A stretch of DNA of 64,000 nucleotides from contig CAOSLI010000001.1 in the NCBI GenBank assembly GCA_948524275.1, positions 329,198-393,197 on the forward strand, given 5' to 3'. Shown here one piece after another: positions 1 to 64,000 of this stretch (position 1 is the stretch's first letter; the number at the start of each line of letters is the position of its first letter). Under the pieces are notes generated by a model. The model was given only the letters and a program-made list of their open reading frames with translations, had not been told where the DNA came from and searched no databases. Both the position numbers and the translations under genes were made by a program. This stretch comes from an uncultured Clostridia bacterium. Its GTDB lineage: Bacteria > Bacillota > Clostridia > TANB77 > CAG-508.

Positions 1-1334
1 TTAAGTATGCGGCGGTAACAACGACTGATGGCGTAAAATACTTAAAAGGCGCTCCTGACATTATCATAAATGGATGCAATAGCTACATTGACAAGGACGG
101 TAACAAGAACGTTCTTACAGATGATGTCATGGCTAAGCTGAAAGAAACATGGAATGCACAAACTGAACGTGCAATGCGTGTCATTGCTATCGTGAAAGAA
201 TGTGAGGAAGAGAAGACCTTTGTCGCTTTTGTTTCTATCAGAGATGATGTCCGCAAGGATGTTCTGGGGTCTGTTAACAAGATGTTAAAGGCAGGAGTCA
301 AAGTCACAATGGTAACTGGCGACGTTCTTGCAACAGCAAGAGCCATAGCAATTGAGGCTGGACTGGTTGACAAACCAACAGATATTTGCATTACTCATGA
401 AGAGTTGGCGAAAATGTCTGACGAAGAGCTTATCAAGGCGCTTCCTAATTTAAAGGTTGTTGCCAGAGCGATTCCGTCCGACAAGGAAAGACTCGTTGAA
501 GTAAGTCGCTCGATTGGAGAAGTTGTCGGCATGACTGGTGACGGCGTAAACGATGCAGCGGCATTACACAAATCCGATGTAGGGTTTGCGATGGGAAGTG
601 GCACTGAGGTTGCAAAAGAGGCAGGCGATATCATCATCTTGAATGATAGCTTAACTTCTATTGCAGATGCAATTATGTACGGACGTACAATGAGCAAGTC
701 CGTTAAGAAGTTTATCATTTTCCAATTGACGGTAAATGTAAGTACAGTATTTACTGCTGTACTCGGTCCTATCCTTGGTTGGACTGAGGTGTTCACAATT
801 GTTCAGATTCTTTGGATCAACATGATTATGGACACTTTGGCAGCTATTGCGTTTGGACAGGAGCCGGCAAGAGAAAGCTACATGAGGGAAAAGCCTATTG
901 CTCGTACTGCGGATATTCTGAATGGATATCTGAAGAGCAGTATTTTGGTAGGTGGTGTATTTATTACCATCATCTGCTTAGGAATTCTGAAGAACCTTTG
1001 TGGCGTTCACAACTTGATTGGAAGCACGGATATGGATGTTATCAGAACTTTCATGTTTGCTACCTTTATCATGGCTATCATTTGGAACAGCCTTAATGCC
1101 AGAACTGAGAGTATGAAGCTGTTTGAACATATTGCAGAAAACCGTAATTTTATTTTGGTTATGTCTGCGGTAGCGATAATTCAGGTAATTATCATTCAGG
1201 TTGGCGGAAAGGTATTTGGAACCACTCCGTTAAGTATCGGAAATTGGCTTGCAGTTATTCTCATTGCCGTTATGATTATTCCTATTGATCTTATTCGTAA
1301 GGTCATTGTGAAGAAAATGGGAATGAAGGAATAA
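1..1334 (+). CDS. P-type cation-transporting ATPase, C-terminal portion (gene start upstream of window)
   Basis: Frame of ORF 129..1334 is open back to base 1; translation contains KGAPDII and MTGDGVNDAAAL (P-type ATPase hinge motif) followed by several C-terminal TM helices; stop at 1332-1334. Confidence 0.85.
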   Translation, partial: KYAAVTTTDGVKYLKGAPDIIINGCNSYIDKDGNKNVLTDDVMAKLKETWNAQTERAMRVIAIVKECEEEKTFVAFVSIRDDVRKDVLGSVNKMLKAGVKVTMVTGDVLATARAIAIEAGLVDKPTDICITHEELAKMSDEELIKALPNLKVVARAIPSDKERLVEVSRSIGEVVGMTGDGVNDAAALHKSDVGFAMGSGTEVAKEAGDIIILNDSLTSIADAIMYGRTMSKSVKKFIIFQLTVNVSTVFTAVLGPILGWTEVFTIVQILWINMIMDTLAAIAFGQEPARESYMREKPIARTADILNGYLKSSILVGGVFITIICLGILKNLCGVHNLIGSTDMDVIRTFMFATFIMAIIWNSLNARTESMKLFEHIAENRNFILVMSAVAIIQVIIIQVGGKVFGTTPLSIGNWLAVILIAVMIIPIDLIRKVIVKKMGMKE

Positions 1335-1370
1335 TTGTCTATTCAATTAAAAAACAATAAAACATAAAGA

Positions 1371-1414
1371 AATCCCAGTTGATGCAATTGCATCAGCTGG
1401 GATTTTTTCTTTTA
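1371..1414 (+). terminator. Rho-independent terminator after ATPase gene
   Basis: Perfect inverted repeat aatcccagttgatgcaa/ttgcatcagctgggatt followed by T6. Confidence 0.8.
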
Positions 1415-1521
1415 TACAGATTGATAAAGGCACCCAAAAAATTGATTGGATTTAATTGAAAAAAATGGATATTCTTGATATAATGTGTAAAATTAAATAT
1501 TGAGAAAGGAGAACTGTATAG

Positions 1522-2367
1522 ATGGATAAAAACAAATTAGAAACAATTTCAAATCTTTTTGAAGGAAAAGAAATAAGAAGTGTTTGGGATAGTGAAAAAG
1601 AAGATTATTATTTCAGTGTGGTTGATATTGTTGGTGCATTGACGGATAGTAAAGTACCTAAAAGATAAATGAAATCTCAAAAAGATGGAAAAAAATATAT
1701 AGCTGATACATTAGATACACAAGGAATATTAAGACTAATTGAATCAATACCAAGTCCAAAAGCAGAGCCTTTTAAGATGTGGTTAGCACAGATGGGAAAA
1801 GAAAGAATAGATGAAGATGCTTATTTAGAATATTGTGGATTTTTAAAGGAAGAGTATAATTCAAAAATGTCTAAAGAAGAAATTAAAAAACTAAGGTATC
1901 AAATAGCTGATAATTATTTAAAAACAGTAATTGATTATAAACAAGATGCAGAAAGGGTATTAAAGTATTTAAAACAAAAATCATTTACATTAGCTATTGC
2001 AAGTACCACAAACGACCATACTATAGAGATTTATAAGAAAGAAAATCAAAATATAATAAATAAAGCAAACATTGAAGATATATTTACATTAGTATATTCA
2101 AAAGGTGCAGTTAAAGAATTAAAGCTAAGTCCAGAAATACATTACAAAATATTGAAAGAATTAGATGTAAATAAAGAAGAGTGCTTGATAATAGAGGATT
2201 CACTGATTGGAGTAGAAGCTGCTAATAATGCAGGTATAGAAGTAGCAACAATATATGATAAGTATTCAGATTTTAATAGAGAAGAAATTAACAAATTATC
2301 ACAATATCAATTCAAAGATTATAACCAAATGTTAAGATATATGAAAGATGAACTGGAGGATAATTAA
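1522..2367 (+). pseudogene. Chimeric remnant: Bro-N (phage antirepressor-like) N-terminal domain interrupted by in-frame TAA, fused to C-terminal half of a HAD-family hydrolase
   Basis: ATG 1522 (frame 1) encodes FEGKEIRSVWDSEKEDYYFSVVDIVGALTDS then TAA at 1666-1668. The same frame continues at ATG 1669 with ILRLIESIPSPKAEPFKMWL (Bro-N consensus), then HAD motifs II-IV (LAIASTT; K..P; EDSLIGVEAANNAG) but no motif I DxDGT. Confidence 0.55.
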
Positions 2368-2765
2368 TGAAAGAAATTGATAAAATCGCACTACTATATG
2401 TAAAAGATGGACAAATATTAAGCACATTATCTAAAGGAAAAGATACGTATTATATACCAGGAGGCAAGAGAGAACTACATGAAACAGATCAGCAAACTTT
2501 AATTAGAGAGTGTAAAGAAGAATTAACTATTGATATTAAAGAAGATACTATAAAATATTATGGAACATTTAAAGCACAGGCACATGGAAAAGCAGAAGGA
2601 ATAATAGTTAAAATGACTTGCTATATGGCTGAATTTATAGGAGAAATAAAAGCAAATTCAGAAATTCAAGAAATAAGGTGGCTAAATTATAGCAATATAG
2701 ATATAATATCACCAGTAGATAAACTTATATTTAAAGATTTATATGAAAAGGGAATTTTAAAATAA
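2367..2765 (+). CDS. NUDIX hydrolase
   Basis: Nudix box GGKRELHETDQQTLIRECKEELTI (GX5EX7REUXEEXGU); start overlaps previous stop (ATGA). Confidence 0.8.
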   Translation: MKEIDKIALLYVKDGQILSTLSKGKDTYYIPGGKRELHETDQQTLIRECKEELTIDIKEDTIKYYGTFKAQAHGKAEGIIVKMTCYMAEFIGEIKANSEIQEIRWLNYSNIDIISPVDKLIFKDLYEKGILK

Positions 2766-2785
2766 GGTAGGACGGAGAAAATAAT

Positions 2786-3253
2786 ATGGAAATAGATGGT
2801 GACATGAAGTATTCTTTTAGAAATTGCACATTAGATGATTTTGACTTTTTATTTCAACTTAAAAAACAAAATTTTAAAAAGTATGTAGACAAGTTTTGGC
2901 AGTGGGATGATGAAGAGCAAAAGCAGAGATTGAGAAAAGATTTAGAAGAGCATTTACCTCATAAAAAAATTATTGTAGTGAACAATAAAATGATTGGAGT
3001 ATATGCAGTACATATAACAGAAGATGGTGATTTATATATAAATGAAATTAGCATTTTAAAGGAATATCAAAACAAGGGTATAGGAAGAAAAATTCTAGAA
3101 AAGCAATTAGAGGAAAATGATAAAAAGAAAATGAGAACTGTATTACAAGTATTTAAAGGAAATTCAGCAAAGAATTTATATGAAAAACTCGGATTTAAAG
3201 TATATGGTGAGACCGAATCACATTATCAAATGGAAAAAGTAATAAAGGAATAG
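2786..3253 (+). CDS. GNAT family N-acetyltransferase
   Basis: 155 aa; acetyl-CoA binding-like QNKGIGRKILEK motif, typical GNAT size. Confidence 0.65.
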   Translation: MEIDGDMKYSFRNCTLDDFDFLFQLKKQNFKKYVDKFWQWDDEEQKQRLRKDLEEHLPHKKIIVVNNKMIGVYAVHITEDGDLYINEISILKEYQNKGIGRKILEKQLEENDKKKMRTVLQVFKGNSAKNLYEKLGFKVYGETESHYQMEKVIKE

Positions 3254-3258
3254 AAGAT

Positions 3259-4071
3259 ATGACATATCATTTTTTATGTAATAAGTTAGTAAAAGAATAT
3301 GAAAATAGTAAAAGTATTGATAATACAATTAAAAAATATATAGAAAACAATTATGAAATTTTAAATGAAATCTATTTTAAACCAAAGAAAATAGATAATG
3401 ATAAAATTGAAGATATTGTAACATGCAATAAATATATAGAAATGATATTAAATACAATTACAAATTTAAAAGATATAAATTTGAATAATATGTTTGAAAA
3501 AATAGTAAGAGAGTTAGGAAACTTACTAGAATATAAAATTATTGATAGAGAGATATATGTTATTATTGGATTAAATACAACAACTATATACACGACAAAA
3601 TACCAAGATAAAGATATAACTGTTATATTACTAGAATCAACATTAGGAATAGAAGAAAATATTAAAATGCTACTTGCACATGAATATACGCATTGGGTTA
3701 GAGAAAAAGAAATTAAAGGTGATATATTTGAAAGTTGTGTTGGAGAAAGACTAATAACAGAGGGTATTGCGTGTAGTTTTTCAGAAGAAATAGTTCCTGA
3801 AAAACCAATAGATTATTATTGTATTGTACCAAATGAAACAGTAAAATGGGTTGAGGATAATATTTATTTGTTAGATAATATGCTAAAAAATCACTTAGAG
3901 AAAAAGGATATGATTTATGACCTATTTTACATGTTTGCAAAAACAACAATACCTAATATGCCAGTAAGAACAGGATATGTTTATGGGTATCTAAAAGTAA
4001 AAGAGTATATGAAAAATAATAATTTGAAAATAAAAGATATTGTTAAAATAGACTGGAGAATGATAATATGA
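3259..4071 (+). CDS. Hypothetical protein with HExxH motif (DUF2268-like putative zinc-dependent peptidase)
   Basis: 270 aa; LLAHEYTHWVRE (HExxH) with downstream E; overlaps next gene by 4 nt. Confidence 0.45.
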   Translation: MTYHFLCNKLVKEYENSKSIDNTIKKYIENNYEILNEIYFKPKKIDNDKIEDIVTCNKYIEMILNTITNLKDINLNNMFEKIVRELGNLLEYKIIDREIYVIIGLNTTTIYTTKYQDKDITVILLESTLGIEENIKMLLAHEYTHWVREKEIKGDIFESCVGERLITEGIACSFSEEIVPEKPIDYYCIVPNETVKWVEDNIYLLDNMLKNHLEKKDMIYDLFYMFAKTTIPNMPVRTGYVYGYLKVKEYMKNNNLKIKDIVKIDWRMII

Positions 4072-4748
4072 TAGATGAAATAAAGAAACAAGTAAATGAG
4101 TTGTTGATGAATGATAATTCAGGACATGGAATGGAACATATAAATAGAGTTTTAGAATTATCATTAAGATTTGCTAAAGTAGAAAATGCAAATAAAGATA
4201 TTGTTGCTTTAATTGCATTACTTCATGATGTAGATGATTACAAATTGTTTGGAATGGACTATGCAGAAAATTTGACAAATGCTAAGAAAATTATGAATAA
4301 TTGTAATATAGAGAAAAGTATGCAGGAACAAGTATGCTTAGCTCTTAAGAATATAGGATATAGTAAAAGGTTAAAAGGATGTTGCCCTACAACTATTGAG
4401 GGAAAAGTTGTATCTGATGCAGATATGTGCGATGCTTTAGGTGTTAATGGTATCTTAAGAGTATATACATATAGCATGAAAAATGGCAAACCATTCTTTG
4501 ATAAAAATATTTTTCCAATAGAGAATATATCTGCTGATAATTATACAAGAAAATGTGCAGATAGTAGTGTTTGTCATATATTTGAAAAGATTTTAAAACT
4601 GAAAGATTTAATGCTTACTGCTTCTGGTAAGGAAGAGGCAATGGATAGACATAAAATTGTTGTTGATATCTTATATCACTTATTTGCAGAAGAAAATGTA
4701 CCAGAGTGGACTGAATATTTAGATAATTACTTAAAAAGAAAATATTGA
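4068..4748 (+). CDS. HD domain phosphohydrolase
   Basis: MEHINRVLELS...LIALLHDVDDYKLF (H...HD motif). Confidence 0.7.
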   Translation: MIDEIKKQVNELLMNDNSGHGMEHINRVLELSLRFAKVENANKDIVALIALLHDVDDYKLFGMDYAENLTNAKKIMNNCNIEKSMQEQVCLALKNIGYSKRLKGCCPTTIEGKVVSDADMCDALGVNGILRVYTYSMKNGKPFFDKNIFPIENISADNYTRKCADSSVCHIFEKILKLKDLMLTASGKEEAMDRHKIVVDILYHLFAEENVPEWTEYLDNYLKRKY

Positions 4749-4860
4749 CAGTGAATATAAAATGTTATAAAATACAAACATAAGTTTATAATAATATATG
4801 CAATTTATAAGTAGAAATATATGTAGTAAGAACAAAATTTATAGAAAAGGAAGTGTTCTT

Positions 4861-5874
4861 ATGAATGAAAATGAATTAAACTTTAGTGAAATCGTTAAGA
4901 TGATTGAAACAAGAAGAAGTAATGCTTATAAAAAAGTGAATGAAGAATTAATATCTTTGTATTGGGACTTTGGAAAATACATAAGTGAGAAAGTAAATGA
5001 TGCTAACTGGGGTGAAAAAATTGTTGACAAGCTCGTTGAATTTATGAAAAGGGAATATCCTACAATGAAAGGATTTAACAGAGCAGGGATATACAGAATG
5101 AAGCAATTTTATGAAACATATAAGGATAGCGAAATTGTCGCTCCACTGGTGAGACAAATTAGTTGGTCACACAATGTTATGATTTTAGGAGCTACTAATA
5201 GTATTGAAGAAAAAGAATTTTATATAAGAATGTGTATAAAGAATAATTATTCAAAAAGAGAGTTAAATAGACAATTATCAAGTGGATATTTCTATAGATA
5301 TATGTTATCAGATGGAAAAGCGAATCAAAGCATAGCAAAAGTTACAGGAGAAGAAGACTATCCAAATACAAAATTATTAGATACATATAGTTTAGAATTT
5401 TTAGATTTACCCAGGAATTATTCAGAAAGAGATTTAAAAAAATCAATTATTTCTAATATGAAAGATTTTATATTAGAGATTGGAAAAGATTTTACTTTTG
5501 TTGGGGAAGAATATAGAATACAAGTTGGAAATCAAGATTTTTATATTGATTTATTATGTTACAATAGAACATTGAGCTGTCTAGTTGCATTTGAGTTAAA
5601 GATAGGTGAATTTCAGCCAGAATATATATCAAAAATGGATTTTTATTTAGAAGCATTAGATAGACAAGAAAAGAAAGAAAATGAAAATCCAAGTGTTGGA
5701 GTTATCTTATGTAGTGGAAAAAATGAACAGGTTGTTGAATATGCGATGAGCAGAAGTATGTCACCAACTATGGTATCACAATATTCTCTAAAATTGATTG
5801 ACAAAAAAATATTAGAAAATAAATTGAGAGAAATTGCAAATATAGTAGAAAATAATGAAGAAGAAAATGAATAA
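4861..5874 (+). CDS. YhcG/DUF1016-family PDDEXK nuclease
   Basis: N-terminal DUF1016-like region (ISLYWDFGKYISEKV) and C-terminal PD-(D/E)XK-like D...ELK (IDLLCYNRTLSCLVAFELKIGEF). Start chosen at ATG 4861, preceded by AAAGGAAG; the ORF track extends to 4798. Confidence 0.7.
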   Translation: MNENELNFSEIVKMIETRRSNAYKKVNEELISLYWDFGKYISEKVNDANWGEKIVDKLVEFMKREYPTMKGFNRAGIYRMKQFYETYKDSEIVAPLVRQISWSHNVMILGATNSIEEKEFYIRMCIKNNYSKRELNRQLSSGYFYRYMLSDGKANQSIAKVTGEEDYPNTKLLDTYSLEFLDLPRNYSERDLKKSIISNMKDFILEIGKDFTFVGEEYRIQVGNQDFYIDLLCYNRTLSCLVAFELKIGEFQPEYISKMDFYLEALDRQEKKENENPSVGVILCSGKNEQVVEYAMSRSMSPTMVSQYSLKLIDKKILENKLREIANIVENNEEENE

Positions 5875-5889
5875 AACAGAGGTAGAATT

Positions 5890-6282
5890 ATGGATAAAGA
5901 ATACAAAATAGAAGATGCAGAAAAGCATAGTAGTGACAAAGCATTTATGATGCAAGCGATAGATGATAAGGCATCGTGGGTATTAGCATATGCAGATGAA
6001 AAATTGTTAGCTGATAAAGAGTTGATATTAAATGCGGTAAAAGTAGATGGACAGGCATTATATTATGCAAGTAAGGAACTTAGAGATGATAAGGATGTAG
6101 TTTTAGAAGCGGTAAAGAATAAGTGGCTTATTGTGAAGTATGCAAGCAAGAGATTAAGAGCAGATAAAGATGTGGCAATAGCAGCAATTACAGCTAATAA
6201 AGATGCAGCAATTTATCTAACAGATGAGATACTTACAGACAAAGATGTAGATTTGATTTTAAATCCACCACAAGCTGAATAA
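5890..6282 (+). CDS. DUF4116 repeat protein
   Basis: Repeated LxAVKxxxxALxYAS..LRxDKDVxLxAV segments typical of DUF4116. Confidence 0.55.
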   Translation: MDKEYKIEDAEKHSSDKAFMMQAIDDKASWVLAYADEKLLADKELILNAVKVDGQALYYASKELRDDKDVVLEAVKNKWLIVKYASKRLRADKDVAIAAITANKDAAIYLTDEILTDKDVDLILNPPQAE

Positions 6283-6354
6283 TAAAAGAGATTTTAATTG
6301 AAAGATACAAGAAATGTTGCAAGATAATAGTTTAATGAATAGAGGAAAAATAAA

Positions 6355-6759
6355 ATGAAGTTTTATATTGGTTCAAGTTTTAAAAATTGTGGGGTAGTTA
6401 ATTATTTTACAAAAGTATTAACAGATAATGGATGGCAGAAAACTTACAATTGGGCAGAAAATATAAATAATAATGAGACTGTAGAAGATAAGATAGAGTA
6501 CTCTTTATTGGAGTTACAAGCTATTGCTGATTCTGATATTGTTATTGTATATTTACCAGCAGGAAAAGGAACTCATATTGAGTGGGGAATTGCATTAGCG
6601 TTAAATAAAAGAATTTATTTATGTGCTACTAATGAAGAAAATCTTCGATTTGAAAGTTCTGTTAATTTTTACGAATTACCACAAGTTAAGAAAATATTAG
6701 GTAATGATGCAGATGATATTATAAATCAGATAATAAAGAGTGAAAGAAATGAGGAGTAA
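6355..6759 (+). CDS. Nucleoside 2-deoxyribosyltransferase-like protein
   Basis: MKFYIGSSF N-terminus, SDIVIVYLPAGKGTHIEWGIALALNKRIY (catalytic E-containing block) fit NDT-like fold; weak. Confidence 0.4.
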   Translation: MKFYIGSSFKNCGVVNYFTKVLTDNGWQKTYNWAENINNNETVEDKIEYSLLELQAIADSDIVIVYLPAGKGTHIEWGIALALNKRIYLCATNEENLRFESSVNFYELPQVKKILGNDADDIINQIIKSERNEE

Positions 6760-6788
6760 TTGATGAAATCAAAAATAGGAGGTATTAT

Positions 6789-7133
6789 ATGAAAATAATA
6801 AAAAGCGAGAATGCTGTTAGAGGCAAAAATAGTGAAAAATGTAAAACACTTGAATATTCATTTGAAGACAAAGATATTGATTTAGGAGTTGAAATAATCA
6901 CTGGAAGATATCCAGAGAGTGGGTATTGTAAAAATCTTGTAAGTAAAGAATTAATATACGTACTTGAAGGAGATGGAACATTGTGCTTTGAAACTGAAAA
7001 TATACAATTTTCAGTAGGAGATGCTATTTTGATAGATAAAGATGAAAAGTATTATTATAATACTAATTACTGCAAAGTTTCTATGACATGCACTCCAGCA
7101 TGGACACAAGAACAACATATATTAGTGCAATAA
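6789..7133 (+). CDS. Cupin domain protein
   Basis: ELIYVLEGDGTLCFETENIQFSVGDAILIDKDEKY cupin barrel motifs. Confidence 0.55.
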   Translation: MKIIKSENAVRGKNSEKCKTLEYSFEDKDIDLGVEIITGRYPESGYCKNLVSKELIYVLEGDGTLCFETENIQFSVGDAILIDKDEKYYYNTNYCKVSMTCTPAWTQEQHILVQ

Positions 7134-7167
7134 AAGAATTTAATTATTTTTAAAGGAGGAAAAGGTT

Positions 7168-7425
7168 ATGGAAGAAAGAATAGTAAAACCTTTTACAATG
7201 TGGAGACATTTTAAAGGAACACATGCTATGGTAATTACAGTGGCAGAACATAGTGAAACAGGAGAGAAGATGGTTGTATATTACTGTATGGATAATGAAG
7301 GAAAGACAAATCATAAGGATGGTATTTATGCAAGACCATTACATATGTTCTTATCTGAGGTTGACCATGAAAAGTATCCAGATGTTAAACAAAAATATAG
7401 ATTTGAATTAGTAAAAGATCAATAG
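7168..7425 (+). CDS. DUF1653 domain protein
   Basis: MWRHFKGTHAMVITVAEHSETGEKMVVYY...GIYARPLHMF matches DUF1653 pattern. Confidence 0.6.
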   Translation: MEERIVKPFTMWRHFKGTHAMVITVAEHSETGEKMVVYYCMDNEGKTNHKDGIYARPLHMFLSEVDHEKYPDVKQKYRFELVKDQ

Positions 7426-7508
7426 AATAAGATTTATAGACAGATGATTTTGAATTATCTGTCTTTTATGTTATAATCATATTAACAAATTTTGAGAGGT
7501 GTTTAATA

Positions 7509-7580
7509 ATGAGTAAATATGAACCATTATGGAAGTATTTAAGAGATAATAAGAAAAAAAACTATAAATTAGTTTTATAA
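7509..7580 (+). CDS. Short 23-aa ORF (MSKYEPLWKYLRDNKKKNYKLVL), probable N-terminal remnant of a larger gene
   Basis: GAGAGG RBS 8 nt upstream of ATG; sequence resembles a conserved N-terminus but stops after 23 codons. Confidence 0.25.
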   Translation: MSKYEPLWKYLRDNKKKNYKLVL

Positions 7581-7599
7581 ATTTATAGGAGGTTTTAGC

Positions 7600-8034
7600 A
7601 TGAATAAAAATTATGTAGTAATAATGTTGTTTAATAAAAATTGTGATAAATTGTTATTAGTCAGGAGAAACAAGAGACCTTATAAAAATTGTTGGAATGG
7701 AATTGGTGGAAAAATTGAGGAAAATGAGACTCCTATTGAAGCTGCTAAAAGAGAATGTATGGAAGAAACCAATATTGCTATGCAAAATCCAAAACTTTTG
7801 GTAACATATATATATCCTGAAACAAATATAATGAATAGTAATACAAAATTAAATGTCATATATGATTTTGTTCAAGAAGTAGCAGTTAACGACAATGATG
7901 AAGGACATTATGAGTGGAGAAATGTTGAATTTGTTATGGATACTTACAATCAAGAAATTGCAGGACTGTCAAACTTAAATCAATTTGTTAAAGAAATTTT
8001 TGATTTAGAGAATATTAAAAAGTTTTATGAATAG
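7600..8034 (+). CDS. NUDIX hydrolase
   Basis: Nudix box GIGGKIEENETPIEAAKRECMEETNI. Confidence 0.8.
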   Translation: MNKNYVVIMLFNKNCDKLLLVRRNKRPYKNCWNGIGGKIEENETPIEAAKRECMEETNIAMQNPKLLVTYIYPETNIMNSNTKLNVIYDFVQEVAVNDNDEGHYEWRNVEFVMDTYNQEIAGLSNLNQFVKEIFDLENIKKFYE

Positions 8035-8109
8035 TAAAGATGATTTTTGAATAATTTTATTAAAATAAAATTAAGACAATACTTTTCAAGATAGTATTGT
8101 CTTTTAGTA

Positions 8110-9066
8110 TTACAAGTTAATAATCTTTTCTATAATTTCTATATCTTCTATTTTGTTAATTCCAAAACACTTCTTTCCTAAATCTTTTATAGAAGCTCCT
8201 AAATGATACATCTCTTTATTATCTATTATAATAAACCTATCATGAAATTTATTCGTTTTAGCAACTTTAAGAATAGGATATTCTTTATTGAATTTTTTAA
8301 CATCTAAATTTTCAATATTGGTTTTATCCGATGTTAAAATAACAACTTCCACATTGATGTTCTTTTTAGCTAACATTTTCAAAACACTGTCATCAACATA
8401 ATTGTCTATAATTAAAATCTTATTATTTGCTCTTTTTATAATATCTATGATTAAGCTATAAGCATCATATATTTGACCATCAAAAAATATTCTCTGTTTA
8501 ATATTTTCTTCTAATTGTAATTGATTAAAGACTTCATCAAATTTTTTATCATGTTCTAATAATTTGTATTCCATACTTGTTAATCTTTCAAAGACCTGTC
8601 CATTAATCATTAAAAATTTTCTCATTTCAACAAAAGCATCCATAATATTTATACTTACTTGAATAGCTATATCATTTTTTAATAGTCCTGATAACATAGC
8701 AATTCCTTGCTCTGTAAAAGCATAAGGTAGATATTTACGATGCTTACCTCTACCTATATTTTCGTTTAAGGTCGCAAATTGCGACCTTAAAGAATTATCA
8801 ATATTCTCTTGTATAGTATCTGGGTTTAAGGTGACATTTTGGCACCTTAAAGCTTCATATTCTTTATCTGTTAATTGAAAACAGAAATTTTTTGGAAATC
8901 TTTGTTTATTTCTATTCACAGTTTCATTTATTCTTTTAGTAGGATAATGATACAACATTGCAACATCACTATCTAACATAACTTGTTTTCCTCTTATAGT
9001 ATATATTAAATTTTTGATATCATCATTATTTAATTCATATTGAATTGTTAATTTATTTTCTTCCAT
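8110..9066 (-). CDS. ORF6N-domain (KilA-N-like, phage antirepressor-type) protein
   Basis: IYTIRGKQVMLDSDVAMLYHYPTKRINETVNRNKQRFPKNFCFQLT ... GRGKHRKYLPYAFTEQGIAMLSGLLKNDIAIQVSINIMDAFVEMR matches ORF6N consensus; contains an in-frame 20-aa tandem duplication. Confidence 0.75.
   Translation of the reverse strand: MEENKLTIQYELNNDDIKNLIYTIRGKQVMLDSDVAMLYHYPTKRINETVNRNKQRFPKNFCFQLTDKEYEALRCQNVTLNPDTIQENIDNSLRSQFATLNENIGRGKHRKYLPYAFTEQGIAMLSGLLKNDIAIQVSINIMDAFVEMRKFLMINGQVFERLTSMEYKLLEHDKKFDEVFNQLQLEENIKQRIFFDGQIYDAYSLIIDIIKRANNKILIIDNYVDDSVLKMLAKKNINVEVVILTSDKTNIENLDVKKFNKEYPILKVAKTNKFHDRFIIIDNKEMYHLGASIKDLGKKCFGINKIEDIEIIEKIINL
8761..8880. repeat. Two tandem about 60-bp units, each carrying a 27-bp palindrome, inside the ORF6N CDS
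   Basis: Palindromes TTTAAGGTCGCAAATTGCGACCTTAAA (8765-8791) and TTTAAGGTGACATTTTGGCACCTTAAA (8825-8851). On the minus strand they encode LRSQFATLN and LRCQNVTLN. Confidence 0.7.
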
Positions 9067-9203
9067 AAAATCACATCCTTATACTAAATTACAGATATTT
9101 TAGCATATTATGATTTATAATTATGTCGAAATTTGTCGAGAACAAAAATATTTTTTAAATAAAAAAACTTACGATGCTAATTGCATTTCGTAAGTTTTTA
9201 CGG

Positions 9204-9279
9204 TGGAGCCTATAACGGGAATCAAACCCGTGACCTCATCCTTACCAAGGATGCACTCTATCGACTGAGCTATATAGGC
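9204..9279 (-). tRNA. tRNA-Thr (anticodon GGU)
   Basis: Reverse complement folds as a cloverleaf: acceptor GCCTATA/TATAGGC, D-stem GCTC/GAGT, anticodon stem CATCC/GGATG with loop TTGGTAA, T-stem ACGGG/CCCGT, 3' CCA encoded. Confidence 0.9.
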
Positions 9280-9351
9280 ATATAAATTGACTTAACATAT
9301 TAGAATAAATTATATTATTATACTAAACAAATAAAATTGGCAATCTAAATT

Positions 9352-10005
9352 TTAAGTCAAGTTTTCAATATTCTTAGCAGTCTTTTTACGAATTCTCTGG
9401 ATAGCATTATCAACAGACTTAACACCAGAATTAAGGCTCTCAGCAATTTGAACATAGCTTTGACCCTCAATAAATCTATTTAAGACTTGTTTTTCAAAAG
9501 AACTTAGGTTTTCATCAATAGCCTTTTCAACACTCTTATAATATTCATTTTTAGTAATTGTATCTAAAGGATCTTCAACACTATTGCTAACATCAAGAAT
9601 ATCTAGCAAAGGAGTTTGCTCATCACCATCCTCATTTTCAAAAGAAGGAGTGTTTAGTGAAACATAAGAATTAAGAGGCAAATGTTTTTGTCTATTAGAA
9701 CCTTTAATAGCAGTTATGATTTGTCTTTCAATACACATATTAGCAAAGGTTTTGTAAGAATTATCTTTATCAGGATTAAAAGATTTAACTGATTTGAATA
9801 AACCAACTAGACCTTCTTGAATAATATCTTCTTTTTCAGCACCATTAATATAATACTTGCTAACTTTCATATTAACAGTTTCCTTGTATCTGCTAATCAA
9901 AGTATCTAGCGCAGTTTTATCTTCTGCATTAGCAAGTTTAACTAATTCTTCGTCATTCATTTTGTCATAATTTATTCCTTTAGAAAAGAAAACGTTGTGG
10001 TTCAT
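9352..10005 (-). CDS. sigH: RNA polymerase sigma factor SigH (sigma-H)
   Basis: DIIQEGLVGLFKSVKSFNPDKDNSYKTFANMCIERQIITAIKGSNRQKHLPLNSYVSLN and C-terminal SVDNAIQRIRKK match B. subtilis SigH closely. Confidence 0.85.
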   Translation of the reverse strand: MNHNVFFSKGINYDKMNDEELVKLANAEDKTALDTLISRYKETVNMKVSKYYINGAEKEDIIQEGLVGLFKSVKSFNPDKDNSYKTFANMCIERQIITAIKGSNRQKHLPLNSYVSLNTPSFENEDGDEQTPLLDILDVSNSVEDPLDTITKNEYYKSVEKAIDENLSSFEKQVLNRFIEGQSYVQIAESLNSGVKSVDNAIQRIRKKTAKNIENLT

Positions 10006-10161
10006 ATCTTAGTACATGCTCCTTAAGCTTATTTTCAAGTGTATTATATTTGTAAAAACCTAGATTGTCAATATTTTATTGCGATTTTGTTGAAAATATG
10101 ATATAGTTTAGCTATAAAAAGGAAATTATTTATAAGATGTTTTAAATGAAAGGAAAAGTAA

Positions 10162-11997
10162 ATGGCTTTTGATGGAATAACTTTAAAGAAGATAGTAAGT
10201 GAATTGCAAATATTAGAGGGAGCAAAGGTGAATTATATATATGAACCAGATGTGAGTACCATTGTAATAGGACTTTACAATGGTATTAAATATGCACTTA
10301 ATATAGATGTTTCTGCTAATAACTATAGAATAAACTTAACAACAAAAGCTAAAGCTAATCCACTTATACCACCAAATTTTTGTATGCTACTTAGAAAGTA
10401 TTTAGAAGGAAGTAAGATAACTAAAATTTATATGGAAGGTTTAGAGAGAATTTGCTATATAGATTTTGAATGCTTTAACGAAATTGGTGACAAAGTAGTA
10501 AGAACACTTGTAATAGAACTAATGGGCAAATACAGTAATGTGATATTAGTAAAAGATAATATGATAATAATTGATGCTTTAAAAAGGTTTGACGGTACTT
10601 ACAAAGAAAAGACTACCAAAGATAGTAACATACTAGATAGTAATGTGGTTTCAGATAAATCAAGAGACATTATGCCTGGAAGACATTATATTAAGCCAGA
10701 CTCAGAAAAGAGAGAATTTGAAGACATATCAGAAGAAGAGTTTATTACACTAATAAATGAGTCAGGTGAAAAAACGCTAGATACAGCAATTGTAAATCTT
10801 GTAAATGGAGTAAGTATGCAATTTGTAAAATCAGCATTAGAAGAAAATAAACTTTCAAATACAATAGCAAATTCTAGCATAAAGAGCTTATATAAATATA
10901 TAAATGAAGTGCTTGAAAATAATTGTCAAAATGCCATGATAAAAGATTACAAAAATGGCTATATAGTAAAATTAAAGACAGAACAAAAAGAAAATATAAT
11001 AGACGAACATGTACAAGAAAAAGAGGCTTCAAATATATATAATAATTTACAAGCAAATTTTGTGCTTGATGACTTTTATTTAAAAAAACAAGGCGAAGAA
11101 GAATACAAGAATTTTAGAAATAGTTTACTAAAAATATTAAGTAATACTTTAGATAAAATTGTAAGAAAATTAGACAACATAAATGAAAAGATAAAAGCAT
11201 GTGAAGATATGGAGCAAAATAAAATAGCAGGTGAATTATTACTTAGCAATATTTATAGATTTACAGAAAACTATGAAAAAGCAAAAGAGCCAGGTATAAT
11301 ATTAATTACAGAAGATACAGAGTATGTAGAACTCAAAAATTATTATGATGATAATAAACTATTAAAAATAAAAATTAATCCAAAACTTACAATATCAAAA
11401 AATGCTGATAAATATTTTAAAAAATATAATAAAGAAAAAAACACACTAGAAGTAACCAAAATCCAAAAAGAGCAAACACAAAAGGAATTAAATTATATAG
11501 AATCTTTGGTTTATGAGTTAGATAATTGCAAGACAATAGAAGAGATTGATGAAGTCTACAATGAAGTAACCGAAAATATACTGTTTACTGACTTAAAATT
11601 AAATAGAAAAGAAAAAAAGACAAATAAAAAAGATGTATCAATGCTAGATAATTATATGAAACTTAAAGTTGATGATTATGACGTATTTATTGGAAAAAAT
11701 AATAAGCAAAATGATTATTTGACATTAAAGGTAGCTAAGGACAATGATTACTGGTTTCATACGAAAGATATCCATGGAAGCCATTTAATATTAAAATGTA
11801 ACGGACAGATGCCAAAGGAAGAAACAATAATAAGATGCGCAGAGCTTGCAAGTTATTATAGTAAGGCAAAATTTTCATCAAATGTGCCAGTCGACTATAC
11901 TCTAGCTAAGTATGTAAAAAAGCCAAAAGGAACACCGCCAGGCTATGTAATATTTACAAATAATAAAACTGTGTATGTAAATCCAAGTAATGGATAA
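10162..11997 (+). CDS. rqcH: NFACT-family ribosome quality control protein RqcH (fibronectin-binding protein A-like)
   Basis: 611 aa; N-terminal MAFDGITLKKIVSELQ NFACT-N domain, coiled-coil middle, C-terminal NFACT-R (DYWFHTKDIHGSHLIL). Confidence 0.8.
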   Translation: MAFDGITLKKIVSELQILEGAKVNYIYEPDVSTIVIGLYNGIKYALNIDVSANNYRINLTTKAKANPLIPPNFCMLLRKYLEGSKITKIYMEGLERICYIDFECFNEIGDKVVRTLVIELMGKYSNVILVKDNMIIIDALKRFDGTYKEKTTKDSNILDSNVVSDKSRDIMPGRHYIKPDSEKREFEDISEEEFITLINESGEKTLDTAIVNLVNGVSMQFVKSALEENKLSNTIANSSIKSLYKYINEVLENNCQNAMIKDYKNGYIVKLKTEQKENIIDEHVQEKEASNIYNNLQANFVLDDFYLKKQGEEEYKNFRNSLLKILSNTLDKIVRKLDNINEKIKACEDMEQNKIAGELLLSNIYRFTENYEKAKEPGIILITEDTEYVELKNYYDDNKLLKIKINPKLTISKNADKYFKKYNKEKNTLEVTKIQKEQTQKELNYIESLVYELDNCKTIEEIDEVYNEVTENILFTDLKLNRKEKKTNKKDVSMLDNYMKLKVDDYDVFIGKNNKQNDYLTLKVAKDNDYWFHTKDIHGSHLILKCNGQMPKEETIIRCAELASYYSKAKFSSNVPVDYTLAKYVKKPKGTPPGYVIFTNNKTVYVNPSNG

Positions 11998-12047
11998 TGT
12001 ATAACTAGATAAGAGGTTAAATTATTTATTTTTTTACATTATATAAC

Positions 12048-12076
12048 TTGAAAATGCCTTGATAGTGTAGTACAAT
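12048..12076 (+). promoter_or_regulatory. Sigma-A-type promoter upstream of der
   Basis: TTGAAA - 17 nt - TACAAT. Confidence 0.5.
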
Positions 12077-12103
12077 ACATATTAGTGAAAAGGAGAGTGA
12101 GAG

Positions 12104-13435
12104 ATGTCAAAACCAACAGTAGCAATAATAGGAAAGCCAAATGTAGGTAAATCAACATTCTTCAATTATTTAGTTGGAGAAAGAAGAGCAATAGTTGAAG
12201 ATACCCCAGGAGTGACCAGAGATAGAATTTATGGTGAGACTAACTGGAGAGGCAAGAAGTTTACGATAATAGATACAGGTGGAATTGAAGAAAAATCCGA
12301 AGATGTTATAGCAAGCCAAATGAGAATGCAAGCAGAAATTGCAATCGAACTTGCAGATGTTATACTTTTTATTACTGACATACAAACTGGTGTAACAAGT
12401 GTGGATAAAGAGATTGCATTAATGCTTAAAAAAGCTAAAAAAGAAATCATCTTGGTATGTAATAAAGTTGATGATTACAAAAAATTTCAGAGTGATTTAT
12501 ATGAATTCTATAATCTAGGACTAGGAGAGCCACATGCTATTTCATCAGCAAATGCACAAGGAATAGGAGATGTACTAGATGCAGTATATGAACATCTTCC
12601 AAAGGATGATGAAGATGAAAATGATGAGGATAAAATAAAAGTTGCAGTAATAGGAAAACCTAACGTAGGAAAATCTTCACTTATAAATAAAATTTTAGGA
12701 GAAAATAGACTAATCGTAAGTAATATAGCAGGAACTACAAGAGACGCTATTGATTCGGAATTTGAAAATTCGCATGGAAAATATATTTTTATAGATACAG
12801 CAGGACTACGCAGACATAGTAAAGTAGATGAGAAGATTGAAAAGTATAGCGTACTAAGAACTAGCTTAGCAATAGAAAGAGCAGATGTATGTATTCTTAT
12901 GATAGATGCAAATGAAGGTGTAACTGAGCAAGATGCAAAAATTGCAGGTGAGGCTCATGAATCAGGAAAAGCTGTTATTATTGCAATAAATAAATGGGAC
13001 GAATATGAAAAGGAAAATGGTACACTAGAACAATATACAAAAGATGTATATAATAAATTATCTTATCTTTCATATGCACCAATAGTATTTATATCAGCAA
13101 AAACAGGACAAAGAGTAGATAAAATATTTGACATGATAAATGAAGTATCAAACAACAATGCAATGAGAATTCCAACATCAAATTTAAATGAACTTCTAGC
13201 GGAAGCAATAGCAATGGTACAACCACCAACAGATAAAGGAAGAAGACTTAAAATATATTATATGACTCAGGTAAGTACAAAACCACCAACATTTGCAGTA
13301 TTTGTAAACAGCAAAAAGTTATTTCATTTCTCATATCAAAGATATTTAGTAAATAAATTAAGGCAAGAATATGGTTTTAATGGAACACCAATTAGAATGC
13401 TTGCAAGAGAAAAGAAAGATGAAGATGATGAATAA
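12104..13435 (+). CDS. der: Ribosome biogenesis GTPase Der (EngA)
   Basis: Two tandem GTPase domains (GKPNVGKST and GKPNVGKSS P-loops) plus KH-like C-terminus. Confidence 0.9.
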   Translation: MSKPTVAIIGKPNVGKSTFFNYLVGERRAIVEDTPGVTRDRIYGETNWRGKKFTIIDTGGIEEKSEDVIASQMRMQAEIAIELADVILFITDIQTGVTSVDKEIALMLKKAKKEIILVCNKVDDYKKFQSDLYEFYNLGLGEPHAISSANAQGIGDVLDAVYEHLPKDDEDENDEDKIKVAVIGKPNVGKSSLINKILGENRLIVSNIAGTTRDAIDSEFENSHGKYIFIDTAGLRRHSKVDEKIEKYSVLRTSLAIERADVCILMIDANEGVTEQDAKIAGEAHESGKAVIIAINKWDEYEKENGTLEQYTKDVYNKLSYLSYAPIVFISAKTGQRVDKIFDMINEVSNNNAMRIPTSNLNELLAEAIAMVQPPTDKGRRLKIYYMTQVSTKPPTFAVFVNSKKLFHFSYQRYLVNKLRQEYGFNGTPIRMLAREKKDEDDE

Positions 13436-13461
13436 TATTAATTTATATGGAGGAAAATAAA

Positions 13462-14106
13462 ATGTTAAATTATATAGTAGTAGCGATATGCGCATATTTA
13501 ATAGGAAGTATAAGTTTTTCAGTAATATTTACAAAGAAGTTTGCAGGATTTGATGTAAGAGAAAAAGGAAGCGGAAATGCAGGAACAACAAACGTATTAA
13601 GAACAGCTGGAAAGACACCTGCAATATTAACTTTAGTGTGTGATATTTTAAAAGGAGTTTTTGCAATTTTATTAGCACTTTTAGTAGGTGAAATGGTAAA
13701 AGGTGATAGCGTAACAAGAGCAATACTTGTAGAAATTGCAGGTATATTTGTTATAATTGGTCATACATTTCCTGCATTCTTTAAATTTAAAGGTGGAAAA
13801 GGTGTTGCAACAGCTTTAGGTGTAATAATAATGATTAACTGGAGAATTGGATTAATCTGCTTAATATTTGCACTTATATTCATGGCAATATCAAGAATGG
13901 TTTCACTAGGATCAATTGCAGCAGGAGTACTTTTCCCAGTACTATGCATATTTAATAAAGCATACTACATAATAAGTAGTGATGACACCCATATGAGTTA
14001 TATTATATTTGCTATAATCTTAGGAGTAATTATAATATTTAATCATAGAAGTAATATAACAAGAATAGCTAATGGAACTGAAAATAAGATTAGCTTCAAA
14101 AAATAA
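13462..14106 (+). CDS. plsY: Glycerol-3-phosphate acyltransferase PlsY
   Basis: MLNYIVVAICAYLIGSISFSVIF...GSGNAGTTNVLR; start chosen at ATG 13462 after a GGAGG RBS (the ORF track starts at 13447). Confidence 0.85.
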   Translation: MLNYIVVAICAYLIGSISFSVIFTKKFAGFDVREKGSGNAGTTNVLRTAGKTPAILTLVCDILKGVFAILLALLVGEMVKGDSVTRAILVEIAGIFVIIGHTFPAFFKFKGGKGVATALGVIIMINWRIGLICLIFALIFMAISRMVSLGSIAAGVLFPVLCIFNKAYYIISSDDTHMSYIIFAIILGVIIIFNHRSNITRIANGTENKISFKK

Positions 14107-14131
14107 ATTTAATAGAAGAGGAGAAAAGCAA

Positions 14132-15127
14132 ATGAAGACAGTTGCAGTAATTGGAAGTGGAAGTTGGGGCGTAGCATTAGGACAGCACTTAGCGGAGCTA
14201 GGCAATAAAGTAAAGATATGGTCTTTTACTGAGGAAGAAAGAGACTTAATAAATAATGAACATAAATGCAAATTCATACCTGACTTAGTAATAAATGAAA
14301 ATGTGGTATGCTCTAATGATATAAAAGAAGTTGTAGAGGGTAGTGATTTTATAATAAATGTAACACCTTCAAAATTTACAAGAACGACATTTAGAACATT
14401 TAAGGATTATGTAGGAGACAAGCCTATTATTATATGCTCTAAGGGATTAGAAGAAGCAACATTAAAAACATTAGATGAAGTGTTTATTGACGAAATGCCT
14501 AATGTAAGAGTAGCAGCCTTGTCAGGTCCAAGCTATGCAACAGAGGTATGCAAACATATACCAACAGCAATGATACTAGCTTCAAAAGATGAAAGAATTC
14601 TAGAAGAAATACCACAAGTATTTTCTAATGAATATATGAGAATATATAAATCAACTGATATTATAGGGACAGAAGTAGGTGGTGCTATAAAAAATGTTAT
14701 AGCATTTTGCGCAGGTATTTGTGAAGAATTAGGCTTTGGAACAAATGCACAAGCAGCTTTAATTACAAGAGGATTAACAGAAATTGCAAGATTAGGCGTA
14801 AAAATGGGTGGAAACCTTGATACATTTTATGGATTATCAGGATTAGGTGATTTAATTCTTACATGTTCAAGCGATGAAAGCAGAAACAGAAGAGCAGGTA
14901 GACTTATAGGAAAAGGACTAAGTGTAGAAGAAGCAAAACAAGAGATAGGTATGACAATAGAAAGTGTTGACAATATTAAAACGGTAAAAGAATTAAAAGA
15001 AAAATATGATGTTGATATGCCAATTGTGGATGCAGCATATGATGTATTATTTAATAATTTATCAGCAGAAGATGCAGCAAAACAATTAATGACAAGAAGA
15101 TTAAAATTTGAATCAGAAGAAAAATAA
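14132..15127 (+). CDS. gpsA: NAD(P)H-dependent glycerol-3-phosphate dehydrogenase GpsA
   Basis: MKTVAVIGSGSWG Rossmann N-terminus; conserved der-plsY-gpsA order; RBS AGAGGAG before ATG 14132. Confidence 0.9.
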   Translation: MKTVAVIGSGSWGVALGQHLAELGNKVKIWSFTEEERDLINNEHKCKFIPDLVINENVVCSNDIKEVVEGSDFIINVTPSKFTRTTFRTFKDYVGDKPIIICSKGLEEATLKTLDEVFIDEMPNVRVAALSGPSYATEVCKHIPTAMILASKDERILEEIPQVFSNEYMRIYKSTDIIGTEVGGAIKNVIAFCAGICEELGFGTNAQAALITRGLTEIARLGVKMGGNLDTFYGLSGLGDLILTCSSDESRNRRAGRLIGKGLSVEEAKQEIGMTIESVDNIKTVKELKEKYDVDMPIVDAAYDVLFNNLSAEDAAKQLMTRRLKFESEEK

Positions 15128-15215
15128 AATTGAATAAATATGCAAATATTGCTAATAATATAGTAAAAAATAGTGCTTAGAATATAAAAGTATAAGCAGA
15201 AAAAACGAGGTTTTT

Positions 15216-16220
15216 ATGAAAAAAGAAACAGGAAAGTATTTGGCTATATTATTAGGAATTATTTGTTTAATTTTAGCAATAATCTTAATCTATGTAAAGG
15301 TTATGGCAGCAGATAATAAAGCAAGTGAAAAAGATCTAAATAATAAAATTGAAGAAGAGGTAAAATATCTTGACTCAAACCTTATAAGTTTAATGAACAA
15401 ATTGAATAATATTACAGTAATCAATTATAAGGTATATACAAGAGAAATAAATGATTCATCTTCTAATTCAGCAGAAAGCTCTGGAAAAGGGAATTCATCT
15501 TCATCAATGCAACAGGGAAACTCTAGTAGTGGAGAGTCTTCTGGACAATCGCAACAAGGAGGAGGTTCTTCTGGACAAGGAAGCTCTGGAGGTCAAGGTG
15601 GTTCTCAAAGTCAAAATGGTGAGGGGTCATCTTCAGGCAGTTCTAAACCGATAACTGTATCAGAGTTGATACCTAATACAATTTTGTCTAATAATAGTGA
15701 AACTGATTGGACTGAGCTTGCTTATTTATTAGAAAATATATATTCAACATGGCCAACAATTAGTTTAGATTTAAAAGAAAAAGGTATTGCTGTTGATATG
15801 ATAGATTCATTTTCATTATCAATGAATGGAGCGATACAATCTCTTAAAAATCAAGATAAGAACAATACCTTAATAAATTTATACAATATGTATATAAACT
15901 TACCTAAATATATAATTTCTATAACTAATGACGCAGGAAAGGTTAATTTATATAATACTAAAGCAAATATATTAAATGCATATGTACTAGCAACAACAAG
16001 TGATAAATGGAATGATATAACTAATAGCATAATAGAAGCTAAGAACAATTTTAATACAATTTTGACAAGTGAAAATAATGACAGAAGCGAAAAAAATAAT
16101 TTGCAAAAAACATATGTTATAATGGAAGATTTAGAAAGAGCAAGCAAACTTAATGATAAAGATATATTTTTAATTGGGTATAAAAATGTTATTGGTCAGT
16201 TTCAAACAATGAAAGAATAA
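15216..16220 (+). CDS. Membrane-anchored hypothetical protein with Ser/Gly/Gln-rich low-complexity linker
   Basis: N-terminal TM helix, about 70-aa S/G/Q-rich disordered segment (15470-15650), globular C-terminal domain; no recognisable family. Confidence 0.5.
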   Translation: MKKETGKYLAILLGIICLILAIILIYVKVMAADNKASEKDLNNKIEEEVKYLDSNLISLMNKLNNITVINYKVYTREINDSSSNSAESSGKGNSSSSMQQGNSSSGESSGQSQQGGGSSGQGSSGGQGGSQSQNGEGSSSGSSKPITVSELIPNTILSNNSETDWTELAYLLENIYSTWPTISLDLKEKGIAVDMIDSFSLSMNGAIQSLKNQDKNNTLINLYNMYINLPKYIISITNDAGKVNLYNTKANILNAYVLATTSDKWNDITNSIIEAKNNFNTILTSENNDRSEKNNLQKTYVIMEDLERASKLNDKDIFLIGYKNVIGQFQTMKE

Positions 16221-16281
16221 GAAAAAAAGGTTTATAGGTAAATCCTTTAAAAACCTAAATACATACAGGGAAAAAAGAAAA

Positions 16282-18441
16282 ATGAATATAGTACAAATAA
16301 TAGCAAATGAATTAAGCATAAGGGAAACACAAGTTTCAAAGACAATCGAACTTATTGATAGTGGTAATACAATTCCATTTATAGCAAGATACAGAAAAGA
16401 AGTTACTGGAAACCTAAGTGATGAGGTTTTAAGAAATTTAAATGATAGATTAACTTATCTTAGGAATTTAGAAAATAGAAAGGAAGAAGTTAAGACATCA
16501 ATAGAAAATCAAGGAAAACTTACAGATGAAATAGTAGCAGATTTAGAAAATGCAATGACTCTAGCAGAAGTAGAAGATATTTATAGACCATATAAGCAAA
16601 AGAAAAAGACAAGAGCAATCATAGCTAAACAAAGAGGATTAGAGCCTTTAGCCAACAATATTTTAGAGCAAAAGGATAGTACAGACATTGAGGAAGTAGC
16701 TAAAGAATTTATAAATGAAGAAGTACCAACTGCTGAAGATGCAATTCAAGGCGCAAAAGATATAATAAGCGAAATCATATCTGATGACCCTGATTTCAGA
16801 AAGAAAATTAAGAGTACATATTATAGAGAAGGAATAATTGAGACAACTGCATCTAAGCCTGATGAGAAGTCGGCTTATGAAATGTATTATAAATTTGAAG
16901 AAAGAATATCTTCAATACCAAGCCATAGAATTTTAGCAATAAATAGAGGAGAAAAAGAAGAATTTTTAAAAGTTAAGCTAAGAAAGCCTGATGATAAAAT
17001 TATAGAAATGATATGCAAAAAAATGATAATATCTTCAGGAAAAAGAGCAACACTAATACAAGAGGCAGCAGAAGATAGTTATTCAAGACTAATTGAGCCA
17101 TCAGTAGATAGAGAAATTCGTTCAGATTTAACTGAAAAGGCAGATAAACAAGCAATAATGGTATTTGGAAAAAATGCAAAACAACTTCTATTAGGAGCAC
17201 CACTTAAAGGTTTAACAGTACTAGGATTTGACCCAGCATACAGAACTGGATGTAAATTAGCAGTAATTGATGAAACCGGAAAAGTGCTAGACACTGGTGT
17301 TGTATATCCAACAGAGCCACAAAATGATATAGAGGGTGCAAAAAAAGAGCTAATTAGACTTATAACAAAAGATAAGATAAACATGATTGCAATTGGAAAT
17401 GGAACAGCATCAAGAGAATCTGAGATGTTTGTATCAGATACTATAAAAGAAGTTAAAGAAAAGCTTGGAATTGATGTATATTATGCAATTGTTAGTGAAG
17501 CGGGAGCATCAGTTTATTCTGCATCAAAGCTTGCAACAGAAGAATATCCAGATTTAAATGTATCAATAAGAGGAGCAATTTCAATAGCAAGAAGATTGCA
17601 AGATCCTTTAGCAGAATTCGTTAAAATTGATCCAAAAGCAATAGGAATCGGACAATACCAACATGATGTAGACCAAAAACAATTATCAGAAAGCTTATCA
17701 GGAGTTGTAGAAGACGCAGTAAATGAAGTTGGTGTAGATGTTAACACTGCAACTGCGCCACTACTTTCATATGTATCAGGAATAAACTCAGGAATAGCCA
17801 AAAACATTGTAAAATACAGAGATGAGCAAGGCAAATTTAAAGAAAGGAAAGAGCTTCTTAAAGTCCCTAAGCTAGGAAAAGTTGCATTTGAGCAATGCGC
17901 CGGATTTATTAGAATACCAAATGGTAAAAATCCACTAGAAATAACAGCAGTTCACCCTGAAAGTTATGAAGTCGCTGAAAAGCTTTTAGAAAACATAGGA
18001 AACAAAAAAGAAGATATATTAGACAAAGACAAATTAAAAGATATAAGAACTAAATTATTAGCGATAAATGTTGCTAAAACTGCCACAGAACTTGATATAG
18101 GAGAAATAACATTAAAAGATATAATAGCTGAACTTTGTAAACCAGGTCGTGACCCAAGAGAAGACATGCCAAAGCCAATTCTTCGTAGTGATGTATTAAA
18201 ATTTGAAGATTTAAAAGAAGAAATGGTACTAACAGGGACAGTTAGAAATATTACTGATTTTGGAGCATTTGTTGATGTTGGGGTAAAACATGATGGATTA
18301 GTACACATATCAGAAATGAGCGATAAATTCGTTAAAAAGCCATCTGATATTGTATCTATTGGAGATATTGTAAAGGTAAGAGTAATTGGAATCGATTTTG
18401 AAAAACAAAAAGTTAAGTTGTCAATGAAGGATATAAAATAA
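16282..18441 (+). CDS. tex: Transcription accessory protein Tex (S1 RNA-binding domain)
   Basis: 719 aa; YqgF/RuvC-like and HhH domains, C-terminal S1 domain (GTVRNITDFGAFVDVGVKHDGLVHISEMS). Confidence 0.9.
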   Translation: MNIVQIIANELSIRETQVSKTIELIDSGNTIPFIARYRKEVTGNLSDEVLRNLNDRLTYLRNLENRKEEVKTSIENQGKLTDEIVADLENAMTLAEVEDIYRPYKQKKKTRAIIAKQRGLEPLANNILEQKDSTDIEEVAKEFINEEVPTAEDAIQGAKDIISEIISDDPDFRKKIKSTYYREGIIETTASKPDEKSAYEMYYKFEERISSIPSHRILAINRGEKEEFLKVKLRKPDDKIIEMICKKMIISSGKRATLIQEAAEDSYSRLIEPSVDREIRSDLTEKADKQAIMVFGKNAKQLLLGAPLKGLTVLGFDPAYRTGCKLAVIDETGKVLDTGVVYPTEPQNDIEGAKKELIRLITKDKINMIAIGNGTASRESEMFVSDTIKEVKEKLGIDVYYAIVSEAGASVYSASKLATEEYPDLNVSIRGAISIARRLQDPLAEFVKIDPKAIGIGQYQHDVDQKQLSESLSGVVEDAVNEVGVDVNTATAPLLSYVSGINSGIAKNIVKYRDEQGKFKERKELLKVPKLGKVAFEQCAGFIRIPNGKNPLEITAVHPESYEVAEKLLENIGNKKEDILDKDKLKDIRTKLLAINVAKTATELDIGEITLKDIIAELCKPGRDPREDMPKPILRSDVLKFEDLKEEMVLTGTVRNITDFGAFVDVGVKHDGLVHISEMSDKFVKKPSDIVSIGDIVKVRVIGIDFEKQKVKLSMKDIK

Positions 18442-18532
18442 ATTACTTATTTTTGGAAAAATGCTTGACATATCAATTTTTGGGATATATAATAAATATA
18501 TCAACAGATTATTCATATATATGTAAACACTA

Positions 18533-18566
18533 AAAAAGACTAGGACTGCATTTCCTAGTCTTTTTT
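18533..18566. terminator. Bidirectional intrinsic terminator (tex on + strand; small peptide gene on - strand)
   Basis: A6-GACTAGGA-loop-CCTAGTC-T6. Confidence 0.8.
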
Positions 18567-18574
18567 CCGTATTG

Positions 18575-18643
18575 TTAGTTATCTTTATCATGTATAATTA
18601 CATATACTATGATAAGTGCTAACAACTTCAACAAACTGTTCAT
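18575..18643 (-). CDS. 22-aa hydrophobic peptide MNSLLKLLALIIVYVIIHDKDN (type I toxin-like small ORF)
   Basis: AGGAGG SD 12 nt upstream, ATG start. Single TM-like segment with a charged tail. A paralogous ORF is present at 44853..44927 with the same flanking architecture. Confidence 0.45.
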   Translation of the reverse strand: MNSLLKLLALIIVYVIIHDKDN

Positions 18644-18655
18644 TATATGTAAACG

Positions 18656-18719
18656 CCTCCTTTCTACCTTTTATGAAGAAAGGCTACCATATAATACCAT
18701 GATGTCGAATAAATGTCAA
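18656..18719 (-). promoter_or_regulatory. Sigma-A-like promoter and SD-sequestering 5' UTR stem for the small peptide ORF
   Basis: Minus-strand TTGACA (18714-18719) - 17 nt - TATTAT (18691-18696). The leader forms CCTTTCT/AGAAAGG stem overlapping the AGGAGG SD. Confidence 0.4.
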
Positions 18720-18770
18720 TAATTGACAAAAATAAATAATTTAATTTATAGAAAATAAAATTACGAAAAT

Positions 18771-18799
18771 TTGACAAAATAATAAAAAGATAGTAAAAT
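18771..18799 (+). promoter_or_regulatory. Promoter of rnpB
   Basis: TTGACA - 17 nt - TAAAAT, about 7 nt upstream of predicted P1 start. Confidence 0.5.
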
Positions 18800-18805
18800 A
18801 AAATT

Positions 18806-19168
18806 TAGTAAATCAAATGGTCGCGCTATTTCAATGCCGAAAGGCGAAAAGTGAGGAAAGTCCGGGCCCCATAGAGCAGGATGCTTGATAACGTCAAGTG
18901 AGGGTAACCTTAAGGAAAGTGCAACAGAAAATAACCGCCGTGAATGAAATTAATTTCAGGCACGGTAAGGGTGAAAAGGCGAGGTAAGAGCTCACCGTAG
19001 ATGTAGTGATACATCTAGCCGTGTAAACCCCATCTGGAGCAACACCGAGACTAGGAGAAATAAAGTGGCTGCTCGTCATCTCCTTAAATTGGTGGCAAAG
19101 AGTCATATAGCAATATATGTCCAAGATAAATGACCATTCTTCGACAGAACCCGGCTTACAGATTTACT
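18806..19168 (+). ncRNA. rnpB: RNase P RNA (bacterial type B)
   Basis: P1 pairing AGTAAATC(18806-18813)/GATTTACT(19161-19168); universally conserved GAGGAAAGTCCGGGC (P4 5' strand) at about 18854; 3' P4 strand ACAGAACCCGGCTTA; T-rich tail; about 363 nt. Confidence 0.8.
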
Positions 19169-19348
19169 ATTTTTTATTGATATCAGTATTTTAATATTAT
19201 GTAAAATGAATTATTTGGATAATAATCTATTACAAAAACAGAATAAGCAAGACTGAAAAGTCACATAATAAAATTAGTACAAATTAAAATGTACTAATTT
19301 TTCATGTGTATTTTTAATACAAAGTAAAATTATAAGGAGGGAATTAAA

Positions 19349-19513
19349 ATGGATGGAAATCAAAAAATAGGATGTAAAGTTTGCAGTTGCAAACATAATT
19401 GTGATGGAGAATTTTGTGATTTAGACAAAATATGTGTATGCCCAGTAGAAGGATGTCATTGCGAAGAACCAGAAGAATCAATGTGTTCAAGCTATGAAAA
19501 TGTAAACAAATAA
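19349..19513 (+). CDS. Small cysteine-rich protein (DUF1540-like)
   Basis: 54 aa MDGNQKIGCKVCSCKHNCDGEFCDLDKICVCPVEGCHCEE; 10 Cys; GGAGGG RBS; followed by terminator. Confidence 0.55.
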   Translation: MDGNQKIGCKVCSCKHNCDGEFCDLDKICVCPVEGCHCEEPEESMCSSYENVNK

Positions 19514-19520
19514 AATATTT

Positions 19521-19553
19521 AGGCTCTAACCCAAAAGGTTGGAGCTTTTTCCT
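19521..19553 (+). terminator. Intrinsic terminator
   Basis: GCTCTAACC-loop-GGTTGGAGC followed by T5. Confidence 0.6.
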
Positions 19554-19650
19554 GTAAAATTTATAATTAAAATAGTATCATGTTTGCGTTAATGATAAAA
19601 AGCAAAATTATTATATAGTAACTTTTTACGTAAGAATTAAAAAAAAGTTT

Positions 19651-19685
19651 GCAATATCCATTATAATATGGTAATATATAGTAAA
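19651..19685 (+). promoter_or_regulatory. Sigma-A-like promoter upstream of the Rpn-family gene
   Basis: TTGCAA - 17 nt - TAATAT. Confidence 0.35.
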
Positions 19686-19763
19686 TTATACATATTTATT
19701 TTAAATCAATAAGACAATTCTGTCTAAAAATCCCATAACAACGAACAATATAACAAAGGAGAT

Positions 19764-20603
19764 GGTAATATAGAGTTATTAAAATTAAAAAATGATTACA
19801 CATTTAAAAGAGTCTTTGGGTTTGCAGGCAATGAACAAATCACAAAAGGACTATTAAATGCAATATTAGAAGAAGATGTAACAGATGTAAACTTAGACTG
19901 TGATAAAATATTAGAAAGAGACATATATTCAGATAAACTAGGAGTATTAGACATCAGAGCAAAGATAAATGGGGAAATAGATGTAGATATAGAGATGCAG
20001 TTAGTAGACCAAGATAATATAGAAAAAAGAATATTGTATTATATAAGCAAAATGTATTCAAGAAATCTAAAAAAAGCACAAGACTATTCAAAGTTAAATA
20101 AATGTATAGGAATATTATTTATAGATTTTGAACTAAAAAAGCTAAAAGAAATACCAAAGTACATTACAAAATGGAATCTGAGAGAAGAAGACTATCGAAA
20201 AATCGTCTTGACAGATGTAATAGAAATATATATAATAGAGATGATCAAGGTAGAAGAGTACGCTAAGAATAGTAAAATAGATACATGGGTAAAATATATT
20301 ATGGGTTCGGAGGAAATCAATATGGAAATTGTAGATGAAGACATAAAGCAAGCACAAAAAGTATTAGAAGATATAAGCAAAGATGAACACGAACAATATT
20401 TAGCAGACTTAAGAGAAAAATACATAATGGATATGAATAACATTGAATCAACAGGAATTAGAAAAGGAATAGAACAAGGTATGGTACAGGGTGAAATAAA
20501 AAGCAAGAAGGAAATAGCAAAAAATCTAAAATTACAAGGAGTAGATATAGAAATTATTATAAATGCAACAGGATTAACAAAAGAAGAAATAGAAAAATTA
20601 TAA
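19764..20603 (+). CDS. Rpn-family recombination-promoting nuclease/putative transposase (YhgA-like, PD-(D/E)XK); no canonical start codon
   Basis: Frame-0 ORF open from 19728. It encodes GNIELLKLKNDYTFKRVFG...LGVLDIRAKINGEIDVDIEMQLVDQDNIEKRILYYISKMY, a good match to the family N-terminus, but the first in-frame ATG is at 19995. The only upstream ATG (19762, directly abutting AAGGAG) is in frame +1 and stops after 3 codons. Confidence 0.6.
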   Translation, partial: GNIELLKLKNDYTFKRVFGFAGNEQITKGLLNAILEEDVTDVNLDCDKILERDIYSDKLGVLDIRAKINGEIDVDIEMQLVDQDNIEKRILYYISKMYSRNLKKAQDYSKLNKCIGILFIDFELKKLKEIPKYITKWNLREEDYRKIVLTDVIEIYIIEMIKVEEYAKNSKIDTWVKYIMGSEEINMEIVDEDIKQAQKVLEDISKDEHEQYLADLREKYIMDMNNIESTGIRKGIEQGMVQGEIKSKKEIAKNLKLQGVDIEIIINATGLTKEEIEKL

Positions 20604-20728
20604 ATATAATCCAAGTAAAATAAATATGTATAAAAAATAAAGTTATTTAGAAAACAAACAGATCTAAATAACTTTATTCTTAATTTTTTCTTATTTCTTG
20701 TATAATAATCGAAAATATGGTATTATAG

Positions 20729-20790
20729 TTTCAACCAATAGGGACGTGCACTTTTGGTTGACCACAGGTACACGTCCCCATTGGTTGAAA
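20729..20790. repeat. GC-rich palindromic intergenic repeat, copy 1
   Basis: Inverted arms TTTCAACCAATAGGGACGTG / CACGTCCCCATTGGTTGAAA around TTTTGGTTGACCACAGGTACACG; shares GGGACG/CGTCCC and TTTTGGTYGACCA motifs with copies at 46598, 49546, 62153. Confidence 0.8.
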
Positions 20791-20804
20791 TCAGGAGGCG
20801 TAAA

Positions 20805-22035
20805 ATGAAGAGACCAGAATTATTAGCACCAGCAGGTTCTTTTGAAAAAGCAAAGGAAGCATTTTTATATGGAGCAGATGCAGTGTATTGCGGGACAGGT
20901 GAATTATCACTAAGAAGTAGAGCAGAAGTTGATAATGAGAGCTTAGCAAAAACAATTGAATATGCACATAGCAACCGGAAAAAAAGTATATACAACAATT
21001 AACATATATGCACAAGATAGCATGTATGATGATATAAAAAAACAAGTAGAAATGCTTGATAAATTAAAAGTTGATGCAGTAATTGTATCAGACGGCGGCA
21101 TTGTAGATATTATAAAGGAGATAGCACCTAATATTCCTATACATATTAGTACGCAAGCAAATACTTTAAGTGCACACACAGCAAGATTTTGGCAAAAGAA
21201 TGGTGCGTCAAGAGTAATTCTTTCTAGAGAAATGAATAAAGAGCAAATAAAAGACTTAATAAATAATATTCCACAAGAGTTAGAAACTGAAATTTTCATA
21301 CATGGAGCAATTTGTTGGGCTTATTCAGGAAGATGCTATTTAAGTGATTTTTTATCTTGCAGAAATGCGAACTTAGGAGATTGTGCACAAAGCTGTAGAT
21401 GGGCATATAACGTTTATATAGAAGAAAAAAATAATCCAGGAAATATTATGCCAGTTGAAGAAGATAGTAATGGAACATATATATTGTCATCAAAAGATTT
21501 ATGCCTAATTAAAAATATTCCAGATATCATAGAAATGGGCGTAACTAGCCTTAAAATAGAGGGAAGACTTAAATCAGAATATTATTTAGCAAGTGTTGTA
21601 AATGCATATAGAAATGCAATAGATGACTATATGAAATTACCCGAAAATTATGACTATACTAAATATTTGAAAGAATTAGAGAAAGTTAAAACTAGAGATA
21701 TAACGCAGTTCTTTTTTGAGGATAAGAATAATAAGGATTTCCAAGAATTCGAGGGAAAACAATATAACCCAGAGTATGAATATGGAGCACAAGTACTAGA
21801 ATATAGCGAAGATAAATCTATTGTAAAGATAGGAAATAAATTGAATATAGGCGACAAAATGGAAATAATAATTCCAAATAAAATAGAGCCAGTAGAATTT
21901 ATTATAGATAAGATGTGGGATACAGAGACGGATGAAGAAATAGAGACTATAAATCCGGGAAAAGTAGGACAGACTGTAAAGATGCACTTACCAATTAAAT
22001 GTGAAGAAGGCTGGATGATTAGAAGAAAAAAATAA
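20805..22035 (+). pseudogene. Peptidase U32 family protein (collagenase-like), disrupted by +1 frameshift
   Basis: N-terminus MKRPELLAPAGSFEKAKEAFLYGADAVYCG...EYAHSN (frame 0, ends TAA 21000-21002) continues in frame +1 from about 20977 as GKKVYTTINIYAQ...DAVIVSDGGIVD. The shift lies at AACCGGAAAAAAAGT (20973-20987, A7 run). RBS AGGAGG before ATG 20805. Confidence 0.7.
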
Positions 22036-22176
22036 ATTAAGGGGTCAGGCACTCTCAAAAAACAATCTGCATATAATTAAAATGTAGGTTGCAAAATGAG
22101 AGTGTCTTTGTAAATAGCATATATACTCAGATTATGTATATAAATTAAATACATGCAACTTAGGAAAGGACATTTT

Positions 22177-22875
22177 ATGTTAGGTATTTCTATTTCAGGT
22201 TTTTTAGCTTTTGTTGGCTCAGGATTATTTACTGTTGGTTACATAGCTAATAACAACCTATTTCCAGAAGCGTTAAGTGCAGAAGATGAAAGAAAATATA
22301 TAAAATTTATGGAAGAAGGAAACGAGGAAGCAAGAAATATTTTAATAGAACATAATTTAAGATTAGTGGCGCATGTAAGCAAAAAATATGCTAATTCAAA
22401 TGTGGATCAAGACGACCTAATATCAATAGGTTCAATAGGTCTAATTAAGGGAATAAATAGTTACAATTCAGAAAAGAATATAAAACTTTCTACATATATT
22501 TCTAAATGTATTGATAACGAAATTTTAATGCATTTAAGGTCATCAAAAAAACTAAATCAAGAGGTTTATTTAGAAGAGCCAATTGGAAAAGATAAAGATG
22601 ATAATACAATTACATTAAAAGATGTACTAGAAAATGAAGAAAAGCCAATAGAAGAAGAAATAGAACTTAAGTTTAGAATAAGTAAATTATATGAAAAAAT
22701 ACGAACAATTTTAAAGGGACGAGAAAGAAGAATCATTGAATTAAGATTTGGACTAAATGGAGAAGAACCAAAGACTCAAAATGAGATTGCAAAAGGCATG
22801 GGGATATCACGTTCATATGTTTCAAGAATAGAAACAAAAGCAATAGGAAAACTAGCAAAGGAATTGCAGGAGTAA
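22177..22875 (+). CDS. sigK: Sporulation sigma factor SigK (pro-sigma-K with N-terminal pro-sequence), uninterrupted
   Basis: MLGISISGFLAFVGSGLFTVGYIANNNLFPEALSAEDERKYIKFMEEGNEEARNILIEHNLRLVAHVSKKY aligns with B. subtilis pro-SigK. Region 4 is ISRSYVSRIETKA. No intervening (skin-like) element. Confidence 0.85.
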   Translation: MLGISISGFLAFVGSGLFTVGYIANNNLFPEALSAEDERKYIKFMEEGNEEARNILIEHNLRLVAHVSKKYANSNVDQDDLISIGSIGLIKGINSYNSEKNIKLSTYISKCIDNEILMHLRSSKKLNQEVYLEEPIGKDKDDNTITLKDVLENEEKPIEEEIELKFRISKLYEKIRTILKGRERRIIELRFGLNGEEPKTQNEIAKGMGISRSYVSRIETKAIGKLAKELQE

Positions 22876-22876
22876 T

Positions 22877-22904
22877 AAAAAGTCATTCATGTGAATGGCT
22901 TTTA
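22877..22904 (+). terminator. Intrinsic terminator after sigK
   Basis: AGTCATTCA-TG-TGAATGGCT followed by TTTT. Confidence 0.7.
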
Positions 22905-23079
22905 CTAACACTAAATGTTACACAAATGTAATAATAAAAGCATTGAATAAAATTTAGAATAAATATATAATTGTAAAGAATAAAAATATATGCCTACAAA
23001 GAGGATTTAAATTAAGGAATAATATATTATAAAAACAATGGAAAAACGTAATTTTAAAGTAACAAAGGAGGAAATAAAA

Positions 23080-25701
23080 ATGTCTTATGTATTTAACAAA
23101 ATTACAGTAAGACCACAATTACCAAAGAGAATAGCAAAATTAGCTGATGTATCAAATAATATGTGGTGGGCTTGGAATACCGAATTTTTAAGATTATTTA
23201 AACAAATGGATGGAGATTTGTGGGAAAAATGTGAAAAGAATCCTACTAAATTTCTAAAAAACATTTCACAAGATAAATTAGAAGAAGCTTGTAAAAATCA
23301 AGACTTCTTAAAGGAATACGATAAAATAGTAAAAGATTTTGAAGATTATATGAATGCAAAGTCTACTTGGTTTACTAAAAAATATCCTCAAAACCAAAAA
23401 GATTTAATTGTATATTTTTCAGCAGAATATGGTTTGGACGAAACAGTTGCAATTTATTCAGGAGGTCTTGGAATTTTATCAGGAGATCATTTAAAATCAG
23501 CAAGTGATATGGGTCTTCCGCTTGTAGGAATTGGACTTTTATATAGAAATGGATATTTCCATCAAGTAATAAATGGAAGTGGAATGCAAGAAGCAGTGTA
23601 CAAAGATATTGATATGGATGCAATGCCAATTAGTCCAGTAAGAGATGAAAAAGGAAATGACATAATCATCTCAATTAAATTACCTCTAAATACATTATAT
23701 TTAAAAGCTTGGAAGCTAAATGTTGGAAGAGTTAGTTTATATTTATTAGATTCTGATATAGATGAAAATATTGATGAATATAAAAATATAACCACAGCTC
23801 TTTATGGTGGCGACCAAGAAATGAGAATTAAGCAAGAGATAGTATTAGGCATGGGAGGAGTACTTTTATTAGATAAACTTGGGCTAAATCCTACTGTATA
23901 TCATATGAATGAAGGTCATTCTGCATTTTTAACTTTCCAACTAATAAGAAATATAATTAGAGATAAAGAAGTATCATTTGATATTGCAAGAGATATTGTA
24001 TCAAGTAAAACTGTATTTACAACACATACTCCTGTTCCAGCAGGAAACGATATTTTCCCAATTAGTTTAATGGAAAAATATTTCAATAAATTCTGGGATA
24101 AGTTTGGAATTACTAAAGAAGAATTTATGAGCTTAGGTATGAACCCTGCTAAAGAAAAAATAGATGAAGATGAAACAAAAGCAGAGCTAAAAGACGAGGA
24201 AGAAGGCTTTAACATGGGAATATTAGCTCTTAAAATTGCTGGTAAGAAAAATGGTGTAAGTAAATTACATGGTGCGGTATCAAGGGGATTATTTGCTGAG
24301 GTTTGGCCAAATATTCCAGAAAAAGAATCTCCTATTGGCTATGTAACCAATGGTGTACATACATGCACATGGGTTGCGCCAACTATGAAAGATTTATATA
24401 ATAAATATTTTAGACCTTATTGGCAAGATGATATACAAAATGATGATATATGGCAAGATATTTATAAAGTGCCAGATGAAGAACTTTGGAATGTACATCA
24501 GTCAAGAAAGGAAAAGCTATTAAAATTAGTAAAAGATTCTACAATTAGCAGACTTAGAAGATACAATTATTCATATGATGAGATAGACAAAATAGTAGGT
24601 GAATTGGATCCAAATGCTTTAACAATAGGATTTGCAAGAAGATTTGCAACATACAAAAGAGCAACACTTATATTTAGAGATTTAGAAAGAATAACAAAGA
24701 TATTTAATGAGAGAAATCAAAGAGTACAAATAATATTTGCAGGAAAAGCACATCCACAAGATAAAGAAGGACAAGGACTAATTAAATATATTCATGAGTT
24801 ATCATTAAAGCCACAATTTAAGGGTAAATTATTTATACTAGAAAATTATAATATAGGAATGTCAAGATACTTAGTATCAGGCGTTGATGTATGGTTAAAC
24901 AACCCAAGAAGACCATTAGAAGCATCAGGAACAAGTGGACAAAAGGCAGCTGTAAATGGTGTACTTAATTTCAGTGTGCTTGATGGTTGGTGGGCTGAGG
25001 GCTACAATCAAAAAAATGGTTGGGCAATTGGAACAGAAAAACAATACCAAAACTATGAAGACCAAGATGATGATGATGCTAAAAGTTTATATGATACATT
25101 AGAAAATAAGATAATTCCAATGTATTATAGAAAAAGCGAAAAAGGATATTCAACTGAATGGATAAAAATGATGAAAAATACTATTGCGTCAAATGCAGGT
25201 AGATTTAGTACAGCTAGAATGATTGCTGATTACATGGCACAGCTTTATATACCACTTTGTAATTTAAATAGAGATAATTACCAAGAGCTTGGAAATGTCA
25301 TAAAATTTAGTGAGTGGAAAAATGTAATTGAAAGAGAATGGCAAGATATTAAAATAGAACAAGCACCAGAAAACTATAACAATACAGCACTCGATGCTGG
25401 AAATACAATAAAGGTTAGTTGCTATGTTACACTTCCAAATGAACTAATCAATAACGATAATATAGATGTTCAAGTTTATTATGGAAGAATAGAAGGAAAT
25501 CAAATTGCAGGCGACTTACAAATTATATCAATGGAGAAAGATGTAGAAAAAGGCAAATCATCTAAACTAAAATGTAAATATACAGCAGATGTTGCATTAA
25601 AATCAGGTGGAGACTATGGTTACACATTTAGGGTTGTACCAAAATCTAAGATGATATTAGATTGGGCAAATCTTGATTTGATTAAGTGGATTGAGGAGTA
25701 A
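23080..25701 (+). CDS. glgP: Alpha-glucan phosphorylase (GlgP/maltodextrin phosphorylase family, GT35)
   Basis: About 873 aa; motifs DETVAIYSGGLGILSGDHLKSASD, NEGHSAF, and PLP-site-like region; start taken at ATG 23080 after AAAGGAGG. Confidence 0.85.
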   Translation: MSYVFNKITVRPQLPKRIAKLADVSNNMWWAWNTEFLRLFKQMDGDLWEKCEKNPTKFLKNISQDKLEEACKNQDFLKEYDKIVKDFEDYMNAKSTWFTKKYPQNQKDLIVYFSAEYGLDETVAIYSGGLGILSGDHLKSASDMGLPLVGIGLLYRNGYFHQVINGSGMQEAVYKDIDMDAMPISPVRDEKGNDIIISIKLPLNTLYLKAWKLNVGRVSLYLLDSDIDENIDEYKNITTALYGGDQEMRIKQEIVLGMGGVLLLDKLGLNPTVYHMNEGHSAFLTFQLIRNIIRDKEVSFDIARDIVSSKTVFTTHTPVPAGNDIFPISLMEKYFNKFWDKFGITKEEFMSLGMNPAKEKIDEDETKAELKDEEEGFNMGILALKIAGKKNGVSKLHGAVSRGLFAEVWPNIPEKESPIGYVTNGVHTCTWVAPTMKDLYNKYFRPYWQDDIQNDDIWQDIYKVPDEELWNVHQSRKEKLLKLVKDSTISRLRRYNYSYDEIDKIVGELDPNALTIGFARRFATYKRATLIFRDLERITKIFNERNQRVQIIFAGKAHPQDKEGQGLIKYIHELSLKPQFKGKLFILENYNIGMSRYLVSGVDVWLNNPRRPLEASGTSGQKAAVNGVLNFSVLDGWWAEGYNQKNGWAIGTEKQYQNYEDQDDDDAKSLYDTLENKIIPMYYRKSEKGYSTEWIKMMKNTIASNAGRFSTARMIADYMAQLYIPLCNLNRDNYQELGNVIKFSEWKNVIEREWQDIKIEQAPENYNNTALDAGNTIKVSCYVTLPNELINNDNIDVQVYYGRIEGNQIAGDLQIISMEKDVEKGKSSKLKCKYTADVALKSGGDYGYTFRVVPKSKMILDWANLDLIKWIEE

Positions 25702-25772
25702 AATATAGGACGGTTTAAAGGCTTTTTACCAAAAAAACGTCCTATATAGACATAAAATGCCAAGGAGAAATA

Positions 25773-28004
25773 ATGAATATAAACGACTTAAGAAAACTAT
25801 TAGAAAGTTCGAGTGATAGATTGTCAGTATTATTGGACATGAATACAATAATGCAATGCGAAAATCTTACTATAAAAGATTTTAAAGATATAGTAAGTGA
25901 ATTTTTAAGCGACGAGGAAAAATTTCAATTTTTAAAAGCTCCTGAGATGAAGAAATTAAATAGTACTACAAAAGCAAGTATAATCAGTCTTATATTAGAT
26001 GAAAATGTATGTTCACAAATAGTAAACGATGAAGAATTATTATCAAATTTGAGTAACAATCAAATTAAGGATATTGCGGAGAGAATAAATGATGATTTAA
26101 AAAAACAATTATTATATAATTCAGAATTCCTAAAAAAGTATGAATATGGAGATTACGATGTTAAATTACTGATATCAAGTTGTGATGAAAATACAATACA
26201 AGAAATACTTAAGGATAAAATACTTGTAACGGAGAAGCTAAAGTTTGAGACATTTCAAATTGCTACATTACTTCAAGAGATAGATAGTGATGAAGTAAAA
26301 TTAAATTTAGTAGAGTACTATGGAATAGAAGGAAGTTACGCAGTTGATGTTATAAATTCTTGCAGTACAGATACTAAATTAAAGATAATATTAGAAGATG
26401 AAAAATTTAGTACAGGGGATAAAAATAGAGTTATATTATCACTAGAACCTAAATCATTTTGCGAATTTATAATAAATAATAAAGATTTTTTAGAAAAAAT
26501 AAATACACATCCATATGAATTAACAAATAGATTGAGTTCTGAAGCACAAAAATATGTTGTACAACACATCGAAGAGCTTGGAGTTGATATAGATGAAAAA
26601 AGACGTATATTAGCAATTTTAAAAGATGAAGTGAAAAAAGATATTGATGTAAAGGACCTTCCAGAAGAATATAAAACAGCCTTAAGCATGGAAAGAGCAC
26701 AACCATACAGCCCATTTATTAAATTTGATTCAGATAGAAATTTAGAAGAGTATCGTGGATTAGATGATTTAATAAATATAAGACCAGAAGAACTAACTGT
26801 TGAGCAAAAGAAACGACTCTTGGAGTTATGTGATATCTGTCCTAATGCAAAGGTGTTTAATAGATTAGAAAAAGATAGTATTATAGGTTTTTTATCTACA
26901 GCAAAAGAATATAAAGAAGCGGAAAAATGGATAGACTCTGTAATTGATAGCTTAGATCCAGAATGGACTGACTTAGAAAAATTGGCTGCAATAGACAATG
27001 CTGTTGGTAAGAAGATTAGCTACGCTCCAGATTTTGACACAGAAGTATCAGATGGTGATGCTGTTAGAGCATTATGGAAGATAATTAGTACTGGGTATGG
27101 CGTATGCAATGGAATATCTAGAGTAGAAAAAGAAATTTTAGATAGAGTTGGAATAGAAAGCGAAGTTGTTTCTAGTGGCACACATGCATTTTTGAAAATC
27201 AAAGATATTGAAATTCCATCAGAGAATGGAGAAATGATAAGAGGAAACACAATAGTGGACCCAACTTGGAATTTGACAGAAAATAGATATGGAGCAAAAC
27301 CAAGCAACTTTTGTGTAAGCTATGAAGAAATTAGGAAAAATGACATAGATGATGAAGGTAAAGACCATGCTTGCCATTTAAATGATGAAAAATTGCAAGA
27401 TGCAACACTTAATTTAGATGAAGAAAACTTAAGAAGAACATATTATAGCATTGGGATGACAAATAGAGATGGGGAATTTCCAATAGTCTCTTTGATAAAT
27501 ATATCTGACAATATAGATGAGATATTTGCTAATAATCCTAAAGGAAATGTTTATGCACAATTACAATTTCTTGAAAAATATTATCCTGACTTTGCAGAAT
27601 GTCAGAACTCCACGATTGCAGTATTAAGCCAAATATTACTTAATCATCAAAATCTTAATTTTAACCAATGTGTTGTAAATAGGGTATATAATAGAGATGA
27701 TGAAGAAAAGAAACCAACATTTTATGCTTATATTGATTATCCTAATGAAATTGGTAAAAAGTTTTTTGTAGCAAATAAAGTAGAAGGAAGATTTGATGAA
27801 TATAGTCTAGAAGAATTTGAAAAGCAATTTGAATGTTACGAAATGGATTTAAAAAGAGGTAATGGAGTTAGACCATGGCAAAAAGAAAGTCGTGAAAATG
27901 AAAATATAGACTTATCTAGAAGTTCAGGAAAAGTTGTGGCAGCAGAGGAAAAAAGTATAAGCTCGAATGAGAATTCAGAACAATTAGATGAGGAGGGAAG
28001 ATAG
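25773..28004 (+). CDS. Large cytoplasmic protein with C-terminal transglutaminase-like cysteine protease domain
   Basis: 743 aa, no signal peptide; GYGVCNGISRV...SSGTHAFLKI...GNTIVDPTW consistent with a Cys-His-Asp transglutaminase core. Confidence 0.5.
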   Translation: MNINDLRKLLESSSDRLSVLLDMNTIMQCENLTIKDFKDIVSEFLSDEEKFQFLKAPEMKKLNSTTKASIISLILDENVCSQIVNDEELLSNLSNNQIKDIAERINDDLKKQLLYNSEFLKKYEYGDYDVKLLISSCDENTIQEILKDKILVTEKLKFETFQIATLLQEIDSDEVKLNLVEYYGIEGSYAVDVINSCSTDTKLKIILEDEKFSTGDKNRVILSLEPKSFCEFIINNKDFLEKINTHPYELTNRLSSEAQKYVVQHIEELGVDIDEKRRILAILKDEVKKDIDVKDLPEEYKTALSMERAQPYSPFIKFDSDRNLEEYRGLDDLINIRPEELTVEQKKRLLELCDICPNAKVFNRLEKDSIIGFLSTAKEYKEAEKWIDSVIDSLDPEWTDLEKLAAIDNAVGKKISYAPDFDTEVSDGDAVRALWKIISTGYGVCNGISRVEKEILDRVGIESEVVSSGTHAFLKIKDIEIPSENGEMIRGNTIVDPTWNLTENRYGAKPSNFCVSYEEIRKNDIDDEGKDHACHLNDEKLQDATLNLDEENLRRTYYSIGMTNRDGEFPIVSLINISDNIDEIFANNPKGNVYAQLQFLEKYYPDFAECQNSTIAVLSQILLNHQNLNFNQCVVNRVYNRDDEEKKPTFYAYIDYPNEIGKKFFVANKVEGRFDEYSLEEFEKQFECYEMDLKRGNGVRPWQKESRENENIDLSRSSGKVVAAEEKSISSNENSEQLDEEGR

Positions 28005-28006
28005 AA

Positions 28007-28243
28007 ATGAAAGTTATAGAAAAAATAACTATGTTTTTTAAAAATATCTTTAAAAAGCAAGCTAAAGTTAAAATGATAGAAGCTCCTCAAATTAAAATTG
28101 AAGAAGAAGGAAATGAAAAGATAAATAATGATTTTAGACAATCACTAAAGGTAAATGCGGAAGAAAAGAGAGAAAAACAGACAGTTAAAACTTTAATATG
28201 TGAAGGCGATGGACTTGGAATAAAGCCGAAAATGAGTTCTTAA
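28007..28243 (+). CDS. Hypothetical small protein (78 aa)
   Basis: ORF 3 nt after previous stop; K/E-rich, no recognised domain. Confidence 0.35.
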   Translation: MKVIEKITMFFKNIFKKQAKVKMIEAPQIKIEEEGNEKINNDFRQSLKVNAEEKREKQTVKTLICEGDGLGIKPKMSS

Positions 28244-28283
28244 TAATGTTACAGAATTGTAATATTAAATAAACGAAAAACCA

Positions 28284-28312
28284 TTGACCTTTTTAACATA
28301 AATATATATAAT
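28284..28312 (+). promoter_or_regulatory. Sigma-A-type promoter upstream of GLUG-repeat gene
   Basis: TTGACC - 17 nt - TATAAT; leader contains hairpin ATGCTATGG...CATAGCAT. Confidence 0.5.
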
Positions 28313-28370
28313 GCTATGGAAAATAATTACATAGCATTGGTAATGTGAAATAAAAACAAAGGAGTAAAAA

Positions 28371-31300
28371 ATGAGAAAAAATAGCAAAGAAAAAGGTATA
28401 ACGTTAATTGCGTTAGTTGTTACAATTATAATATTATTGATATTAGCTGCAATAGGCTTAAGAGGAATTGATACTTTAGTCTTCAAGGCAAAAGATGCAA
28501 CTAACAGATGGAAAGCTGCAGAAGAAGATGAAGTAAATGAGCTAGATAAAATAGCAAGTATAATTGATGGTAATCCAGAGGACCCAATGCCACAAACACC
28601 TGATATACCAGGGATACCAGATGTATCACCTGACATAGATGGATTGCCTGAAACAAAACCATATACATATTTTCCACCAGACTATATACCAATTTATACA
28701 GTTGAACAATATAAAGACATTGCATCTGAAAAGTCTAGTTATGTGATAAACGATTTATCAGGTACATATGTAGGAACATATACAATGGCGACAAATGCCA
28801 CATATGTATTTATGAATAATATAGACTTTGCAAGTGCAGGAAATGTACCAACAATAAAAAATTTTAACGGAACACTAGAGGGAAACGGATGTACAATAAG
28901 TAACATCTCAATAGATACTACTGGCTTAGAAAATGACTATACACGTATTGCTGGTGGAGACCCAAAATATCCAAGACCAGCAGGAATGTTTGAATGCGTA
29001 ACAGATGCAACAATAAGAAATTATGCAGTAGTAAATGCTAATATAAAATCTAAAGAGAGTGCAGCCGCAATCACTGCTCAATGTAATAATGCAACAATAA
29101 CAAATTGCTATGTAAAAGATTCTACTATAGATGGAATGAATTCTGCAGGAATTGTAGGTTATATAGGACCAAGAGGAGTAATAATAAGTAAATGTAAAAC
29201 CATTTCAACGAATATGCCTGGAACATCTGCAACAGCTGGAATTGCATCAACTTCATATGGAGACATAACGATAAATGATTGTAACGTAACAAAAAGTTCT
29301 ACAACTAATAGCATGAAACTAAATTCAGGAATTTTGTATTATACAGCAAATGATAAAACTACTACTATTAATAATTGTAATGTTCAAGATATTGAACTAA
29401 AAGATAATGATTCAGCTGGTATATTAGCTGTAGCAAATGGAAATGTCACAATTGATAAATGTAATACTAAAAAGTTATCTGGTTCAGGAGCATTATTATT
29501 AGGATATGTGGGAAATAATGGAGAAAGTGTATCTGTAACTAATTGTTCAAGCCAATCATCAGAGATGACAAAATCTGATGGAATGATACGTGAAATTTAC
29601 CTGAAAGGTAGTAGCTATGAAACTAGTGTAAATGTAGAAAATTGTTCAATGAAAGATATAAAGGCTACTGGAACCACATATAGTGCAAGTTTTGGATTGA
29701 TAGGCGAATGCCAAAATGTAAAAGATTTAAAAATATCAAAATGTTCTGCAGTGGGAATTGAGTTTACTAATGGAGATTCAGTTGCTGGAATATTGGGGCA
29801 TGTTTACTCAAACCTTAAAAATTTAGAAGTATCAGATTGTCATGTAGATAATATAAAAATTAATACTGCAAAAAATGCGGCAGGAATAGTAGCAGCATTT
29901 CAAGGAGAAAATATTACAGTTACAGAATGTAGCTCAAATAATCTTACAGTAGAATCGATACGTTCTATGACTGGTGGAATTGTTGCAATGTCAGAAAATA
30001 AACCACTTACTGTAAAGAATTGTACAGTTGCAAACTTTGATGCTAGCAAAGGTGAAGCTAGTGAATTACAAAAAGTGGGTGGTGCTATAGGCTTTTCGGG
30101 AACTGGAAACAATAATGCTGTAATAGAAAATGTAAAAGTATATAATAGTAAATTAGGCACTGGAGTTGGAATAGTTAATCAACTTGCTATTGGTGGAATA
30201 TGTGGTATGTCAACTGCAAAAGAAATAAATAATTGTTATGTAAAAGACGTTGAAATAAATGGAAAAAATTGTGAAGCAGTAGGTGGATTAATTGGAATTT
30301 CGCAGGTAGAAATGTCTATGACAAAATGTGCTGTTAATAATTGCAAAGTTGTATGTAACGAATCTGGAAAAGAATCAAAACAAGTGGGGGGAATTTTAGG
30401 ACAAGAATATACGAGAGCGACAATTAAAGATGCTATAGTAAATAACTTTAGCACTGAATTTGATACTACATCAGGTAAGTGTGAATTTATTGGTGGAGTA
30501 GTTGGTCTAGGAGGAGCATATGGCGGATCAATTACAATTGATAATGTAAATGTAAATCATTCAAAATTAAAAAGTGGTGGAAGAACTGGCGGTATGATAG
30601 GATATTCTCCTAATGCTAATGTTGCAAATAGTAAAGTTTATGAAACGTGGCTATATATGCATTGTAATGATAATAATATGAGAGCTGTTGGAGGAATTGT
30701 TGGATATGCAAGTACATCTAATATAGATAATGCAATTGTAGACCATGTAGGAATAGAAAGCCATGTACGTGTAGGTGGAATAGTAGGATTTGGAGATAAC
30801 ATAAATATAAGTAATAGTAAAGTTGATATGACAGGTATAAAAGTAACAGCTACAGCTAGATCTACATATGCAGGAGGAATTGCAGCATATGCACCATTTA
30901 ATTGTAAAATAGAATCTTGCAGTCTTTATGGAACAGAAATAAGATTAACAGGTGATGGACAAGAAGCATCTCTTGGAGGAATTGTAGGGCATGGAAATAA
31001 CTCATCAAATTCAAATTCACTTATTACAAAATGTAATTTAGATAGTTGTAAATTTGAAGGAACAAGTGGAGTCGGAGGAATAGCAGGAGTAGCAGTTCCA
31101 AACATAATAGATTGTCATACTAAAAACACTTACGTAGAAGGAACAATAGGTAATATTGGTGGTATATTAGGATATGGTGGTGCTACAAGCACAATAAATA
31201 GCACAACAGGAGAAGAAACAAAAAATCGTAAAGCTGTTAATATAACTAACTGTAGCATTGTAGATGGATTTTTAAGTGGACCAAACACTGGAAGTATAAT

Positions 31301-31388
31301 AGGAAAGAATTCACATATGGCTAGTACACCAGATGTTACAGAAGACGTTATAGAAGGATGTACATATCAATTTAAAGAAACTGAATAA
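28371..31388 (+). CDS. GLUG-motif repeat protein (1005 aa) with type IV pilin-like N-terminal segment
   Basis: N-terminus MRKNSKEKG-ITLIALVVTIIILLILAAIG resembles a class III (prepilin) signal but with Ala at +5 instead of Glu. There is a Pro-rich linker, then more than 15 GLUG-like repeats (AGIVGYIG, VGGAIGFSG, VGGLIGIS, VGGIVGYAS, LGGIVGHGN, VGGIAGVA ...). Confidence 0.7.
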   Translation: MRKNSKEKGITLIALVVTIIILLILAAIGLRGIDTLVFKAKDATNRWKAAEEDEVNELDKIASIIDGNPEDPMPQTPDIPGIPDVSPDIDGLPETKPYTYFPPDYIPIYTVEQYKDIASEKSSYVINDLSGTYVGTYTMATNATYVFMNNIDFASAGNVPTIKNFNGTLEGNGCTISNISIDTTGLENDYTRIAGGDPKYPRPAGMFECVTDATIRNYAVVNANIKSKESAAAITAQCNNATITNCYVKDSTIDGMNSAGIVGYIGPRGVIISKCKTISTNMPGTSATAGIASTSYGDITINDCNVTKSSTTNSMKLNSGILYYTANDKTTTINNCNVQDIELKDNDSAGILAVANGNVTIDKCNTKKLSGSGALLLGYVGNNGESVSVTNCSSQSSEMTKSDGMIREIYLKGSSYETSVNVENCSMKDIKATGTTYSASFGLIGECQNVKDLKISKCSAVGIEFTNGDSVAGILGHVYSNLKNLEVSDCHVDNIKINTAKNAAGIVAAFQGENITVTECSSNNLTVESIRSMTGGIVAMSENKPLTVKNCTVANFDASKGEASELQKVGGAIGFSGTGNNNAVIENVKVYNSKLGTGVGIVNQLAIGGICGMSTAKEINNCYVKDVEINGKNCEAVGGLIGISQVEMSMTKCAVNNCKVVCNESGKESKQVGGILGQEYTRATIKDAIVNNFSTEFDTTSGKCEFIGGVVGLGGAYGGSITIDNVNVNHSKLKSGGRTGGMIGYSPNANVANSKVYETWLYMHCNDNNMRAVGGIVGYASTSNIDNAIVDHVGIESHVRVGGIVGFGDNINISNSKVDMTGIKVTATARSTYAGGIAAYAPFNCKIESCSLYGTEIRLTGDGQEASLGGIVGHGNNSSNSNSLITKCNLDSCKFEGTSGVGGIAGVAVPNIIDCHTKNTYVEGTIGNIGGILGYGGATSTINSTTGEETKNRKAVNITNCSIVDGFLSGPNTGSIIGKNSHMASTPDVTEDVIEGCTYQFKETE

Positions 31389-31407
31389 GAAAATATAGGA
31401 TGTAAAA

Positions 31408-32982
31408 ATGAAGGAATATATAAAGCCAATAATTAATTTAACTCTAATATCTTCGCTTATATATATAATATGGAGAGTTATGATTTCCATCCCTTTAGAT
31501 AGGGGATGGAAATCCCTAATTTTCTCTATTATAATTGTAAGCTTAGAGATATTAGATTTTTTTGAATTCTGCATTTTCTATGTGAATTCATTAAAAGGTA
31601 CTAAAAGACATATAATAGACAAAAAAATAAAAGAATATCCTGATGTAGATGTAGTTGTCGTGACACTGAATGAAGACATCAAATTACTTGAAAGAACATT
31701 AAAGGCATGCAACGCTATTTCATATCCCAATAAAGAAAAATTACATATATATGTATCAGATGATGGAAAAAGAGAAGAAGTAAAGATATTAGCTGAAAGT
31801 CTAAATATAAACTATATAACTAGAGAAAATAACATAAATGCAAAGGCAGGAAATTATAACAATCTACTAAATACAATAAAATCACCATATATATTAACCC
31901 TAGATGCAGATATGGCACCTAAAGAAGGCATATTGCTAGATTTAATTCCGCATATAGCAAGGGATAAAGATGTAGGATTTGTTCAAACTCCTCAAGGATT
32001 TGAAAATGGTGATATATATCAATATAGATATGGAATAGATGGATATGTACCAAATGACCAATCATTTTTCTATCATACCTTACAACCATTAAAAAATAAC
32101 ATAAATGCTGTAGTATATTGCGGAACTAATGCAATAATACGAAGAGAAGCATTAGATAAAATAGGAGGATTTGCAGAAGGTGTATTAACTGAAGACATTG
32201 CAACAGGTATGTTAATTCAAAATGCAGGATATAAAGGAATATACATAGACAAGGTAGAAGCAGTAGGATATCAAGAAAACGATTTGAAAAGTTTTATTAA
32301 GCAAAGAACTAGATGGGCTAGAGGATGTATACAAACAAGTAAAAAGGTCAATCTATTAAAAATGAAAGGTCTAAATCTAAAGCAAAAATTAGAATACTTT
32401 TCTTGTTTTTCATATTGGCTGTTTGGAATAAAAAGACTAATATATCTAATAGCACCTTTATTATACAATGCATTTGATGTTATCTTAATAAATACTAGTA
32501 TGATAATATTTACAATAATGTGGCTGCCACAATACGTATTAAAAAGATTTGTTTTAGATAAGGTACTCAATAATGAAAGGTCATCTACTTGGAACAAAAT
32601 ATATGAAATAATATTAACACCAATTTTAAGTGTTCAAGTATTCCTAGAACTAATAGGTATTAGAAAGAAAAAATTTGAAGTATCAAGTAAGAAAAATAAG
32701 GGAAATAAAATTTCTAAAGAGCAAATTTTAATGACCTTGGGACATATATTCTTTATAATCATAAACCTCATTGCTTTAGGAATGAGTGTACTAAAGATGA
32801 ATAATACATTTTCAGATATATTCTCACTAATATGGAGTATGTCGAACTTAATGTATCTATTTATGGCTATTTTATTTGATTTATCAAACAAAAAGAACGA
32901 AGCAAAAGATTGCAGTGAAATATTTAAATATAATAAATGGACAATAATAAAAATGCTTTGGAAAGGGGATAAAAATAATTGA
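31408..32982 (+). CDS. Processive family-2 glycosyltransferase (cellulose synthase BcsA-like catalytic subunit; no PilZ domain seen)
   Basis: N-terminal TM helices; conserved D (YVSDDG), DxD (LTLDADM), TED (LTEDIATG), QxxRW (QRTRWARG); C-terminal TM bundle. Confidence 0.75.
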   Translation: MKEYIKPIINLTLISSLIYIIWRVMISIPLDRGWKSLIFSIIIVSLEILDFFEFCIFYVNSLKGTKRHIIDKKIKEYPDVDVVVVTLNEDIKLLERTLKACNAISYPNKEKLHIYVSDDGKREEVKILAESLNINYITRENNINAKAGNYNNLLNTIKSPYILTLDADMAPKEGILLDLIPHIARDKDVGFVQTPQGFENGDIYQYRYGIDGYVPNDQSFFYHTLQPLKNNINAVVYCGTNAIIRREALDKIGGFAEGVLTEDIATGMLIQNAGYKGIYIDKVEAVGYQENDLKSFIKQRTRWARGCIQTSKKVNLLKMKGLNLKQKLEYFSCFSYWLFGIKRLIYLIAPLLYNAFDVILINTSMIIFTIMWLPQYVLKRFVLDKVLNNERSSTWNKIYEIILTPILSVQVFLELIGIRKKKFEVSSKKNKGNKISKEQILMTLGHIFFIIINLIALGMSVLKMNNTFSDIFSLIWSMSNLMYLFMAILFDLSNKKNEAKDCSEIFKYNKWTIIKMLWKGDKNN

Positions 32983-33959
32983 AAAAATTATTAGTTTTGT
33001 TTTTACTCATCATTGCCATAACAGTATCGATTCCTATATTTTATAGAATAAACAACAATAGAGTTATATATAATGGATTTTTGAAAGTCGATGGTACTAA
33101 ATTAAAAAATAGATTTGGTCAGGAAATTCAGTTAAAAGGCGTAAGCTCACATGGTGTGCAATGGGAGTACACAGACATAATTACAAAGGAAAATCTAAAA
33201 TATCTAAGAGATGAATGGGATATGAATGTTTTTAGAATTGCTATGTATACTGAAGAAGGTGGATATATAAATGACAAGGAGACCAATAAACAAAAAGTAA
33301 TTAGCATAATAGACATCTGTATAGATTTAGATATATATGTTGTAGTAGATTGGCATAATCTTAAAGATGGAGATCCTAACAAAAATAAAGAGGCAGCAAG
33401 GGAATTTTTTGAATTTATATCAGAAAAATATAAAAATGTACCGAATGTTATTTATGAGATTTGTAATGAACCTAATGGAGTATTATGGACAGAACATATA
33501 AAGCCATATGCAAATGAAATTATAGAAATCATAAGAAAAAATACACCAAAGTCACTTATTATAGTGGGCACACCAGATTATTCTAAAGATATTGTATCTG
33601 TAGTGAATTCTAAATTAGAATATAATAATATTTTATATGCATTTCATTTTTATGCAAGTACACACACTGAAATATATAGACAATTTATAAAATACGCGTT
33701 AGAAAATGATGTACCAGTATTTGTTTCAGAATGGGGAACAGGAAATTATACAGGAGATGGTGGATTTGACTATGTAAATTCAGAAGAATGGATGAAATTT
33801 TTAGATGAAAATAATATAAGTTGGATAAATTGGTCATTTTCTTATAAAGATGAAAGCACAGCAATTGTAAAACCTGACATAAAAGATAATATTAATATCA
33901 TTGAAGAAAACTTAACTGACTCAGGAAAATACATTAAAAATAAAATGAAAAAACCTTGA
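32979..33959 (+). CDS. Glycoside hydrolase family 5 endoglucanase (cellulase-like), membrane/secreted
   Basis: N-terminal signal/TM; GVSSHGVQWE, IVDWHNL, catalytic NEP (ICNEPNG) and nucleophile SEWG motifs typical of GH5; 4-nt overlap with GT2. Confidence 0.75.
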   Translation: MKKLLVLFLLIIAITVSIPIFYRINNNRVIYNGFLKVDGTKLKNRFGQEIQLKGVSSHGVQWEYTDIITKENLKYLRDEWDMNVFRIAMYTEEGGYINDKETNKQKVISIIDICIDLDIYVVVDWHNLKDGDPNKNKEAAREFFEFISEKYKNVPNVIYEICNEPNGVLWTEHIKPYANEIIEIIRKNTPKSLIIVGTPDYSKDIVSVVNSKLEYNNILYAFHFYASTHTEIYRQFIKYALENDVPVFVSEWGTGNYTGDGGFDYVNSEEWMKFLDENNISWINWSFSYKDESTAIVKPDIKDNINIIEENLTDSGKYIKNKMKKP

Positions 33960-34075
33960 TTTTTACTTTGATATATGATAATATATATTGCGTAACCTTT
34001 TACTTAGTTTTAGACTAATCACACCACTAAGACCAAGTTTTAGGAATAATATCAAGCAGGAGGTGTAATAATACT

Positions 34076-34342
34076 ATGATGACAAAGGAAAGAAAAGAAG
34101 AAATCATCAAAACTTATAGAAGAGATGATAAGGACACTGGTTCACCAGAAGTTCAAGTAGCTCTTTTGACAGAAAGAATTAATGAGCTTACAGAACATTT
34201 AAAATCTAACCCAAATGATAATCACTCAAGAAGAGGATTATACAAAATGGTTGGTAGCAGAAGAAACTTACTTAATTACTTAGCTAAAAAAGATGTTCAA
34301 AGATACAGAGACATAGTAGCAAAATTAGGATTAAGAAAATAA
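34076..34342 (+). CDS. rpsO: 30S ribosomal protein S15
   Basis: 88 aa; [23 protein letters not shown]...[20 protein letters not shown]. Confidence 0.95.
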
Positions 34343-34352
34343 TTTTTTATTT

Positions 34353-34408
34353 AAAGCAACGCCTGTATTACATCGTAGTGCAGTCGTTGCTTTAAGTTTC
34401 TTTTAAGA
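34353..34408 (+). terminator. Terminator/attenuator hairpin downstream of rpsO
   Basis: AAAGCAACG ... CGTTGCTTT 9-bp stem with long loop, followed by T-rich tract. Confidence 0.5.
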
Positions 34409-34546
34409 AAAATGTAATTAATTAAGGATTAGTAGCTTGTATGATGTAAATACAAAGATATTTATATCATAGAGGTTACAGTCTATAATTGATTACAGAA
34501 AATCAATTTTAGAATCGCATGAGTTTATTGCGATGAAGGAGGAAAT

Positions 34547-36661
34547 ATGTTTAAAATTTATGAAACAGAATTAGCAGGAAGAAAACTTACAATAGAGACT
34601 GGAAAGTTTGCAAAACAAGCAAATGGAAGTGTTACAGTAAGATATGGTGATACAGTTGTAATGACAAATGTTACAGCTTCAAAAGAACCTAAAGATGGTG
34701 TTGACTTTTTTCCACTATCAGTAGATTATGAAGAAAAATTATACTCTGTAGGAAAGATACCAGGAAGTTTTAATAGAAGAGAAGGTAAGCCAGCAGATAA
34801 AGCAATTTTAGTATCAAGAGCAATTGATAGACCAATAAGACCATTATTTCCACATGATTTTAGAAATGATGTATGTGTTGTAAATACTGTTCTTTCAGTT
34901 GATGAAGATTGTAGCCCAGAAGTGTGTGCAAATATTGGTACATCAGCAGCACTTTCAATATCAGATATTCCTTGGGGTGGACCAACCTCTGCTATGCAAG
35001 TAGGATATATAGATAACAAAATAGTATTAAATCCTAGTGAAGAAGAAAGCAAAAAAAGTAGATTACATTTAACAGTTGCTGGAACTGAGGAAAAAATCAC
35101 AATGATTGAAGCAGGAGCTGACGAAATACCAAATGATATAATGCTTAATGCCATTAAAGAAGCACATGTAGAAATTAAGAAAATATGTAAATTTATATCA
35201 GAGATGAAGTCTGAAATAGGCAAGCCTAAGTTTGAATATAAATCTTTCTCAGTTGATCCAGATTTCTATAAAGCAGTTACAGAAAAATTTGAATCAGCTA
35301 TGAGTGATGCTGTTAGAAATACAGATAAAGAAATTAGAAATGATAATGTAGATAAAGTTGCAGAAGAAATTAAAAATCTAGCAATTGAGATGTATGGAGA
35401 AGATGCAGAAGAGGAGCACGCATTTGATATAGCCACAGCAGTCCATGACTTAGAAAAGCATTGCGTTAGAAATATGATTTTAACTGAAAGAAAACGTCCA
35501 GATGGAAGAGGAATAGATGAAATAAGACCACTTTATGGAGAAGTTGGACTTCTTCCAAGAGTACATGGTAGTGCACTTTTCTCAAGAGGACAAACTCAAG
35601 TTCTATCAATAGCAACACTTGGAACTAAAGCAGACGAGCAATTATTAGATGGATTAGACAGTGAGACATCAAAGAGATATATGCATCAATATAATTTCCC
35701 ATCATACAGTGTTGGAGAGGCAAGACCTTCAAGAGGACCTGGAAGAAGAGAAGTAGGACATGGAGCATTAGCCGAAAGAGCATTAGTTCCAGTAATTCCT
35801 ACTGAAGAAGAATTTCCTTATACAATAAGAGTTGTATCAGAAGTTCTTGAATCAAACGGTTCAACATCACAAGCAAGTATTTGTGGAAGCACATTAGCAT
35901 TAATGGATGCAGGTGTTCCTATAAAGAAACCAGTAGCAGGAATTTCAACAGGACTTATTACAAATCCAGATGACCCAGAAAACTATATTGTTCTTACTGA
36001 TATTCAAGATATAGAAGATTTCTTTGGAGACATGGACTTTAAAGTTGGTGGAACTAAAGACGGAATAACAGCTATCCAAGTAGATATAAAGATTGATGGA
36101 CTAACATATGATATAATTGAACAAGCTTTTGAGAGAACTGCAAAAGCAAGAGCATATATTATTGATGACATTATTTTAAAAGCTATTCCAGCTCCAAGAG
36201 AAGAATTGTCTAAGTATGCACCAAAGATAATTAACATAGTTATTCCACAAGAGAAGATTAAAGATGTAATTGGTTCAGGTGGAAAAACTATTAATAAAAT
36301 AATTGATGAAACTGGAGCGAAACTTGATATAGAAGAAGATGGACGAGTATTCATATATGCACAAGATATTGAAAATGCCAAGAAAGCATTAAAAATGGTA
36401 GAAGATATAACAAGAGACATAGAAGTCGGAAGTATTGTAGGTGGTGTTGTTACTAAAATAGCAGCATTTGGAGCATTTGTTAAAATAGGTATGAATAAAG
36501 AAGGACTTCTTCATATATCTAAAATTTCAAGCAAAAGAGTAGAAAAAGTAGAAGATGTATTAAGCGTAGGAGACGAAGTAACAGTAAAAGTTATAGATAT
36601 AGACGGTCAAGGAAAAATAGCACTTAGCATGAAAGATTTAGAAGTAGGAGAAAATAAATAA
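34547..36661 (+). CDS. pnp: Polyribonucleotide nucleotidyltransferase (PNPase)
   Basis: 704 aa; two RNase PH domains, KH and S1 domains (GSIVGGVVTKIAAFGAFVKIG). Confidence 0.95.
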   Translation: MFKIYETELAGRKLTIETGKFAKQANGSVTVRYGDTVVMTNVTASKEPKDGVDFFPLSVDYEEKLYSVGKIPGSFNRREGKPADKAILVSRAIDRPIRPLFPHDFRNDVCVVNTVLSVDEDCSPEVCANIGTSAALSISDIPWGGPTSAMQVGYIDNKIVLNPSEEESKKSRLHLTVAGTEEKITMIEAGADEIPNDIMLNAIKEAHVEIKKICKFISEMKSEIGKPKFEYKSFSVDPDFYKAVTEKFESAMSDAVRNTDKEIRNDNVDKVAEEIKNLAIEMYGEDAEEEHAFDIATAVHDLEKHCVRNMILTERKRPDGRGIDEIRPLYGEVGLLPRVHGSALFSRGQTQVLSIATLGTKADEQLLDGLDSETSKRYMHQYNFPSYSVGEARPSRGPGRREVGHGALAERALVPVIPTEEEFPYTIRVVSEVLESNGSTSQASICGSTLALMDAGVPIKKPVAGISTGLITNPDDPENYIVLTDIQDIEDFFGDMDFKVGGTKDGITAIQVDIKIDGLTYDIIEQAFERTAKARAYIIDDIILKAIPAPREELSKYAPKIINIVIPQEKIKDVIGSGGKTINKIIDETGAKLDIEEDGRVFIYAQDIENAKKALKMVEDITRDIEVGSIVGGVVTKIAAFGAFVKIGMNKEGLLHISKISSKRVEKVEDVLSVGDEVTVKVIDIDGQGKIALSMKDLEVGENK

Positions 36662-36662
36662 A

Positions 36663-37940
36663 ATGCAGTATTTATATATGGTGCAACAAGCATTAGTATG
36701 GATAATAACAATATATTGGATATATCAATTAATCATTAGTTTATGTTCATTTATTACATTAAAGGATAAGCCAAAAGTTACAGATAAAAAACACAAATTC
36801 GTGGCTATTGTGCCAGCTCACAATGAAGAAAATGTTGTGGGCAATCTTATAGCGAGCTTAAAAAACCAAGATTATCCAAAAGAATTGTATGATATCTATG
36901 TTATTGCAGATAATTGCACAGATGATACTGAGAAAGTTGCAAAAAATGCAGGAGCAAAGGTATTTAAAAGAATTGAAGAAGACAAAGCAAAGCAGACAAA
37001 AGGCTTTGCTCTTCAACTATTTTTAAATAAATTATTATCAAATCCCAAGATGGATTATGATGCTTTTTGTGTATTTGATGCGGATAATATAGTAGATGAA
37101 CATTTTATTTCTGCAATGAATGAACACCTTTGCCAAGGTGAGGATGTAGTTCAAGGATATAGGGATATAAAGAATCCAAGTGATAGTTGGATTTCAGCTG
37201 GATATGCGATTTTTTATTGGACAATGAATAGATTTTATCATCTAGCAAGATATAATGCAGGTTTATCACCACTTATAAATGGTACTGGTTTTATGGTAAA
37301 GTTAGATGCAATAAGAGATACTGGATGGGACACAAATACGTTAACTGAAGATATAGAATTTTCATTAAAACGAATCATTCAAGGACATAAATTAGGTTGG
37401 GCTACTGATGCAATTTGCTATGATGAGCAACCAATAAAATTTAAGCCATCGTGGTCTCAAAGATCTAGATGGACAATAGGACATCTTCAATGTATGCAAG
37501 AATACACAGCTGATTTAGCTAAATCTGCTGTCAAAAATAAGACACTTATGAATTTTGATGGACTGTTATATATTGTAGGAACAGCACCAATGTTTGTCAT
37601 AACAATTCTTCTATTAGTATCAAATGCAGTAATTTATCTTGGAAAGGAAATGACAACATCTGCATTTGTTATTAACATATTAAGATATATTATACCAACA
37701 TTTTTGCTTCCAATATTTACAGCAGTTATGATAATGATAATTGACAAAAAGCCTATAAAAAAGATGTGGAAAGGACTTTTAATGTATCCAGCTTTCTTAG
37801 GTTCATGGCTTTTAATTAACTTTAAGTGTTTATTTAAAAGAGATACAACATGGGAAAAAATTGAGCATAATCGTGATGTAAAGATTGATGAGGTACATGA
37901 AAAAGTAAAAACGAAGTCTAAAGAAAAAGCTATGAAATAA
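36663..37940 (+). CDS. Processive family-2 glycosyltransferase (IcaA/PgaC/cellulose-synthase-like), integral membrane
   Basis: Start ATG 2 nt after pnp stop; motifs DNCTDDT, FDADN, TEDIEFS (TED), QRSRWTIG (QxxRW); N-terminal and C-terminal TM helices. Confidence 0.7.
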   Translation: MQYLYMVQQALVWIITIYWIYQLIISLCSFITLKDKPKVTDKKHKFVAIVPAHNEENVVGNLIASLKNQDYPKELYDIYVIADNCTDDTEKVAKNAGAKVFKRIEEDKAKQTKGFALQLFLNKLLSNPKMDYDAFCVFDADNIVDEHFISAMNEHLCQGEDVVQGYRDIKNPSDSWISAGYAIFYWTMNRFYHLARYNAGLSPLINGTGFMVKLDAIRDTGWDTNTLTEDIEFSLKRIIQGHKLGWATDAICYDEQPIKFKPSWSQRSRWTIGHLQCMQEYTADLAKSAVKNKTLMNFDGLLYIVGTAPMFVITILLLVSNAVIYLGKEMTTSAFVINILRYIIPTFLLPIFTAVMIMIIDKKPIKKMWKGLLMYPAFLGSWLLINFKCLFKRDTTWEKIEHNRDVKIDEVHEKVKTKSKEKAMK

Positions 37941-37997
37941 AATATCTAAAATTACCTTAAACTTAAATAAAAGGTAGGATGTAAAAGGAGATTATTA

Positions 37998-39530
37998 ATG
38001 CAAAAGGAATGTAAGGCTATGATTAAAACTAAAAGCATAAGAAATATAAATTCTAAATATATATTTTTTTCAATCATTATTTTAGGTGCAATATTTAGCA
38101 TACTACAATGTTTTCATATAAATCTTTGGTTTGACGAAAGTTATTCTATAGCAATTGCAAATCATCCTTTTAATGAATTATGGACAATTGGTAGTCATGA
38201 TGTACACCCAGTACTTTATTACATAATCATAAAACTTATTTTAACGATAACAAATGGAAGTATAATTTGTGTAAGAATATTTTCAGCTGTTCCACTAATT
38301 ATAATGGGAATATTAGGATATACACATATTAGAAAAGACTTTGGAGAAAAAGCTGGAATGTTATTTACTCTTTTTTCGCTATTTTTTCCACCATGCATAG
38401 TTTATGCATCAGAAATAAGAATGTACACTTGGGCAATGTTATTTGCTACAATAATGGTTATATATGCTTATAGAATATTTAAAGGTAGTGGAAAAATAAA
38501 TAAAGATTGGATAATCTTTTCTATATTTAGTTTAGCTTGTGCATATACACATTATTATGCATTAGCAATTGCATTTGTTATAAATATAGCACTATTTATA
38601 TACTTCTTAAGAAAATCTATAAAAAATAGAAGCAAAAACGGAGGTTTTTACGTCGAAAATTTAAAAAGAGGTATTATATCAGCTGTTCTTCAAATTATAG
38701 GTTATATGCCTTGGCTTGTAGTTCTTATGGGGCAAGTATCCTCAACTGATAGCTTTTGGATTGGGGTGCCAGATTTTTTAGACATATTAGAATTTCAGTT
38801 TACAGGAAATCTTGGAGATTTATTACATATACCAGCATTTTTATCATGGCCATTTACAATAATATTTGTAATATATATAATCTATATGTTAAAAAAATAT
38901 TGGAAAAAAGAAGAGATTAAACCTGCTAAAATGTTATTATCATTATATGGAGCAGTAGTTGTTTTTATTGGAATAATATCAATTGTTAAGCTACCAATAC
39001 TATTTGCAAGATATTTTTTAACAATGACAGGAATGCTAATTTTAATGATTGTTATATTATTATCTGTTGATACAAATATAAGAAGAGTAATTGCAATATG
39101 TACTTTAACTGTAATAATGTCATTAGTTGCTAATATAAATGTAATTAATGATAATTATGACCAGAGTAATAGCAAGCCAATGGAATTTTTGACATCTGAC
39201 CTTCAAGAGGAAGATATATTTGTTACAGATAATGTAGGTAGTGGATTTGTACTAGTTACAGAGAAACAAATTCCGTATGATAGAGTTTACTTTTGGGACA
39301 GAAGTCATTGGAATGTACAAGAAGCATACAAAGCATATGGAAAAACAATTTGGGATATAAATGACTTAAAAGATTATAAAGGCAGGATATGGGTTATTGG
39401 TTCAGGTAATTTTGGCTTAGCTGAAGCAGTTAATACTGAATTAGAAGATACGACAATTTTAAAGCAAGAGTATTTTAAGACTAAATATAAGTCATATGAA
39501 TATGCTATGACACTAATTGAGAAGAATTAG
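37998..39530 (+). CDS. GT-C fold membrane glycosyltransferase (family 39/83, PMT/ArnT-like)
   Basis: About 12 predicted TM helices; first periplasmic loop carries WFDESYS (the DE motif of PMT/ArnT-type GT-C enzymes). Confidence 0.6.
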   Translation: MQKECKAMIKTKSIRNINSKYIFFSIIILGAIFSILQCFHINLWFDESYSIAIANHPFNELWTIGSHDVHPVLYYIIIKLILTITNGSIICVRIFSAVPLIIMGILGYTHIRKDFGEKAGMLFTLFSLFFPPCIVYASEIRMYTWAMLFATIMVIYAYRIFKGSGKINKDWIIFSIFSLACAYTHYYALAIAFVINIALFIYFLRKSIKNRSKNGGFYVENLKRGIISAVLQIIGYMPWLVVLMGQVSSTDSFWIGVPDFLDILEFQFTGNLGDLLHIPAFLSWPFTIIFVIYIIYMLKKYWKKEEIKPAKMLLSLYGAVVVFIGIISIVKLPILFARYFLTMTGMLILMIVILLSVDTNIRRVIAICTLTVIMSLVANINVINDNYDQSNSKPMEFLTSDLQEEDIFVTDNVGSGFVLVTEKQIPYDRVYFWDRSHWNVQEAYKAYGKTIWDINDLKDYKGRIWVIGSGNFGLAEAVNTELEDTTILKQEYFKTKYKSYEYAMTLIEKN

Positions 39531-39533
39531 GAG

Positions 39534-40415
39534 ATGAACATGATAATAGATAACATGATTTTAAATAAAGAAAATCAGATAAAAGATATGAAGGTTTATG
39601 CTTTTGTTGGACCTTCAGGAACAGGAAAGAGTTATAGAGCTCAGATGGTTGCTGGAGAATACAATATACAGTATATAATTGATGATGGAATATTAGTTAA
39701 AGATAATGAAATAGTTGCAGGAAGTTCTGCAAAAAAGGCACCGACTAAAATTGAAACTGTTAAAAGAGCTTTATTTATAAATGAAGAACAAAATAGAGAA
39801 ATGACTAAAGCAATTAGAAAATATAAGCCAGAGTCAATACTTATCTTAGGAACATCAGATAATATGGTAAATGAAATCGCTAAGAATTTAAAATTACCAG
39901 ACATAATAAAGATAGTATATATAACAGACGTTGCAACAGATGAAGAAATTGAAAATGCGAAAAGGATGAGAACTGTTGAGGGAAAACATGTTATACCAGT
40001 TCCAACCTTTGAGATAAAGAAGGATTTTTCAGGCTATCTTTTAGACCCACTTCAAATATTTAAAACAAAAGGACAGGGGAATAAGCCATATATTTCAGAA
40101 AAATCAATTATAAGACCAACTTTTAGCTATATTGGCAATTTTACAATATCCGATACTGTATTTAGACAAATCATAGAGTATTTAGCATCTAAGAACGACT
40201 CAATAACAGAAGTATTAAGAGTTAGGATAACAAAAGGAGAAGATGCTCCATTAATATACGTTGAAGTTGAGATTACTTATGGAATAAATATAATGTCAGA
40301 GCTTAAAGATTTTAAGGAAAAATGCATTAAAGAAATAGAAAGACTCACAGCAATGAATGTTAAAAATATTAGAATTATTGCTAAGAAAATTAAATTACCT
40401 AATATTAGTTTATAG
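39534..40415 (+). CDS. Fusion protein: HprK-like P-loop NTPase domain + Asp23/Gls24-family domain
   Basis: AFVGPSGTGKSYRAQMVAGEYNIQYIIDDGILV (Walker A then hydrophobic-DD, as in HprK/P C-domain). C-terminal about 110 aa TVFRQIIEYLASKNDSITEV...EVEITYGINIMSELKDFKEKCIKEIERLTAM resembles Asp23/DUF322. Confidence 0.4.
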   Translation: MNMIIDNMILNKENQIKDMKVYAFVGPSGTGKSYRAQMVAGEYNIQYIIDDGILVKDNEIVAGSSAKKAPTKIETVKRALFINEEQNREMTKAIRKYKPESILILGTSDNMVNEIAKNLKLPDIIKIVYITDVATDEEIENAKRMRTVEGKHVIPVPTFEIKKDFSGYLLDPLQIFKTKGQGNKPYISEKSIIRPTFSYIGNFTISDTVFRQIIEYLASKNDSITEVLRVRITKGEDAPLIYVEVEITYGINIMSELKDFKEKCIKEIERLTAMNVKNIRIIAKKIKLPNISL

Positions 40416-40478
40416 TTTGCGAGACAAGATTTTTCTGAATGCAGAATCCTGGATGCATATAGAACGGAGGAATAGAAC

Positions 40479-41792
40479 ATGTCATTTATTGTAGCAATAG
40501 ATGGACCAGCAGGAACTGGCAAAGGAACTGTTACATCAAATTTAGCAAAACGATTAAATTTAGTATATTTAGATACAGGTGCAATGTATAGAGCAGTCAC
40601 ATTAAAATTTATAAGGGAGAGTATAGAATTAGATAACCTAGAAGATTTATCACCAGAACAAAAGGAGAGAGTAACCAATTTACTAAAAAATATAAAGTTA
40701 GACATGAAAGATAAAAAGATATATTTAGACGGAGAAGATGTAAGCGAAGAAATAAGGCGTGATCCAGTAAACTCTTATGTTTCTCAAGTATCTCACATTG
40801 AAGAAGTTAGAAAATCTATGGTAGATTTACAAAGAAAGATATCAGAAGGAAAAAATGTAATCCTTGAGGGAAGGGATATTGGCACTAATGTATTTCCTAA
40901 TGCAAATGTAAAAATCTATTTAGATGCTTCTGTTGATGAAAGAGTTAAGAGAAGGCTAAAACAAAATGCAGAAAAGGGAATTAAATCGTCTGAAGAAGAA
41001 GTTAGAAAAAATATAGTATTTAGAGACAACAATGATAAAAATGCGAGCATAGCTCCATTAAGACAAGCAGAAGATGCAATATATGTTGATACATCAGACT
41101 TAAGCATAAATGAAGTTCAAAATAAACTTTATAAAATAGTTAAAAATGCAAAGAGGGATAGCAAGTGGATTGAAAAGGGATACATAATGACAAAAGAAAC
41201 TACTTGGAAGAAATTTGAGAGATGGTTTGTAAAAGGTGTTTTGGCTAGTACATATCACATTTGTTTAAGAGTTGAAAAGAAAGGAATGGATAATTTACCT
41301 AAAGATGAGGGATTTATAATTTGTGCTAATCATTTAAATTACTTAGATGCAGCAGGTATTGTTTTATTAAATAAAAGAAAAGTTAGATTTGTTGGAAAAG
41401 ACAATTTATATAGATTTCCTATACTATCTTGGCTTGGACACATGTTTGATATTATACCTATAAAAAGAGGTAAAAATGACATGGCATCAATTAAGATGTG
41501 TTTAAAAGCTCTTAAAAATAATGAGATTATAGGTATTTTCCCAGAGGGTACTAGAAAGGGATTAGAAAAGCAAGAAAAGATAAAGAATGGAGCAGTATTC
41601 TTAGCAGCAAAGGCAAATGCAAAAATTGTACCAGTTGGAATTAAGGGGAACTTTAAACTTTTTTCAAAAGTTAGATTTAACTATGGAAAACCAATTGATA
41701 TAAATAGTTATAAAAATAATGATGATCCAGATTGGCTAGATAAAGCAAGCGATGCTATAATGGATGAAATTGTAAGATTAACAGAAGAATAA
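40479..41792 (+). CDS. cmk: In-frame fusion of cytidylate kinase (Cmk) and 1-acyl-sn-glycerol-3-phosphate acyltransferase (PlsC)
   Basis: Residues 1 to about 222 are Cmk (IAIDGPAGTGKGT, LDTGAMYRAV, EGRDIGTNVFP). Residues 237-437 are a LPLAT acyltransferase (CANHLNYLD = HX4D, FPEGTRK). One continuous 437-codon ORF, with the internal Met 237 codon at 41187. Confidence 0.75.
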   Translation: MSFIVAIDGPAGTGKGTVTSNLAKRLNLVYLDTGAMYRAVTLKFIRESIELDNLEDLSPEQKERVTNLLKNIKLDMKDKKIYLDGEDVSEEIRRDPVNSYVSQVSHIEEVRKSMVDLQRKISEGKNVILEGRDIGTNVFPNANVKIYLDASVDERVKRRLKQNAEKGIKSSEEEVRKNIVFRDNNDKNASIAPLRQAEDAIYVDTSDLSINEVQNKLYKIVKNAKRDSKWIEKGYIMTKETTWKKFERWFVKGVLASTYHICLRVEKKGMDNLPKDEGFIICANHLNYLDAAGIVLLNKRKVRFVGKDNLYRFPILSWLGHMFDIIPIKRGKNDMASIKMCLKALKNNEIIGIFPEGTRKGLEKQEKIKNGAVFLAAKANAKIVPVGIKGNFKLFSKVRFNYGKPIDINSYKNNDDPDWLDKASDAIMDEIVRLTEE

Positions 41793-41922
41793 GAAAAATT
41801 ATGTTGACAAAATACATATAAATAATGTATAATATAAAAGTTAATTACTGGTATGGAAATTTATAGAAAGATAATATTATAAATTCTATTACCAAATAAC
41901 TAATTAAAAGGAATGATAGACA

Positions 41923-42792
41923 ATGAGTGAAGAAAATGTATCTTTTGAACAATTATTAAATGATTCAATGAAAGAAAGTAAAAAATTAGAAAAGATTACT
42001 GAAGGAACAGTAATAAATGTAAATGATAAAGGGGAAGTATTTGTTGACCTTAATTATAAGGCTGATGGAATAATACCTAAGTCAGAATATTCTTTTGATG
42101 TAAATGCAGACCCAAAGAAAGAGTTAAAAGCCGGAGACAAGATAACAGTCCAAGTTCTTAAACTTAACGATGGTGAAGGAAATGTACTTTTATCATATAA
42201 GAAGATAAGAAATGCTGAAAATAAAAAGAAACAAGAAGAAAATATGACGAAATTTTGGGAAAAAGCAGAAGTAGGAAATAAATATGAAGGTACTGTTTCA
42301 AGCATATGTTCATATGGGGCATTTATTGATATTGATGGTGTGCAAGGTCTTTTACATATCTCAGAGATTTCTTGGAATAGAGATGCGAAAGTAGGAGATA
42401 TTTTAAAAGAAGGTCAAAAAATCAATATTACAATTAAGGAACTTGATAAAGAAAATAAGAGGATGAAACTTTCATATGATGAAAAAGGAGAAGATCCTTG
42501 GAATACCTTAGAGGTTAAAGTAGGAGATATTGTGAAAGTTACTATAAAGAAAATGATGCCTTTTGGAGCATTTGCTGAGATCAAAGAAGGTATAGAAGGT
42601 TTAATACATATATCTCAAATTTCAACTGCAAGAATTACGAAACCAGAAGATGTTTTGTCTGTCGGAGAAGAAGTAAATGCTAAAATTATAGATATGGATA
42701 TAGAAAACAAAAAAATAGAATTATCAATTAGAGAATTAGAAGGAACTTCTGACGAATATAGTAGTCAAGATAATGATAAGATTGAACAATAA
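41923..42792 (+). CDS. S1 RNA-binding domain protein (short ribosomal protein S1 homologue, 3 S1 repeats)
   Basis: 289 aa; repeated G..V.G.V....FGAF(I/A).I..G(V/I).GL.HISE(I/Q)S S1 motifs. Confidence 0.7.
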   Translation: MSEENVSFEQLLNDSMKESKKLEKITEGTVINVNDKGEVFVDLNYKADGIIPKSEYSFDVNADPKKELKAGDKITVQVLKLNDGEGNVLLSYKKIRNAENKKKQEENMTKFWEKAEVGNKYEGTVSSICSYGAFIDIDGVQGLLHISEISWNRDAKVGDILKEGQKINITIKELDKENKRMKLSYDEKGEDPWNTLEVKVGDIVKVTIKKMMPFGAFAEIKEGIEGLIHISQISTARITKPEDVLSVGEEVNAKIIDMDIENKKIELSIRELEGTSDEYSSQDNDKIEQ

Positions 42793-42862
42793 TTTTATAA
42801 TATACAATATAGAGCTTTCTACCAAATAGAAAGCTCAAATCTAGTAGGGAAGGAAATATAAA

Positions 42863-44689
42863 ATGAACAACCAAAACATAAGAAATATAGCGATAATTGC
42901 GCACGTTGACCATGGAAAGACAACATTAGTTGATGCTCTTTTACATCAAAGTCACGTATTTAGAGAAAATGAACAAGTAGCAGAAAGAGTTATGGACTCT
43001 AATGACCTAGAAAGAGAAAGAGGAATAACAATACTTTCTAAAAATACATCAGTTATGTACAATGATGTAAAAATTAATATAGTAGATACTCCAGGACATG
43101 CTGATTTCGAAGGAGAAGTTGAAAGAGTATTAAAAACTGTTGATGGTGTTTTACTTGTTGTAGATGCGTTTGACGGACCAATGCCACAAACAAGAGAAGT
43201 TTTAAAAAAGGCCTTAGCGCTAGACTTACAACCAATAGTTGTAATAAATAAAATAGATAGACCAGGAGCAGCTCCACTTAAAGCAGTTGATAAGGTATTA
43301 GAATTATTCATAGACTTAGGGGCAAATGATGAACAACTTGATTTTCCAGTTATATATGCATCAGCCAAAAATGGTATTGCCAAAATGACTCTTGAAGAAG
43401 AAAGTGATAACATTACATGTATATTTGATACAATTATAAAGGAAATTGATCCACCAAAATGTGAAATAGATGGTACAATGCAACTTTTAGTATCTAATAT
43501 AAATTATGATGATTATTTAGGAAGAATTGCAGTTGGCAGAGTTGAAAGAGGAACAATAAAAGCTGGACAATCTGTAAGTATTTGTAAAGAAAATGGAAAG
43601 GTTATCCAAGGCAAACTTGCTAAATTATTTACTTATGAAGGTTTAAAAAGAGTTGAAGCAGAAGAAATTAAGGCAGGAGATATAGTTGCTGTATCAGGAA
43701 TACCTGATATCAATATTGGAGAGACAATATGTGATTTTGATCATCCAGAAAAGATAGAATTTGTTAATATTGATGAGCCAACAGTTTCTATGACATTTAG
43801 TGTAAATGATGGACCATTAGCAGGAAAAGAAGGTAAATTTGTTACATCAAGACATATTAGGGATAGACTATTTAAAGAACTTGAAAGAAATGTTTCACTA
43901 AGAGTAAAAGAAACAGACAAGGCTGAAAGTTTTGAAGTATGTGGACGTGGAGAACTTCATATATCTGTACTAATTGAAACAATGAGAAGAGAAGGTTTTG
44001 AACTTTTAGTATCTCGTCCAAAAGTTATATTTAAAGATATTGATGGTGTAAAATGTGAACCTATTGAAACACTTAGTGTTAATGTTCCAGATGATTCAGT
44101 TGGAAATGTTATTGAAAAACTTGGTAGAAGAAAAGCAGAAATGGTTAACATGGAACCAGCAGAACCAGGTCATACAAAAATAGAATTTACAATTCCAGCA
44201 AGAGGTTTAATTGGATATAGAACAGAATTCCTTACAGATACAAAAGGTGAAGGAAGAATGTCAAGCGTATTTAAAGATTATGAGCCATATAAAGGTGAAA
44301 TACAAGCAAGGACAAGGGGAGTATTAACGGCATTTGAACCAGGTACATCAATTACTTATGGATTATATAATGCACAATTAAGAGGAGAACTTTTAATTGG
44401 TGCAGGTGTAGAAGTATATGAGGGAATGATAGTTGGTATAAACTCAAGAAATGAAGATATATCAATAAATGTATGTAAAGAAAAACATTTAACAAATACT
44501 AGAGCCTCTGGTTCAGATGATGCACTTCGTTTAGTTCCACCACTTCAAATGTCATTAGAACAATCAATTGAATTTATAGCTGATGATGAACTTGTTGAAG
44601 TTACACCTACAAATATTAGATTAAGAAAGAAAATATTAGATACAAAAACAAGGGAAAGAGAAGCAAGAAGAGCACAATCTGCAGACTAG
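42863..44689 (+). CDS. typA: Translational GTPase TypA/BipA
   Basis: NIAIIAHVDHGKTTLVDALL, DTPGHADF, NKIDR; 608 aa with EF-G-like domain order. Confidence 0.9.
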   Translation: MNNQNIRNIAIIAHVDHGKTTLVDALLHQSHVFRENEQVAERVMDSNDLERERGITILSKNTSVMYNDVKINIVDTPGHADFEGEVERVLKTVDGVLLVVDAFDGPMPQTREVLKKALALDLQPIVVINKIDRPGAAPLKAVDKVLELFIDLGANDEQLDFPVIYASAKNGIAKMTLEEESDNITCIFDTIIKEIDPPKCEIDGTMQLLVSNINYDDYLGRIAVGRVERGTIKAGQSVSICKENGKVIQGKLAKLFTYEGLKRVEAEEIKAGDIVAVSGIPDINIGETICDFDHPEKIEFVNIDEPTVSMTFSVNDGPLAGKEGKFVTSRHIRDRLFKELERNVSLRVKETDKAESFEVCGRGELHISVLIETMRREGFELLVSRPKVIFKDIDGVKCEPIETLSVNVPDDSVGNVIEKLGRRKAEMVNMEPAEPGHTKIEFTIPARGLIGYRTEFLTDTKGEGRMSSVFKDYEPYKGEIQARTRGVLTAFEPGTSITYGLYNAQLRGELLIGAGVEVYEGMIVGINSRNEDISINVCKEKHLTNTRASGSDDALRLVPPLQMSLEQSIEFIADDELVEVTPTNIRLRKKILDTKTREREARRAQSAD

Positions 44690-44816
44690 TTTTTTATAGT
44701 CTATTATTACATCTGACAATTAGGTTAAAATTAAATGCATTATTTTGGAAAAAACTTGACAGTCAAAAAAAAAAATGTTATTCTATATATAGTTAATAAA
44801 TTTCAATGATGTAAAA

Positions 44817-44850
44817 AGACTAGGAAATGTCACTTCCTAGTCTTTCACCT
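44817..44850. terminator. Hairpin terminator shared by typA (+) and small peptide gene (-)
   Basis: A5-GACTAGGAA-loop-TTCCTAGTC; near-identical stem sequence to the terminator at 18533-18566. Confidence 0.65.
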
Positions 44851-44852
44851 TT

Positions 44853-44927
44853 TTACTCTTTATTTTTATTGTCATCTACAATTATGTATAATATGATAAG
44901 AGCAATCATTTGTATTATAAACTTCAA
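44853..44927 (-). CDS. 24-aa hydrophobic peptide (M)KFIIQMIALIILYIIVDDNKNKE, paralogue of the 18575..18643 ORF
   Basis: TTG start 8 nt after AGGAGG SD. The TM-like core ALII.Y.I is shared with the peptide at 18575..18643, with the same terminator-peptide-SD-stem-promoter layout. Confidence 0.45.
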   Translation of the reverse strand: MKFIIQMIALIILYIIVDDNKNKE

Positions 44928-44934
44928 TGATGTC

Positions 44935-44999
44935 ACCTCCTTTCTACCTTATAAAGTGAAAGGTTTTTATATAATATAACAAAAAATGACATATGTCAA
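44935..44999 (-). promoter_or_regulatory. Sigma-A-like promoter and SD-sequestering leader for second small peptide ORF
   Basis: Minus-strand TTGACA (44994-44999) - 17 nt - TATTAT (44971-44976); leader CCTTTCA...GGTAGAAAGGAGG with conserved GGTAGAAAGGAGG block identical to copy 1. Confidence 0.4.
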
Positions 45000-45038
45000 T
45001 ATTTGGATAAAATATATCATAAATAATGGAGAAAATAA

Positions 45039-45638
45039 ATGAATAAAATAGTAAACTCAAAAAAATTAGAAAAGATAAAAAGAAAAGCAATTGAAAATAG
45101 TGTACCAATAATAATGGATGACACATTAGAAGTGATGGAAGGATATATGAAGGATATTAAAGTAGATAAAATACTTGAGATAGGTACAGCTGTCGGATAT
45201 TCTGCACTTTGTTTTTCACAATTTTTAAATTATAACGGAAAGATTGACACTATTGAAAGAGATGAAGAAAGAATTAAAGAGGCTAAGGAAAACATTAAGA
45301 TATTGGACGAAACTTATACAATAAATATTTTGGAAGGAGATGCAACGCAAATTTTGCCAAAATTAAATGATAAATATGATATGATATTTATAGATGCTGC
45401 AAAAGGCAAATACCCATTTTTCTTAGAACAATCATTAAGATTATTATCCGATAAAGGAATAATTTTTGCAGATAATATCTTATTTAAAGGGTATGTTTTA
45501 AGCGATTATAACAAGCACAAACAAAGAACAGCAGTTAACCATTTAAGAGAATTTATCAAGTTATCAACAGAAAATCCAGAACTTGAAACTAAGATATTAG
45601 AAGTTGGAGATGGACTTGCAATTATAAAAAGAAAATGA
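45039..45638 (+). CDS. Class I SAM-dependent O-methyltransferase (family 3; TrmR/YrrM-like)
   Basis: ILEIGTAVGYSALCF (motif I), IFIDAAKGKY, 199 aa. Confidence 0.7.
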   Translation: MNKIVNSKKLEKIKRKAIENSVPIIMDDTLEVMEGYMKDIKVDKILEIGTAVGYSALCFSQFLNYNGKIDTIERDEERIKEAKENIKILDETYTINILEGDATQILPKLNDKYDMIFIDAAKGKYPFFLEQSLRLLSDKGIIFADNILFKGYVLSDYNKHKQRTAVNHLREFIKLSTENPELETKILEVGDGLAIIKRK

Positions 45639-45734
45639 TAAAATTGGATATGTAAAAAAGTAAACAAAGGAAGGAGAAAATGCATAGTAAAACTTATACA
45701 TTGATATTTAAGAAGTATTATGCAAACATAGAAA

Positions 45735-46589
45735 ATGAAAAGGAATAGAACAATTTTAACAATCATCACATTATTATTACTAATATTTATAGGGACTAAC
45801 AGTGTATATGCCACATCAAAAACTAAAGCAGAGATAAATGAAGAAAGGTCTAATAATTATCTAGAATCACTATCAGTAGAGGGATATGATATTACACCAG
45901 AATTTAATAAGTTTAACCAAACATATTATTTAACAATTCCATCGTCTGTTAAAGCTTTAAATGTTGTTGCTAAATGTGAAAGAGAAGAAGCTAAGTATAG
46001 AGTATCAGGAAATACTAATTTGGCAAATAATGAAAATACAATTAATGTAGTAGTAACTTCACAAAATAGACTAACAAGAACGTACAAAATTATGGTAACT
46101 AAAGAAATTGATAATGGACTTAAGTTAAATAGCCTGGATATTGAAGGGGTAAAATTGTTACACGAATTTACAGGCGACAATCATAACTATAAAGGAACTG
46201 CAACATTTAGCAAAGATGAGACTGAACTTAAAATCAATGCAGTGTCTAACATTCCAGAGGCAAGTATAGAAATATTAGGAAACAAAGTTGTACAGGGAAA
46301 TAATTTAATAACTATTATATTAAGAAATGGAAACAAGACTTCTGTATACCAGATAGACATAGACGTTACAGTAGAAAAAACAATAACTACTGAGATAAAA
46401 AATAATTCTTTTATAGAAAATGCAAAGAATAAGGTTGCTGAATTTATGAAAGATGAAAATAAATTAATGTCAGTACTTATAGCTGCAGCAGTTGTACTTT
46501 TACTATTAGTAATTATACTTATTACGAAAATTTCTAAAGGAAAAAGGGTAAATAAAAATAAGGAAAATCTTAAAAAAAGAGCAAAATAA
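45735..46589 (+). CDS. Surface protein with two cadherin-like beta-sandwich domains and C-terminal TM anchor
   Basis: Signal peptide; two repeats of L..L.VEG..L.P.F......Y...V.......V.A; C-terminal hydrophobic helix plus K-rich tail. Confidence 0.5.
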   Translation: MKRNRTILTIITLLLLIFIGTNSVYATSKTKAEINEERSNNYLESLSVEGYDITPEFNKFNQTYYLTIPSSVKALNVVAKCEREEAKYRVSGNTNLANNENTINVVVTSQNRLTRTYKIMVTKEIDNGLKLNSLDIEGVKLLHEFTGDNHNYKGTATFSKDETELKINAVSNIPEASIEILGNKVVQGNNLITIILRNGNKTSVYQIDIDVTVEKTITTEIKNNSFIENAKNKVAEFMKDENKLMSVLIAAAVVLLLLVIILITKISKGKRVNKNKENLKKRAK

Positions 46590-46597
46590 ATTTTTTA

Positions 46598-46662
46598 AAG
46601 CCAAGAAGGGACGGCCCTTTTTGGCCACAATTTCAACCATTGGGGACGGTCTTTCTTGGCCT
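46598..46662. repeat. GC-rich palindromic intergenic repeat, copy 2
   Basis: AAGCCAAGAAGGGACGGCCCTTTTTGGCCACAATTTCAACCATTGGGGACGGTCTTTCTTGGCC; outer arms GCCAAGAA/TTCTTGGC; contains TTTCAACCATTGGGGACGG like copy 1. Confidence 0.75.
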
Positions 46663-46689
46663 GAATTAATAAAATAGGAGGAGAAACAA

Positions 46690-47829
46690 ATGATTAAAAA
46701 AGTTGCAATATTAGCAAATGGTGGAGATGTAGCAGGACTTAATCCAGTTATAAGAGCAATAATGAGGACTGCACAAACTAATGGAATAGAATGCTATGGA
46801 TTTATAGATGGATATAAGGGTTTACTTGAAAATAATTTTATAAGATTAGATGGAAATAGGTTAGCTGATGGAATTCTGCCAAAAGGAGGTTCTATTATTG
46901 GTTCTTCAACCAATACTATTGTATTTAATTATAAGGTAACAAACCCAGATGGAACAGTAGAATATAAAGACCTATCTGATTTATGTGTAGAAAATGTAAA
47001 AAAGGATGAATTTGATTGTGTATTTACACTTGGTGGAGATAGTACACAAAAGTCTGCAAGAGACTTATATATTAAGGGTATAAATACAATAGGTGTTCCA
47101 AAAACAATAGATAATGATGTTGCTTGTACTGATATAACATTTGGGTATAATACTGCAGTATCAGTTGCGGCAGAAGCATTAGATAGACTTCATACAACAG
47201 CAGAAACTCATCACAGAATAATGTGTTTAGAGGTAATGGGAAGATATGCAGGCTGGATTGCTCTTGAGTCAGCAATAGCAGGTGGAGCAGATGCTGCATT
47301 AATTCCAGAGATTCCATATGATATAAACAAAGTAGCTGAAAGTATAAATAAAAGAATTGCAAGAGGAAAACAATTTAGTGTTGTGGTTGTATCAGAAGGT
47401 GCAGCACCAAAGGATGGTGAGGCGTCTACTTTCACATCTGATGTAGATAGTAAATCAGGTATATCAGTCAAATTTGCAGGTGCAGGTGATAAAGTTTCAA
47501 AAGAGCTTCAAAAATTAACTGGATTAGAATCGAGATGTACAACATTAGGATATATGCAAAGAGGTGGCACACCAACAGCATATGATAGAGTGCTTTCTAC
47601 TAAATATGGGGCTAAAGCAATGGAACTTGCAATGGAAGGAAAATTTGGAGTCTTAACTGTTATAAAAGATGGAAAATTAGATTATGTCTCACTAGAAGAT
47701 GTTGTAGGAAATAATAAGAAATTAGGAGAAGTACAAGGTGGTACAGAGGATAGTAATGTTAGATTAGTTACAATGGATCATGAACTTGTAAAAACGGCAA
47801 GAGATATAGGAATATGCTTAGGAGATTAG
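46690..47829 (+). CDS. pfkA: 6-phosphofructokinase (PFK-A family; PKTIDND variant)
   Basis: KVAILANGGDVAGLNPVIRAI, TLGGDST, PKTIDNDV, MGRYAG, GY.QRGG motifs. Confidence 0.8.
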   Translation: MIKKVAILANGGDVAGLNPVIRAIMRTAQTNGIECYGFIDGYKGLLENNFIRLDGNRLADGILPKGGSIIGSSTNTIVFNYKVTNPDGTVEYKDLSDLCVENVKKDEFDCVFTLGGDSTQKSARDLYIKGINTIGVPKTIDNDVACTDITFGYNTAVSVAAEALDRLHTTAETHHRIMCLEVMGRYAGWIALESAIAGGADAALIPEIPYDINKVAESINKRIARGKQFSVVVVSEGAAPKDGEASTFTSDVDSKSGISVKFAGAGDKVSKELQKLTGLESRCTTLGYMQRGGTPTAYDRVLSTKYGAKAMELAMEGKFGVLTVIKDGKLDYVSLEDVVGNNKKLGEVQGGTEDSNVRLVTMDHELVKTARDIGICLGD

Positions 47830-47842
47830 AGAGGAAAATATA

Positions 47843-49543
47843 ATGAATTTCAAACAAGTAATTGCAGAAAATATTTCAAAAATAACTGAATTAGATAAAG
47901 AAGAAATAGAAGGATTTATAGAAATTCCAAAAGACGATGGAAATGGAGACTTTGCATTTCCTTGTTTTAGGCTTGCAAAGACTCTAAAAAAAGCACCTAA
48001 TATAATTGCAGAAGAATTAAAAAATGCCATTGAAACTAATGATATAATGGAAAAAATAGAAGCATTAAATGGATACTTAAATTTCTACATTACTAAATCA
48101 GAGATAGTCAAAACAGCAGTAGAGAAGTTTGATGCAAAAAAAGAAACTTATGGTTCATCAGATATAGGAAATGGAAAGACAGTTTTGGTAGAATATTCAT
48201 CACCTAATATTGCAAAACCATTTCACATAGGACATTTAAAGACTACTATAATAGGGCATTCTTTATACAACATATATAAATTTTTGGGATTTGATACAAT
48301 AGGACTAAATCATTTAGGTGATTATGGAACTCAATTTGCTAAACTAATTGAAGCATATAAAAGATGGGGCGATGAATACAATATTGAAGAAAATCCAATA
48401 GAAAAAATGTCACAAATGTATATTAGAATAAATGCTCTTTGTGAAGAGGATGAAAGTGTACTTGAAGAATGTAGAGAAACATTTAAAAAGCTAGAAGATG
48501 GAGACGAGTATTGCACAAAAATATGGAATAAATTTAAAGAACTTAGCCTTGTAGAATTTAAGAAAATATATGATTTACTAGGGGTAGATTTTGATTCATA
48601 TAATGGTGAAGCATTTTATTCAGATAAGATGGATGAAGTTATAAGACTACTTGAAAAGTCAGGAAAACTCACAGAATCACAAGGTGCAAAAGTTGTTGAT
48701 CTTGCAGACAAAGGGATAAAAGCACCATGTATAATTCAAAAGGCAAATGGCTCATCAATCTATGCGACAAGAGATTTAGCAGCTATTCTTTATAGAACAA
48801 AAACATATGATTTTGATAAATGTTTATATGTTGTTGCTGAAGAACAAAATTTACATTTTAAGCAAATATTTGAAGTAGCTAAATATCTTGGAATAGATGA
48901 AAAATATACTAATGGATTAGAACATATAAGCTATGGAATGATAAGGCTTCCTGAAGGGAAAATGTCATCTCGTAAGGGAAATTTCATTAAAGTAGAAGAC
49001 TTACTTGAAGAATCAATATCAAAAGTAAAAGACATAATGAAAGATAGAGACATAGAAAATAAAGATGAAGTTGCAAAACAAGTTGGAATTGGTGCTGTTA
49101 TATTTGAAGATTTAGCAGAATCAAGAATAAAAAATCAAGTGTTTGATTTAAATGAAGCACTAAATTTTAATGGAGAAACTGGACCATATGTACAATATAT
49201 GACGGTCAGAACTAAGAGTGTACTTGAAAAAGCAGGATATATACCAAGTATATATGATATAAATTTTAAAAGTTTAACAGATGACTCAAGTATTAGATTA
49301 GTAAAGATAATTGATAATTTTGAAAAGATTATTATAGACGCTATGCACAAAAACGAGCCATCTATAATTGCTAGATATGTGATTGATTTAGCTGAAAGTT
49401 ATAGCACCTTTTATAATGAAAACAAAATACTTACAGATGTTAAGGAAGAACAAGACGCAAGGATTTATCTTACATATATGGCTAAAATCACACTAACAAA
49501 CGGACTACATCTACTTGGAATTGAAGTACCTGATAAGATGTAA
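47843..49543 (+). CDS. argS: Arginine--tRNA ligase
   Basis: 566 aa; class I HIGH-type PNIAKPFHIGHL, KMSSR(K) motif, C-terminal DALR anticodon-binding domain. Confidence 0.9.
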   Translation: MNFKQVIAENISKITELDKEEIEGFIEIPKDDGNGDFAFPCFRLAKTLKKAPNIIAEELKNAIETNDIMEKIEALNGYLNFYITKSEIVKTAVEKFDAKKETYGSSDIGNGKTVLVEYSSPNIAKPFHIGHLKTTIIGHSLYNIYKFLGFDTIGLNHLGDYGTQFAKLIEAYKRWGDEYNIEENPIEKMSQMYIRINALCEEDESVLEECRETFKKLEDGDEYCTKIWNKFKELSLVEFKKIYDLLGVDFDSYNGEAFYSDKMDEVIRLLEKSGKLTESQGAKVVDLADKGIKAPCIIQKANGSSIYATRDLAAILYRTKTYDFDKCLYVVAEEQNLHFKQIFEVAKYLGIDEKYTNGLEHISYGMIRLPEGKMSSRKGNFIKVEDLLEESISKVKDIMKDRDIENKDEVAKQVGIGAVIFEDLAESRIKNQVFDLNEALNFNGETGPYVQYMTVRTKSVLEKAGYIPSIYDINFKSLTDDSSIRLVKIIDNFEKIIIDAMHKNEPSIIARYVIDLAESYSTFYNENKILTDVKEEQDARIYLTYMAKITLTNGLHLLGIEVPDKM

Positions 49544-49545
49544 AA

Positions 49546-49617
49546 TCAACCAAGGGGACGGGCCTTTTGGTCGACCAAAAAGTACGTCCCTGTGGTCGAC
49601 CAGGGGGACACCCCTTT
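49546..49617. repeat. GC-rich palindromic intergenic repeat, copy 3
   Basis: TCAACCAAGGGGACGGGCCTTTTGGTCGACCAAAAAGTACGTCCCTGTGGTCGACCAGGGGGACACCCCTTT; about 90% identical to reverse complement of copy 4. Confidence 0.85.
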
Positions 49618-49643
49618 AAAAATAAAAAGGAAAGATTGCAAAT

Positions 49644-50108
49644 ATGAAAAAAGTTATGTTTATATCAAGTAATGGTGGACATTTAAATGAACTAATGCAG
49701 CTGAATTTTGAAGATTTTGATTATTCGATTGTTACTGAGAAAACCCAATCTGACAAAGATTTAAAAGATAAATATCAAGGTAAAGTTTACTACTTAGCTT
49801 ATGGAACGAGAAGGACACCAATAACATATTTCTTTATATTACTTTTTAACTTTTTCAAAAGTTTATACTTATTTATAAAGTTAAGACCAAATGTTGTTGT
49901 TACAACAGGAACCCATACAGCAGTTCCTATGTGCTATATTGCTAAACTTTTTAGGGCAAAAGTAATATGGATAGAGACTTTTGCAAATAGGACAAGCAAA
50001 ACATTAGCTGGAAGATTAGTTTATCCAATTGCTGACACTTTTGTAGTTCAATGGGAGGAAATGCTAAAGTTGTATCCAAAGGCTAAGTATTGGGGTTGGA
50101 TATATTAA
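49644..50108 (+). CDS. Alg14-like/Cps14F-like glycosyltransferase membrane subunit
   Basis: 154 aa; FISSNGGHLNELMQL, TTGTHTAVPMC, ETFANRTS, matching the PssD/Cps14F/Alg14 family. Confidence 0.65.
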   Translation: MKKVMFISSNGGHLNELMQLNFEDFDYSIVTEKTQSDKDLKDKYQGKVYYLAYGTRRTPITYFFILLFNFFKSLYLFIKLRPNVVVTTGTHTAVPMCYIAKLFRAKVIWIETFANRTSKTLAGRLVYPIADTFVVQWEEMLKLYPKAKYWGWIY

Positions 50109-50129
50109 TAAAAAAGGAGACGAAATAAA

Positions 50130-50594
50130 TTGATATTTGTAACACTTGGGACACAAGATAAACAATTTAAAAGGCTTCTAGATGCAGTTGATAAACTTGA
50201 GACTGATGAAAAGATTATAGCACAGATAGGTTCAACGGATTTTTCATCAGCTAAAATGGAAATATATAAATATATGACAATAGATGAATTTACAAAATAT
50301 ATGAATGAGGCAAGGGTTGTAATTACTCATGCGGGTGTTGGCACAATAATTATGGGGCTTAAACTTCATAAAAAGATGATTGTTGCTGCAAGAAGAAAAG
50401 AATTTAAAGAGCATGTAAACGACCATCAAATGCAGATATTAGAAAATTTTGCAGAAGAGGGGTACATACTACCACTCACGGAATTGGATGATTTAGCAGA
50501 GTTGATAGACAAAGATTTTTCACCCAAAGAATATACTTCTAATAGAGATGAATTTGTAAAAAAGTTAAATGATGAAATTGAGGGTATAAAATGA
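50130..50594 (+). CDS. Alg13-like/Cps14G-like glycosyltransferase catalytic subunit (GT28 C-terminal domain)
   Basis: TTG start after AAAGGAG; MIFVTLGTQDKQFKRLL ... VITHAGVGTIIMGL. Confidence 0.65.
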   Translation: MIFVTLGTQDKQFKRLLDAVDKLETDEKIIAQIGSTDFSSAKMEIYKYMTIDEFTKYMNEARVVITHAGVGTIIMGLKLHKKMIVAARRKEFKEHVNDHQMQILENFAEEGYILPLTELDDLAELIDKDFSPKEYTSNRDEFVKKLNDEIEGIK

Positions 50595-52027
50595 ACCAAA
50601 GAAACCAATTAGTAAAAAATACAATGATAATTGCAATTGGAAAACTTAGTACACAAATAATATCATATTTACTATTACCACTTTACACTTATAAATTGGC
50701 TCCAGCTGAGTTTGGAATATATGATTTTGTTTGTACTTTGTCATTGTTTTTGTGCCCTATAATTACTCTTCTTATGGAAGAATCGATGTTTAGATTTTTA
50801 ATAGATGCAACATCGAAAATGCAGGAAAGAAAAGTAATTAGCCAGACGATAATTTATATAATATTCGGCACGGCAATGTTTATACCGATAGCCTTTTTAG
50901 CTTTAAAATTTGGAGCTAAATATTCTCCAATGCTGATATTTGCTGTTATAAGTTTTGTAATATCAAACATAATGATAGGACTAAGTAACAGTTTAGCAAG
51001 AGGGTTGAGCAAACTAAAATTATACTCATTTTCTAATTTTATTTTAGGAATTGGAACAATCATATTAAATATAATATTTATTGTAGGATTAAATTCAGGA
51101 GCAGAGGGACTTTTATGGGCAAATACGATTGCAAATATTCTGACAGCTATAGTAATATTTGCTAAATTAAAATTATGGAGATATATTGGAAAATTTAATA
51201 AAGGTTTAATGAAAAAGATGGTTAGGTATTCAGTACCACTTGTTCCTAACAGCATTTCATGGAGCATTATCAATATGTCTGATAGAATATTTTTAACACA
51301 AATAATTGGCTCCGCAGCCAATGGAATATATGCAATGGCTAATAGATTTCCAAACATAATAAATGTAGTGTATGGATATTTTAACACAGCATGGAAAGAG
51401 TCAGCCGCAAGAATAATAAAAGACGAAAATAAGAATAAATATTATAATAGTATTTATCATGATACTAAAAGATTTTTATATGCTGTGACGATTTGCCTTA
51501 TAGCAGTTATGCCATTTATTTTCCCTATACTTATCAACAAATCGTATGATGAAGCATATATTTATATACCAATTGTTATGATAGCTACATATTATTCAAA
51601 TCTATCAAGCTATTTTGGAGGAATTTTCTCAGCTTATAAAGATACAAAAATAATGGGAACAACTACATTAGTTGCAGCTGCGATAAATTTAATTATAGAT
51701 TTAATATTAATAAAGCAATTTAAAATATATGCTGCATGTATATCTACTTTAGTTGCAGACTTAATTGTATATTTCTATAGAAGAAAAAAGCTGAAAAAAT
51801 ATATAAAATTAAAAGAACTTAAATGGCAAGGTCCTACAATTATTATGATAATTGTATGCTTATGCTATTATACAAAATATATAGAAGGAGTTCCGACTGC
51901 ATTGTATTGGATATTAAATGTAATTTCACTTGTAATTGCAGTTGGCTATAGTATTGCAAATAACTATAACATAGTAAAATCATTGATAAGTAAAACAAAG
52001 GGGATTTTCAAAAAGAGAGGAGAATAA
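50591..52027 (+). CDS. Polysaccharide biosynthesis/oligosaccharide flippase (Wzx-like MOP superfamily)
   Basis: 478 aa, 12-14 predicted TM helices; 4-nt overlap with upstream gene. Confidence 0.6.
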   Translation: MNQRNQLVKNTMIIAIGKLSTQIISYLLLPLYTYKLAPAEFGIYDFVCTLSLFLCPIITLLMEESMFRFLIDATSKMQERKVISQTIIYIIFGTAMFIPIAFLALKFGAKYSPMLIFAVISFVISNIMIGLSNSLARGLSKLKLYSFSNFILGIGTIILNIIFIVGLNSGAEGLLWANTIANILTAIVIFAKLKLWRYIGKFNKGLMKKMVRYSVPLVPNSISWSIINMSDRIFLTQIIGSAANGIYAMANRFPNIINVVYGYFNTAWKESAARIIKDENKNKYYNSIYHDTKRFLYAVTICLIAVMPFIFPILINKSYDEAYIYIPIVMIATYYSNLSSYFGGIFSAYKDTKIMGTTTLVAAAINLIIDLILIKQFKIYAACISTLVADLIVYFYRRKKLKKYIKLKELKWQGPTIIMIIVCLCYYTKYIEGVPTALYWILNVISLVIAVGYSIANNYNIVKSLISKTKGIFKKRGE

Positions 52028-52031
52028 CAAT

Positions 52032-53393
52032 ATGAAATATTTTGGAACAGATGGAATTAGAAGAATAGCAAATACAGAGCTTACACCAGAGCTAGTATAT
52101 AGAGTTGCTAAAGCAGGTGCTTATGTCTTAGCGAAGCATAGCAATCATGCGCCTACAATTCTTATAGGAAGGGATACTAGAATATCAGGAACGTTAATTG
52201 AAAGCGCTATGACAGCAGGATTTTTAAGCTATGGTGCAAATGTAAAATTAGTAGGGGTAATACCAACACCAGGTGTTGCATATTTGACAAAAAAATTAAA
52301 GGCAGATGCAAGTGTTGTAATATCAGCATCACATAATGCTTATGATTTTAATGGTGTAAAATATTTTAGCAACCTGGGAATGAAGATTCCAGATGAAGTT
52401 GAAGCAGAAATAGAGGAAGTACTTGATTCTGATAAACTAGGTGGGTTTGCAGCGCCAAGTAGTGAAATAGGAGTATCAGAGATTAGAGAAGATTTGTTAG
52501 ATGAATACTTATATTTTTTCAGAAAGAATTTCGAAGATACATTCGAAAAAATAAATAATGATAATTTTGTTGTTGCTATTGATACAGCCAATGGAGCAAC
52601 ATCAGTTATTGCAGATAAAGTATTTACAGCTCTCGGAATAAGACATTACATAATCAACAATACGCCAAATGGTGTTAATATAAATGCAAATTGTGGCTCT
52701 ACACATCTTGATATGTTAAAGAAATTTGTTGTAGCAAATCACTGCAATCTAGGGATCGCTTATGATGGTGATGGTGATAGATGTCTAGCAATAGATGAAA
52801 ATGGTAACTTAATAGATGGTGATATTATTATGGCCATAATTGCTAAATATTTAAAAGAACAGGGAAAACTTAAAAATAACACATTGGTCGCAACAGTAAT
52901 GAGTAATTTGGGACTAAGAAAATTTTGCCAAAACAATGATATAGAATTTAAAGCAACTAAAGTTGGAGATAGATATGTTTTAGAAGAAATGCTTAAAAGT
53001 GGTGACAATATAGGAGGAGAACAATCAGGACATATCATATTCTTAGATTATAATCCAACAGGAGATGGTATCTTAACATCACTAATGCTTCTAATGGTTG
53101 CTTTGGAGAAGAATCAAAGTATATCAGAACTTGCTAAGATAATAAAAATATACCCACAAGTTTTAATAAACGCAAAAGTTTCAAACGACAAAAAATACGA
53201 TTATGACAAAGACGAAGAAATAAAAAATGCTATCCAAAAACTAGAAGAAGAATTTTCTGGAAATGGTAGAGTTCTAATTAGAGCCTCTGGAACAGAACCA
53301 TTAGTTAGAGTTATGATAGAGGGGGAAGACCAGGAATATATTACAGCAAAGGCAAAAGAAGTGGCAGAATTAATTGAAAAGAACTGTAACTAG
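52032..53393 (+). CDS. glmM: Phosphoglucosamine mutase
   Basis: MKYFGTDGIRRIAN, active-site SASHNAYDFNGVKYF, GGEQSGHIIF. Confidence 0.85.
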   Translation: MKYFGTDGIRRIANTELTPELVYRVAKAGAYVLAKHSNHAPTILIGRDTRISGTLIESAMTAGFLSYGANVKLVGVIPTPGVAYLTKKLKADASVVISASHNAYDFNGVKYFSNLGMKIPDEVEAEIEEVLDSDKLGGFAAPSSEIGVSEIREDLLDEYLYFFRKNFEDTFEKINNDNFVVAIDTANGATSVIADKVFTALGIRHYIINNTPNGVNINANCGSTHLDMLKKFVVANHCNLGIAYDGDGDRCLAIDENGNLIDGDIIMAIIAKYLKEQGKLKNNTLVATVMSNLGLRKFCQNNDIEFKATKVGDRYVLEEMLKSGDNIGGEQSGHIIFLDYNPTGDGILTSLMLLMVALEKNQSISELAKIIKIYPQVLINAKVSNDKKYDYDKDEEIKNAIQKLEEEFSGNGRVLIRASGTEPLVRVMIEGEDQEYITAKAKEVAELIEKNCN

Positions 53394-53501
53394 ATTGGGA
53401 CCAAATGTAACAAAAATGTAATATAAACTTAACTAAAAATATATTGTATTATGTCAAAAAAAAGAGTATGATATATTTATCAAACAAAGGAGGAAATAAT
53501 T

Positions 53502-53885
53502 ATGCCAATTATTGATTTTACACAGCCATTATATTTAATAGCAGCTGTTACATTATTCTTATTATGTTTATATTTAGCAAGAAATAATAAGACAAATACT
53601 GTACCTTGTATAATGTTGTTTAGTTTTTTAACGATATTAGTAGGACACACAATAGAACTTGTAAATGGAGGAACTGTTTCAACTTTAGCAACATGCATTG
53701 TAGTTGATGAAGCATTTACATTTGTATCTTTCTTAACATTCCTTTGGTTAGATAGAATTCAAGTTGAAGAAAAGAAGAAAGCGTCTAAAGGAAAAAAGAA
53801 ATCTACCAAAAAGGACAAAAAAGAAAAATTAGATGATGTAGTTATCGAAGATGATGGTTTGGATATTTTATGGAAAAAAGTATAA
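53502..53885 (+). CDS. Small membrane protein with Lys-rich C-terminal tail
   Basis: 127 aa; three hydrophobic helices then KKKASKGKKKSTKKDKKEK. Confidence 0.4.
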   Translation: MPIIDFTQPLYLIAAVTLFLLCLYLARNNKTNTVPCIMLFSFLTILVGHTIELVNGGTVSTLATCIVVDEAFTFVSFLTFLWLDRIQVEEKKKASKGKKKSTKKDKKEKLDDVVIEDDGLDILWKKV

Positions 53886-54000
53886 TAAAGTAAACATAAA
53901 GTAGATTAACTATTTAAAGTAATAATAAAATGGAACTTGAATAATAATCTTCGAGTTCCATTTTTGAAATTTAAAATTAAAGAAAAAGGAGGAACTAAAT

Positions 54001-54927
54001 ATGTTAGTTACAACAAAAGAGATGTTTAAGAAATCAATAGAGGAGAAGTTTGCAATAGGTGCATTTAACATTAATAATATGGAATTTGTACAAGCAATAA
54101 TGGATGCAGCAGCTGAAGAAGATTCACCTGTAATTTTACAAACATCTGCAAGTGCACTTAAATATGCAAGAATACCATATCTGAAAAAAATGATAGAAGC
54201 AGGATTAGAAGAACATGATATTCCTGTGGCACTACATTTGGATCATGGACCAGATTTTGAAACATGTAAGATGTGTATAGATAATGGATATACATCAGTT
54301 ATGTTTGATGGTTCTAAATATGATTTTGAAGAAAATATTGCTTTAACAAAGAAAGTTGTAGATTATGCACATTCACATGGAGTTGTTGTTGAAGCAGAGC
54401 TTGGAAAATTAGCAGGAATTGAAGACGATGTTAATGTTGCAGAAGAAGATAGCATGTATACAGATCCAGAGCAAGCACTTGAGTTTGTACAGAAAACAGG
54501 ATGCGATTCATTAGCAATAGCAATAGGAACCAGCCATGGTGCTTATAAATTTAAAGGAGAAGCTAAACTTAGATTTGATATATTAGAAAAGATTAAATCA
54601 TTGATACCTAATGTACCAATTGTCTTGCATGGAGCTTCAACTGTAATTCCTGAATATGTAGAAATGTGTAATAAATATGGTGGTAGTATGCCAGGTGCAA
54701 AAGGCGTACCAGATGAAATGCTTCATGAAGCAAGCAAACGTGGTGTGTCAAAAATAAATGTAGATACTGACTTAAGATTAGCAATGACAGCAGGAATTCG
54801 CAAAATATTTGTAGAAAATCCAGAAGTATTTGATCCAAGAAAATATTTAGGACTTGGAAGAGACTATATTAAAGACACTGTAAGACATAAAATAAAAGAT
54901 GTATTTGAAAGCAATGGAAAAGCTTAA
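54001..54927 (+). CDS. fba: Class II fructose-1,6-bisphosphate aldolase
   Basis: AIGAFNINNMEFVQAIMDAA, LHLDHG, HGASTV motifs. Confidence 0.9.
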   Translation: MLVTTKEMFKKSIEEKFAIGAFNINNMEFVQAIMDAAAEEDSPVILQTSASALKYARIPYLKKMIEAGLEEHDIPVALHLDHGPDFETCKMCIDNGYTSVMFDGSKYDFEENIALTKKVVDYAHSHGVVVEAELGKLAGIEDDVNVAEEDSMYTDPEQALEFVQKTGCDSLAIAIGTSHGAYKFKGEAKLRFDILEKIKSLIPNVPIVLHGASTVIPEYVEMCNKYGGSMPGAKGVPDEMLHEASKRGVSKINVDTDLRLAMTAGIRKIFVENPEVFDPRKYLGLGRDYIKDTVRHKIKDVFESNGKA

Positions 54928-54963
54928 ATAAAATTCTATTAATATTATAAATTGTAGATATCT

Positions 54964-55010
54964 CAATGGATTTATGTAATTTACATAAATTTCATTGGGA
55001 TATTTTTTGT
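54964..55010 (+). terminator. Intrinsic terminator after fba
   Basis: CAATGGATTTATGTAA-TT-TACATAAATTTCATTG then GGATATTTTTTG. Confidence 0.7.
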
Positions 55011-55164
55011 GGCTTGTATAATAAAAGTTAAAATGTAAAAAATATAAATGTGACGAAAAAAGTAATATTCTGTCTTATATGAATATATTTTGTGTAGAAT
55101 AATAAATTCTATACAATAAAAATTAAATTTTTGTGCTAAGCAAAAATAGAAAGGAGCATAAGTG

Positions 55165-55641
55165 ATGAGAAAGACTATTTTTTTAACAATATTAACTATA
55201 TTATGTTTCGCTTTATTAAGTACTATTTCTTCTAATAGTCAAGCAACTGCAAGACAAGTTGGAAATGATATTGCTACAACAGCTGAAGACATGGGAGATG
55301 GAATGCGTCAAATGGGAAATGGAATCGTTAATGGTGTACAAAACGGAGCAGGAATGGTTAGAGATGGTGGAAATCATATAGTTAATGGTGTAGATACTGC
55401 AATAGATAGAACAGAGAACGGTGTAAGAACTGCAGGAGAAGATGCTAAAAATCAAACTCAAACAATGACAAATGGGAATAATCTATCTAATAATAATTGG
55501 CAATCAGCTACATTTTTAGGAATTAGCATGTCTATTTGGATGTGGATTATACTAATAATAGTTATAATTATAATAATAGTACTAATTTGCAAATATATGA
55601 AAGATCATGATGATAATAGACATGATAGAGACGATGACTAA
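55165..55641 (+). CDS. Repetitive small membrane-anchored protein (NG(I/V)VNGV repeats, His/Asp-rich tail)
   Basis: Signal peptide; repeats DGMRQMGNGIVNGVQNGAGMVRDGGNHIVNGVDTAIDRTENGVRTAG; C-terminal TM helix then HDDNRHDRDDD. Confidence 0.45.
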   Translation: MRKTIFLTILTILCFALLSTISSNSQATARQVGNDIATTAEDMGDGMRQMGNGIVNGVQNGAGMVRDGGNHIVNGVDTAIDRTENGVRTAGEDAKNQTQTMTNGNNLSNNNWQSATFLGISMSIWMWIILIIVIIIIIVLICKYMKDHDDNRHDRDDD

Positions 55642-55767
55642 GATTTATATAAAAATACCCTACTATAATAAATTTATAGTTAAAGGGTATTTCTTTTGCA
55701 AAAATTGTGTTATACTTATATATGGTTTTAATATAACTATTTGTAAGAAAGGAACAGCTATTAAAAT

Positions 55768-56226
55768 ATGAATAAAGATACTGTGATTGCCAAGAATCCA
55801 ACAGCATATCATAATTATGAGATAATAGATACGATAGAGGCTGGAATTGTACTTTATGGTACAGAGATAAAATCAATAAGAGCGGGAAAAGTAAATTTTA
55901 AAGATAGTTATGCAGTGATCGAAAAAAGCGGAGAAGTCTTTGTATATTCAATGCATATAAGTCCATATGACCATGGAAATATATATAACAAAGATCCAAT
56001 GAGACCGAAAAAATTATTGTTAAATAAATCTGAAATACATAAACTTGTTGGAATGACAACATTAAAGGGATATACATTAGTTCCAACTAAAATGTATTTT
56101 AAGGGTAATTTTATAAAATTGGAAATAGGCATTGGAAAAGGCAAAAAACTATTTGATAAAAGGGAAGATTTGAAAAAGAAAGAAGCAGATAGAAAAATTG
56201 AAAGGTATATGAAATCTAATAATTAA
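55768..56226 (+). CDS. smpB: SsrA-binding protein SmpB
   Basis: IAKNPTAYHNYEIIDTIEAGIVLYGTEIKSIRAGK..., 152 aa. Confidence 0.9.
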   Translation: MNKDTVIAKNPTAYHNYEIIDTIEAGIVLYGTEIKSIRAGKVNFKDSYAVIEKSGEVFVYSMHISPYDHGNIYNKDPMRPKKLLLNKSEIHKLVGMTTLKGYTLVPTKMYFKGNFIKLEIGIGKGKKLFDKREDLKKKEADRKIERYMKSNN

Positions 56227-56252
56227 AAAGGCACATATATGTGCCTTTTTGT
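56226..56252 (+). terminator. Intrinsic terminator after smpB (bidirectional)
   Basis: AAAAAGGCACATATATGTGCCTTTTT. Confidence 0.8.
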
Positions 56253-56265
56253 ATAAGTGATATAT

Positions 56266-56583
56266 TTAGCGTTTTAATCTGATTAAAATTGCTATAGCAA
56301 GTAGAATTATAACAAGTCCAATTGCAATTAATAAGATATCAAGTATAGTATTAATTCCAAAAGTAGAATTATGACTATCTTCAACATTTTCTATAGTTGA
56401 TGAGATAGAAGCTGACGTTATAGTAGTATTACTAGATGTTACGCTAGTCTGAGTAGAGTTTTCTATAGCATTAGCTTCTCTTGATAAATTCATGTTGATA
56501 CCTGCAGCAAATACACTATTTTGTATAGCTAATAAAACTACAAATAATATAGTAAAAACTAGACTTTTCTTTAAATTAAACAT
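56266..56583 (-). CDS. Small secreted/membrane-anchored Ser/Thr-rich protein
   Basis: Start taken at ATG 56583 (MFNLKKSLVFTILFVVLLAI signal peptide) 7 nt after AGGAGG. It has a T/S-rich middle and a C-terminal TM LDILLIAIGLVIILLAIAILIRLKR. The ORF track extends further upstream without an RBS. Confidence 0.45.
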   Translation of the reverse strand: MFNLKKSLVFTILFVVLLAIQNSVFAAGINMNLSREANAIENSTQTSVTSSNTTITSASISSTIENVEDSHNSTFGINTILDILLIAIGLVIILLAIAILIRLKR

Positions 56584-56732
56584 TTCTTTAGGCCTCCTAA
56601 ATTTATTCTTAAGTTTTATGTATTTATAATAATATACTTTGAAAAAAATGTCTAGTGTTTTTTTAATATTTTGTTGAAACAAAAATACCAAAAGATTATA
56701 ATAACATATATAAAATAAATTAGGAGTCAAAA

Positions 56733-57476
56733 ATGAAAGAAATTAAATTATTATATTTATATCCAGATATGCTTGAATTATATGGAGATTATGGTAATAT
56801 TCAGGTGCTTAAATATAGATGTGAAAAAAGGAACATTAACTTAATAGTAGATAAATATTCAATTGGAATGGATGCTCCAGATTTTAGAGAATATGATATA
56901 GTTTTTGCAGGTGGAGGAGCAGATAACGAGCAAAGTATATTAGCAGAAGACTTAATAAAATACAAAGACAATATTAAAAAAGCTGTGGAAAGCGGAACAT
57001 TTTTTCTACTTATATGTGGTGCATATCAGTTATTTGGAAAGTACTATAAAGGTGTAGAAGGGGATATCATACCAGGATTAGATATATTTGACTATTTTAC
57101 AGAAGCACAGCCAGATAGAAGAAAAAGATGTATTGGTAATATTATAACTGAGGTTAATGTAAATGGAGAAACAACAAAAGTAATAGGCTTTGAAAACCAT
57201 GGTGGACAAACCTTTAATATCACATCACCATTTGGAAAAGTATTATTAGGAAATGGAAATAAATTTGAGGATAGCGAAGAGGGTTTTTTCATAAAAAATG
57301 TCATTGCAACATATCTGCATGGACCACTCCTTTCAAAAAATCCTAAAATAGCTGATTATATAATTAAGTACTGTTTAGAGAGAAAGTATAATGAAGAAAT
57401 TGTGTTAGAAGAATTAGATGATACATTAGAAGAAAAGTGTAGAGAACAATTGTTAAAAGAATTTTTAAATAAATAA
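56733..57476 (+). CDS. CobB/CobQ-like glutamine amidotransferase (GatD-like, lipid II isoglutaminyl synthase subunit family)
   Basis: LYPDMLELYGDYGNIQVL, catalytic LICGAYQLFG (Cys nucleophile), YLHGPLL (His). Confidence 0.6.
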   Translation: MKEIKLLYLYPDMLELYGDYGNIQVLKYRCEKRNINLIVDKYSIGMDAPDFREYDIVFAGGGADNEQSILAEDLIKYKDNIKKAVESGTFFLLICGAYQLFGKYYKGVEGDIIPGLDIFDYFTEAQPDRRKRCIGNIITEVNVNGETTKVIGFENHGGQTFNITSPFGKVLLGNGNKFEDSEEGFFIKNVIATYLHGPLLSKNPKIADYIIKYCLERKYNEEIVLEELDDTLEEKCREQLLKEFLNK

Positions 57477-57554
57477 TTTTTCATCTTTACAACTATTAAT
57501 TATTATTATACAATATTGATATCAAAAAATATAAGATTTTAGGAGAAAATAAAT

Positions 57555-58109
57555 ATGAAAAAAACATCAATTATCATTATTTCAATAGTAGCATTTATAG
57601 CAATAGTAGCAGCCATCATTATAGCCACAACATCAAATGGAGAAGAACCAAAGGATTTAAAACTTCAAACAACTGAAGAAATGCAAGCAATGCTAGATAC
57701 AATTTATTCTAGTGAAAAGGTTGAACTACCATCATTAGAAACAGTAGTTGTGGATAAAACTGATTTAGAACAAGTTACTACTTTTACAGGACTAAAGTCA
57801 AATGAAAATGTAGAGGAATTAGTAGTATCTGTACCACTTATGAATGCTCAAGCATATTCTTTAGCAGTTGTTAAAGTAAATGATAAAGCAAATATCGAGC
57901 AAATGAAACAAGAGATGTTAGACAATATAGATATGAGAAGATGGATTTGCGTTTCAGCAGAGATGCTATATATTACAAACTATGAAAATATTATATTTTT
58001 GGTAATGTCTAGTGAAGAATGGGCAAGACCAATATATAATGAATTCAAAAGTTTTGTTGGAAATGACATAGGTAAAGAATTAGAAAAATCTGAAACAATA
58101 GAATTTTAG
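57555..58109 (+). CDS. DUF4358-like membrane-anchored protein
   Basis: N-terminal TM anchor, about 150-aa extracytoplasmic domain. Confidence 0.4.
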   Translation: MKKTSIIIISIVAFIAIVAAIIIATTSNGEEPKDLKLQTTEEMQAMLDTIYSSEKVELPSLETVVVDKTDLEQVTTFTGLKSNENVEELVVSVPLMNAQAYSLAVVKVNDKANIEQMKQEMLDNIDMRRWICVSAEMLYITNYENIIFLVMSSEEWARPIYNEFKSFVGNDIGKELEKSETIEF

Positions 58110-58185
58110 TAAAGATTAAATAGAAATGATTTGACAAAGCTTCCAATAAAAAGGAAGCTTTATTGCTAATCAGAAGGTAGGAAAA

Positions 58186-59577
58186 ATGTTATTTACAAGT
58201 ATTAGCTTTTTGTACTATTTCATGCCAATTGTTATTACTTTATATTTTATGGTACCAAAGAAAATGCAAAATATTATATTATTTATTGCTTCAATAGCTT
58301 TTTATTTTTATGGAGAACCAAGATATATTTTATTGATACTGACAGAAATATTTATAGCATACTTAGGTACAATCCTAATTGATAAATACAGGAAAAAAAT
58401 TCTATTATTTATAGTCATAGGAATACATATTGCACTATTATGCATTTTTAAATATACAGATTTTATCATATCAAATGTAAATAGTGTATTTAATACTAAC
58501 ATATCTCTTTTAAGAATAGCACTGCCAATTGGTATCTCATTTTATACATTTCAAATACTTAGCTACGTTATAGATGTGTACAAAGGAAAAGTAAAAGTGC
58601 AAAGGAATTTTTTGAAACTAGCCACATATGTATCGTTATTTCCACAGCTAATTGCAGGACCAATTGTACGATATGAAACGATTGAAGATGAGTTGGATAA
58701 TAGAAAACATAACTTCGAAAATTTTGGATATGGAGTAAGCAGATTTACAATAGGACTTGCAAAGAAGGTATTAATTGCTAACTTATTAGGTGAATTATGT
58801 AATCAATTTACAAATGAAGATGAAAAAAGTATAATATTTTATTGGATATTTGCTATAAGCTATATGTTACAAATTTATTATGATTTTTCAGCATATTCAG
58901 ATATGGCAATAGGTTTGGGAAGAATATTTGGATTTCACTTTTTGGAAAATTTTAATTATCCATATATATCAAAAAGTATTACAGAATTTTGGAGAAGATG
59001 GCATATCTCACTAAGTTCATGGTTTAAAGACTATGTATATATACCACTTGGAGGTAATCGAAAAGGAATTAAAAAACAAATCAGAAATATTTTAACTGTG
59101 TGGTTACTTACTGGAATATGGCATGGAGCAAGTTGGAACTTTGTAATATGGGGAATCATGTTTGGAGTTATTTTAATTATAGAGAAAGTTTTCTTAGGGA
59201 AATATATAGAAAAGTTATCTAATATTTTCAAAAGAGTATATGTATTGTTTATTGTTATGATTAGTTTTATCATCTTTAATGCATCTAACATGCATGATGC
59301 ATGGAAAAATATCATTGGTTTATTTGGAGCGAATGGAGAAAGTTTTATCAATACATATACGATATACTATTTAAGAAGTTATATGGTAATATTGATAGCT
59401 GCAATTATTGGAGCTACACCAATACCTAAAAATCTAATATTAAAATTAAGGAAAAGCAAAAAAATAAATAATGTGATTAATATTTTAGAGCCGATATGCA
59501 TTGTTATACTACTGTTGGTTGTTACAGCTTATTTAGTAGATAATTCATATAATCCATTTTTATATTTTAGATTTTAG
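58186..59577 (+). CDS. MBOAT family membrane O-acyltransferase (DltB/AlgI/PatA-like)
   Basis: Multi-TM; conserved WRRWHISLSSWFKDYVYIPLGGNRKG with catalytic His. Confidence 0.8.
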   Translation: MLFTSISFLYYFMPIVITLYFMVPKKMQNIILFIASIAFYFYGEPRYILLILTEIFIAYLGTILIDKYRKKILLFIVIGIHIALLCIFKYTDFIISNVNSVFNTNISLLRIALPIGISFYTFQILSYVIDVYKGKVKVQRNFLKLATYVSLFPQLIAGPIVRYETIEDELDNRKHNFENFGYGVSRFTIGLAKKVLIANLLGELCNQFTNEDEKSIIFYWIFAISYMLQIYYDFSAYSDMAIGLGRIFGFHFLENFNYPYISKSITEFWRRWHISLSSWFKDYVYIPLGGNRKGIKKQIRNILTVWLLTGIWHGASWNFVIWGIMFGVILIIEKVFLGKYIEKLSNIFKRVYVLFIVMISFIIFNASNMHDAWKNIIGLFGANGESFINTYTIYYLRSYMVILIAAIIGATPIPKNLILKLRKSKKINNVINILEPICIVILLLVVTAYLVDNSYNPFLYFRF

Positions 59578-59588
59578 GAGGTAGAAAG

Positions 59589-60677
59589 ATGAGTGATAGA
59601 ATAAAAAACATAGTAGTTACAATATCTTTTCTATTGGTTATCATATCTATATTTCTAATAAATCTAATAAAAGAAGATACACAAATATCATTGACTGAAA
59701 GAAGAAAATTAGAGCAGTTTCCTAAATTTTCTATAAAAACATTATTGGATGGTAGCTTATTTGAAAAATTTGAAAAGTATACAATGGATCAATTTCCAGC
59801 AAGAGAGGAATTTAGAACTTTAAAAGCAAATGTAGAAATGAGTTTGTTAAAAAAACAAGATAGTAATAATATTTATCAATATAATGGAAAATTAGTAGAA
59901 CAACTATATCCACTAAACGAAAAATCAGTGGTGAATTTGACGAACAAAATGAATGAGATAAAAGATAAGTATATAACAAATGAAAATAAAGTTTATTATA
60001 CAATTGTTCCAGATAAAAATTATTTTGTAAATAAAAATAACCTAAAACTGGATTATCAAAAACTGAAAGATATAATGAGTAATCGTTTAAAATGGGCACA
60101 GTATATTGAAATATTTGATTGTTTGGAATTATCTAACTATTACAATACAGATTCTCACTGGAAACAGGAAAGACTGCAAAAAGTTGTAGATAGAATTGCA
60201 AGTAAAATGAACTTAAAATTAGATGATAATTATGAAGAGAAGAAAATAACTGATTTTAAAGGTGTTTATGCAGGACAATTTCCAGTTAAAATTGAAAATG
60301 ATGAAATAAGAGTATTAACAAATAATACAATAGAAAGTTGTATAGTATATAACTACGAAACTAACAAAAAAACAAAAATATATGATATGGATAAAATAAA
60401 TGCGCCAGATAAATATGATATATTCTTATCAGGAGCTGCACCACTAATTTCAATTCAAAATCCGAATAACCATAATGATAAAGAACTAATTGTTTTTAGA
60501 GATTCATATGGAAGTAGCTTAGTACCGCTATTAGTAGAAGAATATAGTAAAATAACATTAATAGATACTAGATACATATCTACAAGAATACTGGCAGAAT
60601 ATATAGATTTTAATGATAAAGATATATTGTTTATGTATAGTACATCCATTATTAACAATAGTACTTCCCTAAAATAA
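59589..60677 (+). CDS. DHHW-family protein (MBOAT partner, SGNH-like acyltransferase/esterase)
   Basis: N-terminal TM anchor; YYNTDSHWKQE (DHHW-type motif, here DSHW). Confidence 0.6.
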   Translation: MSDRIKNIVVTISFLLVIISIFLINLIKEDTQISLTERRKLEQFPKFSIKTLLDGSLFEKFEKYTMDQFPAREEFRTLKANVEMSLLKKQDSNNIYQYNGKLVEQLYPLNEKSVVNLTNKMNEIKDKYITNENKVYYTIVPDKNYFVNKNNLKLDYQKLKDIMSNRLKWAQYIEIFDCLELSNYYNTDSHWKQERLQKVVDRIASKMNLKLDDNYEEKKITDFKGVYAGQFPVKIENDEIRVLTNNTIESCIVYNYETNKKTKIYDMDKINAPDKYDIFLSGAAPLISIQNPNNHNDKELIVFRDSYGSSLVPLLVEEYSKITLIDTRYISTRILAEYIDFNDKDILFMYSTSIINNSTSLK

Positions 60678-60763
60678 AAGAAACATTGCTTTGTGTATTG
60701 CCAAATCAAAAAATATAGAATATAATAAACCATGTATAAAAATTCAGTTAGGAGGATATAAAT

Positions 60764-62146
60764 ATGATAGATTCAATGGATACAATAGTTAATTTATGCA
60801 AGGCAAGAGGATATATATATCCTGGCTCAGAGATTTATGGAGGATTAGCTAACTCTTGGGACTATGGACCTTTAGGAGTAGAACTAAAAAATAATATAAA
60901 AAATGCTTGGAGAAAGAAATTTATCCAAGAACAAAAAGATATAGTAGGATTAGATGCAGCAATTATTATGAATCCAGAAACTTGGGTTGCAACAGGACAT
61001 GTTGCAGGTTTTTCAGACCCATTAATTGACTGCAAAGAGTGTAAAACAAGACATAGAGCAGATAAGCTAATTGAAGAGTGGGCTCATGAACATAATCAGG
61101 ATATAGTTGCAGATGGTTGGACAGATGAAGAATTAGTAAACTACATAAATGATAATAAAATTGCATGTCCAAACTGTGGAAAAAACAATTTTACTGGAAT
61201 TAGAAAATTTAATTTAATGTTTAAGACTTTCCAAGGTGTAACAGAAGATAGTACATCAACAGTTTATTTAAGACCAGAAACAGCTCAAGGTATATTTGTA
61301 GACTTTAAAAATGTGTTAAGAACAACAAGAAAAAAGATGCCTATGGGTATTGCACAGATAGGAAAAGCATTTAGAAATGAAATAACCCCTGGAAACTTTA
61401 CATTTAGAACTCGTGAATTTGAACAAATGGAACTTGAATTCTTCTGTAAGCCAGGAACTGATTTAGAATGGTTTAAATATTGGAAAGAATTTTGCAAGAA
61501 ATGGCTTCTTGATTTAGGTATTAAAGAAGAAAATATTAGATTAAGAGACCATTCAAAGGAAGAATTAGTATTTTATAGCAAAGCTACAACTGATATAGAA
61601 TTTGCATTTCCATTTGGATGGGGAGAACTTTGGGGAATTGCTGATAGAACAGATTATGATTTAACTAGACATTCAGAGCATTCAAAACAAGATTTAAGTT
61701 ATTTAGATTCAGATACAAACGAAAAATACATTCCTTATGTTATAGAACCATCATTAGGAGCAGATAGAGTAGCCTTGGCATTCCTTTGCAACAGCTATGA
61801 AGTAGAAGATTTAGGAGAAGGAGATTCAAGGGTTGTAATGCATTTGCATCCAGTAATAGCGCCATATAAAGTTGCAATTTTACCATTATCTAAAAAATTA
61901 AATGAAAAAGCAAATGAAGTTTTCGATAAGCTTTCTAAGAAATTTAGCTGTGATTATGATGAGGCAGGTTCTATTGGAAAAAGATATAGAAGAGAAGATG
62001 AAATTGGAACACCATATTGCGTTACTATTGATTTTGATACACTAGAAGATAATCAAGTAACTGTAAGGGATAGAGATACAATGGAACAAATTCGTATTCC
62101 AATTGACGAACTTGAAAATTATATAAGTGAAAAAATTAAATTTTAA
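60764..62146 (+). CDS. glyQS: Glycine--tRNA ligase (homodimeric class II form)
   Basis: 460 aa; motif 1 [42 protein letters not shown] (motif 2), GADR (motif 3). Confidence 0.9.
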
Positions 62147-62152
62147 TTTTGG

Positions 62153-62227
62153 CTAAGGGGTGTCCCCTTGGTCGACCAGAGGGACGTCCTTTTTGGTCGA
62201 CCAAAAGACCCGTCCCTCTGGTTGATG
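62153..62227. repeat. GC-rich palindromic intergenic repeat, copy 4 (inverted relative to copy 3)
   Basis: GCTAAGGGGTGTCCCCTTGGTCGACCAGAGGGACGTCCTTTTTGGTCGACCAAAAGACCCGTCCCTCTGGTTGATGAAAGG. Confidence 0.85.
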
Positions 62228-62243
62228 AAAGGAAAAAATAAAG

Positions 62244-63239
62244 TTGAGTGAAGATATTGGTATTGATTTAGGGACAACTACTGTAATTGCATATGTTAAG
62301 GGTAAAGGAATTGTATTAAGAGAACCTACAGTAGTGTCAATAGATAAAAACACAAAAGAGGCAATAAGCTATGGAAGAGAAGCGGAAAGAATGATTGGAA
62401 GGAATCCTTGCAATATTGATGTCGTAAGACCTTTAAAAGATGGAGTTATATCAAATTTTACTGTTACTATTAAAATGTTAAAACATTACTTAAAAAAAGC
62501 AATAGGAAAAAAATTATTAGCACCAAGAGTTATGATATGTGTTCCATCACAAGTAACTGAAGTAGAAAAGAGGTCAGTAGTAGATGCTGCTATTCAGGCT
62601 GGAGCAAAAAAGGTTTATCTAATAGAAGAACCAGTAGCTGCAGCAATCGGTGCTGGAATTGATATATCCAAGCCATCGGGAAACTTAGTTGTAGATATTG
62701 GTGGTGGCACAACTGATATAGCTGTTATATCTATTGGAGGTTCAGTTGTAAGCACATCAATCAAAATTGGAGGAAATAAATTTGATGAAGAGATTATAAA
62801 ATATATTAAGAAAAAGTACAAGGTTTTAATAGGTGAAAAGACTGCAGAAGAAATTAAAACTACAATTGGTTCAGCATATCCAATGGACGATGACAAAGAA
62901 ATGAATGTCAGAGGCAGAAACTTAAATAGTGGTCTTCCATCAGAAATAACAATAAACGATAAAGAAATACTAAATATAATACTTCCAGAAGCTCTTAAAA
63001 TTATAGAAGCTGTTAAATCAACAATTGAAAAAGCTCCACCAGAACTTATGGAAGATGTAAGCAGAAAAGGAATATACATGACAGGTGGAGGAAGCTTAAT
63101 ATATGGTATAGATAGACTATTGCAAGAAAGCATAGGCATAAATGTAATGATTGCACAAGATGCAGAGTCATCAGTAGCAATCGGAACTGGAAAAGCATTA
63201 GAAAACATAAAAATATTAGATGCAAAGGCTAGAAAATAA
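62244..63239 (+). CDS. mreB: Rod shape-determining protein MreB/Mbl family (actin-like)
   Basis: TTG start; IGIDLGTTTVIAYV, VDIGGGTTDIAVIS, GGGSLIYGIDRLL. Confidence 0.85.
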   Translation: MSEDIGIDLGTTTVIAYVKGKGIVLREPTVVSIDKNTKEAISYGREAERMIGRNPCNIDVVRPLKDGVISNFTVTIKMLKHYLKKAIGKKLLAPRVMICVPSQVTEVEKRSVVDAAIQAGAKKVYLIEEPVAAAIGAGIDISKPSGNLVVDIGGGTTDIAVISIGGSVVSTSIKIGGNKFDEEIIKYIKKKYKVLIGEKTAEEIKTTIGSAYPMDDDKEMNVRGRNLNSGLPSEITINDKEILNIILPEALKIIEAVKSTIEKAPPELMEDVSRKGIYMTGGGSLIYGIDRLLQESIGINVMIAQDAESSVAIGTGKALENIKILDAKARK

Positions 63240-63284
63240 AAAATAATGGATGTATAAATTGTTATAAAAAGAGGGGTAAATAAA

Positions 63285-64000
63285 ATGAATATAAATATAA
63301 AAATACCAAAACTTAAATTCAAAAAAATAAAAATGGACACAGTTGATGATTTAGACGATGTAAAGATTGATTATGAAAATCTAAAAAAAGAAGAAAGTAA
63401 AAAGACAAAAGTTGGACCATATCCTATCACAAATTATAAAACTGTTAAAGAATTCTTTTATAGATCTGTTAAATTATACCCAAAAGAAGACTGCATACTA
63501 GAAAAGCCAGACCATAAAGCTCCATACAAGACTGCTACATACGAAGAATTTGGAAGAGATGTAAATGCTTTAGGAACAGCTTTAGTAAAATTACTTAATC
63601 AAAAAGATAAAAGAGTTGTAATAATAGGCGAAACACAATATGGTTGGTATGTGTCTTATATGGCAATGCTTTGTCGGAGTTGGAATAGCTGTACCAATAG
63701 ACAAGGAACTTCCAACAAACGAAATTGAAAACTTAGTTAGGAGAAGCAAAGCAACAGCTATAATATATTCACCAAAAAAAGCAGAGGATATTAAAAAAAT
63801 AAGAGAAACAGTAAATGGAATAGAATATTTTATAGAAATGAAATCAGATAAACCATTAGAGGGAAGTGATGTAGGACTAAATTATCTAATAGAAAGTGGA
63901 AAGAAGATACTTGATTCTGGAGATACAAGTTTCGAAGAAATTGAAATTGATCCAGAGGAATTTAAATTATTGATATTTACATCAGGGACAACATCAAATG
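63285..64000 (+). pseudogene. AMP-dependent synthetase/long-chain acyl-CoA ligase with +1 frameshift; 3' end beyond window
   Basis: Frame 0 encodes ...VVIIGETQYGWYVSYMAML and then terminates at 63728. Frame +1 continues from about 63673 as VGVGIAVPIDKELPTNEIENLVRRSKATAIIYS...LLIFTSGTTSN (AMP-binding motif I) to the window end. The shift lies at ATGCTTTGTCGG (63666-63677, extra T). Confidence 0.65.

Follow-up and report, generated by a model that had tools for sequence, protein, structure and literature searches.

Transmembrane glycosylation systems such as CsbB/GtcA/YfhO and GtrB/GtrA/GtrC work in two steps: a first glycosyltransferase charges polyprenyl phosphate with a sugar inside the cell, and after a flip of the lipid a second one transfers the sugar outside. 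In the Gtr systems, GtrB is conserved and GtrC is serotype-specific. The D, D, D, QxxRW motifs of family-2 synthases are also carried by the GT2/GT21 glycosyl-diacylglycerol and glucosylceramide synthases. In Firmicutes, a GT-A gene next to a GT-C gene is a recognised mark of two-step glycosylation systems, and known multi-component systems often have their flippase encoded at another site (PMC8035078). Acetyl-CoA carboxylase and fatty-acid synthesis are under the control of an Asp23 protein, YqhY/RfaA (PMC5437119; bioRxiv 10.1101/2024.02.19.580884).

We analyzed a window of 64,000 nucleotides from an uncultured gut Clostridia bacterium and compared its pnp locus across 80 related species. A first-pass annotation had described behind pnp three open reading frames of 425, 510 and 293 aa, read together as an uncharacterised glycan pathway. 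All three do lie on the + strand at the places where they had been drawn (Table 1), and their conservation shows that they are real genes, called GT2b, GT-C and P3 below.

Table 1. Genes, signals and motifs of the locus, with positions in the window.
Feature	Position	Strand	Basis
rpsO attenuator	34363-34383		
pnp (polynucleotide phosphorylase, 704 aa)	34547..36661	+	ORF; homologues with RNase_PH x2, PNPase, KH and S1 domains
AGGAG serving GT2b	36646-36650		
pnp stop TAA	36659-36661		
GT2b, family-2 glycosyltransferase, 425 aa (ATG 36663)	36663..37940	+	Pfam, NCBIfam, motifs, hydropathy, AF2 model
GT2b D83	36909-36911		
GT2b DAD	37077-37085		
GT2b TED	37344-37352		
GT2b QRSRW	37458-37472		
GT2b W397-x-K399	37851-37859		
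GGAG, 7 nt ahead of the GT-C ATG	37987-37990		
GT-C, PMT_2 type, 510 aa	37998..39530	+	PMT_2 profile, homologues, hydropathy
GT-C WFDESY	38127-38144		
GT-C DVHP	38199-38210		
AGGAG ahead of P3	39529-39533		
P3, longest ORF, 293 aa	39534-40415		
P3, P-loop/Asp23 fusion, 291 aa	39540..40415	+	Start site, family alignment, Asp23 profile, AF2 model
P3 kinase-like P-loop head	39588-39983		
P3 Walker A GPSGTGKS	39609-39632		
P3 invariant DD	39681-39686		
P3 Asp23 domain	40134-40403		
cmk-plsC fusion (cytidylate kinase + 1-acylglycerol-3-phosphate acyltransferase), 437 aa	40479..41792	+	Pfam, NCBIfam

From the rpsO attenuator to the end of typA, the + strand holds no terminator-like site, and the genes of the operon follow one another at short distances, each with its own ribosome-binding site. 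The genes rpsO-pnp-GT2b-GT-C-P3-cmk/plsC are thus probably co-transcribed, as one compact housekeeping operon. A single base separates the stop codon of pnp from the ATG of GT2b, whose AGGAG lies inside the 3' end of pnp. The close spacing from which a coupling of GT2b to pnp had been proposed, with a start 2 nt past the stop, is thus present in the window, but this tight junction is not conserved, the gap ranging from 7 to 413 nt in relatives. The median identity of related species to the window is 79% for typA, 72% for pnp, 67% for both GT2b and P3, 48% for cmk and 46% for the fast-evolving GT-C.

GT2b matches the Pfam families Glyco_trans_2_3 (2e-23) and Glyco_tranf_2_3 (1e-21). It had been called IcaA/PgaC/cellulose-synthase-like, with D, DxD, TED and QxxRW motifs, and our analysis bears this out: D83, D139-A-D141, T228-E-D230 and Q266-R-S-R-W270 are invariant in the 37 homologues, W397-x-K399 is conserved, and both the predicted fold and the PgaC profile agree. 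Hydropathy predicts an N-terminal span (residues 9-33), a cytoplasmic GT-A domain and 3-4 C-terminal spans (residues ~298-392). The AlphaFold2 (AF2) model has a pLDDT of 75, with membrane helices of moderate confidence (60-80). Its best Foldseek match is XlHAS1 (E 4.7e-15, TMq 0.66), then CvHAS, with BcsA at a TMq of 0.60; these matches to hyaluronan synthases and BcsA extend over ~440 columns, and the best 50 include no GtrB or DPMS structure. The NCBIfam PgaC_IcaA profile aligns full-length (protein residues 3-378). With hhalign, the GT2b profile matches E. coli PgaC over the whole catalytic domain (96.6% probability) and ArnC over the N-terminal half of the GT-A domain only (68.6%). A polyprenyl-phosphate transferase of the GtrB/CsbB/ArnC type was rejected, the likeness to ArnC being partial and the top folds being polymer synthases. 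According to its model, GT2b is a membrane-embedded synthase-type family-2 glycosyltransferase with a fold nearest to hyaluronan and cellulose synthases, a likeness that does not separate polymer synthases from glycolipid synthases.

The second protein had been described as PMT/ArnT-like with 12 membrane spans. The PMT_2 type is well founded, as 36 of the 37 homologues match this profile; the window protein scores 26.0 bits for a cut-off of 26.1, and Pfam PMT (PF02366) is matched by just one of the 37. On the other hand, the sequence does not bear out the likeness to ArnT: the E. coli protein is matched with a probability of 0.1% in hhalign. No PDB relative came out of the profile search. Hydropathy supports a multi-span protein, with ~10-12 spans followed by a soluble C-terminal tail of ~125 aa (residues ~386-510). 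The loop-1 motif WFDESY, in which W44, D46 and Y49 are invariant, directly follows the first membrane span, which has a positively charged N-terminus; D68-V-H-P71 is invariant as well. At this locus, GT-C is broken or missing in most related species: it is split into fragments in four loci (L028, L029, L042, L045) and is present without GT2b in two (L026, L059).

P3 had been presented as a fusion of an HprK-like P-loop domain and an Asp23 domain starting at 39534, for which no family could be named. Both domains were found, and so was the absence of any curated family name; the start and the HprK likeness have to be revised. Since the AGGAG abuts ATG 39534 and stands 6 nt 5' of ATG 39540, and since gene callers also give 291 aa, the latter codon is likely the start. 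The protein is soluble, with no membrane span by hydropathy. Its kinase-like head (residues 19-150) is joined to the Asp23 domain (residues ~201-290) by a conserved linker (residues 146-201), predicted to be disordered, that carries GKHVIPVPT and RPTFSY. Asp23 (PF03780) scores 24.1 bits in the window protein, under the cut-off of 28, and is matched by 76 of the 81 family members (best E-value 2.8e-14). The structural check suggested by the first-pass annotation gave a model with a pLDDT of 85.6, for which Foldseek returned only weak matches, to gluconate kinase (E ~1e-3) and to MamM-CTD. The family also has weak Pfam matches to AAA_33, AAA_17 and IPT. An HPr kinase/phosphorylase identity was rejected: Hpr_kinase_C is weakly matched by 3 of the 81 members (best E-value 0.034), and the PDB sequence and fold matches include no HprK structure. 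These matches hold no solved relative either, and no kinase matches at the family level; the likeness to the neighbouring Cmk is limited to 31 columns around the P-loop.

The interest of the locus rests mainly on the unnamed family of P3. This family comprises 973 clusters at 50% identity and is present in at least 595 GTDB species. Its members occur in Clostridia, Negativicutes and Synergistota, and were seen in Megasphaera, Schwartzia, Lentihominibacter, Peptostreptococcales and Synergistota. Relatives are named "Asp23/Gls24 family" or "YloU" by NCBI and IMG. Judging from the alignments, P3 is a member of a widespread uncharacterised family without a curated name, with a predicted P-loop head and an Asp23 domain. 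In eleven distant lineages, the neighbours of P3 never include a glycosyltransferase; pnp stands directly ahead of it in one of them, the contexts are not lipid-related and the link with cmk is absent. No AmaP-type anchor or YloV/Acc neighbour was found in any P3 context read.

Synteny was read within a flank of 8 kb per genome, so that a gene scored absent may sit elsewhere in the genome. With this reading, cmk directly follows P3 in 75 of 78 loci and is fused to plsC in 27 of these 75. Upstream of P3, GT2b is found in 36 of 65 loci, GT-C in 15 and both in 13, neither being present in 27. About half of the species with GT2b here have no adjoining GT-C, and in ~15 species GT2b abuts P3 without GT-C, GT2b, P3 and cmk being contiguous. 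In loci that lack GT2b, P3 is preceded by unrelated genes (transglutaminase-like, RlmN, RecD2, PGI, deaminase). In this clade, P3 tracks cmk and not the glycosyltransferases. Since P3 goes with cmk and has no glycosyltransferase in its distant contexts, it is unlikely that the three genes form one pathway, and this part of the first-pass proposal did not survive the synteny comparison. An uncharacterised envelope glycan is nevertheless a reasonable reading, because the pnp-GT2b arrangement is conserved within a clade. We read the adjacency or near-adjacency of GT2b and P3 as inherited synteny; it could also reflect a functional link.

Altogether, we consider it rather probable that the locus is a compact housekeeping operon holding three functionally separate genes: an orphan synthase, an accessory enzyme for decoration and a conserved uncharacterised gene unrelated to them. 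GT2b would be a self-sufficient membrane-integrated synthase of HAS/BcsA/PgaC/NodC architecture. Its cytoplasmic GT-A domain would take a UDP-sugar, with the TED aspartate as the base and the QRxRW tryptophan holding the growing acceptor end. The product would be a beta-linked oligo- or polysaccharide, possibly lipid-primed, that would leave through the membrane helices of the enzyme itself; we infer the sugar specificity and the choice between a polymer and a lipid product from sequence and model. Across the clade, the conservation of GT2b comes close to that of PNPase, so that its product is probably one of the core components of the envelope in these uncultured gut Clostridia. GT-C would be an accessory enzyme acting outside the membrane, probably taking a sugar from a polyprenyl-phosphate donor to modify an acceptor at the surface; this acceptor may be the product of GT2b, a different wall polymer or a protein. 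That GT-C diverges fast and is often lost is in keeping with a surface decoration that varies. P3 would stand outside glycosylation, with a shikimate/gluconate-kinase-like ATP-binding head fused to its Asp23 domain; most likely it is a soluble housekeeping enzyme or regulator that depends on a nucleotide. Its place before cmk(-plsC) in the clade and the role of Asp23 proteins in lipid synthesis point weakly to membrane-lipid or nucleotide homeostasis, weakly because the link with cmk holds in one clade only.

One could also assume a two-step transmembrane glycosylation, in which GT2b charges polyprenyl phosphate inside and, after a flip perhaps ensured by the membrane domain of GT2b, GT-C transfers the sugar outside to a wall polymer, lipoteichoic acid or a protein. 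Supporting this idea, a conserved GT2b beside a variable GT-C mirrors the conserved GtrB beside the serotype-specific GtrC. Besides, GT-C carries a loop-1 acidic motif and needs a lipid-linked donor, for which no other candidate synthase was seen in the neighbourhood. Adjacent GT-A and PMT_2 GT-C pairs being a hallmark of such systems in Firmicutes (PMC8035078), the pairing may by analogy be functional despite the unusual type of GT2. However, GT2b carries the motifs of a synthase, QRxRW among them, together with an N-terminal span and a fold nearest to HAS/BcsA, and resembles the Und-P transferase ArnC only in the N-terminal half of GT-A. Moreover, neither the operon nor its surroundings encode a GtrA-type flippase, and GT-C often does not adjoin GT2b. 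A simple GT2-to-GT-C pathway is not what these sequences suggest, since GT2b is not of the GtrB/CsbB/ArnC type that normally supplies a GT-C with its lipid-linked sugar, and we hold this hypothesis to be improbable.

Another doubtful possibility is that the pnp-distal genes GT2b, P3 and cmk-plsC form a membrane-biogenesis unit. GT2b would then be a glycolipid synthase adding a sugar to diacylglycerol or another membrane lipid, P3 a regulator of lipid homeostasis through its Asp23 domain, and Cmk-PlsC would supply CDP for CTP as well as phosphatidic acid. The cmk-plsC fusion, in this operon as in the 27 relatives, and the GT2b-P3-cmk contiguity of ~15 species argue for it. So do the role of Asp23-family proteins in the control of fatty-acid synthesis (PMC5437119) and GT2b itself, which lacks partners for export or modification and shows a conservation that is unusual among polysaccharide enzymes. 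Against it, none of the curated glycolipid-synthase models of NCBIfam matches GT2b, Glyco_transf_21 is matched by GT2a and not by GT2b, the fold is nearest to polymer synthases and the distant contexts of P3 are not lipid-related. Finally, a single uncharacterised glycosylation pathway of all three genes, with P3 as an HprK-like kinase or regulator, would agree with their contiguity and probable co-transcription in the window and with the 36 of 65 related species that have GT2b ahead of P3. However, P3 does without either glycosyltransferase in 27 of 65 relatives and in all eleven distant lineages, and its HprK likeness comes down to the few weak Hpr_kinase_C matches with no HprK structure matched; synteny has already largely refuted this reading, which we regard as very improbable.

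Returning to the probable case of three functionally separate genes, parallels can be drawn with four known groups. Like the processive GT2 synthases (HAS, BcsA, PgaC/IcaA, NodC), GT2b belongs to the same size class with its 425 aa, has membrane helices flanking GT-A (one N-terminal, 3-4 C-terminal) and keeps D, DxD, TED and QRxRW invariant. Unlike them, it has no PilZ domain, and no typical partner is encoded beside it (no PgaD, PgaB, BcsB, IcaD or deacetylase). It also lies in a housekeeping operon, scores far under the curated equivalog cut-offs (74.6 vs 422 for PgaC_IcaA, 34.4 vs 699 for CelA, 138 vs 700 for EpsU) and is conserved almost like PNPase, an unusual level for an enzyme of exopolysaccharide synthesis. 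With the transmembrane glycosylation systems of Firmicutes (CsbB/GtcA/YfhO, GtlA/GtlB, YkcC/YkcB, CsdA-F; PMC8035078), the locus shares a GT-A-fold GT2 gene adjoining a multi-span PMT_2 GT-C whose first outer loop bears an acidic motif and which diverges fast. It differs from them by a GT2b with QRxRW, an N-terminal span and a HAS/BcsA-like fold instead of the CsbB/GtrB/ArnC type, by a GT-C that is dispensable in many species keeping GT2b, and by the lack of a GtrA-type flippase nearby; no flippase lies within the operon, and a Wzx-like Polysacc_synt gene stands ~10 kb downstream in another cluster.

P3, for its part, resembles the Asp23/Gls24 family (Asp23, YqhY/RfaA, YloU) by its C-terminal ~90 residues, which match PF03780. 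Classical members are small single-domain proteins, Asp23 being anchored by AmaP, whereas P3 has no AmaP neighbour and adds a P-loop head of ~150 aa and the conserved linker. This head has neither a family-level match nor a solved relative among the shikimate/gluconate/NMP-kinase P-loop kinases, but the P3 family shares with them the Walker A GxSGTGKS, a strand ending in the invariant DD after the first helix and a later strand ending in GTS.

The plus-strand genes from rpsO to typA form a tight series in the ORF map of the window, and the three reading frames between pnp and cmk carry the domains that the first-pass annotation had described, with small corrections to one start codon and two labels. 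They encode GT2b, a synthase-type family-2 glycosyltransferase, GT-C, a PMT_2-type transferase, and P3, a P-loop/Asp23 fusion protein. A single base separates the pnp stop codon from the ATG of GT2b, and GT-C has a GGAG ribosome-binding site 7 nt ahead of its ATG. The AGGAG of P3, which overlaps the stop codon of GT-C, directly adjoins the first candidate start, the ATG at 39534, and is 6 nt ahead of the second, the ATG at 39540. Because this spacing fits the second ATG and gene callers also give P3 as 291 aa, the shorter form is the likely product. Terminator-like sites were found on the plus strand only after rpsO and after typA, promoter-like sites in the window were not more numerous than expected by chance, and a search of Rfam found no riboswitch or other family near the pnp-GT2b-GT-C-P3 region. 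Co-transcription from pnp to at least cmk-plsC would be plausible on this layout.

Coordinates of the features considered in the window
Feature	Positions	Strand	Remarks
tRNA	9207-9279	-	one tRNA
RNase P RNA	18805-19174	+	class A, 280 bits
743-aa ORF	25773-28004		no Pfam match
Three-gene set	28371-33959		upstream of rpsO
rpsO	34076-34342	+	
Terminator-like site	34363-34383	+	after rpsO
pnp	34547-36661	+	704 aa; stop TAA 36659-36661
AGGAG before GT2b	36646-36650		
GT2b	36663-37940	+	425 aa
GT-C	37998-39530	+	510 aa
AGGAG before P3	39529-39533		
P3	39534-40415	+	293-aa ORF; likely start ATG 39540
cmk-plsC fusion	40479-41792	+	437 aa
Sigma-70 consensus	41804-41833		TTGACA, 18 nt, TATAAT
S1 protein gene	41923-42792	+	three-domain
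typA	42863-44689	+	
Terminator-like site	44815-44845	+	after typA
Polysaccharide-related set	49644-53393		
MBOAT gene	58186-59577		DltB/AlgI-like

Several other features of the window deserve mention. The sigma-70 consensus in the gap after cmk-plsC, shortly before the S1-domain gene, is perfect and may be an internal promoter. The cmk-plsC product joins a cytidylate kinase to a PlsC-type 1-acylglycerol-3-phosphate acyltransferase in one protein. Two further assemblies from this organism, L001 (5033-7122) and L002 (5000-7122), have pnp called as two ORFs, of 441/452 aa and 252 aa; it is intact in the window, and the split probably reflects a frameshift or misassembly in L001 and L002. The set upstream of rpsO encodes a 1005-aa protein that lacks Pfam matches and has a single membrane span, at its N-terminus, a 524-aa cellulose-synthase-like GT2 distinct from GT2b (Cellulose_synt, Glyco_transf_21), and a GH5 cellulase. 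The last 4 nt of this GT2 gene are also the first 4 nt of the cellulase gene; the 743-aa ORF lies directly upstream of the 1005-aa protein. None of the three genes was found in the flanks of related loci L004-L085, so the set looks like a species-specific insertion. Further downstream, the polysaccharide-related set comprises split Alg14-like and Alg13-like (Glyco_tran_28_C) proteins, a Wzx-type Polysacc_synt flippase and a phosphoglucomutase/phosphomannomutase-family protein, and is followed by the MBOAT gene.

GT2b, GT-C and P3 had at first been read as one envelope glycosylation pathway. We compared 80 species-level loci (L006-L085) by tblastn and with HMMs built from alignments. Directly downstream of P3, cmk was present in 75 of the 78 loci with enough flank, fused to plsC in 27 of these 75 and elsewhere covering only about half of the query. 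Upstream of P3, 65 loci have 4.5 kb or more of sequence; GT2b was found in 36 of them, GT-C in 15 and both in 13. Of the loci with GT2b, 30 extend 7 kb or more upstream, and in 20 of these pnp directly precedes GT2b. Since the pnp-GT2b gaps of relatives range from 7 to 413 nt, the tight junction is not a conserved trait. In about 15 species GT2b and P3 are immediate neighbours; in others the slot between them is occupied by an unambiguous GT-C, by a GT-C in fragments or by a multi-span protein of about 500 aa that has diverged strongly. Two loci (L026, L059) have GT-C without GT2b, and where GT2b is missing, P3 is preceded by unrelated genes (transglutaminase-like, RlmN, RecD2, PGI, deaminase). 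Median identities to the window proteins over related species are 79% for typA, 72% for pnp, 67% for both GT2b and P3, 48% for cmk and 46% for GT-C; P3 is conserved in this clade about as well as PNPase. GT2b is conserved in the clade and sits behind pnp, and GT-C is an optional insert between GT2b and P3.

In eleven distant lineages, no glycosyltransferase was found among the neighbours of P3, nor did any neighbour recur consistently. We observed pnp once (directly upstream, L092), DnaD/DnaI twice (with SfsA in L094, alone in L096), Rex twice (L087, L097) and an aminotransferase twice, as well as rplJ-rplL (L093), RNase Y and YmdB (L088), a PHP-domain protein (L086), MazEF (L089), and a BcrAD-type ATPase and UDG (L095). 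The L092 locus (GCA_948562205.1, 2882-5825) has a gap of 10 nt between pnp and the P3 homologue, which falls in the cluster represented by P0246 (49% identity to P3 of the window). With pnp directly before P3 in this lineage, their neighbourhood may be older than the glycosyltransferase insertion. Altogether, the synteny in relatives and the distant contexts make P3 an independent housekeeping-type gene. The one-pathway reading is supported in part: a pathway for an envelope glycan is plausible for GT2b, with or without GT-C, but P3 stands outside it.

The P3 family is large. Database searches gave more than 8,000 close matches, the family forming 973 clusters at 50% identity (277 with E < 1e-30), and a profile built from 11 sequences found relatives in at least 595 GTDB species. 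Carriers include Megasphaera elsdenii, Schwartzia, Lentihominibacter, Peptostreptococcales and Synergistota; the closest species-level relatives among the matches listed are uncultured low-G+C gut Clostridia such as 'Clostridium sp. CAG:575' and 'Clostridium sp. 27_14', and the locus is identical in the metagenome-assembled genome GCA_948845805.1. Databases name these proteins solely by their weak Asp23 tail ('Asp23/Gls24 family envelope stress response protein', 'YloU') or as 'hypothetical'. An alignment of 81 sequences has 18 invariant columns, including G26, G29 and G31-K32-S33 of Walker A, D50-D51, G63, K67, T107, M111 and R146, then H152 and P155 in GKHVIPVPT, and P195 and G201 around RPTFSYxG. 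Pfam matched Asp23 in 76 of the 81 members, and in the head only generic P-loop families (ABC_tran, AAA, AAA_33, AAA_17, IPT). The 'HprK-like' label was dropped, Hpr_kinase_C matching weakly in just 3 of the 81. We also rejected the idea that the head is a duplicate of the neighbouring Cmk, as their alignment is limited to 31 columns around the P-loop. Hydropathy revealed no membrane span in P3, and the N-terminal extensions of longer homologues are of low complexity, without a Pfam domain.

The AlphaFold2 model of P3 (pLDDT 85.6) displays a head (residues 19-150) and a C-terminal domain (207-287), both alpha/beta and predicted with confidence, and between them a segment (159-199) of low confidence that yet contains invariant residues. 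Foldseek found only weak domain-level matches in the PDB (E about 1e-3 to 1e-4), the head resembling gluconate kinase and the tail the ferredoxin-like C-terminal domains of MamM and YiiP; the sole match over both domains, Era, is poor. Sequence and profile searches of the PDB gave no relative past generic P-loop proteins, the family has neither a solved structure nor a curated model, and we found no literature on a P-loop/Asp23 fusion. We take Walker A, together with a DD that follows strand 2 and a GTS that follows strand 3, to be reminiscent of shikimate and gluconate kinases, a likeness weakly backed by Foldseek. Judging from these motifs, the head most likely binds ATP, and the Asp23 domain would serve assembly or docking.

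P3 could be imagined as an ATP-dependent kinase or switch whose state would be read out via the Asp23 domain, through oligomerisation or docking. The invariant linker GKHVIPVPT...RPTFSY, for which disorder is predicted, would be a putative partner-binding or active-site element. Candidate targets would be the supply of membrane lipids or nucleotides (Cmk/PlsC), or a housekeeping process that involves RNA or DNA. The Asp23-family protein YqhY/RfaA binds AccC and ClpE, controlling fatty-acid synthesis (PMC5437119); this role and the clade-wide pairing of P3 with cmk(-plsC) give a weak pointer, by analogy, to membrane-lipid or nucleotide homeostasis. With its variant architecture, P3 is an uncharacterised member of the Asp23 family and the most interesting element of the locus. 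Being large, conserved and unstudied, the family offers a concrete starting point for research into conserved proteins of unknown role in gut anaerobes and into Asp23 function. It would be a bold and rather doubtful step to propose that P3 represents a housekeeping family, new in its function, among anaerobic Bacillota and Synergistota and that, separately, GT2b makes an undescribed envelope glycan or glycolipid.

GT-C of the window scores 26.0 bits against PMT_2, for a cut-off of 26.1, and 36 of 37 homologues (43-82% identity) match this family, with a best E-value of 1.6e-11. The 'PMT_2-type' label is thus supported, but its 'ArnT-like' companion was rejected at the sequence level, similarity to E. 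coli ArnT not being detectable; no solved relative emerged from sequence or profile searches of the PDB. Invariant residues are W44, D46 and Y49 of WFDESY, D68-V-H-P71 and Y74-Y75. WFDESY follows the first membrane span, and because the N-terminus of this span is rich in positive charges, the motif should face outwards as in other GT-C enzymes. In Firmicutes transmembrane glycosylation, PMT_2-type enzymes use a polyprenyl-phosphate sugar donor and decorate an extracytoplasmic acceptor (PMC8035078), which by analogy is the most likely role of GT-C. Its usual partners, a GtrB/CsbB-type donor synthase and a GtrA flippase, were not found in the neighbourhood, and GT2b does not look like its donor synthase. 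At four loci (L028, L029, L042, L045; about 6000-8000 of each) GT-C is split into two ORFs or matched in part, which suggests pseudogenes or assembly frameshifts. The GT2b-P3 slots of L020 (6474-7973) and L032 (6392-7984) hold multi-span proteins of about 500-530 aa without a Pfam match; the former keeps DVHPP..YY and is 24% identical to the window GT-C over 238 residues, the latter matches the GT-C HMM weakly (8e-11), and both may represent a very divergent GT-C lineage.

For GT2b, Pfam matches were Glyco_trans_2_3 (2e-23), Glyco_tranf_2_3 (1e-21) and Glycos_transf_2 (3e-15). NCBIfam matches all fell far under the equivalog cut-offs: EpsU with 138 bits (cut-off 700), PgaC_IcaA with 74.6 (cut-off 422), aligned end to end (residues 3-378 on profile 6-371 of 407), and CelA with 34 (cut-off 699). 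GT2b is orthologous to no characterised processive synthase. Its motifs, D83, D139-A-D141, T228-E-D230 and Q266-R-S-R-W270, are invariant across 37 homologues, as is the C-terminal W397-x-K399, and hydropathy places an N-terminal membrane span at 9-33, followed by a lysine-rich segment, and C-terminal spans at about 298-392. Compared with the PDB by Foldseek, the AlphaFold2 model (pLDDT 75, pTM 0.77) best matched Xenopus hyaluronan synthase 1 (E 4.7e-15, TMq 0.66, 437 columns), then Chlorella virus hyaluronan synthase and BcsA (TMq 0.56-0.60). The 'minimal cellulose-synthase-like' PcManGT came next, soluble GT2 enzymes ranked lower, and no GtrB or DPMS structure was among the best 50 matches.

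From motifs and predicted fold, GT2b is most likely a builder of oligo- or polysaccharide that would take a UDP-sugar and pass the beta-linked product through its own membrane domain. A glycolipid product is nevertheless a real alternative, favoured by the lack of exopolysaccharide partners and by conservation at a housekeeping level. Whether saccharide or glycolipid, the product could be a core envelope component specific to this uncultured gut clade, and an uncharacterised envelope glycan pathway is plausible; our search of the literature on glycosyltransferases of related uncultured Clostridia yielded nothing useful. Kept across many of these organisms, an orphan HAS/PgaC-like synthase could define a clade-typical surface glycan, which, if true, would bear on host interaction, the variable GT-C beside it supplying surface diversity.

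GT2b and GT-C are nonetheless new members of well-known enzyme classes, and neither GT2b nor the P3 family overturns current knowledge. The initial comparison of GT2b with IcaA, PgaC and cellulose synthases proved apt. Its profile and E. coli PgaC align throughout the catalytic domain, TED and QRxRW included (probability 96.6%), whereas only the N-terminal half aligns with the undecaprenyl-phosphate transferase ArnC (68.6%). Together with the motifs and the fold, the PgaC alignment gives GT2b the architecture of a processive membrane synthase.

Follow-up and report, generated by a model that had tools for sequence, protein, structure and literature searches.

A conserved cmk–plsC gene fusion of gut Clostridia, probably encoding a bifunctional, membrane-associated enzyme

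Two questions are raised by a locus at which a single reading frame joins cytidylate kinase (Cmk) to a PlsC-type lysophosphatidic acid (LPA) acyltransferase: (i) is this a genuine fused gene and (ii) what would its product do. We think it quite probable that the gene is a genuine and fixed fusion, that its ~50-kDa product carries an N-terminal (d)CMP kinase and a C-terminal PlsC-type 1-acyl-glycerol-3-phosphate acyltransferase, and that it arose by a recurrent kind of stop-codon loss. The cmk::plsC frame runs uninterrupted from 40479 to 41792 of the window (the whole 64-kb stretch of DNA that was analysed), on the forward (+) strand, as do all parts and signals of the gene described below. It comprises 437 codons and a TAA stop, with no in-frame stop inside. 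The first-pass annotation had described a single 437-codon ORF encoding a complete Cmk and a complete acyltransferase; the reading of the frame and full-length Pfam matches confirm this, and the motifs it quoted lie where it placed them (P-loop GPAGTGKGT at residues 9–17, CANHLNYLD at 282–290, FPEGTRK at 354–360 and Met237 at ATG 41187). The other two frames contain 50 and 55 stops, or ~0.12 per codon, and at that density the 53-codon bridge between the domains would lack a stop by chance with a probability of ~0.001.

A Shine–Dalgarno sequence, GGAGG (40466..40470), lies 8 nt 5′ of ATG 40479 with an anti-SD duplex energy of −9.5 kcal/mol. A candidate promoter, TTGAGA-16-TATAAT (40267..40294; 11/12 consensus positions), sits inside the preceding gene, at its 3′ end; it is a consensus match only, and the number of such promoter-like sites around the gene in a consensus scan is at chance level. 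An Rfam scan of the whole window returned RNase P RNA (18805–19174) and one tRNA (9207–9279) and nothing near the fusion gene. No second cmk or plsC was found within the 64-kb window.

The Cmk domain occupies residues 1–222 (40479..41144). Pfam Cytidylate_kin (PF02224) matches residues 5–222 over profile positions 1–210 of 211 (241 bits, E 1.2e-71), and the NCBIfam model TIGR00017 (cmk) scores 221.4 bits, above its cutoff of 135.55. Sequence matches in the PDB include 1q3t (E 1e-46), 2h92 and 1cke. The AlphaFold (AF2) model of the fusion protein has a mean pLDDT of 83.6, and a Foldseek search of the PDB recovered, for the Cmk half, 3r20, 2h92, 2cmk and 1q3t with E values of 1e-16 to 1e-18 and target-normalised TM-scores of 0.80–0.84 (0.83 for 3r20), thus identifying the Cmk fold with its inserted NMP-binding β-sheet. 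The P-loop (G9–T17), T33 and R38 of DTGAMYR, R111, R132–D133 of GRDIGT, the LID arginines R155/R158/R159, R182 and D186 are invariant among 18 homologues of 54–100% identity. Counterparts of the E. coli NMP-site residues S36, R41, R110, R131, D132, R181 and D185 are all present; the motif register and published work (PMC3603445, PMC7259600) supply the E. coli numbering.

One position departs from this pattern. Alignments, a motif census and the literature place Ala189 (codon GCG, 41043..41045) at the site of a near-universal Cmk arginine, the cytosine-contacting R188 of the E. coli enzyme (also R188 in Yersinia). Ala189 aligns with the Arg of the S. pneumoniae (1q3t), S. aureus (2h92) and M. 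smegmatis (3r20) enzymes. In the census, Ser, Ala or Asn stands here in 99 of the 107 proteins of the close clade, whereas of 122 distant fused representatives 121 keep Arg, as do nearly all species loci. The Yersinia R188A mutant is folded, yet its activity is abolished (PMC3603445). These observations could mean that in this clade the Cmk domain has ceased to be an ordinary CMP kinase, either through a change of nucleotide specificity or by becoming a regulatory or sensor module that binds nucleotides on behalf of the attached acyltransferase. We regard this as unlikely. Every other substrate and catalytic residue is invariant, dN/dS for the Cmk half is 0.08–0.20, the TIGR00017 score is well over the cutoff, and Lys187, which is conserved in the clade, may compensate. 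An unfused relative (L002) carries the same change, and no other cmk was seen in the 64-kb window. Furthermore, the Arg188 equivalent is not strictly defining, because the T. thermophilus Cmk is active although Gln178 occupies its position (PMC7259600). Ala189 nonetheless leaves normal CMP kinase activity of the Cmk half unproven, and the clade-specific loss offers a natural test case for cytosine recognition by Cmk.

The acyltransferase core spans residues 263–437 (41265..41789). PF01553 (Acyltransferase) matches residues 264–389 over its full profile (1–132 of 132; E 4e-27, 95 bits against a gathering cutoff of 23). All four LPLAT motifs can be assigned: motif I is H285-X4-D290 (41331–41348), motif II is F323..K329-R330, motif III is FPEGTR at 354–359 (41538–41555) and motif IV is IVPV with P385. 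They are invariant or nearly so in the 18 homologues and match T. maritima PlsC (5kym) residue by residue. No other PDB entry matches this half by sequence (E 3e-14 to 6.7e-15 for 5kym), and 5kym_A is the best acyltransferase fold match in Foldseek (E 8e-8, probability 1.0, target-normalised TM-score 0.61). Membership in the LPLAT superfamily is secure. Placement in the LPA-specific subfamily depends on evidence other than TIGR00530 (AGP_acyltrn), for which the score of 89.3 bits is under the curated cutoff of 102.95; because of that shortfall, we take the acyl acceptor from gene order and the closest structural match. In C. difficile the order is cmk (CDR20291_1711), plsC (1712) and ispH (1713); according to the PMC12548448 supplement, the plsC beside cmk is an essential gene and has B. 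subtilis plsC as its orthologue. The acyltransferase half of the fusion likewise follows directly on the cmk coding sequence.

The low TIGR00530 score could also be read as a sign that the C-terminal half is an LPLAT-family enzyme acting on a substrate other than LPA, such as another lysolipid, rather than the housekeeping PlsC. Some bacteria do have several 'plsC' paralogues, and the second of C. difficile, CDR20291_1620, is non-essential (PMC12548448 supplement). Against this, the sole PDB sequence match and the best acyltransferase fold are both a PlsC, the full set of LPLAT motifs is there, and size (~200 aa) and position after cmk agree with the essential C. difficile PlsC. We give a non-LPA substrate little weight.

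Between the two cores lies a bridge of residues 210–262 (41106..41264), which was characterised from AF2 secondary structure, invariant columns, dN/dS, hydrophobic moments and the N-termini of separate PlsC proteins. The first-pass annotation called this segment a short basic linker. Basic it is, with 9 K+R against 4 D+E in residues 223–262, but it is no plain linker: the AlphaFold model has two helices, 210–234 and 242–262, with the loop GYIMTKE between them. The first extends the last Cmk helix; the second, by comparison with PlsC N-termini, is the counterpart of the N-terminal helix of stand-alone PlsC. The bridge is aromatic and amphipathic as well as basic, both helices being rich in Trp, Tyr, Phe, Lys and Arg, and the strongest hydrophobic moment of the whole protein (0.67) falls at 209–226. 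Residues Y235, T241, K244, K252 and Y259 are invariant among the 18 aligned homologues. Values of dN/dS are similarly low in the bridge (0.11–0.16), in Cmk and in PlsC (0.09–0.14), indicating that the bridge is itself under purifying selection. We considered a transmembrane anchor in the bridge and rejected it, since no Kyte–Doolittle 19-residue window reaches 1.6 and the peak of 1.48 belongs to the catalytic HX4D region. Residues 1–63 of 5kym, its two-helix anchor, find no sequence match in the two bridge helices.

Could the acyltransferase still be made separately? The first-pass annotation had suggested, as an alternative to a functional fusion, loss of the cmk stop codon with PlsC still translated from the internal Met237 (ATG 41187..41189). 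On that account PlsC would be mainly a separate protein of ~24 kDa, and the fusion protein a minor by-product or one of two products. The product would be a complete PlsC, the stand-alone PlsC proteins of relatives starting at the equivalents of residues 238–246. The sequence just 5′ of the ATG, AAAAGGGATACATA, has AAGGGA 6 nt upstream, with a duplex energy of −5.3 kcal/mol. This pairing is weaker than that of the gene's own start and than the median of the other genes (−6.4 kcal/mol), a Shine–Dalgarno sequence as good occurs at 17% of in-frame positions, and the GGGA is explained by conserved Lys–Gly codons. Met is found at position 237 in only 12 of the 18 aligned homologues, with Thr, Gln or Ile in the rest, and the bridge 5′ of Met237 is conserved as protein. 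The best promoter matches for plsC inside the cmk half reach just 9/12, a frequency expected by chance. With a start codon that the homologues do not conserve and a weak ribosome-binding site, internal initiation is unsupported, and a mainly separate PlsC seems improbable to us. The stop loss invoked in the same suggestion fares better; it is very probable in light of the abutting cmk–plsC pairs of relatives discussed below.

The fusion is not confined to one strain. The identical 437-aa protein occurs on seven contigs from independent samples and assemblers, with unchanged neighbours; relatives at 84% and 71% identity share both the fused ORF and its gene neighbours, and the 71%-identity homologue is present in 199 blocks of the sequence collection. 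The first-pass annotation had asked whether related genomes uniformly carry a stop codon at the junction. Instead, the frame is open in all relatives from 100% to 54% identity. All 120 of the best 90%-identity clusters are fused, as are 132 of the best 150 representatives of 50%-identity clusters, where the P-loop is kept in 126 and HX4D in 128. The nearest fused named relative among the matches listed is Clostridium sp. CAG:780 (50% identity), and one fused protein belongs to a MAG of the Spirochaetota. The rarity implied earlier is at odds with an architecture shared by 132 or more 50%-identity clusters. An error in sequencing or assembly, or else a stop lost recently in this strain alone (an incipient pseudogene or accident), has a priori possibility alone in its favour, homopolymer indel errors being likelier in AT-rich genomes, and is ruled out for practical purposes by the seven contigs, by fused orthologues spanning 85% to 54% identity, by the conserved synteny, by purifying selection on the bridge and by the 132 fused clusters. 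Judged by these comparisons of sequence, the fusion is neither an error nor a rarity but an old and conserved feature that is common among gut Clostridia.

How the fusion arose is suggested by the arrangement of the two genes elsewhere. At least 80 species loci were sampled, a biased set in which 34 have separate adjacent cmk and plsC, 10 are fused and 36 have cmk without downstream plsC; the statement that the genes are adjacent but separate in most Firmicutes finds no backing in these counts. At the 34 loci where a separate plsC comes right after cmk, the two genes meet in ATGA or TTGA overlaps or gaps of 3–15 nt, often in the same frame. Same-frame 'separate' relatives use all three stop codons and have a proper start a few nucleotides downstream, so that stop-codon reassignment or readthrough need not be invoked for them. 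In a neighbour-joining tree of Cmk plus PlsC, which is without support values and covers the loci listed, fused lineages appear at no fewer than five places beside unfused sisters, and the linkers of different fused lineages are non-homologous. This scatter among unfused lineages, together with the unrelated linkers, points to repeated stop-codon loss. The fusion very probably arose from an abutting cmk–plsC pair in this way, as inferred from the gene arrangements. The ancestor would have been the widespread, translationally coupled pair; once the cmk stop codon was lost, the connecting segment would have been formed from the extended last Cmk helix together with the extension and helix at the N-terminus of PlsC. 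Such a stop loss would have taken place several times, in Clostridia and elsewhere.

The most likely product is a bifunctional, membrane-associated Cmk–PlsC enzyme. Its two activities would be produced 1:1. PlsC is a monotopic membrane protein whose anchor is an N-terminal two-helix motif (PMC10146087), and the normally soluble Cmk would therefore be held at the cytoplasmic membrane face through the N-terminal helical region of PlsC. There it could convert to CDP the CMP that CDP-alcohol phosphotransferases (PgsA, PssA) set free, and this CDP would lead back to CTP for CdsA, the consumer of the phosphatidic acid made by PlsC; such coupling might bring a kinetic benefit. The 'Rosetta stone' tie between Cmk and PlsC proposed at first pass is plausible on these grounds, although the more exact link would be recycling of CMP from the CDP-alcohol phosphotransferases and not simply CMP/CDP supply. 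A literature search on CMP kinase in CDP-diacylglycerol recycling found nothing. The recurrence of the fusion would provide clean comparative evidence for a functional link between cmk and plsC, and would support a connection of CMP recycling with the CDP-diacylglycerol cycle. The fusion may equally be a tolerated, near-neutral result of gene adjacency: a selective advantage of coupling is unproven, because neutral drift also gives recurrent fusion of abutting same-frame genes. A bolder proposal is that the fusion is non-neutral, with the PlsC anchor pinning Cmk for local CMP-to-CDP recycling in the CDP-diacylglycerol cycle, and that the kinase of this clade has changed its specificity or become a cytidine-nucleotide sensor tuning phosphatidic acid synthesis; we consider this combination a long shot. 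If the bifunctional enzyme is organised as we suggest, the N-terminus of such a PlsC must be cytoplasmic and tolerant of a 25-kDa soluble domain, in agreement with a monotopic, in-plane anchoring model.

In the sources the fusions go by the names '(d)CMP kinase' or 'cytidylate kinase' alone, and NCBIfam has no curated model or name for Cmk–PlsC. Our literature search for a Cmk–PlsC fusion, bifunctional enzyme or operon found no paper describing the fusion. Naming the protein as a kinase alone hides the essential plsC function when many gut Clostridia MAGs are annotated or their metabolism is reconstructed, and these would falsely seem PlsC-less. A curated model for a 'bifunctional (d)CMP kinase/1-acylglycerol-3-phosphate acyltransferase' would remedy this. 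Cmk–PlsC is a routine, under-annotated gene fusion, and current understanding is not overturned by it.

Each half of the protein resembles a familiar stand-alone enzyme. Like the Cmk proteins of S. pneumoniae (1Q3T), S. aureus (2H92) and E. coli (1CKE/2CMK), to which it is 36–41% identical, the N-terminal half matches TIGR00017 and PF02224 over its full length, and shares the fold, P-loop, NMP-site residues and LID arginines; it differs in carrying a C-terminal acyltransferase of ~215 aa and Ala189 in place of the Arg188 equivalent. The C-terminal half shares with stand-alone PlsC the HX4D, FPEGTR and other LPLAT motifs, the fold and the place immediately after cmk, and with clostridial PlsC a core of ~200 aa with one N-terminal helix. 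Its N-terminus is not free, however, but continues from Cmk, and it has no sequence counterpart of the 63-residue two-helix anchor of T. maritima PlsC and falls below the TIGR00530 cutoff. Unfused coupled pairs in Clostridia, Bacilli, Cloacimonadota, Elusimicrobia and others have the two genes in identical order, the stop codon of the first abutting or overlapping the start codon of the second; they retain the separating stop, whereas the fusion lacks it and reads through ~15 conserved connecting residues. The curated NCBIfam fusions PanC/Cmk (NF010004), Cmk/Der (NF007071) and AroA/Cmk (NF008816) have different partners, and only the Cmk part of each model matches our protein, with scores far below the cutoffs (233 against 524, 181 against 953 and 179 against 943 bits, respectively). 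They too unite Cmk with the product of a neighbouring gene, and mark cmk as a frequent fusion partner.

The cmk::plsC gene (window 40479–41792, + strand) is a single ORF of 437 codons that begins at an ATG with a GGAGG Shine–Dalgarno sequence 8 nt upstream and ends in TAA. Its two other frames contain ∼0.12 stops per codon and the G+C content of the window is 29.4%, so the open frame is no chance feature. The motifs cited in the first-pass annotation are all present at the positions it gave: the P-loop (residues 9–17) in the Cmk half, CANHLNYLD (282–290) and FPEGTRK (354–360) in the acyltransferase half, and the in-frame Met237 (ATG 41187). Its proposal of an in-frame fusion with both domains complete is borne out by the ORF itself, by Pfam, NCBIfam and PDB matches and by a structural model. 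Pfam Cytidylate_kin is complete at residues 5–222 (E = 1.2e-71) and PF01553 Acyltransferase at residues 264–389 (E = 4e-27). The fused protein scores far over the cutoff for TIGR00017 (the cmk equivalog) and somewhat under that for TIGR00530 (AGP acyltransferase; 89.3 versus 102.95). In a sequence search of the PDB, the Cmk half matches the Cmk structure 1q3t (E = 1e-46) and the acyltransferase half matches T. maritima PlsC (5kym, E = 3e-14), to our knowledge the sole bacterial PlsC structure solved; no entry covering both halves was found. An AlphaFold2 model built from 18 homologues (mean pLDDT 83.6, pTM 0.73) gives target-normalised TM-scores of 0.80–0.84 against Cmk structures and 0.61 against 5kym.

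The same 437-aa protein is found, 100% identical and beside the same neighbors, on seven contigs from independent samples and assemblers. The fused ORF is kept in an 84%-identity homologue (GCA_037193845.1) and in a 71%-identity homologue present in 199 blocks of the collection. These two relatives share the gene order pnp, GT2 glycosyltransferase, PMT_2-like membrane protein, P-loop/Asp23-like protein, cmk::plsC, S1-domain protein, typA, O-methyltransferase, cadherin-like protein and pfk. Both domains have 100% coverage in all of the best 120 matches in a 90%-identity protein database, at identities down to 54%. In an alignment of 18 homologues from these matches the junction has no gaps, and residues Y235, T241, K244, K252 and Y259 of the bridge (residues 210–262) are invariant. 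Nei–Gojobori dN/dS is 0.08–0.20 for the Cmk part, 0.11–0.16 for the bridge and 0.09–0.14 for the PlsC core, values that are rough because synonymous sites are near saturation. Thus the idea that related genomes uniformly carry a stop codon at the junction fails. On this sequence evidence, the fusion is genuine and kept by selection.

How did the fusion arise? The first-pass annotation had suggested, as an alternative reading, loss of the cmk stop codon, with PlsC still translated from Met237, and the two parts of this suggestion fare differently. Separate cmk and plsC genes either overlap at stop and start codons (ATGA, TTGA) or are 3–15 nt apart, and in many pairs the two genes have a common frame; a single stop-codon point mutation would therefore be enough to fuse them. 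Among cmk loci from GTDB species genomes, the same-frame arrangement with a single stop codon and 3–15 nt between the genes is seen in L004, L006, L009, L010, L013, L016, L017, L018, L021 and L023. In a neighbor-joining tree of concatenated Cmk and PlsC, computed without support values, fused proteins occupy at least five positions (the window with L001 and L003; L022; L024; L008, L014 and L020; L005 and L012), each beside unfused sisters. The fused groups have linkers that show no relation to one another in length or sequence: in the window group the linker has 90 aa and is basic/aromatic, whereas linkers are short in L008/L014/L020, Ser/Lys-rich in L022 and Ala/Pro-rich in L024. The connecting residues of the window clade (MTKETTWKKFERW) resemble the N-terminal extension of PlsC from the unfused locus L025 (KPGDSWFAKLQRR). 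The best reading of these comparisons is that a translationally coupled cmk–plsC pair has undergone repeated, independent stop-loss fusions. Separate production of PlsC from Met237 is unsupported and appears unlikely. Such a start would yield a complete PlsC, because the PlsC proteins of unfused relatives begin at the equivalents of residues 238–246, but Met is present at this position in only 12 of the 18 homologues. The ribosome-binding site suggested before ATG 41187 has an anti-SD pairing energy of −5.3 kcal/mol, weaker than that of the gene's own start (−9.5) and than the median for 31 long ORFs in the window (−6.4), and is equaled at 17% of in-frame positions of cmk::plsC. No promoter-like site above chance was found within the cmk half.

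The fused form is widespread. An exhaustive phmmer search against 1.84 billion representatives clustered at 50% identity placed Cmk and an acyltransferase in one protein in 132 of the best 150 matches (median length 447 aa), with a recognizable P-loop in 126 of the 132 and HX4D in 128. Only three of the best 150 have ≥47% identity to the query and the remainder have 30–40%; the fused architecture therefore occurs in many distant lineages. One fused representative, from a Spirochaetota MAG, is named '(d)CMP kinase' at NCBI. A scan of GTDB species genomes, a biased sample seeded on Cmk motifs, yielded at least 80 cmk loci. Among the 80 listed, 10 are fused (Clostridium sp. CAG:780, a Ruminococcus sp. 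and several MAGs of Clostridia and Eubacteriales), 34 have a separate plsC directly after cmk (Oscillospiraceae, Acutalibacteraceae, several Bacillaceae, Sporomusaceae, Cloacimonadota, Elusimicrobia, Planctomycetia and Acidimicrobiales) and 36 have no downstream plsC (Lachnospiraceae, Erysipelotrichales, Bacteroidota and others).

The Cmk half has one unusual residue. Ala189 (GCG, 41043–41045, + strand) occupies the position of E. coli Cmk R188, an arginine that contacts the cytosine base. Arginine is aligned here in the S. pneumoniae, S. aureus and M. smegmatis enzymes, in 121 of 122 distant fused representatives and in nearly all species loci listed. Among 107 window-clade proteins, 99 carry Ser, Ala or Asn instead, and the second residue before this position is a conserved Lys (D-K-x-[SA]). 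The position is also altered in the unfused relative L002, so loss of the arginine is a lineage trait rather than a result of fusion. Yersinia Cmk R188A is folded and has no activity (PMC3603445); T. thermophilus Cmk has Gln at the equivalent position and is active (PMC7259600). All other Cmk catalytic residues are invariant in the 18-homologue alignment, and the domain is probably active.

In the acyltransferase half, the alignment and the comparison with 5kym show each of the four LPLAT motifs to be present and conserved. In C. difficile R20291, cmk (CDR20291_1711) is followed by plsC (1712, 597 nt) and ispH (1713) (PMC12548448, supplementary file 4). This plsC, given as the B. subtilis plsC orthologue, took no transposon insertions, and its CRISPRi phenotype was strong; a further gene annotated as plsC, 1620, is non-essential (PMC12548448). 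The window's acyltransferase half is like 1712 in size and position and is therefore, by synteny and similarity, most likely the housekeeping LPA acyltransferase. The conserved order cmk–(plsC)–rpsA is retained in the window, but ispH is absent there.

Immediately downstream, the S1-domain gene (41923–42792, + strand) encodes a short RpsA-like protein of 289 aa with three S1 domains; its counterpart in the 71%-identity relative has 355 aa. A perfect (12/12) sigma-70 consensus, TTGACA-18 nt-TATAAT, at 41804–41833 (+ strand) begins 12 nt past the cmk::plsC stop and ∼90 nt upstream of this gene, which is thus probably served by a strong promoter of its own. Between the two genes there is no terminator-like hairpin. 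Directly upstream, and kept there in the 84% and 71% relatives, a gene at 39534–40415 (+ strand) encodes 293 aa with a P-loop NTPase region at the N-terminus (GPSGTGKS; weak matches to ABC_tran/AAA) and, at the C-terminus, a region with weak resemblance to Asp23 (24.1 bits, against a cutoff of 28). Asp23-family proteins are tied to cell-envelope and lipid functions. Across the 64-kb window, Rfam gathering-level matches are confined to a bacterial class A RNase P RNA (18805–19174, + strand, 280 bits) and one tRNA (9207–9279, − strand).

What might the fusion do? CdsA converts CTP and phosphatidic acid, the product of PlsC, to CDP-diacylglycerol; PgsA and PssA then release CMP, which Cmk converts to CDP on its way back to CTP. 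Fusion would impose 1:1 expression of Cmk and PlsC and could co-localize CMP recycling with the phosphatidic acid and CDP-diacylglycerol steps. A link of CTP/dCTP to phospholipid synthesis has been noted for Cmk (PMC3603445), and PlsC is summarized as a monotopic membrane protein whose anchor is a hydrophobic/aromatic helical motif at the N-terminus (Robertson et al. 2017, in PMC10146087). The AlphaFold2 model has helices at residues 210–234 and 242–262 ahead of the acyltransferase core. The bridge has the most strongly amphipathic helix of the fused protein; it is rich in Trp, Tyr, Phe, Lys and Arg and has no segment of transmembrane-grade hydrophobicity, a composition that suits an interfacial membrane anchor. 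With a 25-kDa cytosolic kinase on its N-terminus, PlsC would therefore have that terminus in the cytoplasm and hold Cmk at the inner membrane face. The coupling may be an advantage or may simply be tolerated.

No curated model or name for Cmk–PlsC was found, nor any description of the fusion in the literature searched on this architecture. Both halves belong to well-known families; their fusion is abundant in sequence databases and new as an uncharacterized bifunctional Cmk fusion, of modest biological interest and some value for annotation. Cmk domains also lie at the C- or N-terminal end of much longer ORFs (∼490–730 aa, stop to stop) at L023 (Acidimicrobiales MAG, 2660–4642), L026 and L029, which suggests fusion to further upstream or downstream partners. 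NCBIfam holds curated models for PanC/Cmk, Cmk/Der and AroA/Cmk; none fits the protein described here, but in each, as in the window, Cmk is joined to the product of a neighboring gene.

Follow-up and report, generated by a model that had tools for sequence, protein, structure and literature searches.

The 190 bases flagged for follow-up in a 64,000-nt window, the whole stretch of DNA analysed here, are part of a cassette of about 250 bases that carries a peptide gene on the minus strand and a predicted antisense RNA gene on the plus strand. We conclude that this element is probably a chromosomal type I toxin–antitoxin cassette, built like pAD1 par (fst RNA I/RNA II) and SprA1/SprA1as. Its anatomy is conserved across a family of modules, the peptide ORF carries a coding signature and the complementarity between the two RNAs is specific to each locus. 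Judged by its sequence, the cassette is real, conserved, protein-coding and antisense-regulated. The window comes from the genome of an uncultured Clostridia bacterium (29% GC) and holds exactly two full copies, both recovered with a DNA profile of the family (E = 1.7e-39 and 9.6e-33). Copy 2 extends 56 nt past the flagged stretch, to position 44756, and the added part holds the convergent promoter and the antisense RNA gene (Table 1).

Table 1. Features of the two cassette copies, in window positions
Copy	Feature	Position	Strand	Details
2	Sense (peptide mRNA) promoter	44971-44999	-	TTGACA (44999-44994), 17 nt, TATTAT (44976-44971); 11/12 to consensus
2	5' hairpin	44939-44963	-	CCUUUC-ACUUUAUAA-GGUAGAAAGG, extreme 5' end of the mRNA; MFE folds
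2	SD core GGAGG	44936-44940	-	End of the GGTAGAAAGGAGG block (44948-44936)
2	mRNA target site (direct-repeat copy 1)	44916-44934	-	GACAUCAUUGAAGUUUAUA; SD-start spacer, TTG start, codons 2-4
2	ORF	44853-44927	-	TTG start, 24 codons + TAA, (M)KFIIQMIALIILYIIVDDNKNKE; putative toxin, predicted membrane peptide with a single helix
2	Bidirectional intrinsic terminator	44815-44845	both	A-run, GACTAGGAA stem, loop, TTCCTAGTC, T-run
2	Direct-repeat copy 2	44795-44813	+	Reads AAUAAAUUUCAAUGAUGUA in the antisense RNA, there the complement of the start region on the peptide mRNA
2	Predicted antisense sRNA (putative antitoxin), ~65 nt	44791-44855	+	24-nt single-stranded 5' tail + terminator hairpin; ends predicted
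2	Antisense promoter	44756-44784	+	TTGACA, 17 nt, TATTCT, TG upstream of -10 (extended -10); 10/12
1	Whole cassette	18465-18721	-	Parts identical in kind and order to copy 2
1	Sense promoter	18719-18691	-	Geometry as in copy 2
1	5' hairpin	18683-18659	-	
1	mRNA target site	18658-18627	-	Cognate duplex -28.2 kcal/mol
1	ORF	18643-18575	-	Encodes MNSLLKLLALIIVYVIIHDKDN
1	Terminator	18532-18566	both	Bidirectional
1	Predicted antisense RNA	~18500-18572	+	
1	Antisense promoter	18465-18493	+	TTGACA-17-TATAAT; 12/12 to consensus

A scan for the hairpin-plus-SD (Shine-Dalgarno) pattern in one genome per species yielded 97 stretches, mostly from MAGs of uncultured gut Clostridia; about ten of the 97 were chance matches in other phyla without an ORF. 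The family analysed here comprises 76 modules in 73 loci, with an ORF of 22-24 aa that begins 5-13 nt after the SD. These modules were chosen for having such an ORF, and a few other leader matches in Clostridia carry a longer or different one. Several genomes hold 2-4 diverged copies. The original prediction had taken the two copies in the window as the sign of a multi-copy family in this genome; the multi-copy family exists, and for this genome itself the number established is the two copies in the window. The hosts of the family genomes presumably include the sources of rabbit, goat and Hadza human samples, as read from isolate names.

The mRNA of copy 2 is predicted to start near position 44964 and to be about 155 nt long. 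The promoter that had been proposed for it (TTGACA-17-TATTAT, minus strand) is present, and copy 1 has the same geometry. Across the family, a sense promoter matching the consensus at 10/12 positions or better lies upstream of the leader in 67/76 modules, at a mostly constant distance. A leader core had also been reported as common to both copies. This block, GGTAGAAAGGAGG, occurs exactly twice in the 64 kb (18656-18668 and 44936-44948, both on the minus strand), where shuffled sequences give an expectation of 0.09, and it forms the 3' half of the 5' hairpin that occludes the SD. In this hairpin (CCUUUC...GAAAGG), AAAGG, the first part of the SD AAAGGAGG, is paired; occlusion is partial, with AGG left free. 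The six lower pairs of the hairpin are paired in 58/58 modules in the RNAalifold consensus, an invariance that is not independent evidence, as the search pattern itself prescribed these pairs. When the whole mRNA was folded as a consensus, only this lower 5' stem and the terminator were recovered, and a second hairpin that hides the AUG in folds of copy 1 is not conserved in folds of copy 2. Between the predicted mRNA 5' end and the SD hairpin lie 1-2 nt, and no separate 5' upstream helix was identified with these predicted ends; the SD hairpin could double as a helix that protects the 5' end.

The ORF of copy 2 begins with TTG at 44927-44925, 8 nt after GGAGG, exactly as originally read. A GTG start taken from an automatic ORF list overlaps the SD and is not usable. 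The peptides of the two copies, already described as homologous, are identical at 9/22 residues without a gap, and the comparison of synonymous and nonsynonymous divergence proposed for them gave dN 0.42 and dS 0.99. Within the family, translation is predicted to start at ATG in 44 modules, TTG in 26 and GTG in 6. The peptides begin with a short polar stretch, continue with about 14 hydrophobic residues and end in a charged tail (DDNKNKE, HDKDN and KHLSK are examples), with the consensus MKxLLKLLxLxxIYLIxKxxxx and conserved residues L8, L10, Y14 and I16. Position 2 is K or R in 52/74 peptides and position 3 is D or N in 53/74; the copy 1 peptide has N2 and S3, and its first charge is at K6. 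Mean Kyte-Doolittle hydropathy reaches 3.0 over residues 4-17 of the copy 2 peptide, which has a low hydrophobic moment. Mean core hydropathy is 2.2-3.5, with a hydrophobic moment of 0.4-0.6 and a continuous hydrophobic core. This combination of strong hydrophobicity and a low moment agrees with a transmembrane helix, not with a surface-active one.

The proposal that selection acts on the peptide is borne out by the family alignment. Codon-position entropy is 1.28, 0.52 and 1.42 for the first, second and third positions, making the second by far the most conserved. Among 74 ORFs, the +1 frame is open in none and the +2 frame in 11; for the reverse frames the counts are 1, 12 and 16. Pairwise dN/dS is about 0.5, with dS near saturation. 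Together, second-position conservation and the closure of the other frames indicate, at the level of sequence, selection for coding.

On the opposite strand, a promoter matching the consensus at 10/12 positions or better is found in 70/76 modules at a fixed distance; among 58 modules analysed in detail, all but three have TTGACA as the antisense -35 box, and the spacer too is conserved. The -10 box (TATTCT) and the interrupted U-tract of copy 2 are weaker than in most family members. Across copies, the predicted antisense RNA is about 65-75 nt long, of which about 25-35 nt would be transcribed before the terminator. The terminator stem reported as shared, GACTAGGA...TCCTAGTC, is indeed found in both copies, each time as the sole terminator-like site of its region (0.1 expected). 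Since it is flanked by an A-run and a T-run, it is able to work in both directions, and it is the only physical overlap of the mRNA and the antisense RNA. It lies no more than 15 nt from the stop codon in 57/76 modules, and compensatory changes (GC/AU/CG/UA) keep 56-58 of 58 modules paired in the stem.

A second region of complementarity arises from a direct repeat. The DNA between the terminator and the antisense promoter repeats the segment from the SD to the first codons, so that the 5' tail of the small RNA is complementary to the start of its own mRNA. The repeat reads GTTTACATATAATGAACAGTTTGTTGA in the mRNA and GTTTACATATATATGAATAATCTGTTGA between terminator and antisense promoter in copy 1, and ACATCATTGAAGTTTAT and ACATCATTGAAATTTAT, respectively, in copy 2. 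The cognate duplex of copy 2 has 17 contiguous pairs (RNAduplex). Cognate duplexes of -28.2 (copy 1) and -20.5 kcal/mol (copy 2) compare with -15.2 and -9.0 kcal/mol for the swapped pairs, the antisense RNA of copy 1 giving only -9.0 kcal/mol on the copy 2 mRNA target. Both window duplexes cover the start codon. In the family, the duplex spans the end of the SD, the start codon and the codons up to about codon 8, often as two blocks with an internal loop between them. For 58 modules, the cognate duplex averaged -27.5 kcal/mol versus -11.5 kcal/mol (sd 4.2) for non-cognate pairs, and the cognate RNA was the best partner for 45/58 toxin mRNAs and 50/58 antisense RNAs. The stretch of 12 nt that follows the SD is distinct in 56/58 modules, and cognates still pair best, which argues that pairing co-evolves locus by locus. 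Ungapped identity of the direct repeats, used as a measure of covariation, was weakly discriminating (9.9 vs 7.6 of 12) because the repeats hold bulges; the matrix of duplex energies is the better test. The original description of the element as a small-peptide module thus stands as regards coding and the multi-copy family, and was incomplete on the antisense RNA gene, the direct repeat and the SD hairpin. [quoted passage not shown]

Database searches placed the family in no described group. Neither window peptide matched Pfam or NCBIfam, and none of 71 family peptides matched Pfam Fst or Ldr at E values up to 10. The best peptide-profile matches were weak: one member versus Holin_BhlA at E = 0.062, PHROG at E ≥ 0.049 and PDB at E ≥ 3. 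At the gathering threshold, an Rfam scan of the window returned only RNase P RNA and one tRNA, and no antitoxin family; scans of both modules by E value also returned no antitoxin family, the remaining matches being miRNA- or terminator-type noise. The best Rfam match, to ncr1015 (31.9 bits vs 60 required), rests on AT-rich sequence and the terminator, and ncr1015 is without known function, so this match was discounted. No blastn match to the cassette was found in phage and plasmid collections. The PXXXG motif is absent from all 71 family sequences listed, and at no core column of the family alignment is P or G one of the commonest residues. Aligned with hhalign to Fst(pAD1), whose sequence was entered by hand, the family profile reached a probability of 2%. 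The cassette is par-like by architecture and, by sequence, not a recognisable Fst. [quoted passage not shown]

Both copies lie in core-genome spacers, next to tex, rnpB, typA and a methyltransferase gene, and not in a prophage or plasmid. Across the family loci, no conserved neighbourhood or partner gene was found; tex lies within about 1-1.6 kb of a module in only two other loci and typA in none. The TypA of the window is identical to that in GCA_948845805.1, where the spacer has no called gene. In 63/63 syntenic metagenome loci (TypA 66-95% identical), the cassette is absent from the spacer between typA and the methyltransferase gene. These empty spacers measure 36 to 2227 bp, and those of the closest relatives 74 and 125 bp. 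Since the typA site is empty in 63 syntenic relatives, copy 2 represents a lineage-specific insertion, in a spacer that varies between relatives. Outside the two -35 boxes, only A-rich, UP-like sequence is conserved, and neither terminal inverted repeats nor target duplications were found; with only A-richness at its borders, the cassette shows no sign of a transposon-like end. The sequence TTTTGGAAAAA is common to both window copies and not general in the family.

In 47/65 modules (p = 4e-4), the gene that flanks the antisense side runs convergently to the toxin gene, and in roughly half of these 47 cases the stop codon of this neighbour lies no more than about 25 nt from the antisense -35 box. 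The antitoxin gene is co-directional with the housekeeping gene directly upstream, typA or tex, and these two genes have no terminator in the window other than that of the cassette. This arrangement suggests that read-through from the host gene may contribute antitoxin sequence. A stronger form of the idea, which we regard as unlikely, is that the cassette is wired into the host gene, with a read-through 3' UTR of typA or tex carrying the antitoxin and coupling toxin repression to transcription of the host gene. If true, the cassette would be a built-in sensor of growth state, tied to a gene for a translation or stress GTPase, and not a free-standing addiction module.

We infer that both RNAs are transcribed, that their pairing represses translation and that the peptide is toxic. 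A near-consensus sigma-A-type promoter would give the peptide mRNA, whose first 25 nt are predicted to fold into the hairpin that hides part of the SD and so may damp translation of the nascent mRNA. This mRNA would encode the peptide of 22-24 aa with its polar N-terminus, hydrophobic core and charged tail. The opposite near-consensus promoter would give the small RNA, ending at the common bidirectional terminator. The two RNAs could meet at two complementary places: the terminator hairpin, where they overlap, and the 5' tail of the small RNA, which would face the mRNA from the SD-start spacer across the start codon into the first codons. An abundant small RNA would pair at the terminator and at the start region, blocking ribosome access, and cleavage of the duplex may follow. 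The peptide would consequently be made only when the small RNA is depleted, and would then insert into the membrane and arrest or kill the cell.

The anatomy of the cassette shows RNA control and says nothing on the role of the peptide, which might instead be a small membrane protein under antisense regulation, such as a modulator of a transporter or sensor, as many membrane peptides of 20-30 aa are, tuned by the cis-encoded small RNA. A peptide without the Fst signature motifs, encoded in core-genome spacers and not in prophages or plasmids, would agree with such a role. However, no partner gene is conserved among the copies, whose scattered contexts are unrelated, and the typA site is empty in the 63 syntenic relatives. 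Several genomes carry multiple diverged copies whose antisense pairing is locus-specific, and the double occlusion of translation, by the hairpin and by the antisense RNA, is a hallmark of harmful products. We therefore hold a non-toxic membrane protein to be distinctly improbable. The size and hydrophobicity of the peptides also resemble those of SHP and PSM peptides, and some members, for example MKDLLELLKLILIYYIVKHLSK, have lysines spaced through the N-terminal half, which raises the case of a secreted product: an SHP/Rgg-like pheromone, a phenol-soluble-modulin-like cytolysin or a leaderless bacteriocin. This is very unlikely, given that no regulator, exporter or immunity gene adjoins either copy among tex, rnpB, typA and the methyltransferase gene, that contexts vary, and that an uninterrupted hydrophobic core goes with a low hydrophobic moment (0.4-0.6). 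Unlike SHP pheromones, the peptides end in a charged C-terminus. To our knowledge, occlusion of the start codon by an antisense RNA is not a feature of SHP, PSM or leaderless-bacteriocin systems.

Being short, multi-copy and variably present, with ends formed by mirror-image promoters and as the only terminator downstream of typA and tex, the cassette could also be viewed as a non-coding repeat, either a miniature mobile element or a dispersed terminator/promoter cassette that carries an ORF only incidentally. The evidence for coding selection, with its conserved second codon positions and closed alternative frames, is hard to reconcile with this view. In 76 modules, a set that was selected for such an ORF, the reading frame is intact and has kept its length even though the amino-acid sequences diverge by about 50%. 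Broken ORFs between conserved flanks, which the original prediction had named as the mark of a non-coding repeat, were not seen, an ORF of 22-24 aa being present in 76/76 modules of this ORF-selected set. In addition, there are no terminal inverted repeats or target duplications, nothing but A-richness extends past the -35 boxes, and phage and plasmid collections hold no match. We consider this reading largely refuted and exceedingly improbable, and retain the type I toxin–antitoxin cassette as the best explanation.

The family has been missed by gene callers, which do not call it in the matching public assemblies, and is in no profile library. It is present in dozens of species-level genomes of gut Clostridia. 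Its peptides would be among the shortest type I toxins of Gram-positive bacteria, and the family would extend the par/SprA1 design, in which the RNAs interact outside their overlap, beyond the Fst peptide family. The approximately 58 natural pairs of toxin and antitoxin RNAs, with their graded cross-complementarity, offer a data set for the evolution of specificity among paralogous antisense RNAs or for orthogonal RNA devices. Between the core genes of unculturable gut bacteria, the cassettes also supply transcription terminators and strong promoters, and they merit annotation.

Ibs and ShoB toxins are about 19-26 aa long. The enterobacterial Ibs/Sib and ShoB/OhsC systems resemble the cassette in peptide length, extreme hydrophobicity and multi-copy chromosomal distribution. 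They differ in their Gram-negative hosts and in their layout, Sib being fully antisense to the whole ibs ORF and OhsC being divergent and non-overlapping (PMC8594479). In Clostridia, large homology surveys recovered almost no type I toxin–antitoxin systems outside Clostridioides difficile, and C. bolteae and C. asparagiforme are reported as the only species in which homology searches detected Fst-like sequences (PMC6563280). The C. difficile modules, CD2517.1-RCd8 and CD0956.2-RCd10 among others, share with the cassette a host among the Clostridia, convergent genes and a small hydrophobic toxin with a charged C-terminus (PMC6563280). However, the C. difficile toxins have 34-59 aa, their long antitoxin-mRNA overlap suggests a degradation mechanism, and the modules adjoin CRISPR arrays or sit in prophages (PMC6563280), whereas in the present cassette the two RNAs overlap only in the terminator and owe their pairing at the start site to a separate direct repeat.

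According to T1TAdb, Fst/RNAII and SprA1/SprA1as are the only families whose RNAs interact outside the region of overlap (PMC8594479). As in the cassette, SprA1as of Staphylococcus aureus overlaps only the 3' end of the toxin mRNA, and its non-overlapping 5' domain pairs with the ribosome-binding region of the toxin (PMC8594479). The SprA1 product, PepA1, is by sequence a member of the Fst family with about 30 aa, whereas no sequence or Rfam similarity was found here. In par-like loci, the conserved features are convergent promoters, a bidirectional terminator at which first contact is made, the repeats DRa and DRb, whose pairing hides the toxin initiation site, and a 5' stem-loop that hides the SD (PMC7472228). 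Compared to pAD1 par, the cassette lacks the PXXXG(C) motif of the hydrophobic domain, which is essential for toxicity of Fst and Lpt (PMC7472228), and has no conserved Trp, the conserved residue being Tyr14. Its peptide is shorter (22-24 aa versus 33 aa for Fst), no separate 5' upstream helix was identified, and its hosts are uncultured low-GC gut Clostridia. Both window copies lack the YUNR loop, as do 39/58 toxin loops of the family (19/58 have it), and this U-turn motif is not universal among par homologues either (PMC7472228). The cassette and par have in common convergent promoters, a common bidirectional terminator as the only overlap, direct repeats that provide a second complementarity over the toxin translation initiation region, and a 5' stem-loop of the toxin mRNA that occludes the SD, analogous to the 5'-SL of par. 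In both, the antisense RNA is small (about 40 nt in par, a predicted length of about 65-75 nt in the cassette), and so is the peptide, which is hydrophobic, starts with polar or charged residues and ends in a charged tail. Since the cassette follows the par design without an Fst-like sequence and is unlike the C. difficile systems, we conclude that it is a new peptide and RNA family built on a known design, and not a new principle.

The spacer between typA and the methyltransferase gene (OMT) looks like a hotspot for type I toxin-antitoxin-like cassettes. Among relatives that keep the typA-OMT synteny, this spacer is unusually plastic, ranging in length from 36 to 2227 bp. In the related species at loci L124, L132 and L156 the spacer carries, on the minus strand, a different cassette of the same design as that in the window, and L115 does so in part. 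The elements of this cassette, which is built around a 43-aa ORF, are listed in the table together with the other features discussed here. Other ORFs are also found in the spacer: a purine phosphoribosyltransferase-like ORF (a resemblance judged by eye) is inserted in some relatives and an ORF of about 180-200 aa is present in others, these relatives being among L142-L146, L153 and L156.

Features of the window, of related typA-OMT spacers and of predicted viral contigs
Feature	Location	Strand	Remarks
typA, end	44689
tex-like gene, end	18441
Promoter-like site of RNase P RNA	18771-18799	+	11/12; back-to-back with the copy 1 toxin promoter
Bacterial RNase P RNA class A	18805-19174	+	280 bits; directly adjoins copy 1
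54-aa cysteine-rich ORF	19349-19513	+	MDGNQKIGCKVCSCKHNCDGEFCDLDKICVCPVEGCHCEEPEESMCSSYENVNK; just 3' of rnpB
43-aa ORF	typA-OMT spacer, L124, L132	-	MSCDEQKRNCTDKIVKLLKNLHKILKQALAVVEVLKSIIDLFQ
43-aa ORF, L156 version	typA-OMT spacer	-	MCRDKHKRSCIDAIIKPLKNLHKILKQVLAVAEVLKSIIDLFQ
Bidirectional terminator of 43-aa-ORF cassette	typA-OMT spacer, relatives		AACAGGCAT...ATGCCTGTT
Direct repeat of 43-aa-ORF cassette	at start codon and once more past terminator		TTATGTCTTGCGA
Convergent promoter of 43-aa-ORF cassette	typA-OMT spacer, relatives
Second-family copy	L100, 1433-1731		IMG/VR predicted viral contig
Second-family copy	L103, 1942-2240		IMG/VR predicted viral contig
Second-family copy	L105, 2386-2697		IMG/VR predicted viral contig

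In the window, neither typA nor the tex-like gene has a terminator of its own in the stretch leading to the adjoining cassette (44690-44755 and 18442-18464, respectively). The sole terminator-like site downstream of each gene is the bidirectional terminator of that cassette, and read-through transcripts of typA or the tex-like gene would therefore include the sequence of the putative antitoxin, the antisense RNA. Across the family, 47 of 65 modules have a neighbouring gene on the antisense side that runs convergently to the toxin.

A second peptide family, unrelated to the first, also uses the promoter and CCTTTC...GGTAGAAAGGAGG leader of the window cassettes (L006, L017, L028, L100, L103 and L105). 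Its peptides, 28-33 aa long, read M(S/T)S(F/Y)DLIWRLI..LLLS followed by an acidic tail, and the start region is repeated past the terminator, as in the window cassette. Further, different peptides follow this leader in L016 and L063.

Cassettes also occur in tandem, with copies separated by 320 bp in L083, 600 bp in L049 and 1.3 kb in L047, and several MAGs have cassette matches on two contigs. Distinct peptide subtypes can be found within one genome, for example KNFIQLLKLIVLYLIVKALFEE and KDLLELLKLILIYYIVKHLSK in L049.

The putative antisense RNA of copy 1, the cassette beside the tex-like gene, gave a sub-threshold Rfam match at 18463-18569 (plus strand) to the Bacillus sRNA ncr1015 (31.9 bits, with 60 required; E = 0.003), in which the alignment is supported mostly by AT-rich sequence and the terminator. 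In B. subtilis, ncr1015 is located between pps and xynA.
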